Shown: positions 1 through 37,854 of the stretch, piece after piece | Layout: each line of letters starts with the position of its first letter | Numbering within the stretch: the stretch's first letter is position 1 | NCBI GenBank assembly: GCA_046538345.1 | Contig: JBKHJB010000002.1 | Location: 1-37,854 of the forward strand | Source: Phycisphaerae bacterium | Lineage (GTDB): Bacteria > Planctomycetota > Phycisphaerae > SM23-33 | DNA: 37,854 nt | Direction: 5' to 3' | The notes under the pieces: generated by a model | The model's input: only the letters and a program-made list of their open reading frames with translations | What the model was told of the DNA's origin: nothing | The model's database searches: none | Made by a program: the position numbers and the translations under genes

Positions 1-1
1 A

Positions 2-2008
2 CTAGTCCACACGGGATTCGATAAATCTCGGCCTCTCGCCGGATACGTCGATGGTCAGCTTCTCGACGCCGTCGCTCAATTGCAGCACGCCTGAGCCGAC
101 ATCCTGTTTGACATAGGGCGACTCAAACACCGGCCAGTTCTCATAGTCGAGTTTCCGGCCGTTGGTCCAGGCGTCGGGCCTGCCGCCGGGACCGCCCGTG
201 TGGCGAATCTTCAACTCGTCGTCGCGGAGCGACCTGAACGTCACCGTTCGCTCGTCGGCAAACCGCGACAGGTCCAGCTCGCATTCGTCAACAACGGCCG
301 ATCGGAAATCGCCAAAAGTTTCGTAATCGCTCTGCTGGCCGAGCTGAACCACCCACCCCGTAAGCTTCCCCGCCGAGACCAGCCAGCGATAGGTCTCGTC
401 GGAGTGGTCGGGAAGCTCGGCGAACTCGGCCCGGTCGTTGAGCGGTCTGGCGGCGAGGTAGGCCTTGTTCACCTGCCAGAAGAACCACCCTCCTTCGCGC
501 ACCGGCTCGCCGGCCGCCGCGGGTACGCCGAAGACACTCCGCTCAACCACGCGGTCCGGGTCCCCCCGGTGGCGAAGCGGCTCATGATCCGTCACGTAGC
601 AGATATTGACGGCCGCGTCGCGCGCCTGGTGGTATTGGTCGAACGGGCTGCGACCCTCCAGCGGGAAGTGCCCGTGGTAGCCGTTGGACGCTCCAAAGAC
701 CAACACGTCGCGCTTATCCAGCAGTGCCGCCTTGAACATGGTCGTTTGCGGCAGGATGGTCCCGCTGGTCCGCACCCCCTGCTCCGGCGAATAGAGCGTG
801 CCCATGGCGTACTGATCGTTGAAATACAGGACCTCCTGGTCCTTATTTGCCTCAGTCCCTTCGTAGCTGGGCTTACAGCCGCGGGCTCCGTATGGCATGG
901 GCACGTTCTTGGCGGCGATATTGCGTATCACCCGATGCGGCCGATAATTCGACAACGCCAGGTTCAGCGCCGGATATCGGTTTACCTCCACGTGCTGTCG
1001 GTCCATCCAGACGCCACGCGCCGAGGCGTCCCACCACAGCCAGCCGACCCAGTCTGTATGAGTTCCGGTCTGGGAATACCTTAGCGGCTCGGTGCCGGGG
1101 AAAGTCGGCTTGGCGCTGGTTGTGCCGACCGGCTCGCGTGCGAACCCGCGGGCTTCCGGGCCTATACTGACCCCGTGAAAATACTTGCGGGCATAAGCGG
1201 CCGCGAGCCAGTGCAACGTCGCCCGGGCGGTGTCCCGCATTTTGTCGTCCTCGCCGAAGTCGTAGATGTTGGCCAAGCTTGCCGCGCTGAAGCCGACGTA
1301 GGTGGAGCTGTCGTACTCGCCCTGCCCCACCGTGTAAAACTGCCGCGCGCGTGCTGTTATCCAGTCGGCGAGCCACTGCTTGTGTTCGTCGAAGCCCTCG
1401 CGGGGAAATCTTTCGTCCAGATACTCCGCCCAGACGTATCCGCTGCACCGGCTCATGAACCGATGGTTCTCCGTACCGCCGGACCGCATAATGCGGAAGA
1501 AGTTACGCGCGTCGTACACGTTGCTCTCGACCACGTCGGGCGGCAGTTTGTCCGCCAACTGGAAGAACAGCCGCGTCCGCTGGAAGGCGGAGAAGTGATA
1601 CAGTCCGCGGTCGCTCTTGAGCTTGTCCACTTCCATCAGATAGCGATAGAGACGTAGTCCGGCTTCGTCGCGGGGGTTCATGTAGAGCCGGGCAAGCACC
1701 ACCGGCATGGCGTACTTGTGGGGGTCTCCGCCGCCGTTGGAGAAGTAATCGGTCCGGTCGAACCAGTCGAGCAGCGCGTCGGGGTCGCGCTCGGCCGTCT
1801 GGCGGATGTAGAATCGCGCCCGGCGACGAAAGGCGGCTTCATAGGGTTCATCCAGGGGGACATCGTCCGCGGAGATACCCGCCTCGGCCGATACGGCCGG
1901 CGCATCGGCGGGCTTGGTCTGCTCCGCCGCGGCGCAGGAAGGCGCCGATGCTACCACAACCATGATGAATGAAATCAGCACGAGCTGTTTTGAGACCGGC
2001 GCGTTCAT
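2..2008 (-). CDS. Secreted protein of unknown function. Helical N-terminal half plus beta-rich C-terminal half, so possibly a polysaccharide lyase/hydrolase-like fold.
   Basis: ORF 2..2116 ends in TAG at 2-4. The first ATG is at 2008, directly preceded by AAGGAG (rc of 2015-2020). It gives an N-terminal signal peptide, MNAPVSKQLVLISFIMVVVASAPSCAAAEQ. No catalytic motif recognised with certainty. The fold guess rests on composition and pattern only (TENH and YDSSTY segments). Confidence 0.6.
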   Translation of the reverse strand: MNAPVSKQLVLISFIMVVVASAPSCAAAEQTKPADAPAVSAEAGISADDVPLDEPYEAAFRRRARFYIRQTAERDPDALLDWFDRTDYFSNGGGDPHKYAMPVVLARLYMNPRDEAGLRLYRYLMEVDKLKSDRGLYHFSAFQRTRLFFQLADKLPPDVVESNVYDARNFFRIMRSGGTENHRFMSRCSGYVWAEYLDERFPREGFDEHKQWLADWITARARQFYTVGQGEYDSSTYVGFSAASLANIYDFGEDDKMRDTARATLHWLAAAYARKYFHGVSIGPEARGFAREPVGTTSAKPTFPGTEPLRYSQTGTHTDWVGWLWWDASARGVWMDRQHVEVNRYPALNLALSNYRPHRVIRNIAAKNVPMPYGARGCKPSYEGTEANKDQEVLYFNDQYAMGTLYSPEQGVRTSGTILPQTTMFKAALLDKRDVLVFGASNGYHGHFPLEGRSPFDQYHQARDAAVNICYVTDHEPLRHRGDPDRVVERSVFGVPAAAGEPVREGGWFFWQVNKAYLAARPLNDRAEFAELPDHSDETYRWLVSAGKLTGWVVQLGQQSDYETFGDFRSAVVDECELDLSRFADERTVTFRSLRDDELKIRHTGGPGGRPDAWTNGRKLDYENWPVFESPYVKQDVGSGVLQLSDGVEKLTIDVSGERPRFIESRVD

Positions 2009-2099
2009 GGTTTTCTCCTTCCGCCTTGGACGGCATGGCGCCAGGGGCGCAGAAACTGGTACATTCACGAGCAGGCGCGAGAAAGACAATGCCGCCGAG

Positions 2100-2897
2100 C
2101 TATTCCTTCTCCTCAAGGCGGTCGACCTTGATTTCGACGTCCTCGCGGTGGCGGATCTGCTGTATTTCGCCGTCCTCCATCCAGACGATGCGGTCGGAGA
2201 CGTCGAGCATCTTATGGTCGTGCGTCGAACAGATGACGGTCACTCCCATCTCGCGGTTCATCTCCTTCATGAGATGAATTATCTGCTCGCCGGTGGTGAC
2301 GTCGAGATTGGCGGTCGGCTCGTCGGCGAGGATGATGGCGGGGGTGTTGGCGAACGCCCTGGCGATGGCGACACGCTGCTGCTGCCCGCCGGAAAGCTCC
2401 TTGGGAGTATGCAGTATGCGTTCGCCGAGTCCGACCCGCTCGAGTATCTCCACGGCCCGGTCCTGAGCGTCGTCACGCGGCACACCGGCGAAGAGCATCG
2501 GCAGCAGCACGTTCTCCACAGCAGTCATGACCTTGATGATGTTGTAGCTCTGAAAGATGTAGCCGATCTTCCGGCACCGCAGCCAGGCCAGTTCGTTGGC
2601 GTCGAGCTGGGCGACGTCTATTTCGTCGATAAAGACATTGCCGTCGGTCGGCTTGGTAAGTCCACCGACACAATTGAACAACGTCGTCTTTCCGGAGCCG
2701 GAAGGTCCCATAATGGAGATATATTCACCGGACCGGATGGACAAGCTCACATCCCGCAGGGCGTGGATGACCGCCTCGCCCATGACGTAGTCCTTGCAGA
2801 CGTTTTTGGTCATGACGGTGCAATCGACCTGCTGGTCGAGATTTGCGAACCAGTCCACATGGCCCGTTTGCTGTTGTTGCGAATTCGCGGTGGTCAT
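2100..2897 (-). CDS. ABC transporter ATP-binding protein, MacB/LolD/FtsE-type (ATPase 2 of the operon)
   Basis: Walker [11 protein letters not shown]-loop IGYIFQSYN, signature [14 protein letters not shown], Walker [13 protein letters not shown]-loop STHDH. Its ATG at 2897 overlaps the stop of the upstream permease as ATGA (2894-2897). Confidence 0.93.
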
Positions 2898-3490
2898 TTC
2901 TCACCTCGCATCGCCTCGACGGGCGGCATCTTCGCGGCGACCCACGCGGGGATGGAAGCGCCCAGAGTGGTAAGGATCATCCCGACGAAGAAAACGAACA
3001 GCACCTTCCAGGGAAGTCCGCCAAGCTCAAGCTCCGACCATATCGCGCCGCCGTGCTGCAACAACCCCAGCAGTATGGAGATAATGCCGCCGACCACGGC
3101 TCCGGCGGCGGCGCCGATAAGCCCCACCATCGCCGCTTCCAGCAGAACGCTGTAGAGCACCATGCTGTCCAGCGCCCCGAGGCATTTGATTGTTCCTATC
3201 TCACGATATCTCTGGCTGACCGACATGAGCATGGCGTTGAGCACACCGGCGGCGGCGACGATCAACGCCAGAGTCAGCATCAGATACCAGCTCTGCTGCT
3301 CGGATGTCTCCGTCTGCCGGGGCATGGTCAAAAGATACATCATGAAAGCGGTCGCCACCGTGATGGTCAAACACGTCAGAAACGACCTGAACAGACGCAC
3401 CCGCAAGCTGCTGACGGCCATCGACCAGACCACCTCGAAGCGAAGCTTCAGGTGCCCTATTTCCCAGTGGCGTACCTGCGTTTCACCCAT
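2894..3490 (-). CDS. Minimal FtsX-family ABC permease: 4 TM helices and almost no extracytoplasmic domain
   Basis: FtsX-type core SQRYREIGTIKCLGA followed by two more TM helices, ending PAWVAAKMPPVEAMR. The loop between TM1 and TM2 is only about a dozen residues (MPRQTETSEQQS). The ATG at 3490 lies 1 nt after the upstream TAG (3492-3494). The track start at 3508 is a TTG. Confidence 0.85.
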   Translation of the reverse strand: MGETQVRHWEIGHLKLRFEVVWSMAVSSLRVRLFRSFLTCLTITVATAFMMYLLTMPRQTETSEQQSWYLMLTLALIVAAAGVLNAMLMSVSQRYREIGTIKCLGALDSMVLYSVLLEAAMVGLIGAAAGAVVGGIISILLGLLQHGGAIWSELELGGLPWKVLFVFFVGMILTTLGASIPAWVAAKMPPVEAMRGEK

Positions 3491-3491
3491 A

Positions 3492-5552
3492 CTAATACCC
3501 GGTTCCAATCGAGACCCACAGGAAGTAGATTGCGATCGCCAGCATTCCGGTCAGGCCCATTCCCGCGCTGAATCCTACGGCCAGGATGGGCGCGAAGTTT
3601 GTCCATTTTTCACGGCCGAACTTCCTGGCGAAGTAGAACCGACCCAGCAGAGCGCCGATGAGCAACGGCACCGCGCGGTCGAATCGGCCTGTGAGGGTGG
3701 CGATGGCGCCGTAAACGTATTGCGTGCTGAAGCCAAAAATCGCCGAGAGTATGAAGAACGTGCACACGCCGCCGAAGGTGCCGCCGATAACCCAGGGGCG
3801 TAACGACTGCTCGAACATCAAGCTCCCTTCCTGCATCGAGGACGCCCAGAGTGCTTTCATCTGGGCGTGCTGCGGCCAGAACTTCTGGGCGAACGGGTAG
3901 CTCTCGGACGGAATGGGACCGAGGGAGTTGATATAGCTCCAGAAGATGAACGACGCTATCAGCATCAGCGGGAATACCAGCAGCTCGGCCTTGAAGATGG
4001 ACGTAAACTTCGTCCGCGTGAGCTGGCAAATCCTCAGCTTGTCGGCCATTCCTCCGAAGTTATGCAACGGCAGCGGGGCGAACCATATATCCACGTATTT
4101 GTAGCCGGACGTGAAGATGGCCGTTTCCATCACGAACGGAACACCCGCGTATTGACCGGCGATACCACTCATTCGTGCGTTGATATAGGTGTTTATCGGT
4201 GTCCAGATGAAGGCGAAACCTATCAGCCAATAGACGCTGAAACCCTTCTCGCCCTCGGGAATATTGGAGTTGACAAGGTGGTTGGTGAGGACCACGAAGC
4301 CCACCGACGCAATCATCCACACCAATACCGCCAGCCAGGTGGGTGGGTCGCCGCGGGGCTTGTCTCGACGTATCAACCCCCTCACGCTGGCAGTCTCGGG
4401 CTGGTCTTTCCGTCGTGCCCTGCTCAGCGCGCGGATCACCCCCACCAATCCGAACGCGAAAACGGCAAAAGACACGCCGATGGACACAGACAGGTACAGA
4501 TCCACCGTGTTTGAGACGTGCGTCTGTACGGCGTCCATCTGGCTGTCCCAGTGTGGCAAGTACCCGGCGGGCTGAAGGAAGAACGGATTGACCACCAGGT
4601 GCACCAGCACCGCCGAGCCGACCATTCCCAACACGATCCGCCAGGGCAGCACGCAGCCCACCAGCACAAGCGCCAGGTTCATGCTGATGGCGATAGCCGC
4701 GGCCGGGAAAATATGATTCAGGTCCTGCGTGAGGTCCCAGAACGGGATGGGTATCAGTTGCAGCGGTTCGTCGAGGAATGCTTTAGAGAGAATCGGAATC
4801 GCCATGTAGAAGATTCCGAACAGCGCACCTCCGACGATGCCTACCGCGAAGCAGTACTGGCGGAAGCCCTTCTTTCGCTGTTCCTGGCTGCGTTCGGCCA
4901 GCGCGATCGCGCCCTCTGCGTGGACCGGCGCCAGCGGGAACGGCAGCCGCTCCACATCCGCGGTGAGTTTATACGCCAGGAATCCCAGCGAAAGCTCCGT
5001 AAGCTTAGAGAGCGTCATCGCCGAGACGATCACGGCGACAACGGGCTGCCATGCAGGCCCGAGAAAGCCCTGCTGGTAGGCGACATCACCATACGGAGCG
5101 AACCAGTCCGGCACCTGGTGGGCGATTCCGAAGTTACTGAACGCCTCGGAGTTACGCAGATATCGCTGCCAGACCAGCATGGCGAACACGCCGCCACCCA
5201 GCGCCAGTCCGCCCATGATGTGGGTAAGACTGCTGACGGTGTACTTGAGTATGTACAGCTCCTGCTTGCGGAGCGTTACGAAGCTTCGTCGCGCAATTTC
5301 CACAAACAGGATGATGGTGACCCACTCGGCCGCCGTACCGAGGTCCTGACCGATCATCAGCCCCATAAAGATGACGCCCGGCAGCATGACGAAGGCCACG
5401 AAAAACGCGCCCAATATCGTCCGCCAGGTGAAACCGTCGTCGTAGGGCTCATGCTGCATCGCCTCGATGGAAAACGAGGCGTCGTAGAAACTCTCGCCCT
5501 GCTCGTCCGTCTGCTGTGCCGGCTCGTTGTTCTGATCGGGCTTCTCAGCCAC
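3492..5552 (-). CDS. Polytopic integral membrane protein, OPT-superfamily-like, many TM helices (paralog of the C-terminal part of the 11311..14559 product)
   Basis: 686-aa ORF, hydrophobic throughout. The motif ERLPFPLAPVHAEGAIAL resembles the OPT-family L-P-[FY]-P-x-G-x-A signature. The GTG start at 5552 abuts the TAA stop (5553-5555) of the giant gene and has AGGAGA upstream. An internal Met at codon 32 is an alternative start. Confidence 0.7.
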   Translation of the reverse strand: MAEKPDQNNEPAQQTDEQGESFYDASFSIEAMQHEPYDDGFTWRTILGAFFVAFVMLPGVIFMGLMIGQDLGTAAEWVTIILFVEIARRSFVTLRKQELYILKYTVSSLTHIMGGLALGGGVFAMLVWQRYLRNSEAFSNFGIAHQVPDWFAPYGDVAYQQGFLGPAWQPVVAVIVSAMTLSKLTELSLGFLAYKLTADVERLPFPLAPVHAEGAIALAERSQEQRKKGFRQYCFAVGIVGGALFGIFYMAIPILSKAFLDEPLQLIPIPFWDLTQDLNHIFPAAAIAISMNLALVLVGCVLPWRIVLGMVGSAVLVHLVVNPFFLQPAGYLPHWDSQMDAVQTHVSNTVDLYLSVSIGVSFAVFAFGLVGVIRALSRARRKDQPETASVRGLIRRDKPRGDPPTWLAVLVWMIASVGFVVLTNHLVNSNIPEGEKGFSVYWLIGFAFIWTPINTYINARMSGIAGQYAGVPFVMETAIFTSGYKYVDIWFAPLPLHNFGGMADKLRICQLTRTKFTSIFKAELLVFPLMLIASFIFWSYINSLGPIPSESYPFAQKFWPQHAQMKALWASSMQEGSLMFEQSLRPWVIGGTFGGVCTFFILSAIFGFSTQYVYGAIATLTGRFDRAVPLLIGALLGRFYFARKFGREKWTNFAPILAVGFSAGMGLTGMLAIAIYFLWVSIGTGY

Positions 5553-8500
5553 TTAGCCGCTCTCCTGGATTTCGCTGTGCTGGTCACGGAACAGTTCGGC
5601 GCCCTCGGTTATGTAGTTCATACGCGCGTCGTTGTCGAGGTTACGCCACAGAAGGAACTGGTGCCTGACCAGGTCCATGAAACCGTAATTCGTACGCAAC
5701 CATGCGTCCTCGGTGCCGGAGAAGCGATGGAGATTCAGTTGCACACCGAAGACTCCCTCGTTCTCGGTGGGAACTATCTTCATCTCCATCTTCTGAGCGA
5801 CGTCGAGGTCGTACGGACTGAGCCACATATCCGCTCGGATCCGTAAAGCTTCCTCCTCGCCGCTGAGCATATCCAGCTCTATATTCCGGCAGTTGAAGCC
5901 CGGGCTGGCCGCCTCGGTGTGATTCAAGAGAAACCGCCGGAAGAACGCCATCATACCCACGGCGTTACCGCGGGTCAGTGTGAAAGGCAGGTCGAAATGG
6001 ATGCTGTGATCCGACGGCTCGGGCAGTTCCCACTTACCCATGCCGCTGGGCGCGGCCAGGCGGGCGGCCTTGTTGGCGGGCACGAGAGTCGCCAGCAGCA
6101 CCACCACGCCGGTCAGCATAGCCAGTCCCAGCGCCGAGAGAGAGGTGAAGTTCAAGCTCAGGCCCGCCAGGAACTCCGGGTTCACGTTCTGCACCCAGCC
6201 GACAATGTTGGCGAACAACAGGCCGGAAAAGGTGCCGAAAACGATACCCAATACGCTGAAGACCGACGATTCGCTCAGCAGCAGGAAAGATATCTGACCC
6301 GGTGAAAGGCCGATCGCGCCGAGCATGCCGACCTCACCCTTTCGCTCCTCGACGTTGGCGAGCATCGTGTTCAGCACAATGAGTATGCAAAGGAGAACCG
6401 GGACGACGATCTTCGCCAGACCGCCGATGCTCGAAACGTTCTTCGCGGTCACCAGCGCCGGCTCACCGTCCCTGGTGCCGAAGACGGTTCTGTTGGTCCG
6501 CAGCGCGAAGTCCTTGTAGAACTGCGCCTGGTCCTGGTTTCCACCGAAACGCACGGCCACCGAGCGATTCTTGGCTTGCACCTCGTCGGAGGCGGCGTGC
6601 GGGACGATCGCCAGATCTTTCCAGCTCATGTGGTACAGGGGCTTTTCGTTGATTATATCCCCACTGCCGGCGCTGGCGGTTATGGCACTGCGCCGATAGT
6701 CCACCATCGCAAGCGACTTGCCGTTGACGTCGCGAATGCGGTCCGCGTGGTCGGTGTCCAGTATGCCGACGACGCGCCATTCGCGGTTTCGCATCAACAC
6801 CTTGGGCAACTCATCCTCATCGAGGCGGTTGCCGTCCTCGTCGTAGATCATATCGGGCGTTATGCCGACCGCCTCTGCGCAATTGTCCGGCAGTATGACC
6901 GCGAATCGCTCGGCCGGAATCCCGCGCGACCTGTCCTCCGCACGGAACCATTCGTTGTTGCTAACCGCCTCGTTCAGACCGCTGAAATCCGGCTCGTTCG
7001 GCATAAACGTCATTACGCCCGTGATGATGTCCATCCGGTCGCCGTGGCGGACCTTGATCTGATTGACCCCCTCACGGTCCATATTGTTTCCACCCTCGAC
7101 CTCGAGATAGTAGCCACGGGTGGTCATCTCGTGCTCCGGTCCGAACTCGCTGTAAACCGCCGAGACAAAGGTGTCTTTCAGTTCCGTCCAGGAGAAGTTG
7201 CGGAACATTATCCCTTCGTACTTCGGAGCCAGCGGGTCCACCCTCCGCCCGGCTACGTCCTGCTCAAGCGGTACGGGGCGAATGTGCATCTCGTCTTCGC
7301 CGCGGACCGATACAAAGGTAATTATCGAGAACGTCAGCACGGTTACGGTAAAGACGGTCAGGAACGTCCTCGCCGGTCGTTTCTTGAGGTTCGAGACACC
7401 CAGCGAAAGGGCCGTTCCCAGCGACCCCATCAGACTTATCTCGTCGCCTTCGACCTCACCGGCGGCCGCCCTGGCGCGACGCACCAGCACCTCGAACCGC
7501 TGGTAACTCAAGACCAGCACGATCAGCGCCATCAATATCATCGTGAAGGCGATCATCACCACGAACGGCGAGACGGCAATGTCGAACGCCGGGTGGAAGA
7601 ACTTCATGAACACCACGCCCAGCACAAAGATTATCGCCGTTCCCACCAGCCGGGCGACGATGCTGCTACCGCCAATGACCAGACGCTCCAGAAACGCGCT
7701 GGCCGGGACGAGCAGACCCATGAGTATTACCGCACTGAAGACGGCCTCGCGACCCAGCTTCAGGATACGCGGCAGGTTCTTGACCAGGATACCCCAGCCC
7801 TCTCGGGCAAGCCCGACGGACGACTGCCAGTCATGCTCTTCGGCGGCCTGGCGAGACCTGTCTATTTTCGCCCGGCTACGTTCCAGCGCGTCATAGACCG
7901 AGGAGTCATGAATCCCAAACTGCTCATAGAGGTCGTAGCGGTACCGCGCGATGCGGTACATATCCTCGGCAACCCGCAGAGGCGTCAGCGGGAGCACCAG
8001 GTTGCGGTCATTCCCGTCGGGACCTACGGCGTAGCCCTCGCCCTTGAGGTCCATGACTTCCTTCGTCTCCTGGTCCTTGGCTTTCTCGGGCAAATCGCCG
8101 ACGAGCAACATCTTGTACTGCATGCTCTTCTGCGCCAGCACTCTGGCTCTGCGACGCTCGGGCTTGTACTGCTCGGGATCGAATCCGGGAATATCCTCCA
8201 GACCCGGCAGTCCCTCCCCCAACTGGCGTTGCTCGTACGACATATACAGAACCGTAGAATCGACATCCTGCTCTGAATACTGCAACTGCGGATTGTCCAG
8301 GGCATAGTGCCGGGGTGAACCATTGCGGACGGCGTCAACCACCCTCAGATCCTGGCGGTCCCCAGCAGTTCCTCCGATGGGCTGATAGTCCATCGGGTCC
8401 GGACCGGGAGCGAACACCCACGGGTACACATCGGCGAGGATCAGGTTCTTTTCCTCGTCTTCACCGTCGCGGAGTTTGAATGTCATCGACTGCTGCTGGG

Positions 8501-11294
8501 TGCCGAGCTGTCCGCGATCCATCGCCTTGTCAAACAGCGCCCTGTCGCGGTTGAGGCGATATGCGTAAATTAACGGCTCGCCCTTGCTGACGCTGTAATC
8601 GACCGTCTCCAGCGGCATACTGTAGCTGCCGTTCTGCAGCGTAATCCGCAGTATGCCCCGGCGAGACCCCATGTAGGTAGCGCTATTCTTGGTCGCGCTT
8701 GCCCAGTCAACATTTTTCAGAGCCGGGTAGTACACCCAACTGCGCGCCACAGGTGCGGTGGCATTGATGCCCGAGCGGATGTTGTACTCAACGGCCGCTC
8801 CGAGCAGGCGTCCGAAAGCCGGTGCATCCACCTTGTCGGGAGCGAGAGAGTCCGTGGGATTCTCCACACCCAGCTTGGTGAGCAGCAGCATAGTCCGCGC
8901 CTGGACGGAAAGGTTCTCGAAGTCCGTATGCTCCGGCGTGTCGTGCGGAGTGTCCAGCAGTTCGCGGCGGTCATTGTATGTCGAAGCCGGCAGCAACGCC
9001 ACATTACCCGCGGTCCAGAACTCAGAGTAGTGCGTCGCGCCTTCAGGGACGACCATCGGGAACTCGCTCTGGTCCTCGTCCCGTAACCAGGACCACTGCT
9101 CGTCCCAGCCGGCGCGTATGCCGGCAAAACCCACAACCTTGCTGAATCTCTCGGCCAGTCGTTCCGCATTGCCCGCACCGGCCGGTCCGACGTCTCTGAA
9201 CTCTTTGGCTGTATTCATCCCCACAGACGACGAGCCCTGCGACAAGTCGTAAAGCCATGCCAGAACCGGCTCTTGTCCCTCGGGATGCAGCAAGTCCATG
9301 CATTTACCGACCACCTCGATGTTGTTCTCGTGGAAGGAATGCGTTTCGACTTCCTCAGCAAGCTCCCGCCTTAATCTGTCGGCAAGGTCTTTCTGGGTAA
9401 CATCGTAGTATTGGAAATACTCCCGGTGCTCTTCTTCGCCGAGACGCTGCCAGAACGCCTTGATGCGCTCAGCCCAGCTCCAGCTCTGGTTTCGGAGTGT
9501 CTCGCGACGAATGTCACTGAGGAAGTCCATCCACTGCTGATAGCGGTCGATAACCTTCTGCATCGACGCGTATCGCTCGTCGTGTATCTCCTTGAATTTC
9601 TGCTCGTAGAGGTCCTCGTCCCGCTCGCGGAGGTCGGAAAGCTCGTCTCGAAGCTGCGAGTCGAGCGCTTGCTGACGTTTGATAATCTCCACGCGGGTTT
9701 CGGCGATGGTGACTCGCGCCTTTTCGAGCTGGCGCGGCAGCCAGTCCATACCGAACCACAACGCGACCTCGTCGTCCAGCGGGGCCTGCTCGGCGTCATC
9801 CAGCCAGTCGGCGACAGCCCTGTATTTGGCAATCTTCTCCTGCGGGTCCGCGACAAATGGCGATCCAAGCCCGTCTTCCTTGTTCAGCAGAACATATTCG
9901 CCGAATGTCCGACTGCTCAGCCCGCCGACGTTTTCGGCGTCCAGGAACGCGAAGACTACGCCCTTGCGGCGGATTACCGACTCGCTGGTCGCCAGGTGCT
10001 CCATCGCCGTCAACGCCACGGCTAGATTGGTCGCCACCTTCGCCCCGTGCGGGGCGCCCGGAACGACAGAGACGCTGTCTATGGGCACCTGAACCATGAC
10101 CGTGTCGTCGGCGTTGGGGATGGTCAGAACCTGCCCCGGCTGGAGATAACGCGTTTCGAGGTCGTTGGCCTCGGCTAAGGCGTCGGCGGAAAGAGCGTAG
10201 TCCGAGGCGATGCGACTGAGAAGCTCGCCTTCCTGGATGGGCACCGGGTCTTCCTGGTTTGGTACCAGCAGATCGTCAACACCGGTCAGCTCCGGCGAAT
10301 CCAGTCCGTTGTCCTCCATCAGACGGCTCGGACTCACGCCGTATTCTGTCGCGATGCGGTCCAGCAGATCGCCCCTGCGGACCTCGTATTTGACCGGCTC
10401 GGTGGGCGGAAGGTAGGCGAAGATGGACTCAAAACGGCGGTTGGCGTAGGTGTTGCCGCCTCGCAGCCGACACTCGCTGCCCTGTGCTATCTCCGGCTCG
10501 TCGCCACCGTCGCGATATACCTTGCGCGTAGCGTGGCTGCGGATTTCCCGACCGGTCTCCGCGTCGACATAGAATCGCGGCATCGGCACCGGCGTGTTGC
10601 AGAACAACCCCTCGGCTTTCTCGCGGCTTACGCGGTCGTCCTCCACAACCACCACGGCCCGGGCGCCAAGCGACATCAGACGGTCCCAACGTCGCCCGCC
10701 CTGGAAATCCATCAGGACAATAGCGCCGTCGAGATCCAGCCCCTTGATCTCGTCCCAGTCTCCGATACCCACGTCGATAAGAGGCCCGGAAAGCCCGTCC
10801 TTCGGGCACAGCGAGGGCATCGCACCGTTCGGCCAGAGCGGCTGGAGGACCCAGCTCTCATCCCCGACCGTCAATGTAGCGGGCTTCCCTCTTTTTTCGG
10901 GGTCTTCCAGCCGGTCCAGGGAAACAGGCACAGCCACCCGCCCCTTCAACGAACCGACGTACTCAACACCATCGTCCTGGAGATCCTCTATCCGCTCCAG
11001 CAGATAGTTGTGGATCGGGGCACGTCCCTGCTCGTCGTAGTCGCGAGACCCGATACCAAGGTTGCCGCCGCAGCGCGACAGGATTTGCTCGACCTGTTCC
11101 CGAAGCGCCTCGGCCGAGGTCACCTCCTCGATCTCGTCGAGTGACTCCTGGGAAAGTACGGCCGTGTTATCCAGACGGCGCCTTTCCAGGGATGAGAGTT
11201 CGTCCGCTCGTCGCGCGCTATAGTCGGTCTGCGCCGACGCGGCGACCGCCTGCAAGAGCAGCACGCAGAGGAGGATCGCCGATTTCTTGATCAT
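5553..11294 (-). CDS. Giant (1913 aa) envelope protein. Order of parts: signal peptide or anchor, M28-like/PA ectodomain with 2 LysM modules and a coiled-coil insert, 3 TM, a MacB-like module (TM, ~290-aa ectodomain, FtsX TM triplet), and a 164-aa cytosolic tail.
   Basis: ATG at 11294 with GGGAGAG upstream. N-terminus MIKKSAILLCVLLLQAVAASA/QT. PA-like block LWPNG...GAIVLMDFQGGRRWDRLMSLGARAVVVVED. Two LysM-like blocks (YEVRRGDLLDRIATEYGVSPSRLMEDNGL...LLVP and IQEGELLSRIASDYALSADALAEANDL...QVLTIP). FtsX core VEERKGEVGMLGAIGLSPGQISFLLLSES. MacB-type N-helix LSLGVSNLKKRPARTFLTVFTV. Confidence 0.9.
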   Translation of the reverse strand: MIKKSAILLCVLLLQAVAASAQTDYSARRADELSSLERRRLDNTAVLSQESLDEIEEVTSAEALREQVEQILSRCGGNLGIGSRDYDEQGRAPIHNYLLERIEDLQDDGVEYVGSLKGRVAVPVSLDRLEDPEKRGKPATLTVGDESWVLQPLWPNGAMPSLCPKDGLSGPLIDVGIGDWDEIKGLDLDGAIVLMDFQGGRRWDRLMSLGARAVVVVEDDRVSREKAEGLFCNTPVPMPRFYVDAETGREIRSHATRKVYRDGGDEPEIAQGSECRLRGGNTYANRRFESIFAYLPPTEPVKYEVRRGDLLDRIATEYGVSPSRLMEDNGLDSPELTGVDDLLVPNQEDPVPIQEGELLSRIASDYALSADALAEANDLETRYLQPGQVLTIPNADDTVMVQVPIDSVSVVPGAPHGAKVATNLAVALTAMEHLATSESVIRRKGVVFAFLDAENVGGLSSRTFGEYVLLNKEDGLGSPFVADPQEKIAKYRAVADWLDDAEQAPLDDEVALWFGMDWLPRQLEKARVTIAETRVEIIKRQQALDSQLRDELSDLRERDEDLYEQKFKEIHDERYASMQKVIDRYQQWMDFLSDIRRETLRNQSWSWAERIKAFWQRLGEEEHREYFQYYDVTQKDLADRLRRELAEEVETHSFHENNIEVVGKCMDLLHPEGQEPVLAWLYDLSQGSSSVGMNTAKEFRDVGPAGAGNAERLAERFSKVVGFAGIRAGWDEQWSWLRDEDQSEFPMVVPEGATHYSEFWTAGNVALLPASTYNDRRELLDTPHDTPEHTDFENLSVQARTMLLLTKLGVENPTDSLAPDKVDAPAFGRLLGAAVEYNIRSGINATAPVARSWVYYPALKNVDWASATKNSATYMGSRRGILRITLQNGSYSMPLETVDYSVSKGEPLIYAYRLNRDRALFDKAMDRGQLGTQQQSMTFKLRDGEDEEKNLILADVYPWVFAPGPDPMDYQPIGGTAGDRQDLRVVDAVRNGSPRHYALDNPQLQYSEQDVDSTVLYMSYEQRQLGEGLPGLEDIPGFDPEQYKPERRRARVLAQKSMQYKMLLVGDLPEKAKDQETKEVMDLKGEGYAVGPDGNDRNLVLPLTPLRVAEDMYRIARYRYDLYEQFGIHDSSVYDALERSRAKIDRSRQAAEEHDWQSSVGLAREGWGILVKNLPRILKLGREAVFSAVILMGLLVPASAFLERLVIGGSSIVARLVGTAIIFVLGVVFMKFFHPAFDIAVSPFVVMIAFTMILMALIVLVLSYQRFEVLVRRARAAAGEVEGDEISLMGSLGTALSLGVSNLKKRPARTFLTVFTVTVLTFSIITFVSVRGEDEMHIRPVPLEQDVAGRRVDPLAPKYEGIMFRNFSWTELKDTFVSAVYSEFGPEHEMTTRGYYLEVEGGNNMDREGVNQIKVRHGDRMDIITGVMTFMPNEPDFSGLNEAVSNNEWFRAEDRSRGIPAERFAVILPDNCAEAVGITPDMIYDEDGNRLDEDELPKVLMRNREWRVVGILDTDHADRIRDVNGKSLAMVDYRRSAITASAGSGDIINEKPLYHMSWKDLAIVPHAASDEVQAKNRSVAVRFGGNQDQAQFYKDFALRTNRTVFGTRDGEPALVTAKNVSSIGGLAKIVVPVLLCILIVLNTMLANVEERKGEVGMLGAIGLSPGQISFLLLSESSVFSVLGIVFGTFSGLLFANIVGWVQNVNPEFLAGLSLNFTSLSALGLAMLTGVVVLLATLVPANKAARLAAPSGMGKWELPEPSDHSIHFDLPFTLTRGNAVGMMAFFRRFLLNHTEAASPGFNCRNIELDMLSGEEEALRIRADMWLSPYDLDVAQKMEMKIVPTENEGVFGVQLNLHRFSGTEDAWLRTNYGFMDLVRHQFLLWRNLDNDARMNYITEGAELFRDQHSEIQESG
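6048..7370 (-). other. MacB-like permease module 2 of the giant protein: TM1, ~290-aa extracytoplasmic domain, FtsX TM2-4
   Basis: Hydrophobic RTFLTVFTVTVLTFSIITFVSV, then a soluble segment, then GGLAKIVVPVLLCILIVLNTMLANVEERKGEVGMLGAIGL...LLATLVPANKAARLAP-type FtsX ending. Confidence 0.8.
10116..10388 (-). other. Two tandem LysM (peptidoglycan-binding) modules inside the giant protein (aa ~303-393)
   Basis: Both repeats follow the LysM pattern: Y/I-x-V/-x-x-G-D/E-x-L-x-x-I-A-x-x-Y, then a helix, N-x-L, and a final hydrophobic strand ending in P. Confidence 0.75.
10590..10877 (-). other. PA (protease-associated) domain-like insert in the giant protein (aa ~140-235)
   Basis: LQPLWPNGAMPS...LSGPLIDVGIGDWDEIKGLDLDGAIVLMDFQGGRRWDRLMSLGARAVVVVED matches the PA-domain pattern (G-x-I-x-L-x, R-G-x-x-x-F, K-x-x-x-A-x-x-x-G-A-x-x-V) by eye. 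Confidence 0.6.
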
Positions 11295-11310
11295 CTCAGC
11301 ACTCTCCCGG

Positions 11311-14300
11311 TCAATAGACCGAAGGACTGTAAGGCATGTGATCCTGGAACTGCTTGAGGATGCCCTCGGTACCGGCCTCGCCGACCTCCGCGGAGATCGA
11401 CGCGATCAGGTCCACACAGTTCCACAGGAACACGCACATCACCGCTCCGACCACCAGGCCGATGAAAAACGGCTTCGCTCGCTTGTAAGAATACATGCCG
11501 CCGTACTTGACGACCAGTTTCTTGATAACCCAGGCCACCAGAACACTGCCCCACAGCCAGGAGGTCTCACCGGCGATTCCGGAACCTCCCTTGTAGTAGG
11601 GCGAAACCCATTCGTAATAGACGGACAAAAGCAACAGCATGTATCCCAAGGGGTGGAACGGGAACCGGAGGAACCTGTTGCGAAGGAACGTCAAAACAAG
11701 CAGAGCGCCCGCACCGACCATCATGAAGTGGATCCTCACCCAGTGCGGGTCGGTAAACTGCCCCAGTCCGACCTCGCCCAGGAAGTGAGAGACCCACAAC
11801 GGATAGTGCGCCAGGCCCTGGCTGCTGGTGGGGCCTTGTCCGCTGACGCCGGCATCGGCGCCGGCGTAGAATTCATTTCCGTAGTAGTAGGAAAACGCCA
11901 GGAAGCTCACCATCCCGACCGACAGGGCCACCAGGAACGCCACCAGCCCCGCCACCGCTATTGTTTTGTATTTTACCTTATTCCGGCGGGCCAGTTCAAT
12001 GTTCTCGAGATGCTGCGGGAGCGTCCGGAAAAGCAGCGTCACCGGCAGGAAAACGATGTTCACAAACAACGCGTAAGTCTTGGCGCCGGTGGCGCCGGTA
12101 AGCCCGAATACCATGGGGAACTTGCTGTACTCGTAAGAACAGTGGTGTGTAGGCAGTCCCGTTTCCGCACGGACCCTGGCGCCCGCGATGGTCTGCGCCA
12201 TCACCAGAAGCGCAAACAGCGCCAGGAACCAGGACGACGCCGGCGAAAAGCCCATATTCCACAGCAGCAGCAGGACAACGACCGGTAGAACGATCAGTCC
12301 GAAAAGGTTCAGCCGACGCGGGATAAAGTGGTCGGCCTGAATCTCCGAATCCTGCCGGCGGCCCAGGCGGAAGCTCTTGTAAAGAGTTACCCCGGTGAAC
12401 GCCACCACCGCGCCAAGCATCTGTTCCATGGGGAACGGGAACATCCGTCCCGCGGCCCAACCGGTGTAAACGCTGTCCCGCGGAACCTGATCCATCGATA
12501 TGTTGGTGAAGAAGATTATGAAGCTGTAGATGAAAAACAGCACCCATACCGAGAAGCTGATTTCCAGACTGACCAGGAATGCAATACCGATAACTATCGG
12601 CGAAAGAACAAGCTGGACCTCGTCCATCTCCTTCAGGACACCGGTCTTGAAGACCTTATCGGAGATATTATAGGCCATCAGGTACTCGCGAGAGACCAGC
12701 CCGTAGTGCCCGGCGGCCTCGGCGGTCAACCAGATAAGCCCTATTCCCAGTCCCAGCAGGAAAATGGGATTGAACTGCATTCGCCGTTTGGGCGGATCCC
12801 GCGGGTCCACCGACAGCTCAAGCTCCCAGTCGTGACGGATAATGCTGTCGGCCACGTCCACCAGAGGGAACGCCAGATTCTCCCGCTCCACCCATTTGCG
12901 CCGCAGCCACTCGGCCATGCACATCAGGAACAGAAAGACAGACGTGAACAGCAGCCCCCACATCACCATCGGACGAACCCACAGATGCCACGGCAGGTCT
13001 CTGAACAGCGTTCGAATGTTCTGCCTCAAGGGCACATCCTGCTTGCGTCTCTGCTCGTCGAGCGTCCTCCACAAGCTCTCGTTGAAGCCATCGAGGTTCT
13101 GGTCGGGCGTCCCGCCACTGCCGTCCTGTCGCCGAATCGCCTGCCGCTCCCGCCGGGTGAGACGATAGACGAAACTATTGCGGAGCTGGTCGAACTCCGC
13201 ATCGTCCATCTGCTCGTAGCTGCTGAGATAGTGACTCGACAATCGATCCAATACACGCCGAAAGTCCGAGTCGCTCAAAGAGGTAACCTGTTTACGAATA
13301 TCCTCGAACCGCTTTTCGAGCCACTGTTTCTGCTCGGTGAGCTTCGAGTGGCGCTGCTCATCGAGCCCCTCGACTGTGAAATCGATACGCTCCTTGCTGT
13401 CCACATCGAAGCTCTCGTAATTGACCGGAATCAGACTGGCCGCGAACTCGCTGGTATTGACCAGCTTCTCGGGCAGTTCCTCGGCCGCCTCGGCGCTGCG
13501 TTCCAGGGTCTCCTGATATCGCTGCCGCAACAAGCCCGCCAGCCCCATCCGCTCCAGCGCCTCGCCCGCTTTCGCGCCGCGAGCGCCCTGCTCGTGTCGC
13601 TCGGCCAGCTCGATAATCCTGCGCAGTTGATCCGGCCCCATTCGGCGTATGTTCTCGGTGAGTTCCTCTATCTCCTCCCGGGTCGGTTCAGCTTCCCGGG
13701 CGGTTTCACCCGCCTGAATCGCGTCCAACCTCTCCGCCTCGGCTTGAATCGCCTCCAGCAGGCGTTGAGCGGGCTCGCTAAGCTCATCCAGCACTTCGCC
13801 CTCGGGCGCGTCAACACCCGGCGCCGTTGCGGCTTCTGGGATTCCGGGCTTGGGTTCGTCGGCCCGCTCGGCCGCACGCTCCAGCAAAGCCCCCAACTCC
13901 AGCGACTCAAGGGCATCCGGGTCGGCGACGGCCTGTATCTTCGCGGCCTCGTCGGGAGACAAACCCTCGGCGACTTCTGTGAGTCGCTCAATCCCTTCAC
14001 TGTCGGGTTTGTTTTGACGTGCCTGTTCGGCCTTTTCCAGCCGTATTAATCGCTGCGACTCCAGCAACAACGCGGCCGCCGCCTTTCGGCGGGCCTCCTC
14101 CTGTTCTTTGATTATTTCGTCGTCGCGCAGCAGCCGAAGAAGGCGGTCGGACTTGTTCCACGCCACCCCCTTCTTGGTCGGAACCAGCGGGAACCAGTCT
14201 TCGTTGAGAACGTTGTAGGCGGTCCTGTAGGTGCTGGTGCCCTGCTCGAGATACTCGCGCATCACGGCGTTCATCGTCAGGAAGCACTGCCGCACCATGC

Positions 14301-14559
14301 CGATATTCATAACCGGCACGGAAATGGTGAGCATGCTGTAGAGAATGACCAGACTGGCCTTGCCGACAATCGGTCTGAGAAACCGCAGCACCGCCAGCGC
14401 CAGCACGATACTGAAGATGATTCCCACCGCCCAGCCGACCGGAGTTGCCGTCTCCAGGTCGAGATTGACCGTCATGATCGTAAGGAACTGGCTGAGCGGG
14501 GCGATCAGGGCGATAAGGAACACGCCCACAAGCACCGTCACCACATGTGACAACTTCAT
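11311..14559 (-). CDS. Large polytopic membrane protein (1082 aa): 3 N-terminal TM helices, a ~420-aa charged alpha-helical soluble insert, then an OPT-like multi-TM body
   Basis: ATG at 14559 (MKLSHVVTVLVG...) is preceded by AAGGAAG. The track start at 14598 adds a basic, non-hydrophobic extension. The insert is rich in E/R/A/L (EEARRKAAAALLLESQRLIRLEKAEQARQ...). After it comes the motif WVERENLAFPLVDV and more than 12 hydrophobic helices. Stop TGA at 11311-11313. Confidence 0.85.
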   Translation of the reverse strand: MKLSHVVTVLVGVFLIALIAPLSQFLTIMTVNLDLETATPVGWAVGIIFSIVLALAVLRFLRPIVGKASLVILYSMLTISVPVMNIGMVRQCFLTMNAVMREYLEQGTSTYRTAYNVLNEDWFPLVPTKKGVAWNKSDRLLRLLRDDEIIKEQEEARRKAAAALLLESQRLIRLEKAEQARQNKPDSEGIERLTEVAEGLSPDEAAKIQAVADPDALESLELGALLERAAERADEPKPGIPEAATAPGVDAPEGEVLDELSEPAQRLLEAIQAEAERLDAIQAGETAREAEPTREEIEELTENIRRMGPDQLRRIIELAERHEQGARGAKAGEALERMGLAGLLRQRYQETLERSAEAAEELPEKLVNTSEFAASLIPVNYESFDVDSKERIDFTVEGLDEQRHSKLTEQKQWLEKRFEDIRKQVTSLSDSDFRRVLDRLSSHYLSSYEQMDDAEFDQLRNSFVYRLTRRERQAIRRQDGSGGTPDQNLDGFNESLWRTLDEQRRKQDVPLRQNIRTLFRDLPWHLWVRPMVMWGLLFTSVFLFLMCMAEWLRRKWVERENLAFPLVDVADSIIRHDWELELSVDPRDPPKRRMQFNPIFLLGLGIGLIWLTAEAAGHYGLVSREYLMAYNISDKVFKTGVLKEMDEVQLVLSPIVIGIAFLVSLEISFSVWVLFFIYSFIIFFTNISMDQVPRDSVYTGWAAGRMFPFPMEQMLGAVVAFTGVTLYKSFRLGRRQDSEIQADHFIPRRLNLFGLIVLPVVVLLLLWNMGFSPASSWFLALFALLVMAQTIAGARVRAETGLPTHHCSYEYSKFPMVFGLTGATGAKTYALFVNIVFLPVTLLFRTLPQHLENIELARRNKVKYKTIAVAGLVAFLVALSVGMVSFLAFSYYYGNEFYAGADAGVSGQGPTSSQGLAHYPLWVSHFLGEVGLGQFTDPHWVRIHFMMVGAGALLVLTFLRNRFLRFPFHPLGYMLLLLSVYYEWVSPYYKGGSGIAGETSWLWGSVLVAWVIKKLVVKYGGMYSYKRAKPFFIGLVVGAVMCVFLWNCVDLIASISAEVGEAGTEGILKQFQDHMPYSPSVY

Positions 14560-14617
14560 GCCGCTTCCTTTATGCCTGGCCCGCCATCGCGGGCACACGC
14601 CTATTACGGGTGGGAAG

Positions 14618-15358
14618 TCACTGTTCCTGGTCGATCGAGCCGACCGAGATATTCAGATCCTCACGCTCGACGATCCGCTCGACCTGTCCGTCGCGCAGAT
14701 ATACCACGCGGTCGGAAACGTCCAGCATGCGATGGTCGTGTGTCGCCGAAACGACCGTCACGCCCTTCTCGTCGCTCAGTTCGCTGAGCAACTGAACGAT
14801 CTCGTGCCCGGTCTGGGAGTCCAGGTTCCCTGTCGGTTCATCCGCCAGCAGCAAGCTGGGGTCGTTGGCCATCGACCTGGCGATCGCAACTCGCTGCTGC
14901 TGCCCGCCGGAAAGCTCTCCGGGAAGGTGCTTGAGTCGGTACTCCAGTCCCACGCGAGTCAGCACCTCCGCGGCTCGCTGTTCGGCGGCGTCCTTGTCCA
15001 TGCCCAGTATGCGCATGGGCAACATCACGTTGTCCAACGCGCTAAACACCTCAATCAGGTTGTAGTTCTGGAAGATGTACCCGATGTTTACGCATCGCAG
15101 GTACGCCAGCTCCGGCGCAGAGAGGTCCAGCAGGTTCCTTCCGCCCAGGTGGATGGTCCCCTTGGTGGGAAAGTCCAGGGCGCCTACCATGTTGAAGAAG
15201 GTGGTCTTTCCCGAGCCGGAAGGACCCATCAGTGAGATATACTCGCCCTGGTGGATGTCCAGGTTGATCCCGCTGAGCGCGTAAACGACTGTGTCGCCGG
15301 TCTTATAAACACGCTCCAGGTCACGGGCCTCGATGAGAATCTCGTCGGTCTTTGGCAT
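14618..15358 (-). CDS. ABC transporter ATP-binding protein, MacB/LolD/FtsE-type (ATPase 1, first gene of the operon)
   Basis: Walker [49 protein letters not shown]. The first ATG is at 15358 ([19 protein letters not shown]). The track start at 15436 is TTG and adds an atypical extension. Confidence 0.92.
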
Positions 15359-15480
15359 CGTCTCGTGCGTGTCTTTGCGCCGGGCCGCCGGACCGCTCGA
15401 CCCTGGGGCTTGAATGCAGACAATCGGGGCTTTCAAGTCCGGCTCGCCGCGTCGGAACCGGACACGCTGGATACATCCGG

Positions 15481-15510
15481 CAAAAACGACCGGCCCCTAA
15501 GACCGGTCGT
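15481..15510 (-). terminator. Rho-independent terminator downstream of the GH42-like gene; marks the upstream boundary of the ABC operon
   Basis: Perfect 8-bp stem ACGACCGG (15486-15493) / CCGGTCGT (15503-15510) with a 9-nt loop. On the minus strand it is followed by TTTTT (forward aaaaa, 15482-15486, sharing position 15486 with the stem). Confidence 0.7.
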
Positions 15511-15605
15511 CTCATCGCATCCCTTTCGGAAAGCGTGCGAATCCTAGCATACCTCCAAAGCATCCCGCAAGGCAATCGCGGAAGCAAAACTTGTCGCCGC
15601 TGAGC

Positions 15606-17732
15606 TTACTTCTCGAGCCGCAGCCACCGACCTCCGCAACGCGGAAGCTCCAGCGGTTCGCCGAGATTCGTTTCCTCGCCGGTGACGGCGTCCTCGGCCC
15701 GGCGGTACGCCAGATGCTTCGTGTCCAGTAAAACAGTCCGCTCTTCGGCGGGGTTGATGAGAAAATAATGGTCCGCCGCCGGTCCGACCACGCGGTACAC
15801 CAGCGCGCCCTCGCACGCGAAAGGAGGTTCGATCGCCCCCAGCGCGTCGGCGACGAGCCAGTCGGCTTCTTCGCTATCGGGCGATTCGAAAGCCGTCAGC
15901 GATCCGTCGAAGCCCAGCACGACGGCGGTGCCGTCGCCGAGTGTGTTCTCGGTTATCGCCGCCTTGTCGTCGTCGTAGGTGTCCACCACGCGGGCACTGG
16001 TCGGCTCCAGGTCGGCAACGAACCCCTCCAGCTGCCGACCACGCAGACGACGCGGAACGTTGCGCGAATACTGGAAGTCCCGCAGAATGCAGCCGAACGT
16101 CTGCTCGAACAGCGCCCCTTTGTCACTGTCCAGCAGTCGGCCGTACTCGTCCATCCAGCCGCTGGGCAGGTCGATCACCAGCCGACCACCGCGCCGGACA
16201 TACCCGTTGAGAATCTCCAGCAGTTCCTGGTCCAATGACAGGATGGCCGGGAGATAGATGACCTTGTACCTGTCTGCTAGTCCCGCTCGCAGGTCGCGTC
16301 CGGAGACGTGCTCGAAAGGCACGTTGCGCTGCTGGAACGCCCTGGCCGAGCCGATGCGGGCCTGGACGGGCATTTCCTTGTACTTCTCGCGCCCCACGAC
16401 GGAGGCGGCCGCCCACATGGCGTCGCTGTCGAAATCGGAGAAGACTCCAACCAGCGGCTCCTTCTGCGACTGCCAAAGCTCGTCGCGGAAGCGCCTGGCG
16501 GCCTGACCTATACGACCGGCCTGTCGAGCGCGTTCGGTGACGTTGTTGTTGCGGTCCAGCAGTGCGAACTCGCCCGCCTCCCAGCCGGCCGTCCGGGCGC
16601 TCCAGCACCAGAACCCGAAACCCCGGAAGCCGGCGGCAAGGTAGCTGAGCATAAGCTGGGTCATCACGTTCTCGTCCACGGTGAAACCGGGCGTCTCGGC
16701 GGCCGCGTCGGGCGTCCAGCCCTTACCGCCGGAAAGTTGCTGGGGTCCGCCGGTGGACTCCCACGTTGCCGACCAGCCGCCCTTGAACCAGTCCGCCGCC
16801 AGCGACGCCTGGAGATACACCGCCCGCGGAACCTCGAAGTTGGTCTCCTCAAAATGCCACGAAAGGTGCATCGACGGATAGAACGACCCGTAATCCGCCA
16901 TCAGCTCGGCTATGCCTTCCATGTCCGTCGCCCTGGCGGCAAAAGGCAGGAACAGGCCCATCTCTCCGCCGGCGCGGAACGGGGCGTTGGCGTCGGAGGC
17001 GCAAAAACGCTCGGCGCGCCGGCGAACGCGGTCGAGGAAAACGTCGGCCTTGAAGCGCAGAATGTCGCGATAGTGGCGGTATTCCTTTCTTGGGGCCTTG
17101 CGGATGTTCTCGCGAACTTCGTCCCAGCTCTGCCAGTCCATGTCTCTGCCGCCAATGCCGGCGTGCTGGTAGTTCCACGCCTCTTTGAGATTCTCGACAG
17201 TCGAATAGGTTTCTTTCAGCCAGTCCACGAACGCGTCAATCGCCCCGTCTTCAAGCTCCATGTCGAAGCTGAAAGGAACTGCGCCTTCACCAGGTTGGTT
17301 GGCGGCCCGGCCTCGTACGGGCGGAGACTCTATCCGCCGCCGCATGACCTGCTCCTGATGGGCAAGAAATTTCTCGTTGGAGCGAATCTCCTCGATGGGC
17401 GCATCCGGATCGATTCCCAGCTTGCGGAGCAGCTCCTCGGAAAATTCCCATCCGCCCTCCCCGAACCACCAGGGGATGATACCCTCGTCCAGGGCCATGT
17501 GCTGAACCTTCTTGCGATCCGTATCCGGACACAGCAGCAGACCTTTCAGGCAGGTAAACCCCAGCTCTTTCATCACCCGGAAATGCCTGCGGATATCATC
17601 TTCGTCCATTCCGGGCCGTTCGATGAAGACCACCCCTACGGGCATGGGGCGAATTCGTCGGAACTTACGCTGGCGGGGAGTGTCGTGTCGAGTCAGGTAC
17701 GATTCGGATACTTTCGCGGCGTCGGACGGCAT
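15606..17732 (-). CDS. GH42-like glycoside hydrolase (TIM-barrel domain plus beta-galactosidase trimerisation-like domain)
   Basis: 708-aa ORF with ATG at 17732 preceded by AGGAGA. N-terminal DIRRHFRVMKELGFTCLK resembles the GH42 N-terminal barrel. The middle block YKVIYLPAILSLDQELLEILNGYVRRGGRLVIDLP resembles the GH42 trimerisation (GATase-like) domain. No signal peptide. Confidence 0.5.
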   Translation of the reverse strand: MPSDAAKVSESYLTRHDTPRQRKFRRIRPMPVGVVFIERPGMDEDDIRRHFRVMKELGFTCLKGLLLCPDTDRKKVQHMALDEGIIPWWFGEGGWEFSEELLRKLGIDPDAPIEEIRSNEKFLAHQEQVMRRRIESPPVRGRAANQPGEGAVPFSFDMELEDGAIDAFVDWLKETYSTVENLKEAWNYQHAGIGGRDMDWQSWDEVRENIRKAPRKEYRHYRDILRFKADVFLDRVRRRAERFCASDANAPFRAGGEMGLFLPFAARATDMEGIAELMADYGSFYPSMHLSWHFEETNFEVPRAVYLQASLAADWFKGGWSATWESTGGPQQLSGGKGWTPDAAAETPGFTVDENVMTQLMLSYLAAGFRGFGFWCWSARTAGWEAGEFALLDRNNNVTERARQAGRIGQAARRFRDELWQSQKEPLVGVFSDFDSDAMWAAASVVGREKYKEMPVQARIGSARAFQQRNVPFEHVSGRDLRAGLADRYKVIYLPAILSLDQELLEILNGYVRRGGRLVIDLPSGWMDEYGRLLDSDKGALFEQTFGCILRDFQYSRNVPRRLRGRQLEGFVADLEPTSARVVDTYDDDKAAITENTLGDGTAVVLGFDGSLTAFESPDSEEADWLVADALGAIEPPFACEGALVYRVVGPAADHYFLINPAEERTVLLDTKHLAYRRAEDAVTGEETNLGEPLELPRCGGRWLRLEK

Positions 17733-17940
17733 GTTTTCTCCTGAGCAATTGCGACATCAAAGCATGTTGTCGTACCGGCGCGGCGAGACGATGTCAAGCG
17801 TCGCGTGTTTCGCGATGGTACGGCCCGGCCGGCCAAGACCGACGGCGGTGGTAAAGCAGCGTTTCAACGTTCGATAGCAACAAACCCGCCGCCCGACGCG
17901 TACTATGGATAGAACGTCCCACACAGAGGCGAGATAGAGA

Positions 17941-18120
17941 ATGGATGTCGTAATCAGACTTGTTGCGGGCGGAATCGTGGGCGCCGGCCTGGGGCTTGTC
18001 ATCGGCCGGGCGAGATCGTGTTCCGCCGAGGCATGCAAGGCGCGTGTAAACGTGGTATTCGCGGTAGTGGCGGGGGCTTTTTTCGGCGCTGCCGCCGCCT
18101 GGGCCATGATGGGCGAGTGA
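17941..18120 (+). CDS. Small (59 aa) two-helix membrane protein with a C-x4-C loop. It falls below the ORF-track length cutoff.
   Basis: ATG at 17941 is preceded by GAGG. Translation: MDVVIRLVAGGIVGAGLGLVIGRARSCSAEACKARVNVVFAVVAGAFFGAAAAWAMMGE. It has two glycine-zipper-like hydrophobic helices flanking CSAEAC. The stop TGA (18118-18120) lies 5 nt from the convergent amidase stop. From memory it resembles DUF6132-type small proteins. Confidence 0.5.
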   Translation: MDVVIRLVAGGIVGAGLGLVIGRARSCSAEACKARVNVVFAVVAGAFFGAAAAWAMMGE

Positions 18121-18125
18121 CCCGC

Positions 18126-18911
18126 TCACCGCTGGGGCGGCATAAGCGACGGGTTGATATCCCGCAGAGCCGGAAACTTTTCACGGAACTCACGCACCGC
18201 CGCGATTTCCAGCTCGGCCTGCAGGACGCCTTCCTCGCGGCCGGCGTCGGCGACCACCTCGCCCGTCGGTGACACAACGATGCTTCGGCCGGTGTAGATG
18301 TTTTCCGGGTCGCTACCGACGCGGTTGACCCCTACGACATACGCCTGGTTCTCGATGGCCCGTGCTTCCAGAAGCGTCAGCCAGTGCCGCTCGCGAGCAG
18401 CAGGCCAATTTGCGATAACCACGAGCAAATCCGCGCCCGTGACGACGGCCTTTCGAAACGCCTCCGGAAAGCGCAGGTCGTAGCAGATAAAGGGAGCGGC
18501 CAAAAACTCGCCGCAACGGAAAGTGACCATCTTCTCCCCGGCGACGAAGTATTCCGTCTCACCGGCGTAGCTGAAGGGGTGCAGCTTGCGATAGCGCGTC
18601 AGTTCGCCGCCGCCTGGACCAAATACGACGGCCTCGTTGGCGCCGTGTCCACCCTCGGCCTGGGTCACCACGCCGCCTACAACCACGCAGCGGTACTGGC
18701 TCGCTATCTGCGAGAGCAGCGTGTGGCCCGGCCCCTCGGAATCTTCGACCGTTGCGCCTACGTCCATGCTGAAGCCGGTGGCGAACATCTCCGGCAGTAC
18801 TATCAGCGATCCCGACGGTGGTTGGGCGCGTCGGACAAGCTCGCCCGCTCGGGCGCAGTTGGCGGCCTTGTCGTGCCAGGCGGTGTCGAGTTGCACGGCG
18901 GTTACGCGCAC
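18126..18911 (-). CDS. Carbon-nitrogen hydrolase (nitrilase superfamily), omega-amidase/YafV-like
   Basis: Catalytic E-K-C context: LIVLPEMFATGF (Glu), YRKLHPF (Lys), FICYDLRFPE (Cys). The GTG start at 18911 lies 3 nt after the aminotransferase stop. Confidence 0.88.
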   Translation of the reverse strand: MRVTAVQLDTAWHDKAANCARAGELVRRAQPPSGSLIVLPEMFATGFSMDVGATVEDSEGPGHTLLSQIASQYRCVVVGGVVTQAEGGHGANEAVVFGPGGGELTRYRKLHPFSYAGETEYFVAGEKMVTFRCGEFLAAPFICYDLRFPEAFRKAVVTGADLLVVIANWPAARERHWLTLLEARAIENQAYVVGVNRVGSDPENIYTGRSIVVSPTGEVVADAGREEGVLQAELEIAAVREFREKFPALRDINPSLMPPQR

Positions 18912-18914
18912 GGT

Positions 18915-20081
18915 TCAGCCCTTCACTATATTGCGCAGCCCTCGGGCGAGTCGGGCCAATCCCTCGGCGGCCGTTTCCCGCTCCAGCGAGCCGTAGGATA
19001 CACGAAGGTAGCAGCCGTCGGTCATTCCAAAGGTATCGCCGGGTATGACGGCAACGCCGTACTCGCGGATAAGCCGCTCAGTAAGCTCCATTGCCGACAT
19101 GTCGGTATGCACGCCAATCAGCAGGTAAAGCGCGCCCTCCGCCCGGGGCACCTCGGCTATGGAGCCGAGCTTGCTCAGCTCATCCAGCGTTATCCAGCGG
19201 ACCTGCTCTATCGCCTCACGATGGCGCATGCAGTAATCGCGGCCGACCTTCATCGCTCCGACCGCGGCCCACTGCGAGACCACCGGCGGGCAGATCAGGA
19301 TAGTGTCCTGTATCTTCCGCACCGCGTCGAACAGCTCCGGCGGTATGACCATCCAGCCGATCCGCCAGCTCGCGAACCCGTAGGCCTTCGACAGTGAGTA
19401 CAGACCGATGGTGTGACCGGCGGACCCCTCGATGGAACCCGGCGAAAAGTGCTCGGCTCCGTCGTAAGTGAAGTATTCGTACGCCTCGTCGTGTATGTGG
19501 TAGATGCCCCGGCGACGACAGATATCGTTGACCTGCCGCAACGAATCCTCCGAATACACCGCGCCGGTGGGATTATTCGGCGATATCGTCACCACCGCAC
19601 GCGTTCTGTCGGAGATGGCCGATTCTATCGCGTCGGTGCGGAGCTGGTAGCTCTCGTCGGTATCCACGCAGACGCACTTGCAGTCGGCGAAGGTGACCGT
19701 CATCTCATGGTTGAAGTAGTACGGCTTCTGGAGAATTATCTCGTCGCCGGCGTCGGCGACCGCCAGAAGTGCGTTGACAAAGGCCATGTTCCCGCCGGCG
19801 GTTACGACTATTCGCCCCTCCTCGCCGGCGTCGATGCCGTTCTCGGAGCCGAGCTTAAGGGCAATGGCGCGACGTAGCTCGGCAATGCCCTCCACGAGCT
19901 TGTACTTGTGGTTCTCCGGCGTCTGGAAGAACAAGTCCACGTACCGCATCGCCTCCGGTGGCGGTGGATAGTACACCACCCCCTGTCCCAGCGAGATGGT
20001 GCCGGACCGGCTGCGTATCAACTCCGCCACGGTAGGTATGAACGGCGACTGAACCGCCTGGATGCGTCCGCTTTGCCACAT
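18915..20081 (-). CDS. PLP-dependent aminotransferase, class I/II
   Basis: PLP-lysine context YSLSKAYGFASWRIGW. NNPTG-type block (ISPNNPTGAVY) and IHDEAYEYF. The ATG at 20081 (MWQSGRIQAVQSPF) is preceded by CAGGAG. The track start at 20171 is GTG and adds 30 non-homologous residues. Confidence 0.88.
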   Translation of the reverse strand: MWQSGRIQAVQSPFIPTVAELIRSRSGTISLGQGVVYYPPPPEAMRYVDLFFQTPENHKYKLVEGIAELRRAIALKLGSENGIDAGEEGRIVVTAGGNMAFVNALLAVADAGDEIILQKPYYFNHEMTVTFADCKCVCVDTDESYQLRTDAIESAISDRTRAVVTISPNNPTGAVYSEDSLRQVNDICRRRGIYHIHDEAYEYFTYDGAEHFSPGSIEGSAGHTIGLYSLSKAYGFASWRIGWMVIPPELFDAVRKIQDTILICPPVVSQWAAVGAMKVGRDYCMRHREAIEQVRWITLDELSKLGSIAEVPRAEGALYLLIGVHTDMSAMELTERLIREYGVAVIPGDTFGMTDGCYLRVSYGSLERETAAEGLARLARGLRNIVKG

Positions 20082-20171
20082 GGTCGACAAACTCCTGGTG
20101 GAAGTGCGCCGCAGAGGCATAAAGGTCGGGAGTTTATCGACCAGCGGAGAGTTTTGACAGCACCGATTCAC

Positions 20172-21395
20172 CTACCAGCTAACAGTGCCGGACTCCTCGG
20201 CGACCGGCTGAGCCGATGCGTAATACTCCACCAACCCCCCGGCGACCGAGAGCAACGCATCGATAACGGAGGGGTCATAGGCGCTTCCCCGCCCGTCGCG
20301 CACGGCGTTGACCGAGCGGCGGGGGTCAATCGCCTTTTTATAGGGCCGATGACTGACCAGTGCGTCTATTGCGTCGGCGACGGACGCTATTCTGCCGGCA
20401 AGCGGAATATCCTCAGCACGCAAGCCGTACGGATAGCCAAGACCGTCCCACCGCTCGTGATGGGTCAGGGCGATGTCCCTGGCAGTGGCAATAAGCTCGT
20501 TATCGCTTGGCCCGATGATCTCGGCGCCCACCACCGGGTGCTGCTGGATAATGTCCTTCTCTTGCGGCTCCAACGGTCCGGGCTTGCGGAGAATGTTGTC
20601 TGGAACGCCTATTTTCCCTATGTCGTGCATTGGAGCGGCCGAGCGGATCAACTCCACCTGCCTGGATTCCACTCCCATCGCCCGGGCGATCAAGCCCGAC
20701 GTGTAACTCATACGCCGGAGATGCTCGGCCGTCACCTGGTCCCGGAACTCCGCCGCAACAGTAAGGCGCACTATTGTGTTCAGATGCGCCTGTTCGACCT
20801 GTTCCTGAAGCAGGGAGTTGTGGATCGCCAGAGCAGCCATTGCCCCAAGTGAAACGACACCACCGGCGTTGCCCTCGGGAAAAGAGCACACCTGCCCGTC
20901 AGGTGCGAGGCAGTTGAAGAGTTGCAGCACGCCCACCACCGGACCGTCGAGGCAGCGCAACGGCACCGCCAGCACGCTGCGAACCGGATAGCCGGTAACC
21001 TCCTCCAGCTCACGGTTTACGCGGTAAGGCGCTTCATTGGATATGCCGTCCACGTCCGGGAGGTTCTCCATGCGCCCTGTCGAGGCGGCGTGGCCTGCCA
21101 GAGAGTCGCTGGAGACCGGCATCCGCTGGCCCAGGAGTTTCTCGCGAAGCTCCGAAACGTCCAATCGGTCATTCTGAACGGCGACAAACTCCAACTCGCT
21201 TTCGCGGCGAACGTACAGAGTACCCGCCTCAGCGCGGGAGATCGTCCGGGCTTCGTGGAGGATCAAATCCAGTGCCTCCTGGCGTCCGGGACGAACCGAG
21301 AGCTGCTCCCCCACCTCCAGGAGACTTCTCAAAGTGTCGGCCGCGTCATGCAGCAGTTGAACCCGGTTTTCCAGCATAATGCGCCCCCTTAACAT
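20172..21395 (-). CDS. GAF domain / HD-GYP domain signalling protein (probable c-di-GMP phosphodiesterase)
   Basis: GAF-like N-terminal half (GTLYVRRESELEFVAV...VLAVPL...GVLQLFN). HD-GYP half with HDIGKIGVPDNILRKPGPL and HHERWDGLGYPYGL. An alternative ATG at 21377 has AAGGGGG upstream. Confidence 0.88.
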   Translation of the reverse strand: MLRGRIMLENRVQLLHDAADTLRSLLEVGEQLSVRPGRQEALDLILHEARTISRAEAGTLYVRRESELEFVAVQNDRLDVSELREKLLGQRMPVSSDSLAGHAASTGRMENLPDVDGISNEAPYRVNRELEEVTGYPVRSVLAVPLRCLDGPVVGVLQLFNCLAPDGQVCSFPEGNAGGVVSLGAMAALAIHNSLLQEQVEQAHLNTIVRLTVAAEFRDQVTAEHLRRMSYTSGLIARAMGVESRQVELIRSAAPMHDIGKIGVPDNILRKPGPLEPQEKDIIQQHPVVGAEIIGPSDNELIATARDIALTHHERWDGLGYPYGLRAEDIPLAGRIASVADAIDALVSHRPYKKAIDPRRSVNAVRDGRGSAYDPSVIDALLSVAGGLVEYYASAQPVAEESGTVSW

Positions 21396-21512
21396 AGGCC
21401 CTGCAGCTCTTTTCGACAGTGTGTGCAGGCGACATTAGGCAATTCGGGAAATCTCTCACGGGCCGAAAAGACCGACTAACCCCACTGCGAGCAGTCGCCC
21501 ACCGGCTCGCCA

Positions 21513-22478
21513 CTACCGACGCCTTGGATGCAGAGGCCCGGCGGCGGCGTCCGCCGGTTCGACATGCACGATCGCCTCAACGACGCGGGAGTCGGCCTCC
21601 AGGACTCGCCGCTTGACCTCCGAGGCAATCTCGTGTCCGCGGCGAACCGACAGTTCCGGGTCCACCTGGACGTGGATGTCCATCTCCACCTTCCCCCCTA
21701 CCCGGCGGGCGCGGAAGGCGTGAAAGCCGACAACACCGGGCGTATGAACGACGGCTTGCTCTATTCGCTGCAAGGTTGCCCGCCCCGGTGCGCGGTCCAT
21801 CATTTCCTCGGCGCCATTGCGGACAATGCGTACGGCCGAGACCAGCAGAAAACCCGCAAGCACCAGCGCGGTGGCGTGGTCCAGAAACTGCCAGTCCTCG
21901 CCTCCGATCATCACTCCGGCGATGCCGACAGACGCGGCCAGGGAGGTGAAGGCGTCGGTTCGGTGATGCCACGCATTCGCCGCCAGCGACACGTCTCCGC
22001 TGCGATTGCCCGCTCGCCGCGTGAGCCGGTAGAGCACTTCTTTGATGGGTATGGAGACCAACGCCATAATCAACGGCATAGGCCCGGGGACGGCGTCGAA
22101 CGGTCCCTGCATGCCAGTAATCGCCTTGTATGCGATCCAACCCGAGGCCGCTACAAGCCCCACTCCCACGAACGTCGCCACCAGCGTCGAGGCGCGCCGA
22201 TGCCCGTAATGGTGGTCTCCGTCGGCCGGTTTGCGCGAGACGCGCAGACCCGCCAGCACCACCACGTCGCTTATCATGTCCGAGGCGCTGTGGAAGCCGT
22301 CGGCGATAATCGCCTGACTGGCGAACAACATGCCGACGGCTACCTTGCCGATCCCCAGCGAGGCGTTGCCGATAAGCCCCAGCCAGGTTACTCCGCGCGG
22401 GCCAAGAATGCCCCGGTCGCCTTGACCGTCCTCTTCCATATGCCTCAAATGATACGCATCCGCCACTGTGTCGTCCAT
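21513..22478 (-). CDS. Cation diffusion facilitator (CDF) family divalent-metal efflux transporter
   Basis: TM2 motif ADGFHSASDMISD and TM5 motif WHHRTDAFTSLA (HxxxD pairs). C-terminal cytoplasmic domain VVGFHAFRARRVGGKVEMDIHVQVD. Start uncertain (ATG at 22478 or 22439). The track start at 22622 would overlap the divergent SDR gene. Confidence 0.85.
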   Translation of the reverse strand: MDDTVADAYHLRHMEEDGQGDRGILGPRGVTWLGLIGNASLGIGKVAVGMLFASQAIIADGFHSASDMISDVVVLAGLRVSRKPADGDHHYGHRRASTLVATFVGVGLVAASGWIAYKAITGMQGPFDAVPGPMPLIMALVSIPIKEVLYRLTRRAGNRSGDVSLAANAWHHRTDAFTSLAASVGIAGVMIGGEDWQFLDHATALVLAGFLLVSAVRIVRNGAEEMMDRAPGRATLQRIEQAVVHTPGVVGFHAFRARRVGGKVEMDIHVQVDPELSVRRGHEIASEVKRRVLEADSRVVEAIVHVEPADAAAGPLHPRRR

Positions 22479-22569
22479 CTCCGCGTGCGTGTTCCGACGC
22501 TTGATTTCAACCTGCACGGACGCGATAGTTATTCTTTGCCGAACGCAAACAGATTCGCGGGAGCTTTCC

Positions 22570-23283
22570 ATGCAACCTGCTGCCCTGGTTACCGGAGGCG
22601 CAAAGCGGCTCGGCCGGGCCATCGCCTTGGCGCTGGCTCGCGACGGTTACGACGTCGCTGTCCACTACAATCGCTCAGCCGAACCGGCCGAGCAACTCGC
22701 CGAGGAGATACGCCGGCTCGGCAGGCGTTGCGAGACTTTCCAGTGCGAGCTTGCCGATGCGCCGGCTGTGGAGGAACTGGCCGCGAAGGTCCACCGCGCC
22801 TTTCCCGGTTGGTGTGTACTGGTCAACAATGCGTCGCTTTTTGAGCGCGGTTCACTGGCGGAAACCGATGAGCAGCTCTTTGACCGTCTAATCGCGGTCA
22901 ACCTCAAAGCGCCTTTATTCCTGTCGAAGAAATTCGCCGCCCTCCGCGAGCGCGGGCAGATAGTCAACATGCTGGACACCAAGGTCAGCGAGGACCTCTC
23001 GAGCTATTCAGCGTATGTGATTACCAAAAAGGCCCTGCGGGATCTCACACGTCTGGCGGCAAAAGAGCTTGCCCCGGATATTCGAGTCAACGGCGTCTGC
23101 CCGGGTCTTATCCTGCCGCCACCGGGCGAAGACCAGGGCTATCTGGAAAAGCTCGTGTCCCGTGTTCCGCTGGCCCGGTCTGGAAACGCCGACGACATAA
23201 CGTCGGCCGTGCTGTACCTGCTGCATAACGACTACATAACCGGACAATGCCTGTTCATCGACGGAGGCGAGCATCTGCGGTGA
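22570..23283 (+). CDS. Short-chain dehydrogenase/reductase, pteridine reductase / FolM-like
   Basis: ATG at 22570 preceded by GGGAG. TGGAKRLGRAIALALARDGYDVAVHY (Rossmann), NNAS, YSAYVITK (YxxxK). Sits directly upstream of folB-folK. Confidence 0.75.
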   Translation: MQPAALVTGGAKRLGRAIALALARDGYDVAVHYNRSAEPAEQLAEEIRRLGRRCETFQCELADAPAVEELAAKVHRAFPGWCVLVNNASLFERGSLAETDEQLFDRLIAVNLKAPLFLSKKFAALRERGQIVNMLDTKVSEDLSSYSAYVITKKALRDLTRLAAKELAPDIRVNGVCPGLILPPPGEDQGYLEKLVSRVPLARSGNADDITSAVLYLLHNDYITGQCLFIDGGEHLR

Positions 23284-23293
23284 GGAGTCGGCC

Positions 23294-23647
23294 ATGAAGA
23301 TACGCATCAAAAACCTGCGGCTGCGGACCATCGTCGGCGTGTACGGCCGGGAGCAGAAAAATCCGCAGGAAGTGGTGGTCAACGTGGAGATGGAAACCGA
23401 CGGACACAAAGCCGCTGAAAGCGACGACCTGACCGACAGCGTGGACTACAAGGCCCTCAAGCTGCGTCTGCTTGAGGAGGTCCAGAACAGCCGTTACAAG
23501 CTGCTGGAGAGACTCGCCTCGCACGTTCTTAAGATGGTCCTGTCCGACGACAAGGTGCTCAGCGCAACGGTGGAGGTGGACAAGCCGCACGCGTTGCGGT
23601 TCGCGGATTCGGTCTCGGTGGTCTGCACGGGGCAGAGACGGCCATGA
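23294..23647 (+). CDS. folB: Dihydroneopterin aldolase
   Basis: 117 aa, MKIRIKNLRLRTIVGVYGREQKNPQEVVVNVEME...VDYKAL..., typical FolB pattern. GAGGAG lies upstream. The stop overlaps the folK start as ATGA (23644-23647). Confidence 0.8.
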   Translation: MKIRIKNLRLRTIVGVYGREQKNPQEVVVNVEMETDGHKAAESDDLTDSVDYKALKLRLLEEVQNSRYKLLERLASHVLKMVLSDDKVLSATVEVDKPHALRFADSVSVVCTGQRRP

Positions 23648-24039
23648 ACCGCGCGGTCGTCTGTTTCGGGTCGAACATCGACGCCCGCAGTAACGTCGCA
23701 AGGGCAATGGAGCTGATGGCGGAAGAGTTCTCCCTGCTCGCTCGCAGCGGGGTGGAGCGCACCCGGCCTGTGGGAAGGGAAGATCAACCGGATTTCCTCA
23801 ACGGCGCGGTGCTTCTCGATACTCCGGAGCACTATGACACATTTGTGCGGAAGCTTCACGATATTGAGCACCGGCTGGGCCGAACACGAGACCCGCAAGA
23901 CCCCGACGGTCCGCGGACTATCGACCTGGACGTGGTCGTCTGGAACGGACGGGTTGTTCACGAGGATTACCGCAACCGCGAGTTTGTTCGCCGTGCTGTG
24001 GATGAGCTTTGCGGGCGCGATACGACCGACAGCAGTTGA
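23644..24039 (+). CDS. folK: 2-amino-4-hydroxy-6-hydroxymethyldihydropteridine pyrophosphokinase (HPPK), short form
   Basis: Alignable by eye to E. coli FolK: FGSNI, RTRPVG..DQPDFLNGAVLLDT, GPRTIDLDVV, VHEDYRNREFV. At 131 aa it is shorter than the usual ~160. Confidence 0.8.
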   Translation: MNRAVVCFGSNIDARSNVARAMELMAEEFSLLARSGVERTRPVGREDQPDFLNGAVLLDTPEHYDTFVRKLHDIEHRLGRTRDPQDPDGPRTIDLDVVVWNGRVVHEDYRNREFVRRAVDELCGRDTTDSS

Positions 24040-24123
24040 TGTTGCCTTGCCCGTAAGGCGGTTCGCCGATACACTCCCACCCGATTCAGTAACTCCGACA
24101 CTCTCACTCAAGGAGCGAGCCGA

Positions 24124-27100
24124 ATGAGTTGGTTCACGAAGCTTTCGTTTGGTGCGGGGGCCGTGTTGATCGTTCTGCTGGCAGCGACCTGTCCCCTGAG
24201 CGCCCAGCAGGAGCCAGTGCAACCGCCCGCGACGCCCGAGCAACCCGTACCCGTCGAGCCGCCAACCGGCGACGAAAGCGAATCGGGGCAGGACACGCCA
24301 CAGCCCCCCGAGCCGGCCGCCGAAGAGGAAGTCGTCGAACCGACCGAGCTGATTGAACAGGAACAGCAGTCGGTTCGGGGCGAGTATTTACCCGAAACCG
24401 GCTATTACAGCGGGGCCGAATCAAACTCTTCGCTCAAGTTTGAGCCGCTCGCGCCGCTTCCGGAACCAATCCGGGGGTCCTACATGGGCACCCTCGATGG
24501 TGTCATGATCGTCGCCGGTGGCACCGGGTATATACCCGAAACGGGCAGCTTGTCCAACTCCGAGTTCCGCGACACCATCTACTACATGGCCCCCGGAGAG
24601 GCCGGCCGGCACGTCCGGTGGCGACAGTCGCCGCTGCAGTTGCCCGCACCGGCGGCGTTCGGAGCGACTGCGGTAACCGGACAGGGACTGGTCTGCCTGG
24701 GCGGATGGACCCCCGACGGTGTGACAAACCGCGTGTTCCGGCTGGTCTGGACCGGCGAAAAGGACCTCAGCAAGATCGTCCGGAAAGCCACCGGCGAGGA
24801 CGAAGACGATGAAGACGAAGAAGAAGCGGAAGAAGGCGACGACGAAGAGCCACCGCGGTTCCTGCGCCACAAGGACGGTAAGTTTTTCGAGGTGGACCCG
24901 GAAGAGCTTTCGAAGCTGCTGAAGGACGAAATCGAGGCGGACGAGCTTTCCGGCCCGGACTACGACATGCCCGACCAGGCCCGCGTTCTGCTTAAAGACG
25001 GTCGCCTGGCGCAGTGGCGCGACGGGGCGATGGTGGACGTCGAGAACGATATGCCCGTCGAGCTTGGAGAGACCACGCTGGTAGAGCTGCCGGACGGGCA
25101 GATCCTCCAGGTCCGCAAGGACAAGGTTCCCGGCCACCTGAAGCTGAAGCAAGGTGTAGAGTGGGACGAGGACGAAGAGGTCTGGAAAGGACTCTACCAC
25201 CTGCCCGAACCGCTGGCGTTCGCCTCGGCGAAGGTGATGCAGGACGGCTACAGCGAAGATTTCCACCTATACGTTGTCGGCGGCTACCGTCCCCCGGCCG
25301 GGGAGAAAGACGGCGAAGACGAGCAGGCAGAGCGCCAGGAGGTCGCCGAAGCAGACACTCAGCCGGCTATCGAGGGAGAACTCGAGCAGCCCAGCGACGT
25401 GGTCACCGTTCCGGTGGACGACAATACCGCGGGTACACTCAGCGACAGGATCTATAGCTGTCTGCTTCCCAAGAAGATCGAGTACACGGGCGTCATAAAC
25501 CGCGTCAAGGCCCACGCCCGAGCACTGCGGGAAGACCCGCGGCAGCGCAAGCCCTCCTGGGAAGTCGTGCACAACAGGACACCGGAAGGCGAGGATGTAT
25601 CGCCACTGGGCGAAGGCGCCATGCTGTCCATGCTTGCGGTCTCCCGAAGCGAGTGGGCGTTCAAGGACGTGCTGTATGTTACCGGTGGCATGCAGCTGGC
25701 CGAGGACGGCGAGGGATACGTTCAGCACCCGGCCGTGTGGCGGTTCGCCCCGGGCGACAAAACCCGCGACGGTTGGTACGAGATGAAGGATCTTCCGCCG
25801 GACCTGGCGGCCTACGACGCCGTGGAGGTAGGCCCGTCGCACATGCTGGTGCTGGCGGAGAAAGACGCCACCTCGGCGCGTACGCTGAACGAAGTGGCTA
25901 CGCGAGATGCCGCCAACAGCTTCTTCAGTTATCACCGGATCACCGAGACGTGGGTGGACCTGACAGGCGACGAGCCGGTACCCGGCGGACAGATGTTCAA
26001 GTCCGGCGAGGATTTCATATGGATAGGTCTCAGTAAGGTCCGTGGTCTGGTCGCAGCCGACGAGGAAAGGACACTTCAAGACGTGGTCGTCGGCGGGGCC
26101 GAAAAGGGCAAGCTGGAGTACGAGGAAAGACACTTCAGCATCATCGATTTCCTTGTAATCGGGCTGTACATCGTGGTTCTGATGTGGGTCGGAACGCGTG
26201 TCGCCCGACGTGACCGGGACACAGACGACTACTTCCTGGGCGGCCGGCGAATCCCCTGGTGGGTCGCCGGAGTGAGCATCTACGCCACGGGCATCAGCGC
26301 CATCAGCTTCATGGCGATACCCGCCAAGACGTATTCGCTGGACTGGTCCTACATCTGTCTGGGTATATTCCCGCCGTTCCTGGTGCTGATAGCGGCATAT
26401 ACGTTCGTGCCGCTGCTGCGGGGTCTGAACATCACCACCATGATGGAATACATGGAGATGCGGTTCGGTAAGAGCGTCCGCACCCTTAACACCCTCATCA
26501 TGGTGATCATCCAGATAGGCGGGCGGATGAGTGTGACCTTGCTGCTGCCCGCCATCGCTCTCAGCGCCGTTACCGGCTGGAACATCTATGCCTGCGTGCT
26601 GGTGATGGGCGTGCTGGCGACCATATACACCGTCGTGGGCGGAATCAGCGCCGTCATATGGACGGACTTCGCGCAGGTGTGCGTCATCTTCGGAGGCGCT
26701 ATTCTGAGCTTCATTATCATCTGCTTGAGCGTTGACGGCGGACTCGGAGGCGTCGTGGAAATCGGCATGAACTTCGACAAGTTCCGTTCGTTCGACTTCG
26801 CCTGGGACTTCACCGTGCCGACGTTCTGGGTCTTCACGGTCTGGGCGCTGGCGGACCTGTTCGGAAAGCTCGGACAGGAGGGCATGCAGCGCGCGTTCTC
26901 CACCAAGGACGTCAGCTCCGCGCGGAAGAGCATGATAACGATGGCCGTGCTCTCCGTACCGGGAACGCTGCTGTTTTACGCCCTTGGTGCCGCCCTGTTC
27001 GCGTACTATCACCAGAACCCCGGTGACCTGAACCCGAACCTGCAGACCGACGCCACGTTCCCCCTGTTCATCGCCCAGAAGCTGCCCGTGGGCGTCGCGG

Positions 27101-27639
27101 GGCTGGTAATCGCCGGTCTGTTCGCCGCGGCCATGTCCACGCTCGACAGCGGAATGAACTCCGTCGCCACCGTCCTCACGCGAGACTTCTATGCCGCCTT
27201 CCGCAAGGAAACCACCGAGGACGAACGGCTGAAGGTGGCCCGCTGGATAACCCTGTTCGCCGGGAGTATCGGTACGCTGCTGGCGTTGTACATGGCCAGC
27301 TTCGAGTTGCCTTCGCTATGGGACACCTTCTCGAAAATCATGTCGCTCATCGGCGGCGGCTTCGGCGGTGTGATTGTGCTGGCGCTGCTGACCAAGCGTG
27401 CCAACACAGCCGGGGCGCTTATAGGCACCATCTTCGGTACCCTCATGATGATCTCGCTGGAAGGTAAGGTATTCGGCTTCCGGGTGAGCTTCTTCATGTA
27501 CGGAACGTTGTCGATGGCGATCTGTATCATAACCGGTTACTTCTTCAGCTTGATAACCCCCACCAAGCCGAAGGATCTGACGGGCCTGACGCTGTGGACC
27601 ATACCGAAGAAGCGGAAAGAACAACTCGATCAGCAGTAG
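24124..27639 (+). CDS. Fusion protein: signal peptide, ~650-aa Kelch/NanM-like beta-propeller ectodomain with acidic inserts, and a C-terminal sodium:solute symporter (SSS) domain
   Basis: ATG at 24124 with AAGGAG upstream. Signal peptide ...LLAATCPLSA/QQ. Propeller-type blocks LAPLPEPIRGSYMGTLDGVMIVAGGTG, GQGLVCLGGW, HLYVVGGY, VLYVTGGM. The SSS domain runs from 26134 (FSIIDFLVIGLYIVVLMWVGTRVARR..DDYFLGGRRIPWWVAGVSIYATGISAISFMAIPAKTY) through more than 12 TM helices to the end. Confidence 0.85.
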   Translation: MSWFTKLSFGAGAVLIVLLAATCPLSAQQEPVQPPATPEQPVPVEPPTGDESESGQDTPQPPEPAAEEEVVEPTELIEQEQQSVRGEYLPETGYYSGAESNSSLKFEPLAPLPEPIRGSYMGTLDGVMIVAGGTGYIPETGSLSNSEFRDTIYYMAPGEAGRHVRWRQSPLQLPAPAAFGATAVTGQGLVCLGGWTPDGVTNRVFRLVWTGEKDLSKIVRKATGEDEDDEDEEEAEEGDDEEPPRFLRHKDGKFFEVDPEELSKLLKDEIEADELSGPDYDMPDQARVLLKDGRLAQWRDGAMVDVENDMPVELGETTLVELPDGQILQVRKDKVPGHLKLKQGVEWDEDEEVWKGLYHLPEPLAFASAKVMQDGYSEDFHLYVVGGYRPPAGEKDGEDEQAERQEVAEADTQPAIEGELEQPSDVVTVPVDDNTAGTLSDRIYSCLLPKKIEYTGVINRVKAHARALREDPRQRKPSWEVVHNRTPEGEDVSPLGEGAMLSMLAVSRSEWAFKDVLYVTGGMQLAEDGEGYVQHPAVWRFAPGDKTRDGWYEMKDLPPDLAAYDAVEVGPSHMLVLAEKDATSARTLNEVATRDAANSFFSYHRITETWVDLTGDEPVPGGQMFKSGEDFIWIGLSKVRGLVAADEERTLQDVVVGGAEKGKLEYEERHFSIIDFLVIGLYIVVLMWVGTRVARRDRDTDDYFLGGRRIPWWVAGVSIYATGISAISFMAIPAKTYSLDWSYICLGIFPPFLVLIAAYTFVPLLRGLNITTMMEYMEMRFGKSVRTLNTLIMVIIQIGGRMSVTLLLPAIALSAVTGWNIYACVLVMGVLATIYTVVGGISAVIWTDFAQVCVIFGGAILSFIIICLSVDGGLGGVVEIGMNFDKFRSFDFAWDFTVPTFWVFTVWALADLFGKLGQEGMQRAFSTKDVSSARKSMITMAVLSVPGTLLFYALGAALFAYYHQNPGDLNPNLQTDATFPLFIAQKLPVGVAGLVIAGLFAAAMSTLDSGMNSVATVLTRDFYAAFRKETTEDERLKVARWITLFAGSIGTLLALYMASFELPSLWDTFSKIMSLIGGGFGGVIVLALLTKRANTAGALIGTIFGTLMMISLEGKVFGFRVSFFMYGTLSMAICIITGYFFSLITPTKPKDLTGLTLWTIPKKRKEQLDQQ

Positions 27640-27657
27640 TATGGACGCGCGTAAATC

Positions 27658-27689
27658 AGGGGCCTGTCGGTTGCATCCGCCAGGCCCCT
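27658..27689. terminator. Stem-loop in the convergent intergenic region (possible bidirectional terminator)
   Basis: Perfect 9-bp stem AGGGGCCTG (27658-27666) / CAGGCCCCT (27681-27689) with a 14-nt loop, between the SSS fusion stop (27639) and the flavoprotein stop (27739). No clear U-tract. Confidence 0.35.
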
Positions 27690-27738
27690 TCACTTGCGCT
27701 GTTTAACCGGTAAAGTCCCGGCGGTGCTCGATGCCTAC

Positions 27739-28296
27739 TCAGGATGTGGGACAGCAGGCAAGCCACTTACCCACGGTCCGCGCGACCTCCCGCTTCATGG
27801 AAAGGTTCTGACGCCGAACCGGCAGCACGTCCACGGTATCCAGACCGGCCTGATTGAGCGTCTGCTCCATATGCTGCGAACACTGCGGCGCTCCGCCGCC
27901 CCCGCCGCCGGCGACACAGACGGCCGTCGCGGGTTTGCCCGCTACGCCGGCCTTGCCCGCCTCGTGACGCGTGATTCGTCGCAACCGGTCCAGAAACGCC
28001 CGCATGCTCTCGCTCAAGCTGCCGAAATATACCGGCGTAGCGAACACGCACACGTCGGAAGCGCGGAGCTTATCGACGAGCGAGGCGAAGTCGTCCTCGA
28101 TGACGCAGCTTCCCTCCGAGCGGCATTGCCCCCACCCCTGCCGATCGCACTGACGGCAGCTATCAAGCTCGCACTCGGTGAGGAAAACCTTCTCCGTATC
28201 ACCACCGGCGGACGAGAAGCCCTCAGCCAGGGCATCGACGACCTGTGCTGTCTGTCCCTGCGGATTGCGACTGCCAAGGAGAATAATGCATTTCAT
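27739..28296 (-). CDS. Flavodoxin-fold NAD(P)H-dependent FMN reductase / iron-sulfur flavoprotein-like
   Basis: MKCIILLGSRNPQGQTAQ (flavodoxin-like first strand and P-loop). Cys cluster CELDSCRQCDRQGWGQCRSEGSC. FATPVYFGSLSESMRAFLDR. ATG at 28296 with AGGAAAG upstream. Confidence 0.75.
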   Translation of the reverse strand: MKCIILLGSRNPQGQTAQVVDALAEGFSSAGGDTEKVFLTECELDSCRQCDRQGWGQCRSEGSCVIEDDFASLVDKLRASDVCVFATPVYFGSLSESMRAFLDRLRRITRHEAGKAGVAGKPATAVCVAGGGGGGAPQCSQHMEQTLNQAGLDTVDVLPVRRQNLSMKREVARTVGKWLACCPTS

Positions 28297-28419
28297 CGTG
28301 TGGCTTTCCTATCGTTTGACCTCGATTACTGTCGGGCAGTACCGAAGGCATCCCGTTGAACGTATGCCCGTCCCGCGCGCAGCGCCAGGTTCCTGTTTCA
28401 AAGTTCCAGGTTCCGATGG

Positions 28420-29877
28420 TTACGCAATAATCTCCGGGAACTGCCCGGCAATCTGTTTGCGGAGGTTCTCATCCAGAAGCGGCTTCGCTTCGGACTCGCG
28501 AAGCTCTTTGACGAAGCGCTTGGCCCGGTCCAACGCCTCGTCGTCCGGCTGCATCTGGTCTCGCTTGTCGCGGTTGGCCAGCCGGGGCATGAAGAACTCA
28601 TCCCGCATGTGGCGGATGGTGTGATCCTCGGTGAGGTAATCCTGTGCCGGGCCCTTCTCTATGAGCATATCCGTCGCCAGTGTATCATCGTCCACCTCGA
28701 TACCTCGCAGGACCCGCTGGCACATACCGAGTATCTCGTCGTCCATCACGAGCTTCTCGTAGCTGACGGTCAGGTCGGCCTCCATAAGCCCGGCGATATC
28801 GTGGATGTAGTTCGCGCCGGACATGGCCACCAGCAAGCTGGACATGCCGCTCTCGTAGGCGGCCTGGATGTCCACGCTCTTGGCGTCGGTGGTCCCGCCG
28901 GTGGAATACAGCGGAATCTCGAAGTGCTGGGCCATCTGGGAGACTGCGGCGTTTATCATCGCCCGCTCGACGGGTCCGCCGAGGTGGTCCATGGTGGTGA
29001 GGTTCGTAATCGAACCCACAGAGCCGCAGATGCCCGGGGCGCCTTTGCGAACGCTCTGAACCATCGCGATGCCGGCAAGAGTCTCGGCCGTGTGCGTCAG
29101 CACGTTGCCCGCCAGTGTAATCGGCGAGGTGGTCCCGCAGATCGGCTCGGTGGGCACAACCACGGGCAGGTTCTCGCCGGCGAGGTAGCAGGCCATCTCG
29201 CCGTAGTCCTTGTCGACCTTGAACGGGCTGATGACCAGCGTGATGAAACTCACGAACGGCTCCGCGCGGAGCTTGTCGGCGTCGCCGGCCACCATCTCCG
29301 CCAGCTTGACGACCTTCCTGCATCCGGCGGGCGAGTAGATCCCGCCCATGACGTGCTTGGTGGTGTTGTTCAGGGCATGGAAGAACCGGTTGGGGTCGAT
29401 ATCATCGGTGGTCTTTACGTCGTGCGGATAGACATTGATCGTGAAAACGTGAATGTTGTCCAGATGCTCTACGAACCGCGCGTTGAGTGCGACGTCCGCG
29501 GTGGTGGCCTCTCGTCGCTCGCCCGTGTCGGGGTCCAGAACGTACAGCGCCGTGCCGCCCGTCCCGTAGTGCACCTTGGAGTCGGTCAGCTCGGCGTTAT
29601 AGTCCTTGTTGTCCCGCGCGTAGAGCGTCACCGACGATGGGTTCGACGCCACCGCATCCTCCACAAGCCCCCGCGGCAGACGCACGGTGTTGCTCTCGGA
29701 GTCCACTTCCGCCCCGGCGGCTTTGAGGGCCTCCCGCGCCGTCGGCGAATAGACCGCCACACCGCCCTTGGCGAGCACCTCCATCGCCGCCTCGGCGATC
29801 TTCCTGACGTCGTCGTCCTTCAGCGGCTTGTAAAGCTGCGAAGGGATACCCGGTTTTTTGTGTTTCTCGTTGGCCAT
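28420..29877 (-). CDS. MttB-superfamily (trimethylamine methyltransferase family) protein, non-pyrrolysine type; probable quaternary-amine:corrinoid methyltransferase
   Basis: ATG at 29877 preceded by GAGGAGG. Blocks typical of the family: REALKAAGAEVD..NTVRLPRGLVEDAV, YGTGGTALYVLDPDTGERREATTADV, NNTTKHVMGGIY. The reading frame is uninterrupted, with no in-frame TAG. Confidence 0.8.
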   Translation of the reverse strand: MANEKHKKPGIPSQLYKPLKDDDVRKIAEAAMEVLAKGGVAVYSPTAREALKAAGAEVDSESNTVRLPRGLVEDAVASNPSSVTLYARDNKDYNAELTDSKVHYGTGGTALYVLDPDTGERREATTADVALNARFVEHLDNIHVFTINVYPHDVKTTDDIDPNRFFHALNNTTKHVMGGIYSPAGCRKVVKLAEMVAGDADKLRAEPFVSFITLVISPFKVDKDYGEMACYLAGENLPVVVPTEPICGTTSPITLAGNVLTHTAETLAGIAMVQSVRKGAPGICGSVGSITNLTTMDHLGGPVERAMINAAVSQMAQHFEIPLYSTGGTTDAKSVDIQAAYESGMSSLLVAMSGANYIHDIAGLMEADLTVSYEKLVMDDEILGMCQRVLRGIEVDDDTLATDMLIEKGPAQDYLTEDHTIRHMRDEFFMPRLANRDKRDQMQPDDEALDRAKRFVKELRESEAKPLLDENLRKQIAGQFPEIIA

Positions 29878-30017
29878 GATGCCTCCTCGTATTCTGGTTG
29901 TAGCGCCGACCGGCGGCAACGACCCCGCGTGAGCTACCAGGAAAATACGTGCGAGCCGGCGAGCGCGGTTGCCGGTCGTCCTCGTGACGACCGCTCGCGG
30001 GGTGGACAGGTCAATGT

Positions 30018-30045
30018 ATTATGCGCGCCGGGCGGCGAATCGCAA
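30018..30045 (-). promoter_or_regulatory. Candidate sigma70-type promoter for the mttB-family gene
   Basis: On the minus strand: TTGCGA (rc of 30040-30045), 16-nt spacer, CATAAT (rc of 30018-30023). This would give a ~130-nt leader. The consensus for this lineage is unknown. Confidence 0.3.
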
Positions 30046-30072
30046 CCGAGGAATGTATCCTGCCCGAAGTGA

Positions 30073-30852
30073 CTAACGCTGGCAATTCGGGCAGTAATAT
30101 GTGCTACGCTGGGCGATGCTCACGCGCCGCACGCGCCCGCCGCAGCGTGGACACTCCCCGCCGACGTCTCGTGAGTGGATCAGCCAACTCCGGGGCATAT
30201 CGCGAGCGTCGGCGCCTCGCTGGATTGCGGTCCGAAGCACGCGACGCATGACGCTGTATAGACGCCCCATGCGTTTGTCGCTCAGCCGAGATGGCTGCGC
30301 TTTGGGGTGGACCCCCGCTTGGAAGAGCGTCTCGTCGGCGTAGATGTTGCCCAGCCCCGCAACGACGGACTGGTTCATGAACGTGCCCTTGACGGCGCCC
30401 CGGCGCGAACCGAACTGTCGAGAGAACTCCTCACGGTCCACTTCCATCGCATCGGGGCCGACGCGGCGCTCGGCGAGGAATCCTTCCACGTCTTTGACGG
30501 GCACGACCCGCCCGAACATTCGCGGGCAGACATACGCCAGGCACCAACCGCCCTGCAACCACAGCAGCACTCGGGCATGGCGAGGGATGCCGTCTGCCCG
30601 GAAATATTCCAGCCGCCCCGTCATGCCGAAGTGCATCGCCAGGTGTCCGTCGCCGGCGACGCGAGCGAACAACCACTTGCCCTGCCGCCAGGGCCGATGC
30701 AGCCGCGCCCCTTCCAGCGTTTCGCGGAGGTCCTTATCGGCGGAGCCGTCAAGGACACGCGTGTCGGTTACTTCCACGCGGCGGATGGTCTTGTGCAACG
30801 CCGTTGATGCCAGGTAGCATCTGAAACATTCCACGTCGGGCAGCTCCGGCAT
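30073..30852 (-). CDS. mutM: Formamidopyrimidine-DNA glycosylase (Fpg/MutM/Nei family)
   Basis: N-terminus MPELPDVE (catalytic Pro2, Glu3), H2TH region, C-terminal zinc finger CPRCGGRVRRVSIAQRSTYYCPNCQ. Start set at the second Met (30852) so that Pro is residue 2. Confidence 0.9.
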   Translation of the reverse strand: MPELPDVECFRCYLASTALHKTIRRVEVTDTRVLDGSADKDLRETLEGARLHRPWRQGKWLFARVAGDGHLAMHFGMTGRLEYFRADGIPRHARVLLWLQGGWCLAYVCPRMFGRVVPVKDVEGFLAERRVGPDAMEVDREEFSRQFGSRRGAVKGTFMNQSVVAGLGNIYADETLFQAGVHPKAQPSRLSDKRMGRLYSVMRRVLRTAIQRGADARDMPRSWLIHSRDVGGECPRCGGRVRRVSIAQRSTYYCPNCQR

Positions 30853-30882
30853 CACGTGGACCTTTCGTCGCAGTTGCGGGGC

Positions 30883-32052
30883 TTACTCGGTCGGTAGTTC
30901 CGGCGGATGGGCCCGCTTGGACTCGCTCTCCAGCTCCAGCTTGAGCGAGAGGAAGTCCATCAGGTCCTTCAGCGAAAGCATCCCCGCCAGCTCGCCGTTT
31001 TCGACAACCATCATTCTACTGGCGCCACTGCTGCTCATGTGACTCAGCGCGTGAACGGCATCCGTATCGGCACTGATGGTATTGTCCTCGCTGCACGGCT
31101 CGATGATATCACCAACGGTCGTGGCTGGCCAACGGTCGCGCGGAACGTCGCTGACATGCCGTGTGGTCACGCAGCCGGCGAGTCGGCCGGTCTCGTCCAC
31201 CACCGGGAACATCTTGAAGTGCAGCCGATAGACGTAGTCCTCGACCAGCCGTTCCAGCGGCGTCGAGGGTGTGACATACACGGGATTGTCGTTCATGAAC
31301 CGGCGGACCGGCTCGCCCTTGAGCGCCTCGCGTATTATGACCTGCTGGTAGCCCTGCTTGGCGGCCGCTCGCAGGAACATGCCGATGAAAATCCACCACA
31401 GACCGCCCAGCGCGCTGCCGAACAGCAGCGTGACGAAACCCAGTCCTATCAGAACCAGACCGAACGTGGCGCCTACTCGTGACGCCGCACTGGTGGCCCA
31501 CCTCAGATCGCCCTTTATCTGCCACAGCACCGACCGCAGTACCCGCCCACCGTCCAGTGGGAAGCCCGGTATCAGGTTGAAGGCCACGAGAATCGCGTTG
31601 ATGAGCGCTATCCAGCCGAGCACGCCGGCGACGGTTTTCGGTCCTTCCGCGAACATCACAAGAGCCGATGCGCCAAACGCCACACCCGCCAACAGCACAC
31701 TGGAAAGCGGACCGGCGATGGCCATCATGAACTCCGCCTTGGCGCTGGGCGGCTCCTCGGACATCTCCGCGACGCCGCCGAAGATGAACAGCGTAATGCC
31801 TTTCATCGGCAGCCCGTACCGACGCGCGACCAGAGAGTGGCAAAGCTCGTGAAACACGATGGACACGAACAGACCGGCCGCCCCGCCCAGGCCCATCGCC
31901 AGATAAGCCCAATTACTCAGGTTCGGGTACTGATCGGGGAAAACCGCGGCCGACAGCGACCACACCACCAGAGCGATAATAATCAACCAGCTCAGGTCGA
32001 TCTTTACCTCGAAGCCGAACAAACTGAACAGTCTGAAGGTCTTGCCAAACAT
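30883..32052 (-). CDS. Site-2 protease family (peptidase M50) membrane metalloprotease with a C-terminal CBS pair
   Basis: ATG at 32052 preceded by AAAGGAA. HELCHSLVARRYG (HExxH), FGGVAEM, LIPGFPLDGGRVL (second metal-ligand region). CBS-like C-terminus (VYVTPSTPLERLV..., MMVVENGELAGMLSLKDLM). Confidence 0.88.
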   Translation of the reverse strand: MFGKTFRLFSLFGFEVKIDLSWLIIIALVVWSLSAAVFPDQYPNLSNWAYLAMGLGGAAGLFVSIVFHELCHSLVARRYGLPMKGITLFIFGGVAEMSEEPPSAKAEFMMAIAGPLSSVLLAGVAFGASALVMFAEGPKTVAGVLGWIALINAILVAFNLIPGFPLDGGRVLRSVLWQIKGDLRWATSAASRVGATFGLVLIGLGFVTLLFGSALGGLWWIFIGMFLRAAAKQGYQQVIIREALKGEPVRRFMNDNPVYVTPSTPLERLVEDYVYRLHFKMFPVVDETGRLAGCVTTRHVSDVPRDRWPATTVGDIIEPCSEDNTISADTDAVHALSHMSSSGASRMMVVENGELAGMLSLKDLMDFLSLKLELESESKRAHPPELPTE

Positions 32053-32189
32053 CCGGTTCCTTTCATTGCATTTGCCGCCGTCCCAAGCGAGCGACGGCGG
32101 CTTCTGTTTCAACCGTCATTGTATGCGAGTCGGTGAGGTGCGGCTAAGCACTGTTTGCTCGTGGACGGTAGTGGGCTGCAATTCAACTC

Positions 32190-32217
32190 TTGACGCGACC
32201 GGGGGCGTCGCGAGAAT
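32190..32217 (+). promoter_or_regulatory. Candidate sigma70-type promoter for the guaA-like/carAB operon, with a palindrome in the spacer
   Basis: TTGACG (32190-32195), 16-nt spacer, GAGAAT (32212-32217). The spacer contains CGCGAC-N7-GTCGCG. AAGGAG (32251-32256) and the ATG at 32266 lie downstream. Confidence 0.3.
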
Positions 32218-32265
32218 GCCCCTGACCCAAAGGCAGCTTTCGGCATTGTGAAGGAGACATACCGG

Positions 32266-33231
32266 ATGGACGCAACGGAGATCCCACTGGGAGAACTCGA
32301 CGAACGCGCTTTCATCGACGAGCAGGTAAGCGCCATCGCAGACGCCGTCGGAGACGGTCGGGCCGTCAACGCCCTTTCCGGCGGTGTGGACTCGGCCGTG
32401 GTCACCATGCTCGCGCATAAGGCGCTGGGGGATAAACTCACCACCTACTTCATCGACAACGGGCTTATGCGAGCCGACGAACCGCAGTGGACCGTGGACT
32501 TGTTCGCCAAGCTGGGCGTTCCGGTGGAGCTGATCGACGCAAAGGAGCAGTTCTTCGCGTCGCTTAAGGGCGTCACCGACCCGGAAGAAAAGCGCCAGGC
32601 GATTACCGACACTTTTTACAAGAACGTCTTCGCCCGGCTGGTCCGCGAAAGCGGGGCGACGCATCTGCTCCAGGGCACAAACTTCACCGATGTCGAGGAG
32701 ACCGTCGCCGGCATCAAGCGGCAGCACAACATCCTCGCTCAGCTCGGCATCGATACCGAGAGTGAGTACGGATACGTCGTTATGGAGCCGATTATCCAGC
32801 TCCGCAAGACGGCCGTGCGTCGCGTCGGCAAAGCGCTGGGCCTGCCCGAGGAGCTATACAACCGCCCGCCCTTCCCCGGACCGGCGCTTTCCGTCAGGGT
32901 CGTCGGCGAGGCGACGCCGGATCGCATCGAAACCGTCCGAAAGGCGACGCGTATCGTCGAGCAGGAGCTTTCCGAAACCGGCGCGTTCCAATATCTGGCG
33001 ATACTCCACGCCGACCGCGTAACGGGCATCCGCGACGGCAAGCGCGATTACGGACTGCAGATAGAGGTCCGCTGCTGGGAGAGCGAGGACGCCGTCACCG
33101 CAGAGCCGACCGAGCTGACCTGGCGGACGCTGAAGCAATTCTCCGGTCGCATCACCGCCGAGGTTCCCGGCGTCGTGAGCGTGACCTACAACATCACCAC
33201 CAAGCCGCCGTCCACCATAGAGGCCATCTGA
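32266..33231 (+). CDS. guaA: GMP synthase-type ATP pyrophosphatase plus dimerisation domain, stand-alone (no glutamine amidotransferase domain)
   Basis: PP-loop SGGVDSAVV, FIDNGLMRADE, VTDPEEKRQAI, LLQGTNFTDVEE, RPPFPGPALSVRV, C-terminal KPPSTIEAI (compare canonical KPPATIEWE). The ATG at 32266 is 9 nt after AAGGAG. At 321 aa it corresponds only to the C-terminal two-thirds of fused GuaA. Confidence 0.8.
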   Translation: MDATEIPLGELDERAFIDEQVSAIADAVGDGRAVNALSGGVDSAVVTMLAHKALGDKLTTYFIDNGLMRADEPQWTVDLFAKLGVPVELIDAKEQFFASLKGVTDPEEKRQAITDTFYKNVFARLVRESGATHLLQGTNFTDVEETVAGIKRQHNILAQLGIDTESEYGYVVMEPIIQLRKTAVRRVGKALGLPEELYNRPPFPGPALSVRVVGEATPDRIETVRKATRIVEQELSETGAFQYLAILHADRVTGIRDGKRDYGLQIEVRCWESEDAVTAEPTELTWRTLKQFSGRITAEVPGVVSVTYNITTKPPSTIEAI

Positions 33232-33267
33232 GCCACACTACCGGACGAGCAAACAGTGGGAGAGAAA

Positions 33268-34377
33268 ATGGCCGCCAAACTGGTGCTGGAAGACGGAAGC
33301 TGCTTCGAGGGCGTGTCCATAGGCGCCGAGGGCACGTGCACGGCCGAGGTGATACTCAACACCGGCGTGGTGGGATATCAGGAGAACCTCACCGACCCCG
33401 CCAACGCAGGCAAGATTCTCGTGCCCACCTATCCGCTGATCGGCAACACCGGCGTCGCGGAGAAATTCTCGCTTTCGGCGAGGGCGTCCTGCGGAGCGGT
33501 CGTTATCAAGGAGCTGAGCAGTGTTCCGTCAAACTTCCAGTCCGAGGGCACGCTGGATGGTTTCCTCGCGGAACGCGGGATGATCGGAATCGCCGGTGTG
33601 GATACCCGTGCGGTGGCGGTGACGATACGCGATAAGGGCGAACAGGTCGGCATCGTCTCCACCGACGATTGCGGCGCCGACGAGTTGCTCACACGCCTCC
33701 GCGAGCAGAAAGATTCCATCCGCCGCGACCGGATAAGCGAGCTGAGCGTTTCCGAGCCGACCAAAGTATCCGCCGGGTCCGGTCCGAGCGTGGCGGTGGT
33801 GGATCTGGGCGTCCGGGCCGATTTGACGGCACAACTGACGGCGCTGGATCTGGACATCACGCTTCTGCCTTTCAACACGCCCGCCGAGACCATTCTCGAA
33901 GGCGGCTACGAGGCGGTGGTCTTCACCTCCGGACCGGAGGAGGACGAGGCGGTCGCAGCCGTGGCGCAGCAAGCGGCTAAGCTGCTGGGCAAGCTCCCGT
34001 TGCTCGGCGCGGGCGTGGGGCACGAGGTGCTTGCACTCGCCTGCGGGGCGAAGCTTACCTGCCTGCCGGTAGGCCATCGCGGGGCGAACTACCCGGCCCG
34101 CGAGCCGGATAACTTCAACGGCGAGATTACCGTCCAGAACCACCGCTACGTCGTCGAGCGTGATTCATTGGGCGACGACCCGACCGTGACGCTTATCAAC
34201 GTGAACGACGAGACCGTGGAGGAGATCGCCTCCCGACGGCTGCGGCTGCTGTCCACGCAGACCGTCCCCGCCGCCGCGCCCGGCGAGATCCATCACGTAT
34301 TTACCCGATTCGCAGGAATGGTTCGCAACCAGGAGGACCCCACGTGCCGAAGCGCACCGACATCCACAAAGTCCTGA
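33268..34377 (+). CDS. carA: Carbamoyl-phosphate synthase small subunit homolog with an apparently inactive glutaminase domain
   Basis: N-terminal CarA domain [57 protein letters not shown]. The GATase half aligns to E. coli CarA, but GICLGHQ is GAGVGHE and FQGHPEASPGP is [14 protein letters not shown] at 33268 follows GGGAGAG. Overlaps carB by 34 nt. Confidence 0.85.
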
Positions 34378-37300
34378 TGATCGGCTCCGGGCCTATTGTC
34401 ATCGGACAGGCGTGCGAGTTCGACTATTCCGGCTCACAGGCGTGTAAGGCGCTCCGCGAGGAGGGCTATTACACCATCCTGGTCAACTCCAACCCCGCGA
34501 CCATCATGACGGACCCGGAGATGGCCGACGTGACCTACGTCGAGCCGTTGACGGTCGCCGCCGTCACCGAAATCATCAGGAAGGAACGCCCCGACGCCGT
34601 CCTGCCCACGCTCGGCGGCCAGACCGGGCTGAACCTGGCGTACTTCCTGATGCAACAGGGTGTGCTGGAGGAGTACGGAGTCGAGTCCATAGGCGCAGAC
34701 GTCGAGGCCATCGCCCGCGCCGAAGACCGCGACAAGTTCAAGCAGGCGATGGCGGAGGTAGGCGTCAAGACCCCCGCCAGCGCCATCGCCACCAGCGTCG
34801 AAGAGGGTCTGCGAATCGGCAAAGAGATCGGCTTTCCGCTGATTCTGCGCCCGGCCTATACGCTGGGCGGGACCGGCGGCGGGACCGCCTACAACACCGA
34901 GGAGCTGAACGAGGTGCTGCGCAGCGCCATCGCCGCCAGTCCGGTCCAGCAGGTGCTCGTCGAACAATCCGTCCTCGGCTGGAAGGAAATCGAGTTCGAG
35001 GTGATGCGCGACTGCGCAGACAACGTCATAATGGTCACCTCCATGGAAAACATTGACCCCATGGGGGTGCATACGGGCGACTCGGCCGTGGTGGCGCCGT
35101 CGCAGACGCTCTCGGCCGAGGAGTACGCCGAGTTCGTCCACCTTTCCAACAGGATTATCCGCAAGATCGGCATCACCGGCGGCGGCGCGAACATCCAGTA
35201 CGCCCAGAATCCCGAAACGGGGGAAATAGTAATCATTGAGGTCAACCCCCGCCTGAGCCGCTCCTCCGCACTGGCGAGCAAGGCGACGGGCTTCCCCATC
35301 GCGCGTGTGGCGACCAAGCTGGCCGTCGGTCTGACTCTACCGGAGGTGACCAACGACGTAACCGGCTGCACGACCGCATACTTCGAACCGACGGTCGATT
35401 ACTGCGTATTCAAAATCTGCCGCTTCACCTTTGAAAAATTCCCACAGGCCCAGCCGGTTCTCAGCACGTCCATGAAGGCCGTCGGGGAGGCCATGTCCAT
35501 CGGGCGGAACTTCCGCGAGGCGCTGCAGAAAGGCATCCGTTCGACGGAGATGGCCCGGTTCGGACTCGGCGCCGACGGCAAGGACAAGATTGCCGACGAG
35601 CAGCTCGCCGAGCCGTCGCACGACATCGCCGAGCACGTCAAGGACAAGATACGCACACCCAACGACCAGCGCCTGTTCTATCTGCGCTACGGGCTGAAGA
35701 TGGGCCTGAGCGTTGATGAGATATTCGAGCTTAGCCACATCGACCGCTGGTTCCTGGAGAACATCCGCCAGATTGTCGAGCTGGAGGACGAGCTTAAGAC
35801 CCACCGCCGTGACGGAGAGGTAAGCATCGACGATGAGCTGCTGCTGCGGGCCAAGGCGTGGGGCTTCTCGGACCGTCAGCTTGCCTGCCTGCTGGGCGTC
35901 ACAGAAGAGGAAATCCGCTCTCACCGCCGAGGCCGCGGGATAAAGCCCGTCTATAAACTCGTGGACACCTGCGCGGGCGAGTTCACGGCCGAGCGACCCT
36001 ACTACTACTCCACCTACGAGAGCACCAACGAGAGCGTGCCCTCCGACAACCGCAAGGTCCTCATCCTCGGCGGCGGTCCGAACCGCATCGGTCAGGGCAT
36101 TGAGTTCGACTACTGCTGCTGCCACGCCTCCTTCGCTTTGCGGGAGCAGGGGCTGGACAGCATCATGGTCAACTGCAACCCCGAGACCGTCTCCACGGAC
36201 TACGACACCTCGACCAAGCTGTACTTCGAGCCGCTGACAGTGGAGGACGTGCTGGAGATTATCGACCTGGAGAAGCCCGAGGGCGTCATCGTGCAGTTCG
36301 GCGGGCAGACTCCGCTGAGCATCGCCGTGCCGCTGGAAAAGGCCGGCGTGAATATCCTCGGAACCAGCCCGGACGCCATCGACCGCGCCGAAGACCGCAA
36401 GCGCTTCCAGGCGATGCTGCGCAAGCTGGACCTGCTCCAGCCGGACAACGACACCGCCAGCAGCTACGACGAGGCGCTGGCGATAGCGCGGCGCATCGGC
36501 TACCCGGTGGTGGTGCGTCCGAGCTACGTTCTGGGCGGTCGGGCTATGGAAATCTGCTACGATGAGGACGACCTCGAGGGCTACATGGAGAAAGCCGTCG
36601 AGGCCTCGCCCGAGCATCCGGTGCTGCTGGATAAGTTCCTCGAGGACGCCGTGGAGGTGGACGTGGACGCGGTCTGCGACAGCAGGCAGTGCGTCATAGG
36701 CGGAATCATGGAGCACATCGAGGAGGCGGGCATCCACTCCGGCGACAGCGCGATGGTCCTGCCGCCCTACACTCTCGCCGCGGACACCATCGACCGAATC
36801 CGCCGCTACACCGTGGCGATGGCCTTGGAGCTGGGCGTCAAGGGTCTGCTGAACGTCCAGTATGCCGTGAAGAACGACGTGGTGTACATCCTGGAGGTCA
36901 ACCCCCGCGCCAGCCGGACGGTTCCGTTTATCAGCAAGGCGATCGGCTCGCCGCTGGCGACAATCGCCACGAAGGTGATGATGGGTCAGACGCTCGAGGA
37001 GCTTGGCTTCACCAGCGAGCGGAAGATAGACCACTTCGCGGTGAAAGAGTCGGTGTTCCCGTTCTCGCGGTTCGCGGGCGTGGACGCCCTGCTGGGCCCG
37101 GAGATGAAATCCACCGGCGAGGTTATGGGCGTGGACGCGTCGTTCGGCGCCGCCTATGTCAAAAGCCAGATAGCGGCCGGGCAGAACCTCCCTACCGAGG
37201 GCAACGTCTTCGTCAGCGTCCGCAATCAGGACAAGCGAAAGGTGGTCTCCATCGCCCGGAAACTCGCCGACATGGGGTTCAATCTGCTAGCGACGCACGG

Positions 37301-37619
37301 AACAGCCGAGGTGCTGCGGCGCAACGACATACCCGTCGAGGCGTTACCGAAGCTCCAGGAAGGCCGGCCCAACATAGTCGATTACATCAAGGACCACCGC
37401 GTGCAGTTGATCATCAACACGCCGTCGGGCAAGATGACCCGCCAGCACGAGCGGGAAATCCGCTCGCACGCGATCCTCTACTCCGTGCCGCTGATAACGA
37501 CCATCGCCGGCGCGGATGCTTCGGTCAACGGCATAGAGCACCTCAAACGCCGCCCTGGTGTCACCGTCAAGTCGCTGCAGGAATACCACGCGGAGATGGA
37601 GGCCGAACAAACCGCCTGA
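34344..37619 (+). CDS. carB: Carbamoyl-phosphate synthase large subunit
   Basis: GTG start giving (M)[41 protein letters not shown]. Two ATP-grasp halves (the second begins [25 protein letters not shown]), an oligomerisation domain and a C-terminal MGS-like domain. Full length, 1091 aa. Confidence 0.97.
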
Positions 37620-37732
37620 CCACAGAGACCACGGAGGACACGGAGAGAAACCGCTAACAAAGCCGCCGGGCTTCTTACGAAAGCCCCAAGCGTCAGCTTT
37701 TCCCGTGCGGTGACGCGTGAAGCACCCCCACG

Positions 37733-37854
37733 TCAACCCGGGCTGGCCCCCTCCATATGATTCCGCACATTTCGCTCGGCCGAGGTAAGCTCCTCGTCCA
37801 TCTCGCCGCCGAGGCGCTTGTATGCGGCGATATCGTCGCGGGCGTCGGGCCAGC
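37733..37854 (-). CDS. 3' end (last 40 codons) of an unidentified gene entering from the right edge
   Basis: Open frame from the window edge: ...WPDARDDIAAYKRLGGEMDEELTSAERNVRNHMEGASPG, ending at TGA (37733-37735). Third-position GC bias is consistent with coding. Convergent with carB. No function assignable. Confidence 0.4.
   Translation of the reverse strand, partial: WPDARDDIAAYKRLGGEMDEELTSAERNVRNHMEGASPG

Follow-up and report, generated by a model that had tools for sequence, protein, structure and literature searches.

The window, a 37,854-nucleotide stretch of DNA from a Phycisphaerae bacterium (contig JBKHJB010000002.1), holds six genes, g1 to g6, that lie on the minus strand and occupy positions 2100-15358. 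Their junctions are of the coupling type, the tightest a 4-nt overlap and the widest a 58-nt gap, and a terminator lies 5' of the block. The features are:

about 15482..15513, minus: intrinsic terminator of the upstream GH42-like gene (14-bp G+C-rich stem, then UUUUU)
14618..15358, minus: g1, ABC ATPase 1, 246 aa from the ATG at 15358 (ABC_tran, 1.9e-31)
g1/g2 junction: g1 TGA at 14620-14618, g2 ATG at 14559, AAGGAAG upstream
11311..14559, minus: g2, OPT-superfamily polytopic protein, 1082 aa (DUF6785, 1.3e-45; DUF6784, 8.7e-23)
12970..14292, minus: highly charged g2 insert of ~440 aa (hydropathy profile, split Pfam match)
g2/g3 junction: g2 TGA at 11313-11311, 16-nt gap with GGGAGAG, g3 ATG at 11294
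5553..11294, minus: g3, giant FtsX-domain protein, 1913 aa (Pfam, hydropathy, model)
8805..10997, minus: g3 ectodomain core, PA (apical) plus M28 aminopeptidase fold, aa ~100-830 (structure model, Foldseek)
10110..10397, minus: two LysM domains inserted in the g3 ectodomain, aa ~300-395 (LysM, 2.4e-18, two stretches)
9288..9845, minus: long helical, coiled-coil-like insertion in the M28-like fold, aa ~484-669 (structure model)
7767..8804, minus: beta-rich region of g3, aa ~830-1100, then three stalk helices, 1104-1173 (model secondary structure)
7509..7766, minus: three extra TM segments of g3, aa ~1177-1262 (hydropathy; conserved in the g3 family alignment)
6057..7361, minus: FtsX/MacB-type module of g3 (TM1 1312-1330, ~290-aa periplasmic domain, TM2-4 1623-1746)
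5556..6056, minus: cytoplasmic C-terminal domain of g3, ~167 aa (conserved alignment columns)
g3/g4 junction: g3 TAA at 5555-5553 directly against g4 GTG at 5552
3492..5552, minus: g4, OPT/YSL-fold polytopic protein, 686 aa (structure model, family members)
g4/g5 junction: g4 TAG at 3494-3492, 1 nt between, g5 ATG at 3490
2894..3490, minus: g5, minimal FtsX protein, 198 aa, 4 TM (FtsX, 2.3e-16, aa 76-196)
g5/g6 junction: ATGA overlap, 2897-2894
2100..2897, minus: g6, ABC ATPase 2, 265 aa (ABC_tran, 3.3e-34)
2..2008, minus: g7, secreted 668-aa protein on the same strand, 91-nt gap after g6, GGAAGGAG Shine-Dalgarno sequence

A preliminary description of this DNA had reported six minus-strand ORFs in one tightly packed operon. 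A re-check of the ORFs found them at the same positions, sequence inspection found all five junctions as described, and the junctions bear out the packing. One boundary has to be moved. The g1 ORF could reach out to a TTG at 15436, which had been given as its limit, but the start is most likely the ATG at 15358 because the orthologues (called lengths 245-250 aa) align starting at that Met. The intrinsic terminator that had been placed ahead of the operon is real, judging by its U-run and a folding energy of -24.8 kcal/mol (z = -3.96 against shuffled sequences), and it marks the operon's 5' boundary. A generic terminator scan did not pick it up, apparently because its T-run falls below the 5 T in 8 bases that the scan demands. 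Inside the operon, promoter-like and terminator-like matches are no commoner than in shuffled sequence.

The proteins of the operon

The two ATPases are 52% identical to each other, and this together with the Pfam and NCBIfam matches agrees with their description as paralogues of the MacB/FtsE type. The best NCBIfam matches of g1 are LolD, DevA, MacB and FtsE, every one under its cut-off. The Walker A, signature, Walker B and H-loop motifs are all intact in 28 orthologues of g1 and 39 of g6 (67 together). Judged by these motifs, g1 and g6 are catalytically intact paralogues of the LolD/MacB/FtsE type.

Pfam and hydropathy also uphold the claim of one giant and one minimal FtsX protein. The giant, g3, consists of a signal peptide, an ectodomain of ~1150 aa, three TM segments, the FtsX module and the cytoplasmic C-terminal domain. 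The three extra TM segments precede the FtsX module and anchor the ectodomain. The module itself matches FtsX (PF02687, 2.6e-16, aa 1631-1746) and, in a sequence/profile comparison with a structure database, chains of LolC, LolF, YtrF and MacB; MacB_PCD gives weak matches in g3 orthologues. The C-terminal domain has no Pfam, NCBIfam or PDB sequence match. It has many near-invariant columns in the g3 family alignment, members of 18-25% identity included. The minimal protein, g5, has no periplasmic domain because the loop between its TM1 and TM2 is only ~12 aa long (hydropathy, sequence).

What does g3 carry outside the membrane? The ectodomain was modeled with high confidence (pLDDT 89.4, pTM 0.88), and Foldseek matches the model to BSAP (6hc6), PaAP, 2ek8, TfR and GCPII at E values of 1e-11 to 1e-8. 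The g3 profile also matches 2ek8, YwaD and nicastrin. In the model, the core resembles the transferrin receptor and GCPII. Two insertions interrupt it: the LysM region, which aligns with a Thermus LysM pair (4uz2), and a coiled-coil-like stretch with helices of high pLDDT at 508-551, 560-600 and 634-669. Peptidoglycan-binding and peptidase-like ectodomains had been proposed for g3. LysM and the peptidase-like fold are indeed present, but a peptidase role is doubtful. The canonical zinc-ligand motifs of the M28-like domain are degenerate across the family, as read from alignment columns against the motifs of family M28 rather than by structural superposition. The zinc ligands thus appear to be lost, the domain is probably a metal-free binding module rather than a peptidase, and g3 therefore probably does not itself release peptides. 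The uptake of such peptides, also proposed earlier, is conjecture. LysM is an insertion of the PVC clade, missing from distant non-PVC orthologues of g3 and weak in some from Opitutales. Cell-wall binding is therefore not universal to the family, and any role in peptidoglycan may be derived rather than ancestral.

The two polytopic proteins had been called OPT-like, and three observations agree. The g2 orthologue in locus L071, which lacks the insert, matches OPT (PF03169) at 41.7 bits against a cut-off of 25.8. The g4 model, of moderate confidence (pLDDT 67.6, pTM 0.71), matches only barley YS1 (HvYS1; 7wst/7wsr, E 2e-10, TM 0.59/0.67). Members of the g4 family match PF03169 at up to 65 bits. 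The g4 sequence itself has no Pfam match, OPT included; it is called OPT because of its fold and its family members. g2 and g4 are not close paralogues of one another. The g2 insert follows the third hydrophobic segment and precedes the remaining DUF6785 core; by composition it is probably helical. PVC orthologues have it, and the DUF6785 orthologues in non-PVC loci, 659-735 aa long, do not.

Conservation of the cassette

The same six genes occur in 49 loci of Phycisphaerae, Opitutales and related PVC bacteria, so the six families recur together outside this genome, a check that the preliminary description had proposed. The order is identical in 22 of these loci and circularly permuted in 6, the remainder being interrupted by contig ends. 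Flanking genes vary. Giant FtsX and g4 genes are adjacent, in the order g3 then g4, in every PVC-type locus (49/49), in 12/12 non-PVC loci with g3 from the genome scan and in most of five extra metagenome contigs. At 57-67% identity in nearly all PVC-type loci (higher in its closest relatives), g4 is the best conserved membrane component.

Beyond the PVC group the cassette changes. Armatimonadota, Firestonebacteria and other relatives have the giant FtsX gene beside an OPT-like gene, and in L085 and L090 the gene after the giant FtsX gene is OPT by Pfam. These relatives carry a PqqD-like gene in addition and have neither LysM nor a second ATPase. Neither the PqqD-like gene nor its ~300-aa partner occurs in the window or in any PVC locus. 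Both FtsX proteins occur with a single ATPase in L069, L071, L075, L077, L086 and L090. g6 accompanies g5 in permuted and non-PVC cassettes alike. In many Fimbriimonadales no g3 lies within 10 kb of the g4-like gene, and the OPT-like protein can therefore work alone. The six-gene arrangement is more than chance: the cassette has been kept in dozens of genomes of different phyla, its six genes passing down together as a single block.

A possible machine and its alternatives

The composition of the operon is well supported: Pfam, NCBIfam and structure confirm the FtsX, LysM, ATPase and OPT-related calls for which a domain check had been suggested. From it we infer function and mechanism. Type VII ABC systems offer precedents: they operate through mechanotransmission, only one periplasmic domain is present in BceB, and the partner of BceAB is intrinsic to the membrane (PMC12646458). 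Our tentative preference, at somewhat short of an even chance, is that the operon encodes a heteromeric type VII ABC mechanotransducer with OPT-fold partners that handles a peptide-like envelope ligand. In other words, g1 to g6 would form one multi-subunit inner-membrane machine built on a MacB/FtsX-fold transducer. g3 and g5 would be a heterodimeric permease, a split counterpart of the asymmetric BceB, driven by the ATPases g1 and g6 as a dimer. The binding and hydrolysis of ATP would shift the periplasmic domain of g3, and the motion would travel via the helical stalk and coiled coil to the pseudo-aminopeptidase arm, which is like that of the transferrin receptor and GCPII and which, in the PVC version, the two LysM domains would tether to peptidoglycan. 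g4 and probably g2 would be membrane-intrinsic partners, perhaps docking via the cytoplasmic C-terminal domain of g3, and would provide a transmembrane path, for import or export, for a small peptide-like ligand bound or presented by the arm. The machine's likeliest role would be to handle an envelope component that contains peptide, for example peptidoglycan stem peptides, whether to control remodelling or to recycle, with bulk efflux the less likely alternative. The peptide theme comes from four independent signals: the OPT fold, the aminopeptidase-derived binding fold, LysM and, outside PVC, the PqqD-family gene. PqqD is a peptide-binding, RRE-type family.

What if the two FtsX proteins belong to separate pumps? 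Two complexes, one with two ATPases and the giant protein and one with an ATPase and the minimal one, had been suggested before; since relatives with both FtsX proteins often have one ATPase, this is less likely than the heteromer. Two independent homodimeric type VII complexes, g1 with g3 (plus g2 and g4) and g6 with g5, are on the whole unlikely. g1 and g6, both of them fully canonical paralogues, might equally serve two complexes; in six Opitutales-type loci the g5-g6 pair has been relocated to the opposite end of g1-g2-g3-g4; and L085 has an FtsX-ABC pair plus a giant FtsX-OPT-ABC group. Nevertheless, a g5 homodimer with no periplasmic domain would have no obvious output, and in the examined loci g5 and g6 always stay with the cassette. 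BceB is a precedent for pairing modules with and without a periplasmic domain (PMC12646458). One heteromer is favoured over two pumps because several non-PVC cassettes hold both FtsX proteins with one ATPase.

The OPT partners invite other readings. OPT/YSL transporters import, and the match of the g4 model to HvYS1 could point to a nutrient importer whose arm captures environmental oligopeptides or GlcNAc oligomers for OPT-fold symporters, the ABC motor resetting the arm. LysM binds chitin too, PVC hosts degrade polymers, a GH42-like gene adjoins the cassette here and lies near it in L016, and g7 relatives adjoin GH116 in L088. This is quite unlikely, however, as the flanking genes differ between genomes, genes for regulators, porins or TonB are absent from the cassette, the arm sits beneath the wall with its anchor in the inner membrane, and non-PVC versions lack LysM. 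The path might instead lead outward in two steps, a peptide-like product or a lipid-linked compound passing across or out of the inner membrane by way of the OPT-fold proteins before the MacB-like module pushes it on, much as MacB, DarCDE and LolCDE deal with substrates in the periplasm or outer leaflet. Extraction or expulsion of substrates is common among type VII systems (PMC12646458), the ATPases give good scores with the DarD, bacteriocin-export and MacB models, and the PqqD-family gene of non-PVC cassettes is typical of peptide natural-product pathways. Such an exporter or extractor is improbable: the cassette has no conserved association with genes for a precursor peptide, a maturation enzyme, an adaptor or an outer-membrane duct, the known role of OPT-family members is import, and the PVC type has no PqqD. 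Finally, the pairing of an FtsX module that has a periplasmic domain with one that lacks it recalls BceB (PMC12646458), and in variant L086 the genes immediately upstream encode a histidine kinase and a sigma-54 response regulator, as might suit a BceAB-like module that senses and detoxifies antimicrobial peptides targeting the cell wall. There is very little to recommend this, since neither the window nor the loci other than L086 have a two-component system, and the giant ectodomain and OPT partners have no counterpart in Bce systems.

Relation to known systems and neighbouring genes

The gene set had been thought unlike any characterised system, and it indeed leaves the FtsEX, LolCDE, MacB, DevA and DarD equivalog models unmatched; a full-text literature search found no publication on the six-gene system. 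FtsEX-EnvC/PcsB/CwlO/RipC are type VII ABC regulators of peptidoglycan hydrolases. The cassette shares with them an FtsE-like ATPase, a 4-TM FtsX-fold permease, the lack of an adaptor or outer-membrane duct, and an output that is probably mechanical, via a coiled coil to a degenerate-enzyme-like module contacting the wall. However, its proteins score below the FtsE and FtsX equivalog models, both the coiled coil and the pseudo-enzyme belong to g3 as cis fusions and are of the M28/PA rather than the LytM/CHAP type, the cassette combines two unlike FtsX proteins with two ATPases and two OPT-fold partners, and the context is not a division cluster. BceAB-BceS and YbbAP-TesA, both 10-TM type VII ABC systems, likewise offer an asymmetric permease with a large periplasmic domain on one FtsX module only (BceB) and a partner that is intrinsic to the membrane (BceS) or resembles an enzyme (TesA; PMC12646458). 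In the cassette, by contrast, the FtsX modules sit on separate polypeptides (7 TM + 4 TM), OPT-fold transporters take the place of the histidine kinase as membrane partners, and the enzyme-like partner is fused in g3 and apparently inactive.

MacAB-TolC, LolCDE and DevCA/DarCDE share the ATPase subfamily (best NCBIfam matches), the FtsX domain and a MacB-like periplasmic domain, which in g3 lies between TM1 and TM2. All cassette scores are far under the equivalog cut-offs, and the cassette has no LolA-like chaperone gene. A domain search of the window genes confirmed that no membrane-fusion (adaptor) or outer-membrane-factor gene lies in or beside it, as had been claimed. The g4 fold, and the sequence-level membership of g2 orthologues and some g4-family members, recall OPT/YSL transporters (PF03169; barley YS1, 7wst), although g2 and g4 themselves score below the OPT model and g2 combines DUF6785/DUF6784 with its 440-aa insert. 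We know of no characterised OPT protein that is operon-linked to an ABC system, and a literature search found none. The transferrin receptor, GCPII and nicastrin have PA + M28-fold ectodomains, partly non-catalytic. g3 shares their PA-in-M28 fold and, by our own reading, the loss of zinc ligands seen in TfR and nicastrin; it differs in being bacterial and fused to an ABC permease, with LysM and coiled-coil insertions within the fold.

Downstream of g6, no terminator hairpin was seen by eye in the 91-nt gap before g7, a protein with no Pfam, NCBIfam or PDB match. Co-transcription is possible. g7 directly follows g6 in 12 Phycisphaerae-type loci and its family is found also far from the cassette, consistent with a lineage-specific neighbour outside the core.

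The six-gene cassette and its products

The minus strand carries six ORFs in tandem, referred to here as g1 to g6, from 5' to 3', or together as the cassette:

14618-15358, minus strand: g1, ABC ATPase 1, 246 aa, with a possible ORF extension to 15436
11311-14559, minus strand: g2, OPT-like polytopic protein, 1082 aa
5553-11294, minus strand: g3, giant FtsX protein, 1913 aa
3492-5552, minus strand: g4, OPT-like polytopic protein, 686 aa, with a GTG start
2894-3490, minus strand: g5, minimal FtsX protein, 198 aa
2100-2897, minus strand: g6, ABC ATPase 2, 265 aa

A gap of 58 nt, with AAGGAAG ahead of the g2 ATG, separates g1 from g2, and one of 16 nt containing GGGAGAG separates g2 from g3. The g3 TAA abuts the g4 GTG, g4 and g5 are 1 nt apart, and g5 and g6 overlap by ATGA. 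All of these junctions had been listed in a preliminary description made from the sequence alone, and they were borne out when each was read. Promoter-like (sigma-70-like) and terminator-like matches inside the operon show no excess over shuffled sequence. At about 15482-15513, 3' of a GH42-like gene, there is a hairpin of -24.8 kcal/mol (z = -3.96) followed by UUUUU. An Rfam search of the whole window found no RNA family.

The core of the cassette shows two traits of type VII ABC systems, an FtsX-domain permease and ATPases that belong to the MacB/LolD/FtsE subfamily and keep their motifs. The two ATPases, g1 and g6, share 52% identity. In NCBIfam they score best against LolD, DevA, MacB, FtsE and DarD, but all of these matches fall under the equivalog cut-offs, and therefore neither protein is orthologous to a named system. 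Each has complete Walker A, signature, Walker B and H-loop motifs, as do 28 orthologues of g1 and 39 of g6. The four-TM FtsX domain (PF02687) is found in g3 (2.6e-16) and g5 (2.3e-16), in each case above the 25.5-bit cut-off. By hydropathy, g5 is reduced to the four FtsX helices, and a loop of about 12 residues stands in place of the periplasmic domain of other family members. In g3, hydropathy gives an ectodomain of about 1150 residues behind a signal peptide, then three additional TM segments, a linker in the cytoplasm, the FtsX module, which has a periplasmic stretch of about 290 residues from TM1 to TM2, and a C-terminal domain. MacB_PCD (PF12704) does not match g3 and matches its orthologues weakly. 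The cytoplasmic C-terminal domain (about 167 residues) is among the best conserved parts of g3, and sequence-level Pfam, NCBIfam and PDB searches with it match nothing known.

The preliminary description called g2 and g4 OPT-like. Neither has a direct match to the Pfam OPT family (PF03169), and g4 is without any Pfam match. g2 consists of DUF6785 and DUF6784 and has an insert, charged and about 440 residues long, that is missing from orthologues of 659-735 aa. One insert-less orthologue, from Firestonebacteria (locus L071), scores 41.7 bits against PF03169, above the cut-off. Among g4 orthologues 1/20 matches PF03169, more distant members of the g4 family reach 64-65 bits, and some proteins of the family are annotated as OPT/YSL by NCBI. 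Two structures were predicted, one for g4 and one for g3 residues 1-1176 (from a 29-sequence alignment). The g4 model is of moderate confidence (pLDDT 67.6, pTM 0.71) and has the OPT/YSL fold. Its only match in the PDB is barley Yellow Stripe 1 (HvYS1, 7wst/7wsr; E 2.4e-10, probability 1.00, TM 0.59/0.67), with the next structural match at E 0.02. PDB sequence searches with g2, g4 and a g4 profile found nothing. It is the OPT matches of the g2 orthologue and the g4 family, together with the g4 fold match, that make the OPT-like call right for both proteins. The idea that g2 and g4 are close paralogues was rejected, as BLASTP gives E 0.41 and hhalign a probability of 11%, to a shifted region, with much the same from a local run. 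Instead, their sequences indicate separate OPT-superfamily lineages. An exhaustive search places 801 representatives, at 50% clustering, in the g4 family. Some members of 990-1080 aa (P0176 and P0185 among the representatives) have an inserted Reg_prop/beta-propeller or PDZ domain near g4 residue 575, which suggests ligand-binding insertions in one loop of an OPT-like family.

The model of the g3 ectodomain (pLDDT 89.4, pTM 0.88) has a PA + M28 fold. Foldseek matches it in the PDB to BSAP/YwaD (6hc6), PaAP, 2ek8, the transferrin receptor and GCPII (E 1e-11 to 1e-8), and the g3 sequence profile matches 2ek8 and 6hc6 and also reaches nicastrin. Two elements are inserted into this fold. One is a pair of LysM repeats at about aa 300-395 (2.4e-18), which aligns with the tandem LysM of 4uz2 and may bind peptidoglycan or chitin, and the other is a long helical hairpin at about aa 484-669. 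The fold is followed by a beta-rich region and then three stalk helices. Canonical M28 enzymes use the co-catalytic zinc ligands His, Asp, Glu, Asp and His, in addition to a catalytic Glu. When the ligand columns of our g3 alignment (A2) are read against the canonical M28 motifs, the His of the HxD motif (the first zinc ligand) is replaced by Ile/Pro, the bridging Asp by Val/Gln/Ser/Ala and the ligand Glu by Asn/Thr/His. Because of these replacements, we infer that the M28-like domain is probably a non-catalytic binding module of the transferrin-receptor/nicastrin kind. A phmmer search for a residue-level alignment of the g3 M28 region to a solved peptidase returned LysM matches only.

Two versions of the cassette

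A scan with the g4 alignment, using one genome per GTDB species, gave 142 loci. Eighty were fetched, and the six proteins were mapped onto these and onto four loci obtained earlier. The closest relatives of the window are Phycisphaerae metagenome-assembled genomes (MAGs), and protein identity to isolate E05-017 is 80-96%. No named cultured strain was found among the listed records, because these are MAGs or uncultured isolates.

The cassette occurs in two versions. What sets the PVC type (49 loci) apart is a second ATPase, an insert in g2 and the LysM repeats in g3; it belongs to Phycisphaerae, Opitutales, Puniceicoccaceae, Victivallales and "PVC group" genomes. It is complete and in the order of the window at 22 loci and circularly permuted to (g5)-g6-g1-g2-g3-g4 at six. 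Most of the remainder are cut by contig or flank ends, two are without g6 within the flank and none is scrambled. The genes flanking the PVC-type cassette vary from genome to genome. Of the six proteins, g4 is the best conserved membrane protein, with 57-67% identity in nearly all PVC-type loci. The permuted loci, with g5-g6 upstream of g1, come from some Opitutales and Verrucomicrobia (L016, L019, L020, L037, L052 and L073). In the last of these, a Verrucomicrobia MAG, g3 is in four ORFs and g4 in two (4453-12065), which reflects either frameshift pseudogenes or assembly errors.

The non-PVC group (35 loci) is mostly from Armatimonadota/Fimbriimonadales, with one Firestonebacteria locus. A g3 homologue of about 25% identity is present at 12 of these loci, always directly upstream of g4, whereas at the other 23 there is no g3 within 10 kb. 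Neighbour clustering across all 35 gave g3 as the sole recurrent partner of the g4-like gene. The fuller cassettes (L048, L069, L071, L075, L077 and L090) have the order [DUF6785]-g3-g4-x1-x2-g5-g6. The DUF6785 gene was seen only in L071 and L090, and the L048 contig stops inside x2. x1, of about 300 aa, is rich in Cys and belongs to no known family, and x2, of 119-156 aa, is of the PqqD family (RiPP-recognition-element-type). hmmsearch with the two finds no match in the window, and PVC-type loci lack both. Could they instead be fused into PVC-type g2, g3 or g4? This was rejected, as hhalign finds no similarity.

Some loci depart further. L085 reads x1-x2-FtsX-ABC-giant FtsX-OPT-ABC, with x1-x2 at 6351-7648. 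L086 reads FtsX-ABC-giant FtsX-DUF6785 followed by a 652-aa protein without a Pfam match, which is probably g4-like. Immediately upstream (4818-8315) are genes for a HAMP histidine kinase and a sigma-54-dependent response regulator, the only association with a regulator that was seen. In L089, DUF6785 and a giant FtsX are followed by genes for proteins of 256 and 657 aa, the second without a Pfam match, with a divergent metallophosphatase gene between them. This locus and L070 belong to one Fimbriimonadaceae MAG (GCA_964405335.1, CAYONP01) and are paralogous giant-FtsX loci, one of the g3-g4 type and the other with a DUF6785 gene and a giant FtsX bearing an M28 match. The contig that carries P0040 has a divergently transcribed DUF6785 gene, a giant FtsX and then a 662-aa protein without a Pfam match.

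In L071, the gene at 584-2107 (plus strand), directly upstream of the DUF6785 gene, encodes a DUF4398 protein of 507 aa whose C-terminal region is LysM-type and resembles LipL71 and the "peptidoglycan-binding protein LysM" model. It would correspond, in trans, to the LysM insertion of PVC g3. LysM supplied in trans was rejected as a general non-PVC feature, since it was found in L071 alone. In a complete Fimbriimonadales genome (L059 8233-9663, minus strand), a solo g4-like gene divergently adjoins a gene for an S13 (PBP4-type) D-Ala-D-Ala carboxypeptidase. As a clue to peptidoglycan this was rejected as well, the adjacency not being conserved in other solo loci.

Known type VII systems and a possible function

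Type VII ABC systems are classified and understood via their partners, such as EnvC, MacA-TolC, LolA, BceS and TesA. The cassette and the window flanks hold no adaptor, outer-membrane factor, chaperone or two-component partner. FtsEX has a separate coiled-coil hydrolase or activator (EnvC, PcsB, CwlO, RipC), whereas none is in or beside the window cassette, where the only coiled coil in the model is in cis, within g3. The FtsEX equivalog models are not reached either (FtsX_Gneg 17.9 bits against a cut-off of 255; FtsE 205 and 204 against 264.85). The same is true of LolCDE (lolCE 37 bits against 362; LolD 230 and 224 against 307.75), and the cassette proteins also fail the MacB, DevA and DarD equivalog tests. 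MacAB-TolC-type pumps need an HlyD-family adaptor and an outer-membrane factor, but the cassette is without either. No Pfam match to such proteins was found in the cassette, the flanking ORFs of the window or the called genes of three relative loci (L001, L003 and L004). BceAB-type systems have a single 10-TM permease with one extracellular domain and a cognate BceRS, whereas here the permease is split into g3 and g5 and the window cassette has no kinase or regulator gene. The likeness to BceAB is one of asymmetry alone. A membrane-intrinsic partner (BceS) and an enzyme-type partner (TesA) are on record for type VII ABC systems (PMC12646458). A full-text literature search did not find the present system described, and we classify it as a predicted type VII ABC mechanotransducer whose set of partners is without precedent.

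How might the parts fit together? The pairing of the giant FtsX with OPT-fold proteins is kept across phyla, so the simplest reading is that they would form a physical or tight functional complex. We favour one heteromeric permease, made of g3 and g5, with an ATPase dimer (g1 and g6 in the PVC type). One reason is that several relatives hold both FtsX proteins and a single ATPase. Another is that a g5 homodimer would have no periplasmic output. The proposed permease would resemble the internally asymmetric BceB.

What can be said of the substrate, its direction and the physiological role is inferred. We propose that the ligand of the machine would be an envelope component containing peptide, because four unrelated components point there: the OPT fold, the aminopeptidase-derived binding fold, LysM and, in relatives, PqqD. 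Peptidoglycan stem peptides are the obvious candidate for the LysM-bearing PVC version. The preliminary description had envisaged a self-contained, FtsEX-like mechanotransmission machine that acts on the cell wall and takes up released peptides through the OPT-like components. Its structural account was essentially correct, but its functional hypothesis is plausible only in part: an active peptidase is unlikely, given the substituted M28 zinc-ligand positions in the alignment, and peptide uptake is conjectural. A bolder and rather doubtful reading is that the cassette represents a hitherto unrecognised class of hybrid envelope machine. In it, OPT-fold secondary-transporter subunits would be coupled in fixed stoichiometry to a type VII ABC mechanotransducer, and ATP would drive movements of a wall-tethered, receptor-like arm that gate or feed the passage of a peptide ligand across the membrane, for example peptidoglycan stem peptides. 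If true, it would be an ABC-OPT supercomplex, the first of its kind, and would give PVC bacteria, Armatimonadota and relatives a new way to handle wall peptides.

The system would add OPT-fold membrane proteins as a new class of type VII partner, and a fused LysM-bearing pseudo-aminopeptidase arm resembling the transferrin receptor as a new output module. If the parts are one complex, primary (ABC) and secondary (OPT) transporter architectures would be joined in one machine, for which we know of no prior description. There is also a testable functional context for two large families, DUF6785/DUF6784 and the g4 family. The system is relevant to the biology of the envelope in phyla for which few cultured models exist (Phycisphaerae, Opitutales, Armatimonadota and Firestonebacteria).

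Genes around the cassette

Downstream of g6 by 91 nt is g7 (2-2008, minus strand), a gene for a 668-aa secreted protein without a Pfam, NCBIfam or PDB sequence match. No terminator was seen by eye in the gap between them. g7 directly follows g6 in 12 Phycisphaerae-type loci, at 26-85% identity, and in the same phyla the family also has members away from the cassette, next to GH116 or dnaN. A role for g7 as a core seventh subunit was rejected, with its synteny limited to Phycisphaerae-type loci and the family elsewhere beside unrelated genes.

On the other side, upstream of the operon, the GH42-like gene (15606-17732, minus strand) has a strong match to the trimerisation domain and a weak one to the catalytic domain. 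An Oceanipulchritudo MAG has a homologue of 49% identity (L016 19681-21837), about 7.6 kb downstream of its g4. Its presence near the cassette in both places may be coincidence.

The remaining genes of the window are ordinary chromosomal ones, including carAB, fpg, a CDF transporter and an aminotransferase. At 24124-27639 (plus strand) is an ORF of 1171 aa whose sodium:solute symporter domain is confined to residues 703-1105. Its 700-aa N-terminal part is without a Pfam match and overlaps long opposite-strand ORFs, and the ORF is either an unusual fusion or over-extended. An MttB-superfamily (trimethylamine methyltransferase-like) gene at 28420-29919 (minus strand) probably encodes a non-pyrrolysine quaternary-amine methyltransferase.

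Follow-up and report, generated by a model that had tools for sequence, protein, structure and literature searches.

Type VII systems (MacB, LolCDE, FtsEX, BceAB, YbbAP) are the chief cases in which an ABC protein performs mechanical work in the periplasm rather than moving a substrate across the membrane, and each newly characterised member has had a different output. To our knowledge, every type VII system characterised so far works outward or inside the periplasm, and we know of none that is paired with an importer. FtsEX acts with EnvC, PcsB, CwlO or RipC, and EnvC has a degenerate LytM domain. BceB, YbbP and the ADOP permeases are large members of the FtsX family with more than four TM helices and two recognisable FtsX domains in each chain; BceB, represented by the BceAB structures 7tcg and 8g3a, is asymmetric, with a single extracellular domain. 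YbbAP-TesA is a type VII system that works with a periplasmic hydrolase-fold protein (PMC12646458). TesA is a separate and active esterase, whereas in the Phycisphaerae locus described here a hydrolase-fold domain appears degenerate and is fused to the permease itself.

The window, meaning the whole stretch of 37,854 nucleotides that was analysed, contains an uninterrupted ORF of 1913 codons with an ATG start at 5553-11294. The ORF lies on the minus strand, as do all features whose coordinates are given below; translation of the same interval on the plus strand meets stops throughout. The product, referred to here as the large protein, aligned end to end with 38 homologues of 1712-2242 aa (40-83% identity, BLAST coverage 49-100%), and 8 further homologues at 23-27% identity, a distant clade on independent contigs, retained the same domain order. 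In all, 46 species-representative genomes carried the protein, and every homologue found came from a metagenome-assembled genome. The initial annotation had considered that this ORF might be an assembly chimera or two genes joined by a frameshift. Its colinearity with the 38 full-length homologues speaks against any chimera: full-length colinear sequences come from several studies and phyla and sit on dozens of separate contigs, and the 129-214 kb contigs of close relatives keep gene boundaries identical to those of the window, which makes an artefact vanishingly improbable. The large protein is a real, conserved membrane protein of uncultured Planctomycetes and Verrucomicrobia.

The protein begins with a hydrophobic segment resembling a Sec-type signal peptide (aa 1-21, 11232..11294), consisting of MIKK, a hydrophobic core and an AxA site, A19-S20-A21, followed by Q22. 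In the 46 homologues this N-terminus was short, AxA-ended and unconserved, with a mean pairwise identity of 0.23 compared to 0.48-0.77 for the seven TM helices. Judged by eye and by this conservation pattern, the segment is therefore probably cleaved rather than kept as a membrane anchor, leaving seven TM helices. The soluble region that follows (aa 22-1183) is predicted to be extracytoplasmic, since it is preceded by a signal peptide, contains LysM domains and is separated from a linker with eight K/R residues by an odd number of TM helices. The order of parts given in the initial annotation was recovered along the entire chain, close to the residue positions it had given: the AxA-ended N-terminus, a large extracytoplasmic region, three TM helices, a linker with a MacB-type amphipathic helix, one TM helix with a ~290-aa ectodomain, an FtsX triplet and a 164-aa tail. 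Its conditional proposal, namely that an uncleaved anchor would create eight TM helices arranged as two complete MacB-type 4-TM modules, was not supported; with the N-terminus probably removed, the chain has seven TM helices and a single FtsX domain.

An AF2 model of the ~1160-aa ectodomain had a mean pLDDT of 91.7 and a pTM of 0.90. Foldseek matched this model to BSAP (6hc6, E 2e-11), 2ek8, 3iib, PaAP, TfR1 and GCPII, all with probability 1.00, so that the structure prediction and Foldseek search proposed earlier returned a PA and M28 aminopeptidase fold, in line with the LysM/PA/M28-like ectodomain that had been suspected. The fold starts with N-terminal helices, the first M28-like strands and an inserted PA domain (aa 22-299, 10398..11231; AF2 pLDDT >90, Foldseek); a PDB profile match covered the PA region of 2ek8, and Pfam PA was detected in relatives. 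Two LysM domains are then inserted in the M28-like fold (aa 300-393, 10116..10397), found by Pfam in two stretches (E 2.4e-18, 66.3 bits with a cut-off of 20.9) and by PDB profile as a match to the double LysM structures 4uz2 and 4xcm (E about 4e-15; 3.7e-15 for 4uz2). The first half of the M28-like core (aa 394-507, 9774..10115; Pfam M28, alignments) is separated from the second half (aa 670-815, 8850..9287) by a helical insertion of ~160 aa with four long helices (aa 508-669, 9288..9773), which DSSP places at H486-647 of the AF2 model (numbered as in the model) and which is the least conserved part of the protein, at a mean pairwise identity of 0.25. The second half bears the LDLS and DTPxD motifs and was delimited by alignment blocks and by Foldseek alignments of ~800 columns; within it, D785 was invariant in 45/45 sequences. 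Beyond the core lie one or more beta-rich domains of unassigned family (aa 816-1103, 7986..8849; AF2 DSSP), for which a Pfam search gave no match, and a periplasmic stalk of three helices that runs straight into the first TM helix in the AF2 models (aa 1104-1183, 7746..7985). By sequence the M28 assignment is weak in the large protein (Pfam E 0.0045, under Pfam's cut-off) and reaches 32-53 bits in relatives; the PA/M28 assignment is firm by predicted structure and through those relatives.

When relatives were aligned residue by residue to 2ek8 and 6hc6 and the alignment columns were compared, the large protein proved not to keep the canonical set of five M28 zinc ligands (H, D, E, D, H) and the catalytic Glu. 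In the target clade, one ligand H is replaced by I, the bridging D by H, the ligand E by N or a variable residue, and the last H by Y; the large protein itself has the motifs PIDS, GAPHGAK and DAEN at the degenerate metal site. The distant clade and the wider superfamily instead show YYDS, PGAE and GH at the same positions, and in the distant clade the bridging D position is D or E and the EE position is H-x. Over the columns compared, the first H position holds I or Y and the last H position holds Y or varies; two relatives, P0076 and P0105, carry the same degenerate motifs. Because the di-zinc ligands are replaced, the M28-like domain is predicted to be a pseudo-peptidase and, going by these alignments, a catalytically dead pseudo-enzyme. 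Loss of the canonical ligands may still be compatible with a different chemistry; several of the substituted residues are conserved (H416 here, GH elsewhere). The ectodomain has the same PA-inserted M28 fold as BSAP/YwaD, the Aneurinibacillus aminopeptidase 2ek8 and PaAP, and it resembles the transferrin receptor, nicastrin and nicalin, which have likewise lost zinc ligands and are tethered to the membrane beside a membrane machine. What sets the large protein apart from all of these is that it carries two LysM domains, a 160-aa helical bundle and beta-rich domains, and that the ectodomain is covalently joined to an ABC transporter module.

A fused degenerate peptidase with peptidoglycan-binding modules could be read as an FtsEX-like regulator of wall hydrolysis, in which the ectodomain would stand in for EnvC, PcsB or RipC, be exposed by ATP-driven movement and activate a separate hydrolase, while its LysM domains would place it on the sacculus. 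In favour of this, the LysM match is a significant one, its region has the division endopeptidase DipM as closest NCBIfam match (far under that model's cut-off), the degenerate enzyme domain parallels the degenerate LytM domain of EnvC, and the ectodomain contains a long helical insert. However, the distant clade has no LysM and some close members lack it too, and peptidoglycan binding therefore appears to be accessory rather than core. The earlier description of peptidoglycan-binding modules and a peptidase-like domain fused to the permease accordingly holds for the fusion, but the peptidase is a putative pseudo-enzyme and the LysM modules are accessory.

The ectodomain leads into a bundle of three helices, TM-A, TM-B and TM-C (aa 1184-1267, 7494..7745; hydropathy, AF2, conservation), that is specific to this family and is not an FtsX triplet. 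P1197, E1203 and P1235 are invariant in the bundle and H1234 is nearly so (H1234-P1235 falls in the motif HPAF). The topology of a hydrophobic N-terminus, an ectodomain and three TM helices is that of a MacB module, and TM-A, like TM2 of MacB, continues a long stalk helix from the periplasm, leading to an alternative in which the large protein would be a covalent tandem FtsX: TM1 uncleaved, a 1160-aa first 'periplasmic domain', a highly diverged first triplet and eight TM helices, with two MacB-type modules per chain as in BceB, YbbP and the ADOP permeases. Duplicated FtsX permeases do exist, and YbbP (9ge7) and BceB (7tcg) were among the Foldseek matches. The isolated first triplet, however, had no Pfam FtsX match even at E<=10, and when a 12-sequence profile of it was run against the PDB, none of the MacB, Lol or FtsX chains was matched at E<=10. 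In hhalign, the first triplet aligned to the second with a probability of 0.3-2.4% (1.0% with a broader profile) and to a separate mini-FtsX encoded nearby with 0.2% (broader profile), against 96% for the positive control, the second triplet and mini-FtsX. In the AF2 model, a turn of five residues connects helix A (model residues 7-57) to helix B (63-84), at the place where FtsX has its NBD-coupling helix; the second triplet has a coupling helix at model residues 503-511. Pfam FtsX was found once in the large protein, and the ADOP model scored 24.6 bits compared to a cut-off of 622. Given also the poorly conserved, AxA-ended N-terminus and a co-conserved mini-FtsX gene that could provide a second half, we consider the tandem arrangement very unlikely. 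A large ectodomain followed by three TM helices does not by itself equal an FtsX module.

The single MacB-type module is complete, from amphipathic helix to TM4, across aa 1288-1747. It begins within a cytoplasmic linker (aa 1268-1306, 7377..7493) recognised by its eight K/R residues and by alignment; the linker contains LSLGVSNLKKRPARTF, and in relatives this part aligned to the pre-TM1 amphipathic helix of MacB (5lil, residue 270 onward), within a homologous segment matched to 5lil residues 270-458. TM1 follows (aa 1307-1329, 7308..7376; hydropathy, AF2, alignment) and then a MacB-type periplasmic domain (aa 1330-1620, 6435..7307; AF2 pLDDT about 90), for which Foldseek gave MacB, LolC/E and also 5c59, the MacB periplasmic region by itself, and in which Pfam MacB_PCD was detected in relatives. 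The FtsX triplet, comprising TM2, a coupling helix, TM3 and TM4 (aa 1621-1747, 6054..6434), was identified by Pfam FtsX (PF02687, aa 1631-1746, E 2.6e-16) and by PDB profile matches to YtrF, LolF, LolC and MacB. An AF2 model of the C-terminal part, with a pTM of only 0.60, gave Foldseek alignments of ~500 columns to MacB (5gko, E 7.5e-12) and LolC/E (LolC E 7e-11), and further matches to HrtB, YtrF, YbbP and BceB, pointing to the MacB/FtsX fold that had been expected. The chain ends in a conserved cytoplasmic domain of unassigned family (aa 1748-1913, 5556..6053), modelled by AF2 as beta-alpha-beta4-alpha-alpha, with 20 invariant columns across both clades; it had no Pfam or PDB sequence match and only weak KA1/START-like matches in Foldseek. 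The cytoplasmic parts include the most conserved stretch of the protein, the coupling-helix region (mean identity 0.88), as well as the linker (0.79) and the tail (0.65), which is consistent with coupling to an ATPase.

These matches also bear on the relationship to FtsEX. The large protein shares with it the superfamily, the idea of an ATP-driven periplasmic conformational signal, and degenerate enzyme-like and peptidoglycan-binding parts, and to this extent the likeness drawn in the initial annotation stands as a conceptual one. Orthology does not: an NCBIfam search gave no FtsX model and only weak ADOP and LolC/E matches, and the fold is nearest to MacB and LolC/E (Foldseek E 0.02 for FtsX, 8tzk, compared to 7.5e-12 for MacB and 1e-11 for MacB/Lol matches). 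In addition, the degenerate domain is M28-like and fused, rather than a LytM, CHAP or NlpC domain on a separate protein.

The large gene is embedded in a six-gene module made up of ABC_A, a DUF6785/6784 gene, the large gene, an OPT-like gene, mini-FtsX and ABC_B. ABC_A (14618..15436) is a LolD/MacB/FtsE-type ATPase with canonical motifs, whose true start is probably the Met at residue 27 of its ORF and which lies upstream of the DUF6785 gene and the large gene in related loci. The DUF6785/DUF6784 gene (11311..14598) encodes a polytopic membrane protein of 1095 aa (Pfam 156 and 81 bits) and ends 16 nt upstream of the large gene, a position conserved in related loci. On the other side, the gene for a putative OPT-superfamily polytopic membrane protein of 686 aa (3492..5552) begins at the base directly following the stop codon of the large gene, at a distance of 0 nt. 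The two genes also abut or overlap in several related loci, and the OPT-like gene is directly downstream of the large gene in every locus with sequence there. The window's own copy falls under the Pfam OPT threshold, and its assignment was made through orthologues at 58% and 38% identity, which score 36.5 and 37.4 bits against a gathering score of 25.8. Mini-FtsX (2894..3508; Pfam FtsX E 2.3e-16) is a 204-aa protein with an amphipathic helix and four TM helices that has ~11 residues between TM1 and TM2 and no periplasmic domain. ABC_B (2100..2897) is a second LolD/MacB/FtsE-type ATPase with canonical motifs, from an orthologue group distinct from ABC_A; both ATPases scored 224-231 bits with the LolD model and 204-205 with the FtsE model, under the equivalog cut-offs. 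A secreted protein of ~670 aa with a signal-peptide-like N-terminus (2..2116) is a frequent last gene of the module and is present in many related loci; it had no Pfam or PDB match, and its homologues are all annotated as hypothetical. Where the contig was long enough to show them, the great majority of the 49 loci had the six genes, and among these loci mini-FtsX and ABC_B changed location as one unit.

The composition of the module weakens the FtsEX-like reading further. No peptidoglycan hydrolase gene was found in the inspected loci or among the eight tracked module genes, although one might be encoded elsewhere in the genome. The module instead conserves two polytopic permeases as partners, and FtsEX systems have no such permeases. 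With LysM dispensable in related clades, we consider a regulator of wall hydrolysis improbable.

We propose an uncharacterised type VII (MacB/FtsX-fold) ABC mechanotransduction system of which the large protein is the large subunit, and we give this reading, with the mechanism that follows included, a probability of about 50%. The three-helix bundle would anchor the stalk and bring the chain back to the cytoplasm, where the MacB-type module begins. This module would pair with the co-conserved mini-FtsX to form an asymmetric TMD dimer, like a BceB divided into two chains; the second FtsX half, present in the same chain in BceB, YbbP and ADOP, would here probably be supplied in trans by the separate 204-aa protein, and the asymmetry of BceB resembles the proposed pairing. 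Two co-conserved LolD-like ATPases would power the dimer, and ATP binding and hydrolysis would flex the single periplasmic domain, which would in turn act on the adjoining giant ectodomain. In the target clade, the LysM domains would hold this ectodomain at the peptidoglycan layer. The ectodomain itself may be a non-catalytic, ligand-binding platform, with a peptide or the end of a protein as the most plausible ligand, and this platform would serve the OPT-family and DUF6785/6784 permeases, which would be translationally coupled to the large gene. We infer the heterodimer from gene co-conservation, and the joint movement of mini-FtsX and ABC_B would fit two separate homodimeric transporters equally well. 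The proposed coupling to permeases is without precedent, since we know of no characterised type VII system with an importer partner.

The structural matches and the outward or periplasmic action of characterised type VII systems are also compatible with an extraction or export machine comparable to LolCDE, HrtBA, YbbAP-TesA or DevCA. Such a machine would pull a component of the envelope, lipid-linked or hydrophobic and perhaps flipped by the polytopic partners, out of the membrane and pass it to the ectodomain for delivery to the wall or outer membrane. MacB, LolC/E and HrtB are the best matches by structure, LolD/MacB-type ATPases are likewise encoded beside the large gene, and glycoside-hydrolase-like genes lie near some loci. 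However, the inspected loci and the conserved module genes include no MacA-like adaptor, outer-membrane factor (TolC-like) or LolA-like carrier, OPT-family proteins characterised so far are importers, and conservation of the module does not extend to the glycosidase genes. The large protein also departs from MacB and LolC-LolE in its 1160-aa pseudo-peptidase ectodomain, extra three-helix bundle and 164-aa cytoplasmic domain, and in having two polytopic permeases and mini-FtsX as partners. We regard outward extraction as unlikely, although somewhat less so than an FtsEX-like role.

A stronger form of the mechanotransduction reading would make the six-gene module a new envelope machine, in which a type VII motor is mechanically coupled to two OPT-superfamily/DUF6785 permeases through the three-helix adaptor and a peptidoglycan-tethered pseudo-aminopeptidase receptor, so that periplasmic peptides or wall fragments are captured and handed over at the expense of ATP. 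This is speculative, and we think it unlikely; if true, it would connect secondary transporters to a mechanotransmission ABC system for the first time, and would be a bacterial counterpart of the use of a dead M28 domain in nicastrin and the transferrin receptor.

In agreement with the initial annotation, our literature search turned up no description of this architecture: we did not find the fusion of a putatively dead PA/M28 ectodomain to a three-helix adaptor and a cytoplasmic C-terminal domain, nor a module with a partner FtsX that has no periplasmic domain and two tightly linked polytopic permeases. The module was found mainly in the PVC group (Phycisphaerae/Planctomycetota, Verrucomicrobiota, Lentisphaerota), with outliers in Marinimicrobia, where the six-gene set was also present in a locus at 30% identity. 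These organisms degrade polymers, are abundant and have unusual cell envelopes, but few genetic tools exist for them, and a conserved multi-gene envelope machine is therefore a concrete target for study. Near the module, we observed a GH42-like gene in the window and a weak GH39-like match in one related locus (L002). The architecture is conserved across the three PVC phyla and beyond, and its chassis is shared by at least 800 sequence clusters: the stalk and three-helix bundle are common to hundreds of distant relatives of 1400-2900 aa, and the combination of stalk, three-helix bundle and FtsX with an M28-like ectodomain was found in 814 clusters at 50% identity.

BIG, the 1913-aa protein that is the subject of this analysis, belongs to the MacB/FtsX-fold permease superfamily, whose defining features were looked for and found in it. 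Its open reading frame occupies 5553-11294 of the window on the minus strand and runs for 1913 codons from an ATG start with no interruption; a plus-strand reading of the same interval was rejected, as its translation is full of stop codons. Kyte-Doolittle analysis of BIG marked hydrophobic segments at aa 1-24, three within ~1182-1272, one at 1307-1332, and three within 1619-1748, and Pfam recognized LysM in two stretches (E 2.4e-18), a single FtsX domain at aa 1631-1746 (E 2.6e-16), and an M28 match at aa 394-465 that fell below threshold. These segments and the LysM and FtsX matches agree with the inventory of parts in the initial annotation. Searching for homologues gave 38 full-length proteins, 1712-2242 aa long and 40-83% identical to BIG (the target clade), and eight more at 23-27% (the distant clade); the order of parts was identical in all 38 and all eight. 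The nearest relative, at 83% identity, comes from a Phycisphaerae MAG; the homologues, from Phycisphaerae and other MAGs, are annotated only as 'LysM peptidoglycan-binding domain-containing protein' or 'FtsX-like permease family protein'. GC content was ~0.59-0.64 within the BIG interval and ~0.58-0.66 over the window, with no compositional break. An assembly chimera or a pair of frameshift-joined genes was rejected because the full-length homologues are colinear with BIG, which is thus a genuine gene. Taking one genome for each species, we located the gene in 46 genomes, all of them MAGs (46/46), from Phycisphaerae and other Planctomycetota, Verrucomicrobiota (Opitutales, Puniceicoccaceae, Oceanipulchritudo), Victivallales, and one Marinimicrobia in which identity was 30%.

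We used AF2 and Foldseek to investigate the fold of the large N-terminal region. The model of aa 23-1181, built from 45 sequences, was very confident (mean pLDDT 91.7, pTM 0.90) and matched, with a Foldseek probability of 1.00 against the PDB, the PA-domain M28 aminopeptidases BSAP 6hc6 (E 2e-11), 2ek8, PaAP, and 3iib, as well as the transferrin receptor and glutamate carboxypeptidase II. These alignments cover ~800 query columns. The M28 fold is thus interrupted by three insertions: a PA domain; a pair of LysM domains at aa 300-393, which a PDB profile search matched to the 4uz2 double LysM (E 4e-15); and, at aa 508-669, four long helices that form a bundle. The M28 fold is followed in the model by beta-rich domains at aa 816-1103, for which Pfam gave no family match, and then by a three-helix stalk that is continuous with the first TM helix. 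The proposal of a LysM/PA/M28-like ectodomain of ~1160 aa therefore holds on the model, the structural matches, and the Pfam LysM score.

The M28 site was read by aligning the distant clade residue by residue to the active enzymes 2ek8 and 6hc6 and then transferring the positions to the target clade. The first zinc His is Ile in the target clade and Tyr in the distant clade; the bridging Asp is His in the former and Asp or Glu in the latter; the Glu-Glu pair is Glu-Asn or variable in the target clade and His-x in the distant clade; and the last His is Tyr in the target clade and variable in the distant clade. The residues that do stay invariant, D406 and D785, occupy positions that we take to lie outside the M28 metal site. 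Read in this way, the ectodomain appears to be a pseudo-aminopeptidase and not an active M28 peptidase, like the transferrin receptor, nicastrin, and nicalin, the last two of which were recovered as weak sequence matches.

A wider search with aa 470-1290 as the query against 1.84 billion representative proteins returned 814 clusters at E<=1e-3, of which 322 also passed E<=1e-10. Most matches were confined to the stalk, 3-TM, and linker portion (query 615-820) and lay in proteins of 1400-2900 aa. Sampled members, from Sumerlaeia, Poribacteria, and Planctomycetota MAGs, carry M28 plus FtsX and sometimes MacB_PCD, LysM, or Big_5. Together, the 814 clusters and the M28/FtsX content of the sampled members indicate that the chassis of pseudo-M28 ectodomain, stalk, three TM helices, MacB module, and C-terminal domain is old and widespread among uncultured bacteria, with the LysM pair as a clade-specific extra. 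Two representatives, P0076 and P0105, were considered as active peptidases within the superfamily and rejected: their M28 scores are stronger, yet they carry the same degenerate YYDS, PGAE, and GH motifs. Versions in which the ectodomain and three TM helices are split from the FtsX module were not found among the short representative hits inspected. P0091, P0173, P0153, P0125, and P0158 were rejected as split genes, since they start or stop inside domains and are contig-end fragments.

The AF2 model of aa 1150-1913 (mean pLDDT 80, pTM 0.60) begins with the stalk and TM-A as one long helix, followed by a 5-residue turn, TM-B, a short loop with a nearly invariant HPAF motif, and TM-C. A disordered acidic stretch, an amphipathic helix, TM1, and a mixed alpha/beta domain of ~290 aa come next, and the chain ends with TM2, a short coupling helix, TM3, TM4, and a cytoplasmic domain. 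Foldseek matched this model over ~500 columns to MacB (5gko, E 7.5e-12; 5lil), LolC/E, HrtB, YtrF, YbbP, and BceB, and the isolated MacB periplasmic region was matched as well. The match to FtsX itself was far weaker (E 0.02), and BIG was rejected as an FtsX orthologue on that comparison and because its NCBIfam hits included no FtsX model. The linker helix in relatives aligns with the MacB pre-TM1 helix, which, together with the fold matches, shows that residues ~1288-1747 form one complete MacB-type module; with the Pfam FtsX domain, this bears out the MacB/FtsX fold claimed for the C-terminal part. Mean pairwise identity is highest in the cytoplasmic coupling elements: 0.88 in the coupling helix, 0.79 in the linker, and 0.65 in the C-terminal domain. 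This last domain, 164 aa after TM4 (5556-6053, minus strand; aa 1748-1913) with a beta-alpha-beta4-alpha-alpha order, has 20 invariant columns across clades at ~25% identity. Pfam and PDB sequence searches with it returned no match, and Foldseek gave partial, weak KA1/START-like matches (E ~0.02-0.04). To our knowledge, canonical MacB/FtsX-family permeases stop soon past TM4, making this domain an unusual addition.

The initial annotation had also read the chain, should its N-terminal segment be an uncleaved anchor, as a covalent FtsX dimer whose first periplasmic domain is expanded five-fold, a reading that failed in four tests of the first triplet (TM-A/B/C, aa 1184-1267). Pfam on aa 1149-1290 alone found no FtsX match at E<=10; hhalign of the first against the second triplet (FtsX TM2-4, aa 1621-1747) gave a probability of 0.3-2.4%, or 1.0% with a broader profile; the broader profile gave 0.2% against mini-FtsX, a 204-aa neighbour; and a 12-sequence first-triplet profile from both clades retrieved no MacB, Lol, or FtsX chain from the PDB at E<=10. 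The positive control, the second triplet against mini-FtsX, reached 96% (E 5e-9). In the fourth test, the AF2 model, only 5 residues connect TM-A to TM-B, a position at which FtsX carries its ATPase-engaging coupling helix. In nearly all homologues the N-terminal segment has the look of a classical Sec signal peptide, with a basic n-region, a hydrophobic core of 10-20 residues, and an AxA-type end. Its mean pairwise identity is 0.23, whereas the seven TM helices range from 0.48 to 0.77, and such variability is a poor fit for a helix packed in a conserved four-helix bundle. Eight Lys/Arg residues mark the linker after TM-C as cytoplasmic, and the three helices before it therefore place the large N-terminal region outside, as had been proposed and consistent with the signal peptide and LysM. 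Tandem FtsX, and with it the identity of BIG as a duplicated FtsX permease, was rejected because Pfam, hhalign, and the PDB profile were all negative and the control worked; that the first triplet is a very diverged FtsX duplication is improbable. We conclude that BIG has seven TM helices, a single FtsX domain, and a 3-TM bundle specific to its family. Within this bundle (7494-7745, minus strand), P1197, E1203, and P1235 are invariant in both clades and H1234 is nearly so; E1203 lies at TM-A's cytoplasmic end, H1234-P1235 within the periplasmic HPAF loop. Such conservation across clades suggests a putative functional or interaction site.

BIG lies in a tightly packed minus-strand operon in the order ABC_A, DUF6785/DUF6784, BIG, 686-aa protein, 204-aa protein, ABC_B, and secreted protein. 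The first gene, ABC_A, encodes a LolD/MacB/FtsE-type ATPase. BIG starts 16 nt downstream of the gene for a 1095-aa DUF6785/DUF6784 polytopic protein (11311-14598, minus) and is 0 nt from that for a 686-aa polytopic protein (3492-5552, minus) of probable OPT-superfamily membership, whose orthologues at 58% and 38% identity exceed the Pfam OPT gathering score. The two polytopic neighbours matched each other weakly in hhalign (probability 26%, E 7e-4, 174 columns), a faint hint that they may share a distant origin, and BLASTP between them found nothing. The overlapping mini-FtsX gene (2894-3508, minus) encodes an FtsX domain with an amphipathic helix and four TM helices; the gap of ~11 residues between TM1 and TM2 marks it, by prediction, as a MacB-type module without a periplasmic domain. 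ABC_B, sixth and also overlapping, is a second LolD/MacB/FtsE-type ATPase. The two ATPases form separate orthologue groups, and both have canonical Walker A, Walker B, signature, and H-loop motifs. A degenerate site in one of them would have pointed to an obligate NBD heterodimer; canonical sites speak neither for nor against it. The gene content shows the predicted MacB-type module accompanied by ATPases of the cognate type.

In 49 loci surveyed by tblastn and scored wherever the contig extends far enough, ABC_A, DUF6785/4, BIG, the OPT-like gene, mini-FtsX, and ABC_B occur together in the great majority. The two polytopic genes flank BIG in related loci wherever flanking sequence is present, and mini-FtsX, which always adjoins ABC_B, relocates jointly with it: the pair lies upstream in six loci and is inverted in one. 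The Marinimicrobia locus, at 30% identity, has 6/6 module genes. In the related locus L003, at 23%, BIG, the OPT-like gene, and both ATPases are present, as is the counterpart of mini-FtsX, a second FtsX protein that is 521 aa long there with a helical extracytoplasmic region; a DUF6785 gene was not detected. Our full-text literature searches brought up no paper that mentions DUF6785 or DUF6784, no description of an M28-FtsX or LysM-FtsX fusion or of this gene cluster, and nothing relevant on FtsX with LysM in Planctomycetes, type VII ABC systems with M28, or OPT with FtsX in PVC bacteria, in line with the earlier impression that fusion of LysM/M28-like domains to an FtsX-type permease is undescribed. 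Both the architecture of BIG and its module of six genes are new and have good support, and the function proposed for them is inferred.

We propose that BIG may pair with mini-FtsX in an asymmetric TMD dimer, with ABC_A and ABC_B as its motor. This arrangement would resemble BceB, whose N-terminal FtsX half lacks an extracellular domain in BceAB structures. ATP-driven movement of the single periplasmic domain would act on the adjoining ectodomain, which may serve as a platform for ligand binding. From the ancestry of this domain, the ligand may be a peptide or a protein terminus, and in the target clade LysM would hold the platform at the peptidoglycan layer. The platform could then serve the OPT-like and DUF6785/6784 permeases, a step that is weak by itself and to which we assign a probability of roughly 0.25-0.3. 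We prefer this coupling to an FtsEX-like role in hydrolase activation on three grounds: the partners that are conserved and translationally coupled to BIG are permease genes, the conserved genes of the module showed no wall hydrolase among them, and LysM is dispensable in related clades. We know of no precedent for permease coupling in type VII systems, and a role in outward extraction is a serious rival to it.

The secreted protein of ~670-704 aa (2-2116, minus), often the last gene of the module, had no match in Pfam, NCBIfam, or the PDB, and its 59 homologues, from PVC, Kiritimatiellae, and Armatimonadetes MAGs, are all annotated as 'hypothetical' (59/59). Just upstream of the module, a GH42-like protein (15606-17732, minus) has a trimerisation domain (E 5e-14) and a weakly matched catalytic domain; its gene is probably outside the system, as it is retained in the closest relatives only. 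Elsewhere in the window, 24124-27639 (plus) encodes a 1171-aa protein in which a sodium:solute symporter domain covers only aa 703-1105 and Pfam matches nothing in the first 702 residues, and 28420-29919 (minus) is an MttB-family (trimethylamine methyltransferase-like) gene (E 6e-95).

Follow-up and report, generated by a model that had tools for sequence, protein, structure and literature searches.

A protease-associated (PA) domain within an M28 peptidase fold is found in transferrin receptor (TfR) 1, GCPII and NAALADL1. GCPII is an active di-zinc enzyme, whereas TfR is a zinc-less binding protein. Bacterial PA-M28 aminopeptidases, among them BSAP/YwaD (6hc6), an Aneurinibacillus enzyme (2ek8) and P. 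aeruginosa PaAP (8acg), are secreted, active di-zinc proteins of ~400–500 aa. On the side of membrane machines, cell-wall hydrolases are under the control of type VII ABC systems such as FtsEX-EnvC, -PcsB, -CwlO and -RipC. Mechanotransmission is the mode of action of the type VII class (PMC5985334). Here we describe an uncharacterised 1,913-aa protein of an uncultured Phycisphaerae-like bacterium that joins the two: an aminopeptidase-like outer part without the normal zinc-binding residues is fused to an ATP-driven motor. Our literature search found no paper on a zinc-less M28/PA ectodomain combined with LysM and a fused MacB/FtsX-type motor.

Domain Organization of the Fused Protein

The protein is encoded at 5553–11294 of the window, the 37,854-nt stretch of DNA analysed here; this gene and all features below lie on the minus strand. 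An earlier note on the sequence had drawn attention to 8865–11042, which corresponds to residues 85–810. The ORF list, Pfam and about 60 full-length homologs (34%–78% identity) give the order signal peptide, PA/M28-like ectodomain, three extra transmembrane (TM) helices, MacB/FtsX-type permease and cytoplasmic C-terminal domain. The signal peptide (aa 1–22, MIKKSAILLCVLLLQAVAASAQ; 11229–11294) lies in a hydrophobic segment at residues 1–25, and an A-x-A motif suggests its cleavage site. Next come helices at the N terminus together with the M28-like domain's first alpha/beta segment (aa 23–124; 10923–11228), seen in the AlphaFold2 (AF2) secondary structure and placed ahead of the PA insertion.

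Pfam Peptidase_M28 matches the single native sequence at aa 394–465 with E 0.0045 and 17.2 bits, which is below the cutoff of 21.3 bits; a one-sequence search puts E. coli Iap at 1.6e-9. The family profile is significant against nicastrin (E 2.1e-6) and also finds the Aeromonas/Vibrio aminopeptidase (1.8e-5 to 3.7e-5), YwaD (4.6e-5) and nicalin (1.1e-4). Peptidase_M28 is matched by 18 of 40 spliced family cores (best 1.4e-13), and Pfam Nicastrin by 5 of 40 relatives, though not by the target protein itself at E≤0.01. The AF2 model of the ectodomain (pLDDT 93.6, pTM 0.92) retrieves with Foldseek only PA-containing M28 proteins as top matches, all at probability 1.0: BSAP/YwaD 6hc6 (4.9e-11, TMt 0.55), then 2ek8 (1.2e-10), TfR (7.7e-10), PaAP and GCPII (~3e-8). 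The best structural match is thus BSAP/YwaD, whereas the best sequence-profile match among solved structures is nicastrin. The ectodomain is an intact PA-containing M28-type fold, and the likeness to the transferrin receptor seen in the earlier note is borne out by the rank of TfR in the structural search.

The PA domain, inserted in the M28 fold, is not matched by Pfam PA, but the family profile aligns with 2ek8 over its PA part (E 3e-10) and with residues 43–221 of NAALADL1, the latter alignment beginning at chain residue 43. We estimate its extent as aa ~125–295 (10410–10922), a broader range than the 140–235 first given; its WPNG motif (aa 154–157) is near-invariant among homologs. The N-terminal half of the M28 core (aa 394–480; 9855–10115) is delimited by Pfam M28 and by alignments to AAP, nicastrin and Iap, and the C-terminal half (aa 670–832; 8799–9287) by AF2 topology, the Foldseek span and conservation, no sequence-level match to M28 having been found for aa 670–832.

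Two further insertions interrupt this scaffold. A pair of LysM modules, placed at aa 303–393 exactly as first read, lies in the loop ahead of the HxDS strand (Pfam E 2.4e-18; PDB LysM tandems by family profile, E 4e-18). LysM 1 (aa 303–344; 10263–10388) is supported by Pfam LysM and LysM3_LYK4_5 and by PDB 4uz2, and LysM 2 (aa 353–393; 10116–10238) is the best stretch for Pfam LysM and also matches 4uz2. Segment lengths indicate that LysM is missing from the wider superfamily and from three close members; hence peptidoglycan tethering cannot be the ancestral function. The second insertion (aa 481–669; 9288–9854), between M28 motifs 3 and 4 after the EE strand, is all-helical in the AF2 model, with long helices at aa 508–551, 560–600 and 634–669, and among superfamily members it can be as short as 7 or as long as 266 aa. 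It had been taken for a heptad-rich coiled coil of ~185 aa. The helical character holds; the heptad-like 3.7-residue periodicity is weak (matched by 19 of 300 shuffles), and the model points to a helical bundle or hairpin instead.

The approach to the membrane (aa 833–1180; 7755–8798; AF2) consists of one or more beta-rich domains and a bundle of three helices; by segment lengths, every relative retains it, even where LysM is missing. Three additional TM helices follow (aa 1181–1270; 7485–7754), supported by hydropathy, AF2 helices and conservation and containing a near-invariant HPAF motif. What follows is a type VII ABC permease resembling MacB/LolC. Its core (aa 1296–1747; 6054–7409) comprises an N-terminal cytoplasmic helix, TM1, a periplasmic domain of ~285 aa and TM2–4. 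Pfam FtsX matches aa 1631–1746, the family profile finds YtrF, LolF, LolC and MacB in the PDB, and Foldseek with a second AF2 model finds MacB (6e-9) and LolE/LolC (1e-8). A conserved cytoplasmic alpha/beta domain (aa 1748–1913; 5556–6053; AF2, conservation) completes the chain and had no match in whole-protein Pfam and NCBIfam scans. Given the signal peptide and the three extra TM helices, the ectodomain and the MacB-type periplasmic domain lie on one and the same side of the membrane. Pfam, profiles, AF2 and Foldseek therefore agree with the architecture first proposed, an M28 scaffold split by PA, LysM and helical insertions and fused to FtsX.

Loss of the Canonical Zinc Ligands

The earlier note had read five degenerate M28 motifs by eye, and all five strings occur at the residues given: VPIDS (403–407), GAPHGAKVA (413–421), FLDAENVGGLSS (450–461), LYDLSQG (681–687) and LDTPHDTPEH (780–789). 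We read the ligand columns from residue-level alignments to AAP, nicastrin and the active E. coli Iap, and tallied them in 56 close homologs, 10 distant homologs and 67 further cluster representatives. Every one of the 56 close homologs lacks three of the five canonical zinc ligands, in agreement with the loss that had been proposed. The His97 column holds Pro404 (Pro/Arg in the family, His in 0/56), and the Glu151/Glu152 pair reads Glu454-Asn455; AAP and Iap alignments both give these two substitutions as first described. Asn455 is variable among homologs, and an E-E pair occurs in 0/56 close homologs, 0/10 distant homologs and 0/67 further representatives. At the bridging Asp117 column, anchored on the GA in the AAP alignment, the protein has Ala418-Lys419-Val420 and no acid, and Lys/Arg is found in 41/56 close homologs. 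The replacement of this Asp by His416 was thus right as to the loss, but its register was off by about three residues: the true column is Lys419 ±1, and His416 aligns to AAP Pro113. The general-base Glu151 is kept as Glu454, which aligns with nicastrin Glu333, and Asp406 occupies the Asp99 column in the M28-core alignments. In the C-terminal half, where fold and motif are the guide, Asp683 at the end of a strand probably takes the Asp179 position, and Asp781, rather than His784 or His789, most likely occupies the column of the last ligand, His256. Judged from these alignments, a canonical co-catalytic zinc site cannot form.

The former active-site region is nevertheless strongly conserved. Asp452 and Asp781 are kept in 56/56 close homologs, Asp/Glu454 in 55/56, His416 in 54/56 and Asp683 in 46/56, and the N774-D775 and L-D781-T-P-x-D785-T loop is near-invariant. 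The near-invariant polar set (D406, H416, D452, D/E454, D781 and D785; 96%–100%), in which H416 and D452 are subfamily-specific invariants, indicates selection on the presumed pocket. Its role may be to bind a ligand or to house a metal site that has been rewired.

Conserved Gene Neighborhood

The gene belongs to a module conserved in five contexts, the present window and four other loci (L001, L003, L006 and L007). Family scans identify an ABC ATPase of LolD/MacB/FtsE type (272 aa; 14618–15436), whose position is conserved in all four. A DUF6785/DUF6784 membrane protein (Pfam; 1,095 aa; 11311–14598), for which no PDB relative was found, ends 16 nt upstream of the start codon of the 1,913-aa ORF and is kept beside its homologs. 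Directly downstream of the stop codon begins a 686-aa multipass membrane protein (ORF list; 3492–5552); family scans gave it no assignment, and a counterpart of ~683–689 aa follows the homolog in each of the four loci. Pfam also identifies an FtsX-only protein (204 aa; 2894–3508) and a second ABC ATPase (265 aa; 2100–2897), a pair that recurs in L001, L006 and L007. Glycoside-hydrolase (GH) genes are neighbors as well: GH42-like in the window and L001, GH42 in L007, and GH28, GH10 and GH2 in L006. The conserved part of the module includes neither a solute-binding protein nor an outer-membrane component.

Possible Functions

We favor, with a probability of roughly 0.55, a receptor without catalytic activity that is tethered to peptidoglycan and set in motion by ATP-driven mechanotransmission. 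The ectodomain would be a ligand-binding receptor or clamp rather than an aminopeptidase, by analogy with the role of nicastrin, nicalin and the transferrin receptor; binding rather than hydrolysis was also the role first proposed. In the LysM subfamily, the LysM pair would tether the ectodomain to periplasmic peptidoglycan. The LolD/FtsE-like ATPase of the operon would drive MacB-type mechanotransmission through the four-TM core and its periplasmic domain, and this would reposition or open the covalently attached ectodomain, so that, in this proposal, the energy of ATP hydrolysis would be spent as mechanical work on whatever periplasmic ligand is bound. The most plausible ligand would be a free peptide end, belonging either to the cell wall or to a partner protein, and the DUF6785/6784 and ~685-aa membrane subunits would be expected within the same complex. 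Weighing against such a receptor are an old active-site region that has not decayed, which fits ligand binding no better than a rewired metal or catalytic site, and the GH neighbors, which hint at a nutritional function more than at one in the cell wall.

An ordinary active M28 aminopeptidase whose ligands were merely misaligned by eye is highly improbable; the fold and the catalytic Glu are there, but the AAP and Iap HMM alignments themselves give Pro at His97, Asn at Glu152 and no acid at Asp117, and neither the 56 close homologs nor the 67 further representatives contain the E-E pair. A rewired but still catalytic site deserves more weight, though we consider it unlikely. H416, D452, D/E454, D683, D781 and perhaps D785 would bind one or two metal ions or act directly, making the ectodomain an ATP-gated peptidase or amidase on LysM-held peptidoglycan. 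The strict conservation of the replacement residues makes this possible, as does the catalytic-base Glu/Asp kept in 55/56. Five positions around the old site, moreover, change in concert: the LysM subfamily has P/R, K, D452, D/E454 and H416 where the wider superfamily has Y, E/D, S/G, H454 and P416, and intermediates rich in His and Asp occur ("PHGAD...DAHH"). M28-fold enzymes with altered metal sites are known, for example the mono-zinc glutaminyl cyclase; here, however, the equivalents of its triad (Asp117, Glu152 and His256) are K419, N455 and D781. Neither canonical His column holds His, Lys/Arg is common at the bridging-Asp column, D683 is less well kept than the rest, and the nearest solved sequence relatives include the non-enzymes nicastrin and nicalin. 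Less probable again is that the protein serves not in cell-wall regulation but to capture substrate for an uptake, export or extraction machine. Its LysM modules and PA/M28-like domains would then bind environmental GlcNAc-containing glycans, muropeptides or peptides and hand them to the DUF6785/6784 and ~685-aa proteins, with force from the ABC motor as in LolCDE or MacAB. The strict co-encoding of these multipass proteins, the optional LysM and hosts that, judged by MAG names, are PVC-group polysaccharide degraders all agree with it. So does GH adjacency, but GH genes are plentiful in the genomes of these lineages and the adjacency is therefore weak evidence. Against capture stand the lack of a conserved solute-binding or outer-membrane component and the fact that no type VII ABC system is known as an importer (PMC5985334).

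Comparison with Known Systems

The receptor reading draws on several described proteins. Nicastrin, a gamma-secretase subunit, is the best PDB match of the M28-core profile (4uis, 2.1e-6; 5a63, 3.5e-5), which also finds nicalin (1.1e-4). The inactive M28-like ectodomains of these two proteins have lost the same zinc ligands and likewise belong to multi-TM membrane complexes. E454 aligns with nicastrin E333 and GGLSS with nicastrin DYIGS; the importance of these nicastrin residues is set out in PMC2647162. The present protein differs in being bacterial, in its covalent fusion to an ABC permease rather than a single-TM anchor to a protease, in its own LysM and helical insertions and in its own conserved H416, D452 and D781. 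Like TfR, GCPII and NAALADL1, it has the PA domain within the M28 fold; it resembles TfR in being zinc-less but lacks the TfR-type C-terminal helical dimerisation domain, its helical module lying inside the M28 domain instead. Unlike GCPII it is not a canonical di-zinc protein, and the GCPII "DAEE" strand presumably corresponds to its "DAEN". The bacterial PA-M28 aminopeptidases are its best structural matches and are also found by profile, whereas this fold lacks three of five ligands and sits in a 1,913-aa membrane protein.

The FtsEX systems, compared here from established knowledge and PMC5985334, share an FtsX-type permease with an FtsE/LolD-type ATPase, a periplasmic degenerate hydrolase fold, a long helical element and a peptidoglycan link (LysM in our protein). 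The parallel with EnvC drawn in the earlier note is no more than an analogy, an M23/LytM domain being absent: EnvC is a protein of its own, and its degenerate domain is of M23/LytM type, whereas here a degenerate M28/PA fold is fused in cis via three extra TM helices. No amidase partner was identified, unlike in FtsEX systems, and by Foldseek the permease, with its large periplasmic domain, is nearer MacB/LolC than minimal FtsX. To MacB and LolCDE the C-terminal 620 aa correspond by profile and fold, and the ATPase is co-encoded. The module differs in having no MacA/TolC or LolA-type partners (L001, L003, L006 and L007), and the protein in its 1,270-aa N-terminal extension and extra cytoplasmic C-terminal domain; the second FtsX-type subunit and second ATPase of the operon recall the heteromeric LolC/LolE.

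The ORF and Its Relatives

The region at 8865-11042 on the minus strand lies within a single ORF (5553..11294, 1913 aa; hereafter the target), of which it spans residues 85-810, and every residue string quoted from it in an earlier note is found at exactly the residues given there. The ORF is real: it has ~60 full-length homologs (1700-2000 aa, 34-78% identity) in Phycisphaerae, Opitutales, and Puniceicoccaceae MAGs, and ~ten more distant proteins in Latescibacteria and Gemmatimonadota that are automatically annotated as Peptidase_M28 plus FtsX. Among GTDB species genomes, a single-protein scan places the nearest relatives in two Phycisphaerae MAGs (78% and 50% identity) and in no others. In a wider search of 1.84 billion proteins, 50 clusters matched at E<=1e-30, whereas the count at E<=1e-10 was 488, a figure that includes LysM-only proteins; 67 further cluster representatives of at least 1200 aa were aligned. 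Database labels on the homologs are generic only ("LysM peptidoglycan-binding domain-containing protein", "FtsX-like permease family protein"), and the JGI label of one homolog (P0004), "MepM/NlpD", is probably driven by LysM, as is the target's own match to DipM.

An M28 Fold Interrupted by Insertions

The native target sequence scores 17.2 bits against Peptidase_M28 (Pfam PF04389; aa 394-465, E 0.0045), below the gathering cutoff of 21.3, and a PDB search with aa 1-810 as a single sequence returned LysM matches only, with no M28 or PA match. Once artificially spliced, the core alone passes the Pfam cutoff (23.0 bits versus 21.3), and Pfam Peptidase_M28 is matched by 18 of 40 family cores (best 1.4e-13). 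When the family was aligned (A1) and profiles of the excised M28 core (A2, A3) were searched against PDB, matches were obtained to nicastrin (2.1e-6), the Aeromonas aminopeptidase AAP (1.8e-5 to 3.7e-5), YwaD (4.6e-5), and nicalin (1.1e-4). Escherichia coli Iap, an active M28 peptidase, scored E 1.6e-9 in a one-sequence search. In a Foldseek search with an AlphaFold2 model of aa 23-1180 (mean pLDDT 93.6, pTM 0.92), every top PDB match is an M28 protein with a PA domain, at probability 1.0. The highest is Bacillus subtilis BSAP/YwaD (6hc6; 4.9e-11, TM-score 0.55 on the target); the others are 2ek8, the transferrin receptor (7.7e-10), to which a likeness had already been proposed, Pseudomonas aeruginosa PaAP, and GCPII. 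The PA domain, for which Pfam PF02225 is not matched by the single target sequence, is recovered by the family profile, which matches the PA part of aminopeptidase 2ek8 (residues 88-148, E 3e-10) and residues 43-221 of NAALADL1. Profiles and model together show M28 and PA similarity: the ectodomain has a homologous α/β M28 fold with a PA fold inserted in it.

Two further insertions complete the architecture. LysM (PF01476) is matched at 66.3 bits (gathering score 20.9, E 2.4e-18) in two stretches, aa 303-344 and 353-393, and the tandem LysM structure 4uz2 is matched at 3.1e-7 by single sequence and 4.1e-18 by profile, which bears out the two modules read by eye. Their number varies across the family: most members have two, five have one, and three close members and all of the distant relatives have none. 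The other insertion, aa ~481-669, consists of long helices in the AlphaFold2 model, placed after the "EE" strand and before the strand whose last residue is D683, and ranges from 7 to 266 aa among family members. These two sites are insertion hot spots across the family. The earlier note had described the second as a heptad-rich coiled coil; the helical insertion itself is present, but its heptad signal is weak (reached by 19/300 shuffles), and we rejected the term "canonical coiled coil" because the periodicity is not significant. The proposed plan of an M28 scaffold broken by a PA domain, two LysM modules, and a helical insert is otherwise correct by Pfam, profile-to-PDB matches, and structural comparison.

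Loss of Zinc Ligands

Ligand columns are named here after AAP; the N-terminal columns were placed by printed HMM alignments to AAP and Iap, and residues were counted over 56 close homologs of the LysM-type subfamily. The His97 column is occupied by P404, which in Iap faces the His of "AHLDT", and contains no His in the close homologs (P33 R17 N2 M2 D1 T1); the proposed reading of His as Pro holds. Around Asp117, the AAP alignment pairs H416 with P113, G417-A418 with G114-A115, K419 with D116, and V420 with D118; D117 of AAP is itself an insertion relative to the target family, and the alignment to Iap is offset by one residue. No acid occurs at column 419 (K35 R6 and others). The bridging Asp is therefore missing, as had been claimed, but its replacement by H416 was an error of register: judged by the GA anchor and by the alignments as printed, H416 lies opposite P113 and is ruled out as Asp117.

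At the next pair, E454 aligns with the general base Glu151 of AAP and, in Iap, with the leading Glu of "GEEEG" (D30 E25 N1 in the close homologs), so that the catalytic Glu is retained, whereas N455, opposite Glu152 and the second Glu of "GEEEG", lies in a variable column (N18 T13 H12 A5 S4 V2 G1); the reading of E-E as E-N holds. The two C-terminal columns are placed by other means. D683 (D in 46/56) ends the strand aa 677-683 of the AlphaFold2 model, as Asp179 ends its strand in M28; this half of the core has no sequence-level M28 alignment. The motif L-D781-T-P-x-D785-T matches H-T-x-x-D-T by inspection rather than by HMM alignment, with Asp in place of His256, and D781 is found in 56/56. 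A 32-sequence profile of this half (aa 671-821) found no M28 match in PDB and no match to Iap with all filters off, and the equations of D683 with Asp179 and of D781 with His256 are for that reason provisional. H784 and H789 were dismissed as the last ligand because position 784 is variable (H18 R16 A11 and others) and position 789 is mostly R in the close homologs. On these alignments and counts, three canonical zinc ligands are demonstrably lost and a fourth probably so, and the earlier conclusion that the zinc site is degenerate stands.

Conservation at the Former Active Site

Several residues of the same region are 96-100% conserved in the subfamily: D406, H416 (54/56), D452 (56/56), D/E454, G457-G458, S461-R462, N774-D775, D781, and D785. 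By this measure the pocket has not decayed. This LysM-subfamily signature is absent from 54 of the 67 further cluster representatives, which have a conserved constellation of their own at the same columns: Tyr (38) or His (5) for His97, Glu/Asp (47) for Asp117, His (47) for the catalytic Glu, and Asp at both C-terminal columns. The E-E pair was looked for in all 67 and found in none. Five neighboring positions switch together from one group to the other, which points to selection on a functional site in the old active-site region, whether for ligand binding or for non-canonical metal chemistry. In the wider superfamily of PA/M28-like–FtsX proteins (P0097-P0197), which are ~1400-2000 aa long and have no LysM, the set Tyr/His, Glu/Asp, His, Asp, Asp could form a non-canonical metal site. 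Four of these proteins (P0098, P0099, P0101, and P0173) have "PHGAD" together with "DAHH".

A Type VII ABC Permease

The Pfam FtsX C-terminal domain is matched at aa 1631-1746 (2.6e-16), and profiles relate the permease part to YtrF, LolF, LolC, and MacB. A second AlphaFold2 model (aa 1080-1913, pLDDT 87.7) gave Foldseek matches to MacB (6e-9), LolE (1.1e-8), and LolC (about 1e-8). By hydropathy and this model, three additional TM helices come after the ectodomain. Next is a module of MacB type, which begins with an N-terminal helix on the cytoplasmic side and TM1, has a periplasmic domain of ~285 aa, and ends with TM2-4; a conserved cytoplasmic α/β domain closes the chain. Within the extra helices (aa 1181-1270; 7485-7754, minus strand), the motif H-P-A-F (aa 1233-1236) is near-invariant and persists even in distant relatives. 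The α/β domain, which comes after the last FtsX helix (aa 1748-1913; 5556-6053, minus strand), matched no family when the full-length protein was scanned with Pfam and NCBIfam; in full-protein numbering, its near-invariant residues include W1824, Y1828, D1829, W1865, R1867, and W1883 (W745, Y749, D750, W786, R788, and W804 in the first-sequence numbering of family alignment A5). With its FtsX domain, 4-TM core, TM1-TM2 periplasmic domain, and cognate ATPase, the target is assigned by sequence and model to the type VII ABC permeases (MacB/LolC/FtsX). The predicted topology places the M28-like ectodomain in the periplasm, on the same side as the MacB-type domain.

Operon and Neighborhood

The target is third in a tight operon (spacers of 16 nt and 0 nt), after a LolD/FtsE-like ATPase (14618-15436) and a DUF6785/DUF6784 membrane protein of 1095 aa with a ~350-aa charged helical insert (11311-14598, minus strand). 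It is followed, also on the minus strand, by a 686-aa multipass protein (3492-5552), a 204-aa protein consisting of the FtsX C-terminal domain alone (2894-3508), a second ABC ATPase (2100-2897), and a 704-aa ORF (2-2116). The same order of the first four genes recurs in four further contigs, of Phycisphaerae and Verrucomicrobiota origin (L001, L003, L006, and L007), and the DUF6785/DUF6784 protein and the ~685-aa multipass protein flank the target or its homolog in every close context (L001, L003, L006, L007, and L008). The ATPase, the DUF6785/DUF6784 protein, and the ~685-aa protein form a conserved module; DUF6785 is also found beside a LysM-less relative from Gemmatimonadota. The 686-aa protein has no Pfam match even at E<=10, no NCBIfam match, and no PDB relative; the DUF6785/DUF6784 protein likewise has no PDB relative, and the 704-aa ORF, which has a 668-aa counterpart in the same position in L001, no Pfam match even at E<=10. 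Pairwise BLASTP found no similarity of the 686-aa protein or the 704-aa protein to either the target or the DUF6785 protein. The downstream pair of 204-aa FtsX protein and second ATPase recurs in L001, L006, and L007, which suggests that the giant and minimal FtsX subunits form a heteromeric permease pair like LolC/LolE.

A GH42-like gene (15606-17732, minus strand) adjoins the module in the window, and other glycoside-hydrolase genes are found in L001 (3560-5686, GH42-like), L006 (16858-21427, GH28/GH10/GH2), and L007 (17461-21538, GH42). This adjacency may mean that the module is functionally tied to glycan use, or only that the genomes are rich in glycoside hydrolases. Elsewhere in the window, an ORF of 1171 aa (24124-27639, plus strand) has a sodium:solute symporter domain at aa 703-1105 only, its ~700 N-terminal residues having no Pfam match.

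Possible Function

In type VII ABC systems, ATP hydrolyzed in the cytoplasm drives movement in the periplasm, a process termed mechanotransmission (PMC5985334). By analogy, the target may transmit ATP-driven movement to the periplasmic side, and on the most economical reading the fused PA/M28-like domain would be the load of this motor. Like nicastrin, nicalin, and the transferrin receptor, the domain would act as a receptor or clamp and not as a catalyst, tethered in the LysM subfamily to peptidoglycan by its LysM modules, and the conserved pocket, in which E454 corresponds to nicastrin E333, would bind the end of a peptide belonging to the wall or to a partner.

The main rival holds that the catalytic site has been rewired and is gated by the motor. 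The same coordinated conservation that we read as a binding pocket is what this explanation draws on: H416, D452, E454, D683, and D781 would be a new catalytic center, with access to it gated by ATP hydrolysis. The retained general base at E454 is in keeping with it; the lost zinc ligands are in keeping with the receptor or clamp. A third possibility is that the target captures substrates for the membrane proteins encoded with it, to which the constant flanking of the target by the DUF6785/DUF6784 and ~685-aa proteins is relevant. Taken at its broadest, the reading is that PA/M28-like–FtsX fusions are a widespread, unrecognized prokaryotic counterpart of the nicastrin and nicalin ectodomains. 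In them, either a zinc-less pocket on an ATP motor would take free peptide termini while the motor pulls, extracts, or gates the polymer held there (in the LysM subfamily, the peptidoglycan stem peptide), or the pocket would be an ATP-gated, rewired catalytic center; we consider this broad reading improbable, at roughly 15%.

Type VII ABC systems (FtsEX, LolCDE, MacB) are the known bacterial route to ATP-powered mechanical work beyond the cytoplasmic membrane, and known cases have an effector that is a protein of its own. In the target, an effector of ~1,150 aa is fused in cis, and the target could therefore be a single-chain model of motor-to-load coupling. Since nicastrin and nicalin are among the closest sequence relatives with a solved structure, this zinc-less PA/M28 effector could also show aminopeptidase pockets re-used as receptors, and whether such re-use predates eukaryotes. 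The module, with its three membrane proteins including DUF6785/DUF6784, occurs in MAGs of Phycisphaerae and Verrucomicrobiota (Opitutales, Puniceicoccaceae), lineages whose envelope biology is poorly understood, and offers an entry point for assigning functions to DUF6785/DUF6784 and the partner membrane-protein families.

Comparison with Known Systems

Nicastrin is the best PDB match of the family's M28-core profile (2.1e-6), and its E333 (PMC2647162) is aligned with E454 of the target. This is resemblance and not membership: at E<=0.01 the target core shows Peptidase_M28 alone and not the Nicastrin family (PF05450), which is matched by five of 40 relatives (best 3.1e-5). The parallel with EnvC drawn in the earlier note fails as membership. 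EnvC-type activators have a degenerate LytM/M23 domain and a coiled coil that docks on the periplasmic domain of FtsX, whereas the target has no M23 or LytM match, and its NCBIfam match to DipM (34 bits versus a cutoff of 900) is through LysM only. Inactive M28 homologs (transferrin receptor, nicastrin, and nicalin) are already known, as are ABC-controlled pseudo-hydrolases (FtsEX-EnvC). Literature searches on DUF6785, M28 plus FtsX, bacterial nicastrin homologs, and FtsX-like permease plus LysM plus Phycisphaerae found no relevant paper. None of the searchable papers describes a MacB/FtsX permease joined in cis to a zinc-less PA/M28 ectodomain that has LysM and helical insertions and this operon.

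Follow-up and report, generated by a model that had tools for sequence, protein, structure and literature searches.

Carbamoyl-phosphate synthase (CPS) of Escherichia coli, CarA-CarB (type II, EC 6.3.5.5; structures 1jdb and 1c30), consists of two subunits. Its C269G, C269S, and tunnel-blocked mutants reportedly keep NH3-dependent synthesis (work attributed to Huang & Raushel and to Kim & Raushel), and glutamine binding is said to stimulate the ATPase of C269S. Human CPS1 (EC 6.3.4.16; 5dou and 5dot) needs N-acetylglutamate, and archaeal GMP synthase is made of separate GATase and ATP-PPase subunits. In CPS1, a single fused chain, Ser replaces the Cys of the triad, the only triad residue lost, and the Cys-Ala-Ala gate is retained (PMC4655335); this is the A314-A251-C232 gate described for the CPS ammonia tunnel (PMC8674909, PMC4655335). 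According to the human CPS1 structure paper, glutamine is used by all CPS types except CPS I (PMC4655335), and a 2018 review places bacterial CPS under glutamine-dependent type II (PMC6022934). In the literature searched, we found neither a triad-less CarA nor an ammonia-using CPS described for a bacterium.

Here, we analyze an operon, guaA-C / carA* / carB1 (32266-37619), in a 37,854-nucleotide stretch of DNA from a Phycisphaerae bacterium (GCA_046538345.1, contig JBKHJB010000002.1, positions 1 to 37,854), the whole of which is referred to as the window. Its features, all on the forward strand, are as follows.

32266..33231, + strand: guaA-C, a stand-alone GMP-synthase ATP-pyrophosphatase paralogue and first gene of the operon, 321 aa from ATG 32266
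GTG at 32248, + strand: alternative start of guaA-C
33257..33263, + strand: Shine-Dalgarno-like GGGAGAG, read from the sequence, 5' of the carA* ATG at 33268
33268..34377, + strand: carA*, triad-less CPS small subunit (putative pseudo-glutaminase), 369 aa, with Pfam, NCBIfam, and E. coli CarA matches
33280..33654, + strand: N-terminal CPSase small-chain domain of CarA*, the CarB-docking part, intact (PF00988, residues 5-129)
33796..34263, + strand: GATase-like domain of CarA* (PF00117), predicted fold kept, catalytic machinery gone
33931..33945, + strand: GPEED replacing the GPGDP loop (E. coli Gly243 to Glu224, Pro245 to Asp226)
34012..34014, + strand: GGC, Gly249 at the nucleophile position (E. 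coli Cys269), from HMMER, MAFFT, and run contigs
34264..34272, + strand: GTC CCC GCC, Val333-Pro-Ala335 at E. coli His353-Pro-Glu355, from alignments and run contigs
34331..34336, + strand: AGGAGG, Shine-Dalgarno of carB1, within the 3' end of carA* and 7 nt before the carB GTG
34344..37619, + strand: carB1, full-length CPS large subunit of the CarB* clade, 1091 aa from GTG 34344
35037..35039, + strand: Thr232 of CarB1 at the ammonia-tunnel gate residue (E. coli Cys232)
35136..35138, + strand: Val265 of CarB1 at E. coli Arg265
35253..35420, + strand: clade-specific substitutions in CarB1, namely V304L (35253-55), A324T (35313-15), D333P (35340-42), and P360C (35418-20)

As in E. coli, the CPS has two subunits in carA-carB order with the same domain composition, encoded as two separate ORFs rather than as a single fused polypeptide of ~1500 residues. 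Translation of carB1 from GTG 34344 yields a canonical CarB N-terminus, and the resulting 34-nt overlap with carA* suggests that the two genes are translationally coupled.

CarA* matches the CPSase small-chain domain at 134.7 bits (PF00988, cut-off 27) and the class I GATase fold at 69.8 bits (PF00117, cut-off 22.8), the latter compared with 185 bits for the canonical CarA of the same genome. It aligns with E. coli CarA structures at E = 6e-45 (phmmer) and lies above the cut-off of the looser model NF009475 (282.6 versus 221), but below that of the glutamine-hydrolyzing equivalog TIGR01368 (281.7 bits versus 307.35). Its AlphaFold2 model (pLDDT 88.8) superposes on 1jdb chain F with a TM of 0.89 across both domains, and CarA* is predicted to retain the CarA fold; the next-best structural match is the N-terminal moiety of CPS1, at TM 0.83.

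A sequence-only reading of this DNA had proposed that all three residues of the glutaminase triad are substituted (Cys to Gly, His to Val, Glu to Ala) and that the SNGPGDP block reads TSGPEED. Both proposals are borne out. In the ungapped HMMER alignment of CarA* with E. coli CarA, covering the nucleophile region (VFGICLGHQLLALASGAK) and the His/Glu region (FSFQGHPEASPG), Cys269 becomes Gly249, His353 becomes Val333, and Glu355 becomes Ala335, with the codon coordinates re-derived from the DNA sequence, and the loop is changed as read. The same reading had named a multiple alignment as a check. MAFFT alignment with 77 canonical CarAs places the Cys and His columns as HMMER does; the Glu355 loop is ambiguous by one residue, and Glu is restored in no register. 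Thus, a register shift that hides an intact triad is rejected. Glutamine-pocket residues are likewise replaced (G243E, S47A, and Q273E in E. coli numbering). Judged by its residues, CarA* cannot be a class I glutaminase, having no nucleophile, His, or Glu and a replaced GPGDP loop and Gln273.

Sequencing error at the triad is also rejected. In Logan contigs of four metagenome runs, sampled from microbial mat and hypersaline lake, the triad codons at 34012-34014 and 34264-34272 read as in the window; one of the four differs by a single T>G at 34161, outside those codons. Independent orthologues concur, as G-V/I-A is found both in the sister-species orthologue (88% identical) and in three other relatives from metagenomes. 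In effect, the window enzyme is nature's equivalent of the C269G/S mutants made in the laboratory.

The large subunit shows no such loss. CarB1 scores 1637 bits against NF003671, has matches to each of the four CPS large-subunit families (D1, D2, D3, and MGS), and conserves 17/17 checked active-site positions across the two ATP-grasp sites. In the allosteric domain, nine positions are conserved among canonical CarBs; CarB1 keeps all nine and is identical at the positions checked to CarB2, the genome's canonical CarB. With the PF00988 match and the AlphaFold2 model, these results uphold the earlier view that the CarB-docking domain and CarB are intact, and the triad and pocket losses together with the predicted fold support its view of a small subunit that would be retained structurally while dead as a glutaminase. 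Accordingly, the window pair resembles E. coli CPS in CarA fold, checked ATP-grasp residues, and allosteric positions, and differs from it in the missing triad, the GPEED loop, S47A, Q273E, and six CarB substitutions.

These six substitutions (C232T, R265V, V304L, A324T, D333P, and P360C) all occur in 24/24 CarB* sequences. The canonical residue is found in 59/59 canonical CarBs at five of the positions and in 58/59 at A324; CarB1 of the window has six of six clade-specific residues, and CarB2 has none. At the Cys232-Ala251-Ala314 gate, CarB1 has Thr232, where Cys is present in 59/59 canonical CarBs, and keeps Ala251 and Ala314. In a tree of prokaryotic CarBs, CarB1 groups with sequences from Planctomycetota, Omnitrophota, and Aerophobetes in a CarB* clade with support of 0.88 (0.999 with the distant Planctomycetota contig L133 included), and the window clade is basal to the Omnitrophota CarB*. 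In this clade, a dead CarA and the CarB paired with it have changed together, including at the tunnel gate (C232T) and at R265. At position 265, L133 has Thr, and a Sporomusaceae CarB paired with a dead CarA has His. Desulfonispora CarB keeps both C232 and R265, and the Sporomusaceae CarB keeps C232; the C232 and R265 changes are therefore not required alongside a dead CarA, a point against the ammonia-dependent reading preferred below.

The sequence-only reading had likened the pair to mitochondrial CPS I, a parallel that holds as analogy and fails as kinship. As in CPS1, an inactive glutaminase-like domain appears to be retained beside a synthetase whose catalytic residues are kept, and the window enzyme, like CPS1, would need ammonia from solution. 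Unlike CPS1, the window enzyme has separate subunits, has lost all three triad residues, and has Thr in place of the gate Cys that CPS I keeps. CarA* is closer to E. coli CarA (E = 6e-45) than to CPS1 (E = 1e-33), and neither these E values nor the CarB tree, which comprised prokaryotic sequences, indicates common descent with animal CPS I/III. Since the CarB tree places the window lineage among bacteria, its glutaminase loss would be independent of that in CPS I; on these comparisons, the likeness is analogy only, with an independent origin.

The closest relatives of the pair are bacterial and numerous. The triad is missing in 120/120 nearest database homologues of CarA*, mostly from Omnitrophota, which answers the question of whether relatives share the substitutions, and ~26/301 sampled Omnitrophota genomes carry CarA*. 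Identity to the Omnitrophota sequences is 46-52% for CarA and 70-75% for CarB, compared with 58.7% between CarB1 and the same genome's CarB2. The window shares with them the carA*-carB adjacency, all CarB clade-specific residues, and all but two CarA ones. It has all of E243, D245, N48, K51, F69, Q93, E339, and E362 as well as the lost triad, and departs from the family majority at E. coli positions 313 (Arg, not Ser) and 360 (Pro kept), with Ala kept at 293. Several clade-specific CarA positions lie in the interface-forming N-domain. G243E occurs in 120/120 and P245D in 119/120 homologues, compared with Gly and Pro in 77/77 canonical CarAs. G241, P242, G271, Q310, N311, and H312 are invariant in the family, H272 and Q351 are nearly so, and E243, D245, and E362 are new near-invariant residues (E. 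coli numbering).

The triad columns themselves vary, with S, A, G, or V at the Cys position and Y, N, D, V, C, or I at the His position; the window clade is G-V-A, where S-Y-V/A is commonest in Omnitrophota and allies. Many family members have Ser where the window clade has Gly, and in those members Ser would not alone exclude weak hydrolase chemistry. Databases annotate the triad-less CarA*/CarB* as "glutamine-hydrolyzing." Each CarA* examined is directly followed by a full-length CarB. A contig scan with the pattern TYPLIGNYG matched mainly canonical CarA, because the pattern is common to both, and left four usable CarA* loci. Relatives' clusters read pyrR-pyrB-pyrC...carA*-carB*...pyrK-pyrD or carA*-carB*-purF-guaA. 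General loss of glutaminases in these clusters is rejected, as the guaA 3' of the Omnitrophota carA*-carB* is full-length with its triad intact. A related Cys-to-Gly CarA lies inside a complete pyr operon of the cultured Desulfonispora thiosulfatigenes DSM 11270, and, of a second large dead clade, two representatives sit on ~1 kb contigs that have no carB. Triad loss occurred ~18-22 times among 246 sampled CarAs. As far as these alignments reach, CarA* of the window belongs to a large family that lacks the triad, and its loss of the triad is one case of something that recurs.

The window operon differs from those of Omnitrophota in being led by a GATase-less GuaA paralogue, where the Omnitrophota pair sits in pyr or pur clusters. 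The Pfam matches of guaA-C are GMP_synt_C and NAD_synthase only, with no GATase domain, and its score against TIGR00884 (299 bits) is below the cut-off of 338.75. It thereby resembles the ATP-PPase-only B subunit of two-subunit archaeal GMP synthase, from which it differs in that the window operon has no partner GATase gene and a complete fused GuaA is encoded elsewhere in the genome (contig C4, GATase intact, 39% identical to guaA-C). A guaA-C gene is also upstream of carA*-carB in species G002 and on L133, making three Planctomycetota genomes in which this paralogue is co-operonic with carA*-carB; it has its own loop deletions, common to L133.

The pair is not the organism's sole CPS. The possibility of a second functional carA elsewhere, raised earlier as an alternative, proved correct: an intact carA, with FGICLGHQ and VQYHPEAAPGP preserved, lies on contig C216, and a second full-length carB (CarB2) lies on C170, the two being mutually unlinked. 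Because a complete canonical CPS is present, growth can be explained without the window copy. The neighbors of canonical carA and carB2 were uninformative, with no division of labor between arginine and pyrimidine synthesis evident. The window pair thus coexists with a full-length canonical CarB, whereas Omnitrophota pair their live CarA with only an N-terminal half CarB. At least 19/26 CarA*-bearing genomes also have canonical CarA; a few show CarA* alone (e.g., G042, with one PF00988 match), in MAGs that are small or of unknown completeness.

All three genes, the dead domain of carA* included, are under purifying selection. Relative to G002, dN/dS is 0.157 for carA* and 0.10 for guaA-C; it is 0.125 for carA* residues 1-150, 0.183 for residues 172-369 (the dead domain), and 0.067 for carB1. 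A recent pseudogene is rejected given these values and the family size. The carA* gene was absent from all RNA runs searched. Beyond this species, the operon occurs in one sister species, and it was found in 0/39 other relatives searched. In G001 it is not at the syntenic site, which lies on a short contig with no guaA-C upstream of the M50 protease; its absence from the whole G001 genome rests on a 93%-complete MAG.

We consider it likely that the window encodes an accessory CPS that depends on ammonia and serves nucleotide synthesis, an analogue of animal CPS I that arose independently. Given the loss of the glutaminase, CarA*-CarB1 probably uses ammonia: the holoenzyme would be unable to use glutamine and would make carbamoyl phosphate from bicarbonate, 2 ATP, and free cytoplasmic NH3/NH4+. 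Because CarA* is conserved and has apparently co-evolved with its own CarB, direct NH3 use stays the best reading despite the second carA, and the CarA* copy does not appear to be made redundant by the canonical one. The former glutamine pocket would be remodeled around new near-invariant carboxylates (Glu224, Asp226, Glu253, and Glu340), and ammonia may enter through this pocket or through an altered subunit interface. Since relatives sit in pyr and pur clusters, the product most likely would enter pyrimidine (nucleotide) synthesis. Together, CarA*-CarB1 and the GATase-less GMP-synthase paralogue may serve nucleotide synthesis in an ammonia mode, as a set of enzymes working beside the genome's ordinary glutamine-dependent CarA/CarB2 and GuaA.

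A bolder version is possible, though doubtful. In an ammonia-mode module, the four carboxylates of the pocket would capture and deprotonate NH4+ and feed a tunnel re-tuned by C232T/R265V. Anaerobes in ammonium-rich, energy-poor habitats would thus bypass glutamine synthetase for nucleotide nitrogen, and ammonia-dependent CPS would be widespread, unrecognized, and mislabeled.

The unlinked canonical carA and carB2 make subunit mixing conceivable, and the live CarA of Omnitrophota has only a half CarB as its partner. CarA* could accordingly be a structural or regulatory chaperone only, with CarB1 drawing nitrogen from a live glutaminase in trans, either canonical CarA exchanging onto it or another amidotransferase. 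We regard this as improbable. The 34-nt overlap of carA* with carB1, which has its own Shine-Dalgarno site, favors a 1:1 cognate complex; matched interface and tunnel substitutions mark CarA* and CarB* as a co-evolving pair; and the few genomes with CarA* alone, small or of unknown completeness as they are, would lack the canonical partner. No gene for a trans-acting ammonia donor, another option the sequence-only reading had listed, was found in the operon.

It is equally improbable that the remodeled pocket now has a different activity or ligand, either hydrolyzing or binding another nitrogen donor or gating CarB1 as an allosteric sensor (e.g., of an acidic metabolite or of glutamine). In favor, the invariant residues and the new near-invariant E243, D245, and E362 show that the pseudo-active site is not drifting, and the reported stimulation of the E. 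coli C269S ATPase by glutamine would fit. However, the Cys and His columns are variable with no conserved nucleophile, the window clade has Gly and Val there, and G243E and S47A alter conserved glutamine-pocket positions.

The matched CarA*/CarB* changes could serve only to stop paralogous complexes from mixing, a possibility that counts against their re-routing ammonia. That they are such insulation, unrelated to ammonia, in a poorly efficient NH3-using back-up CPS is quite unlikely. The frequent co-occurrence with canonical CarA and the clade-specific positions in the N-domain interface fit this account, but C232 is a buried tunnel gate residue rather than a surface contact (PMC8674909, PMC4655335), position 265 is changed also in separate dead lineages, and purifying selection on all three genes is strong. 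That the operon is a duplicate that is decaying or has lost its function, or that it stems from an error of assembly or sequencing, is very improbable despite its narrow distribution and its absence from the syntenic site in G001, given open frames, dN/dS of 0.07-0.18, a family of well over 100 members with invariant residues, and four-run contigs identical at the triad codons.

The window adds two things to the family, a dead pair coexisting with a complete canonical CPS and a link between dead-glutaminase CPS and a glutaminase-less GMP synthase. If the preferred reading, an ammonia-dependent accessory CPS, is true, a bacterial CPS with a pseudo-enzyme small subunit and matching gate changes would contradict the glutamine-only rule and would offer a natural model in which to study the entry of free ammonia into CPS, a question open for human CPS1. 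It would also correct a systematic annotation error, with a bearing on nitrogen-flow metabolic models of uncultured anaerobes.

The window is one complete contig (C187) of a Phycisphaerae (Planctomycetota) metagenome-assembled genome (MAG; 2.35 Mb, 87% complete, 63% G+C) and carries three consecutive genes, with an M50 protease gene upstream and divergent. Codon assignments below are from the phmmer alignment with Escherichia coli CarA.

32266-33231, + strand: guaA-C, a GMP-synthase C-terminal (ATP-pyrophosphatase) gene without the GATase domain
33268-34377, + strand: carA*, a CarA homologue of 369 aa (the triad-less small subunit)
34012-34014, + strand: GGC, Gly249 at E. coli Cys269
34264-34266, + strand: GTC, Val333 at E. 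coli His353
34270-34272, + strand: GCC, Ala335 at E. coli Glu355
34344-37619, + strand: carB1, a full-length CarB of 1,091 aa

The carB1 gene overlaps carA* by 34 nt, and its GTG start follows AGGAGG by seven bases, an arrangement suggestive of translational coupling; the 17-residue N-terminus is that of a canonical CarB.

The sequence-only reading had claimed that all three glutaminase triad residues are substituted (Cys to Gly, His to Val, and Glu to Ala) and that the E. coli SNGPGDP block reads TSGPEED, and both claims hold. Against PDB sequences, phmmer aligned CarA* with E. coli CarA end to end (E = 6e-45), with both active-site segments free of gaps. In MAFFT alignments joining CarA* to 120 relatives and to 77 canonical CarAs, the Cys and His columns were unchanged. 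Behind His353 the loop can be placed in registers one residue apart, none of which supplies Glu, so a register shift restoring the triad is rejected. All of these motifs are intact in the genome's other CarA, so the method can detect the triad where it is present. Sequencing error is likewise rejected: contigs assembled from four public runs of one study (metagenomes of microbial mat and hypersaline lake, one of which may be the window's own source sample) match the window at every triad codon. G-V/I-A also occurs in an independently assembled sister species (G002; 88% identity) and in three other metagenomic proteins. A single T>G at 34161, outside the triad codons, occurs in the contigs of one run. 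The glutaminase of carA* is dead.

This operon is an extra copy, not the genome's sole carbamoyl-phosphate synthase (CPS). As the sequence-only reading had allowed, a second, apparently functional carA exists elsewhere: a whole-genome Pfam search located a CarA on contig C216 (177 bits for the N-domain and 185 for GATase) and a second CarB, CarB2, on contig C170, the two genes being unlinked and their neighbors uninformative. CarB1 and CarB2 share 58.7% identity, and the two CarAs share 38%. Among 40 same-class relatives, only G002 carries a CarA without the triad, its operon and locus matching those of the window; none was found at the syntenic site, on a short contig, in a third species of the genus.

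CarA* is part of a large family of dead CarAs. The triad is absent from all 120 best matches to CarA* in a 5.8-billion-protein collection, where the Cys column holds Ser (81), Ala (26), Gly (11), or Val (2) and the His column Tyr (77), Asn (16), Asp (8), Val (6), Cys (6), Ile (5), or Ser (2). The named members are mostly Omnitrophota MAGs, labeled “glutamine-hydrolyzing” by NCBI. Across 301 Omnitrophota genomes, a family profile cleanly separated CarA* (450 to 634 bits) from canonical CarA (397 or less); CarA* occurs in about 26, of which at least 19 also have canonical CarA. Of the 150 nearest cluster representatives at 50% identity (P0121-P0269), 88 also have a substituted triad, usually with Gly replacing the Cys; a second large dead clade comprises 33 representatives, mostly Cys to Gly. 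In a FastTree phylogeny of 246 CarAs, the 115 triad-less sequences form 22 maximal clades (minimum, 18 state changes), with the window's CarA* inside a 51-member all-dead clade (support, 83). By this topology, triad loss is recurrent across bacteria and the window's lineage is old.

The dead subunit is conserved and is predicted to be folded and to be cotranslated with a catalytically complete CarB. Relative to G002 orthologues, dN/dS is 0.157 for carA* (N-domain, 0.125; GATase-like domain, 0.183), 0.067 for carB1, and 0.10 for guaA-C; a run of Ns spans the carA*/carB junction in the G002 record (L041, about 8190-8285), leaving the G002 carB start outside the comparison. Around the former active site, G241, P242, G271, Q310, N311, and H312 are invariant in the family, and only one or two members lack H272 or Q351. 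New near-invariant residues (E. coli numbering) include G243E (120/120), P245D (119/120), D362E, G339E, Y48N, Q51K, D69F, and R93Q; S47A/T, M36V, T37V, and Q273E are frequent. The AlphaFold2 model (pLDDT, 88.8; pTM, 0.90) matches E. coli CarA over both domains (TM, 0.89); the second-closest structure is human CPS1, matched in its N-terminal moiety (TM, 0.83).

A full-length CarB directly follows every CarA* examined. Comparing 24 such partners (CarB*) with 59 canonical CarBs, without prior choice of positions, we found ten positions fixed differently; C232T, R265V, V304L, A324T, D333P, and P360C are present in 24/24 CarB*, with the canonical residue in 59/59 (58/59 for A324). CarB1 has all ten set-specific residues and CarB2 none. 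Kim and Raushel in 2004 reportedly placed Arg265 in the tunnel wall, where the two subunits meet. This residue is changed in two other dead-CarA lineages, to Thr in L133 (a distant Planctomycetota contig) and to His in a Sporomusaceae contig (L161). The L161 carB (6083-8035), partner of an independently dead CarA (G-L-E), combines R265H and A324T with a retained C232, in sequence terms a partial convergence with the CarB* clade. Cys232 is one of three ammonia-tunnel gate residues, A314-A251-C232, a type of gate that human CPS1 retains (PMC8674909, PMC4655335). That CarB looked intact is borne out by 17 of 17 checked active-site positions, conserved in both sets (R129, R169, E215, E217, H243, Q285, E299, N301, R303, R306, R715, E761, Q829, E841, N843, R845, and R848); allosteric-site positions conserved among canonical CarBs are kept too. 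CarB* forms a clade (support, 0.88, or 0.999 with L133 included) in which the sequences of the window and of G002 are the sister group of every Omnitrophota member, the nearest canonical sequences being from Aerophobetes, Omnitrophota, and Planctomycetia. By sequence comparison, we show that CarA* and CarB* have coevolved as a pair.

Gene order in relatives suggests a role in nucleotide synthesis, with pyrR-pyrB-pyrC ... carA*-carB*-fpg ... pyrK-pyrD at about a dozen Omnitrophota loci and carA*-carB*-purF-guaA at about six. The Sporomusaceae order is pyrB-pyrC-carA-carB, and Desulfonispora thiosulfatigenes DSM 11270 has a Cys-to-Gly CarA within pyrB-pyrC-carA-carB-pyrK-pyrD-pyrF-pyrE. In this Firmicute, CarA (FWWT01000021.1, 7028-8107) keeps His and Glu and CarB retains C232 and R265, a state that resembles an early step in the same triad loss; being cultured, the organism offers an experimental handle. 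The glycosylase gene fpg (formamidopyrimidine DNA glycosylase) lies within a few kilobases of carA*-carB* in G002 (L041, 3818-4597) and at some 15 loci of Omnitrophota, L134 (12811-13644) among them. Where Omnitrophota have CarA*-CarB*, what comes after their live canonical CarA is just the N-terminal half of a CarB, about 550 aa with the carboxyphosphate and oligomerization domains (L042, 594-3396; L139, 2995-5728; L140, 2805-5535; genomes G162, G253, and G140); in three of these genomes, a separate C-terminal half turned up nowhere. In the window, G002, and L133 (CarA 40% identical), the operon is led not by a pyr/pur cluster but by the GATase-less GuaA paralogue (window, 32266-33231; L041, 6000-6965; L133, 7011-7946), which differs from canonical GuaA in its own loop deletions and a C-terminal KPPSTIEAI or KPPSTIEYI motif. 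The window's genome also encodes an ordinary fused GuaA with its triad intact (contig C4, 2993-4624).

CarA*-CarB1 is a structural member of the CarA/CarB family; CarA* does not have the features that define an active class I amidotransferase, and it scores below the TIGR01368 equivalog cutoff. The proposed parallel with CPS I stands for the probable working mode, ammonia use, and fails for family membership: CPS I has lost only the Cys and CarA* the entire triad, and the pair differs further in its separate subunits, its altered gate Cys, and the descent of CarB1 from bacterial CarB. In full-text literature searches and in reviews on CPS, we found no bacterial CarA described as lacking the triad. 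The matched CarA*/CarB* substitutions may only insulate two paralogous complexes from each other. In the reading that we prefer, CarA*-CarB1 would make carbamoyl phosphate from free ammonia, which would enter through the remodeled, carboxylate-rich former glutamine pocket or an altered interface and then pass a retuned gate. Together with the GATase-less GuaA paralogue, it would supply nucleotide synthesis under plentiful ammonium, beside the glutamine-dependent isoenzymes.
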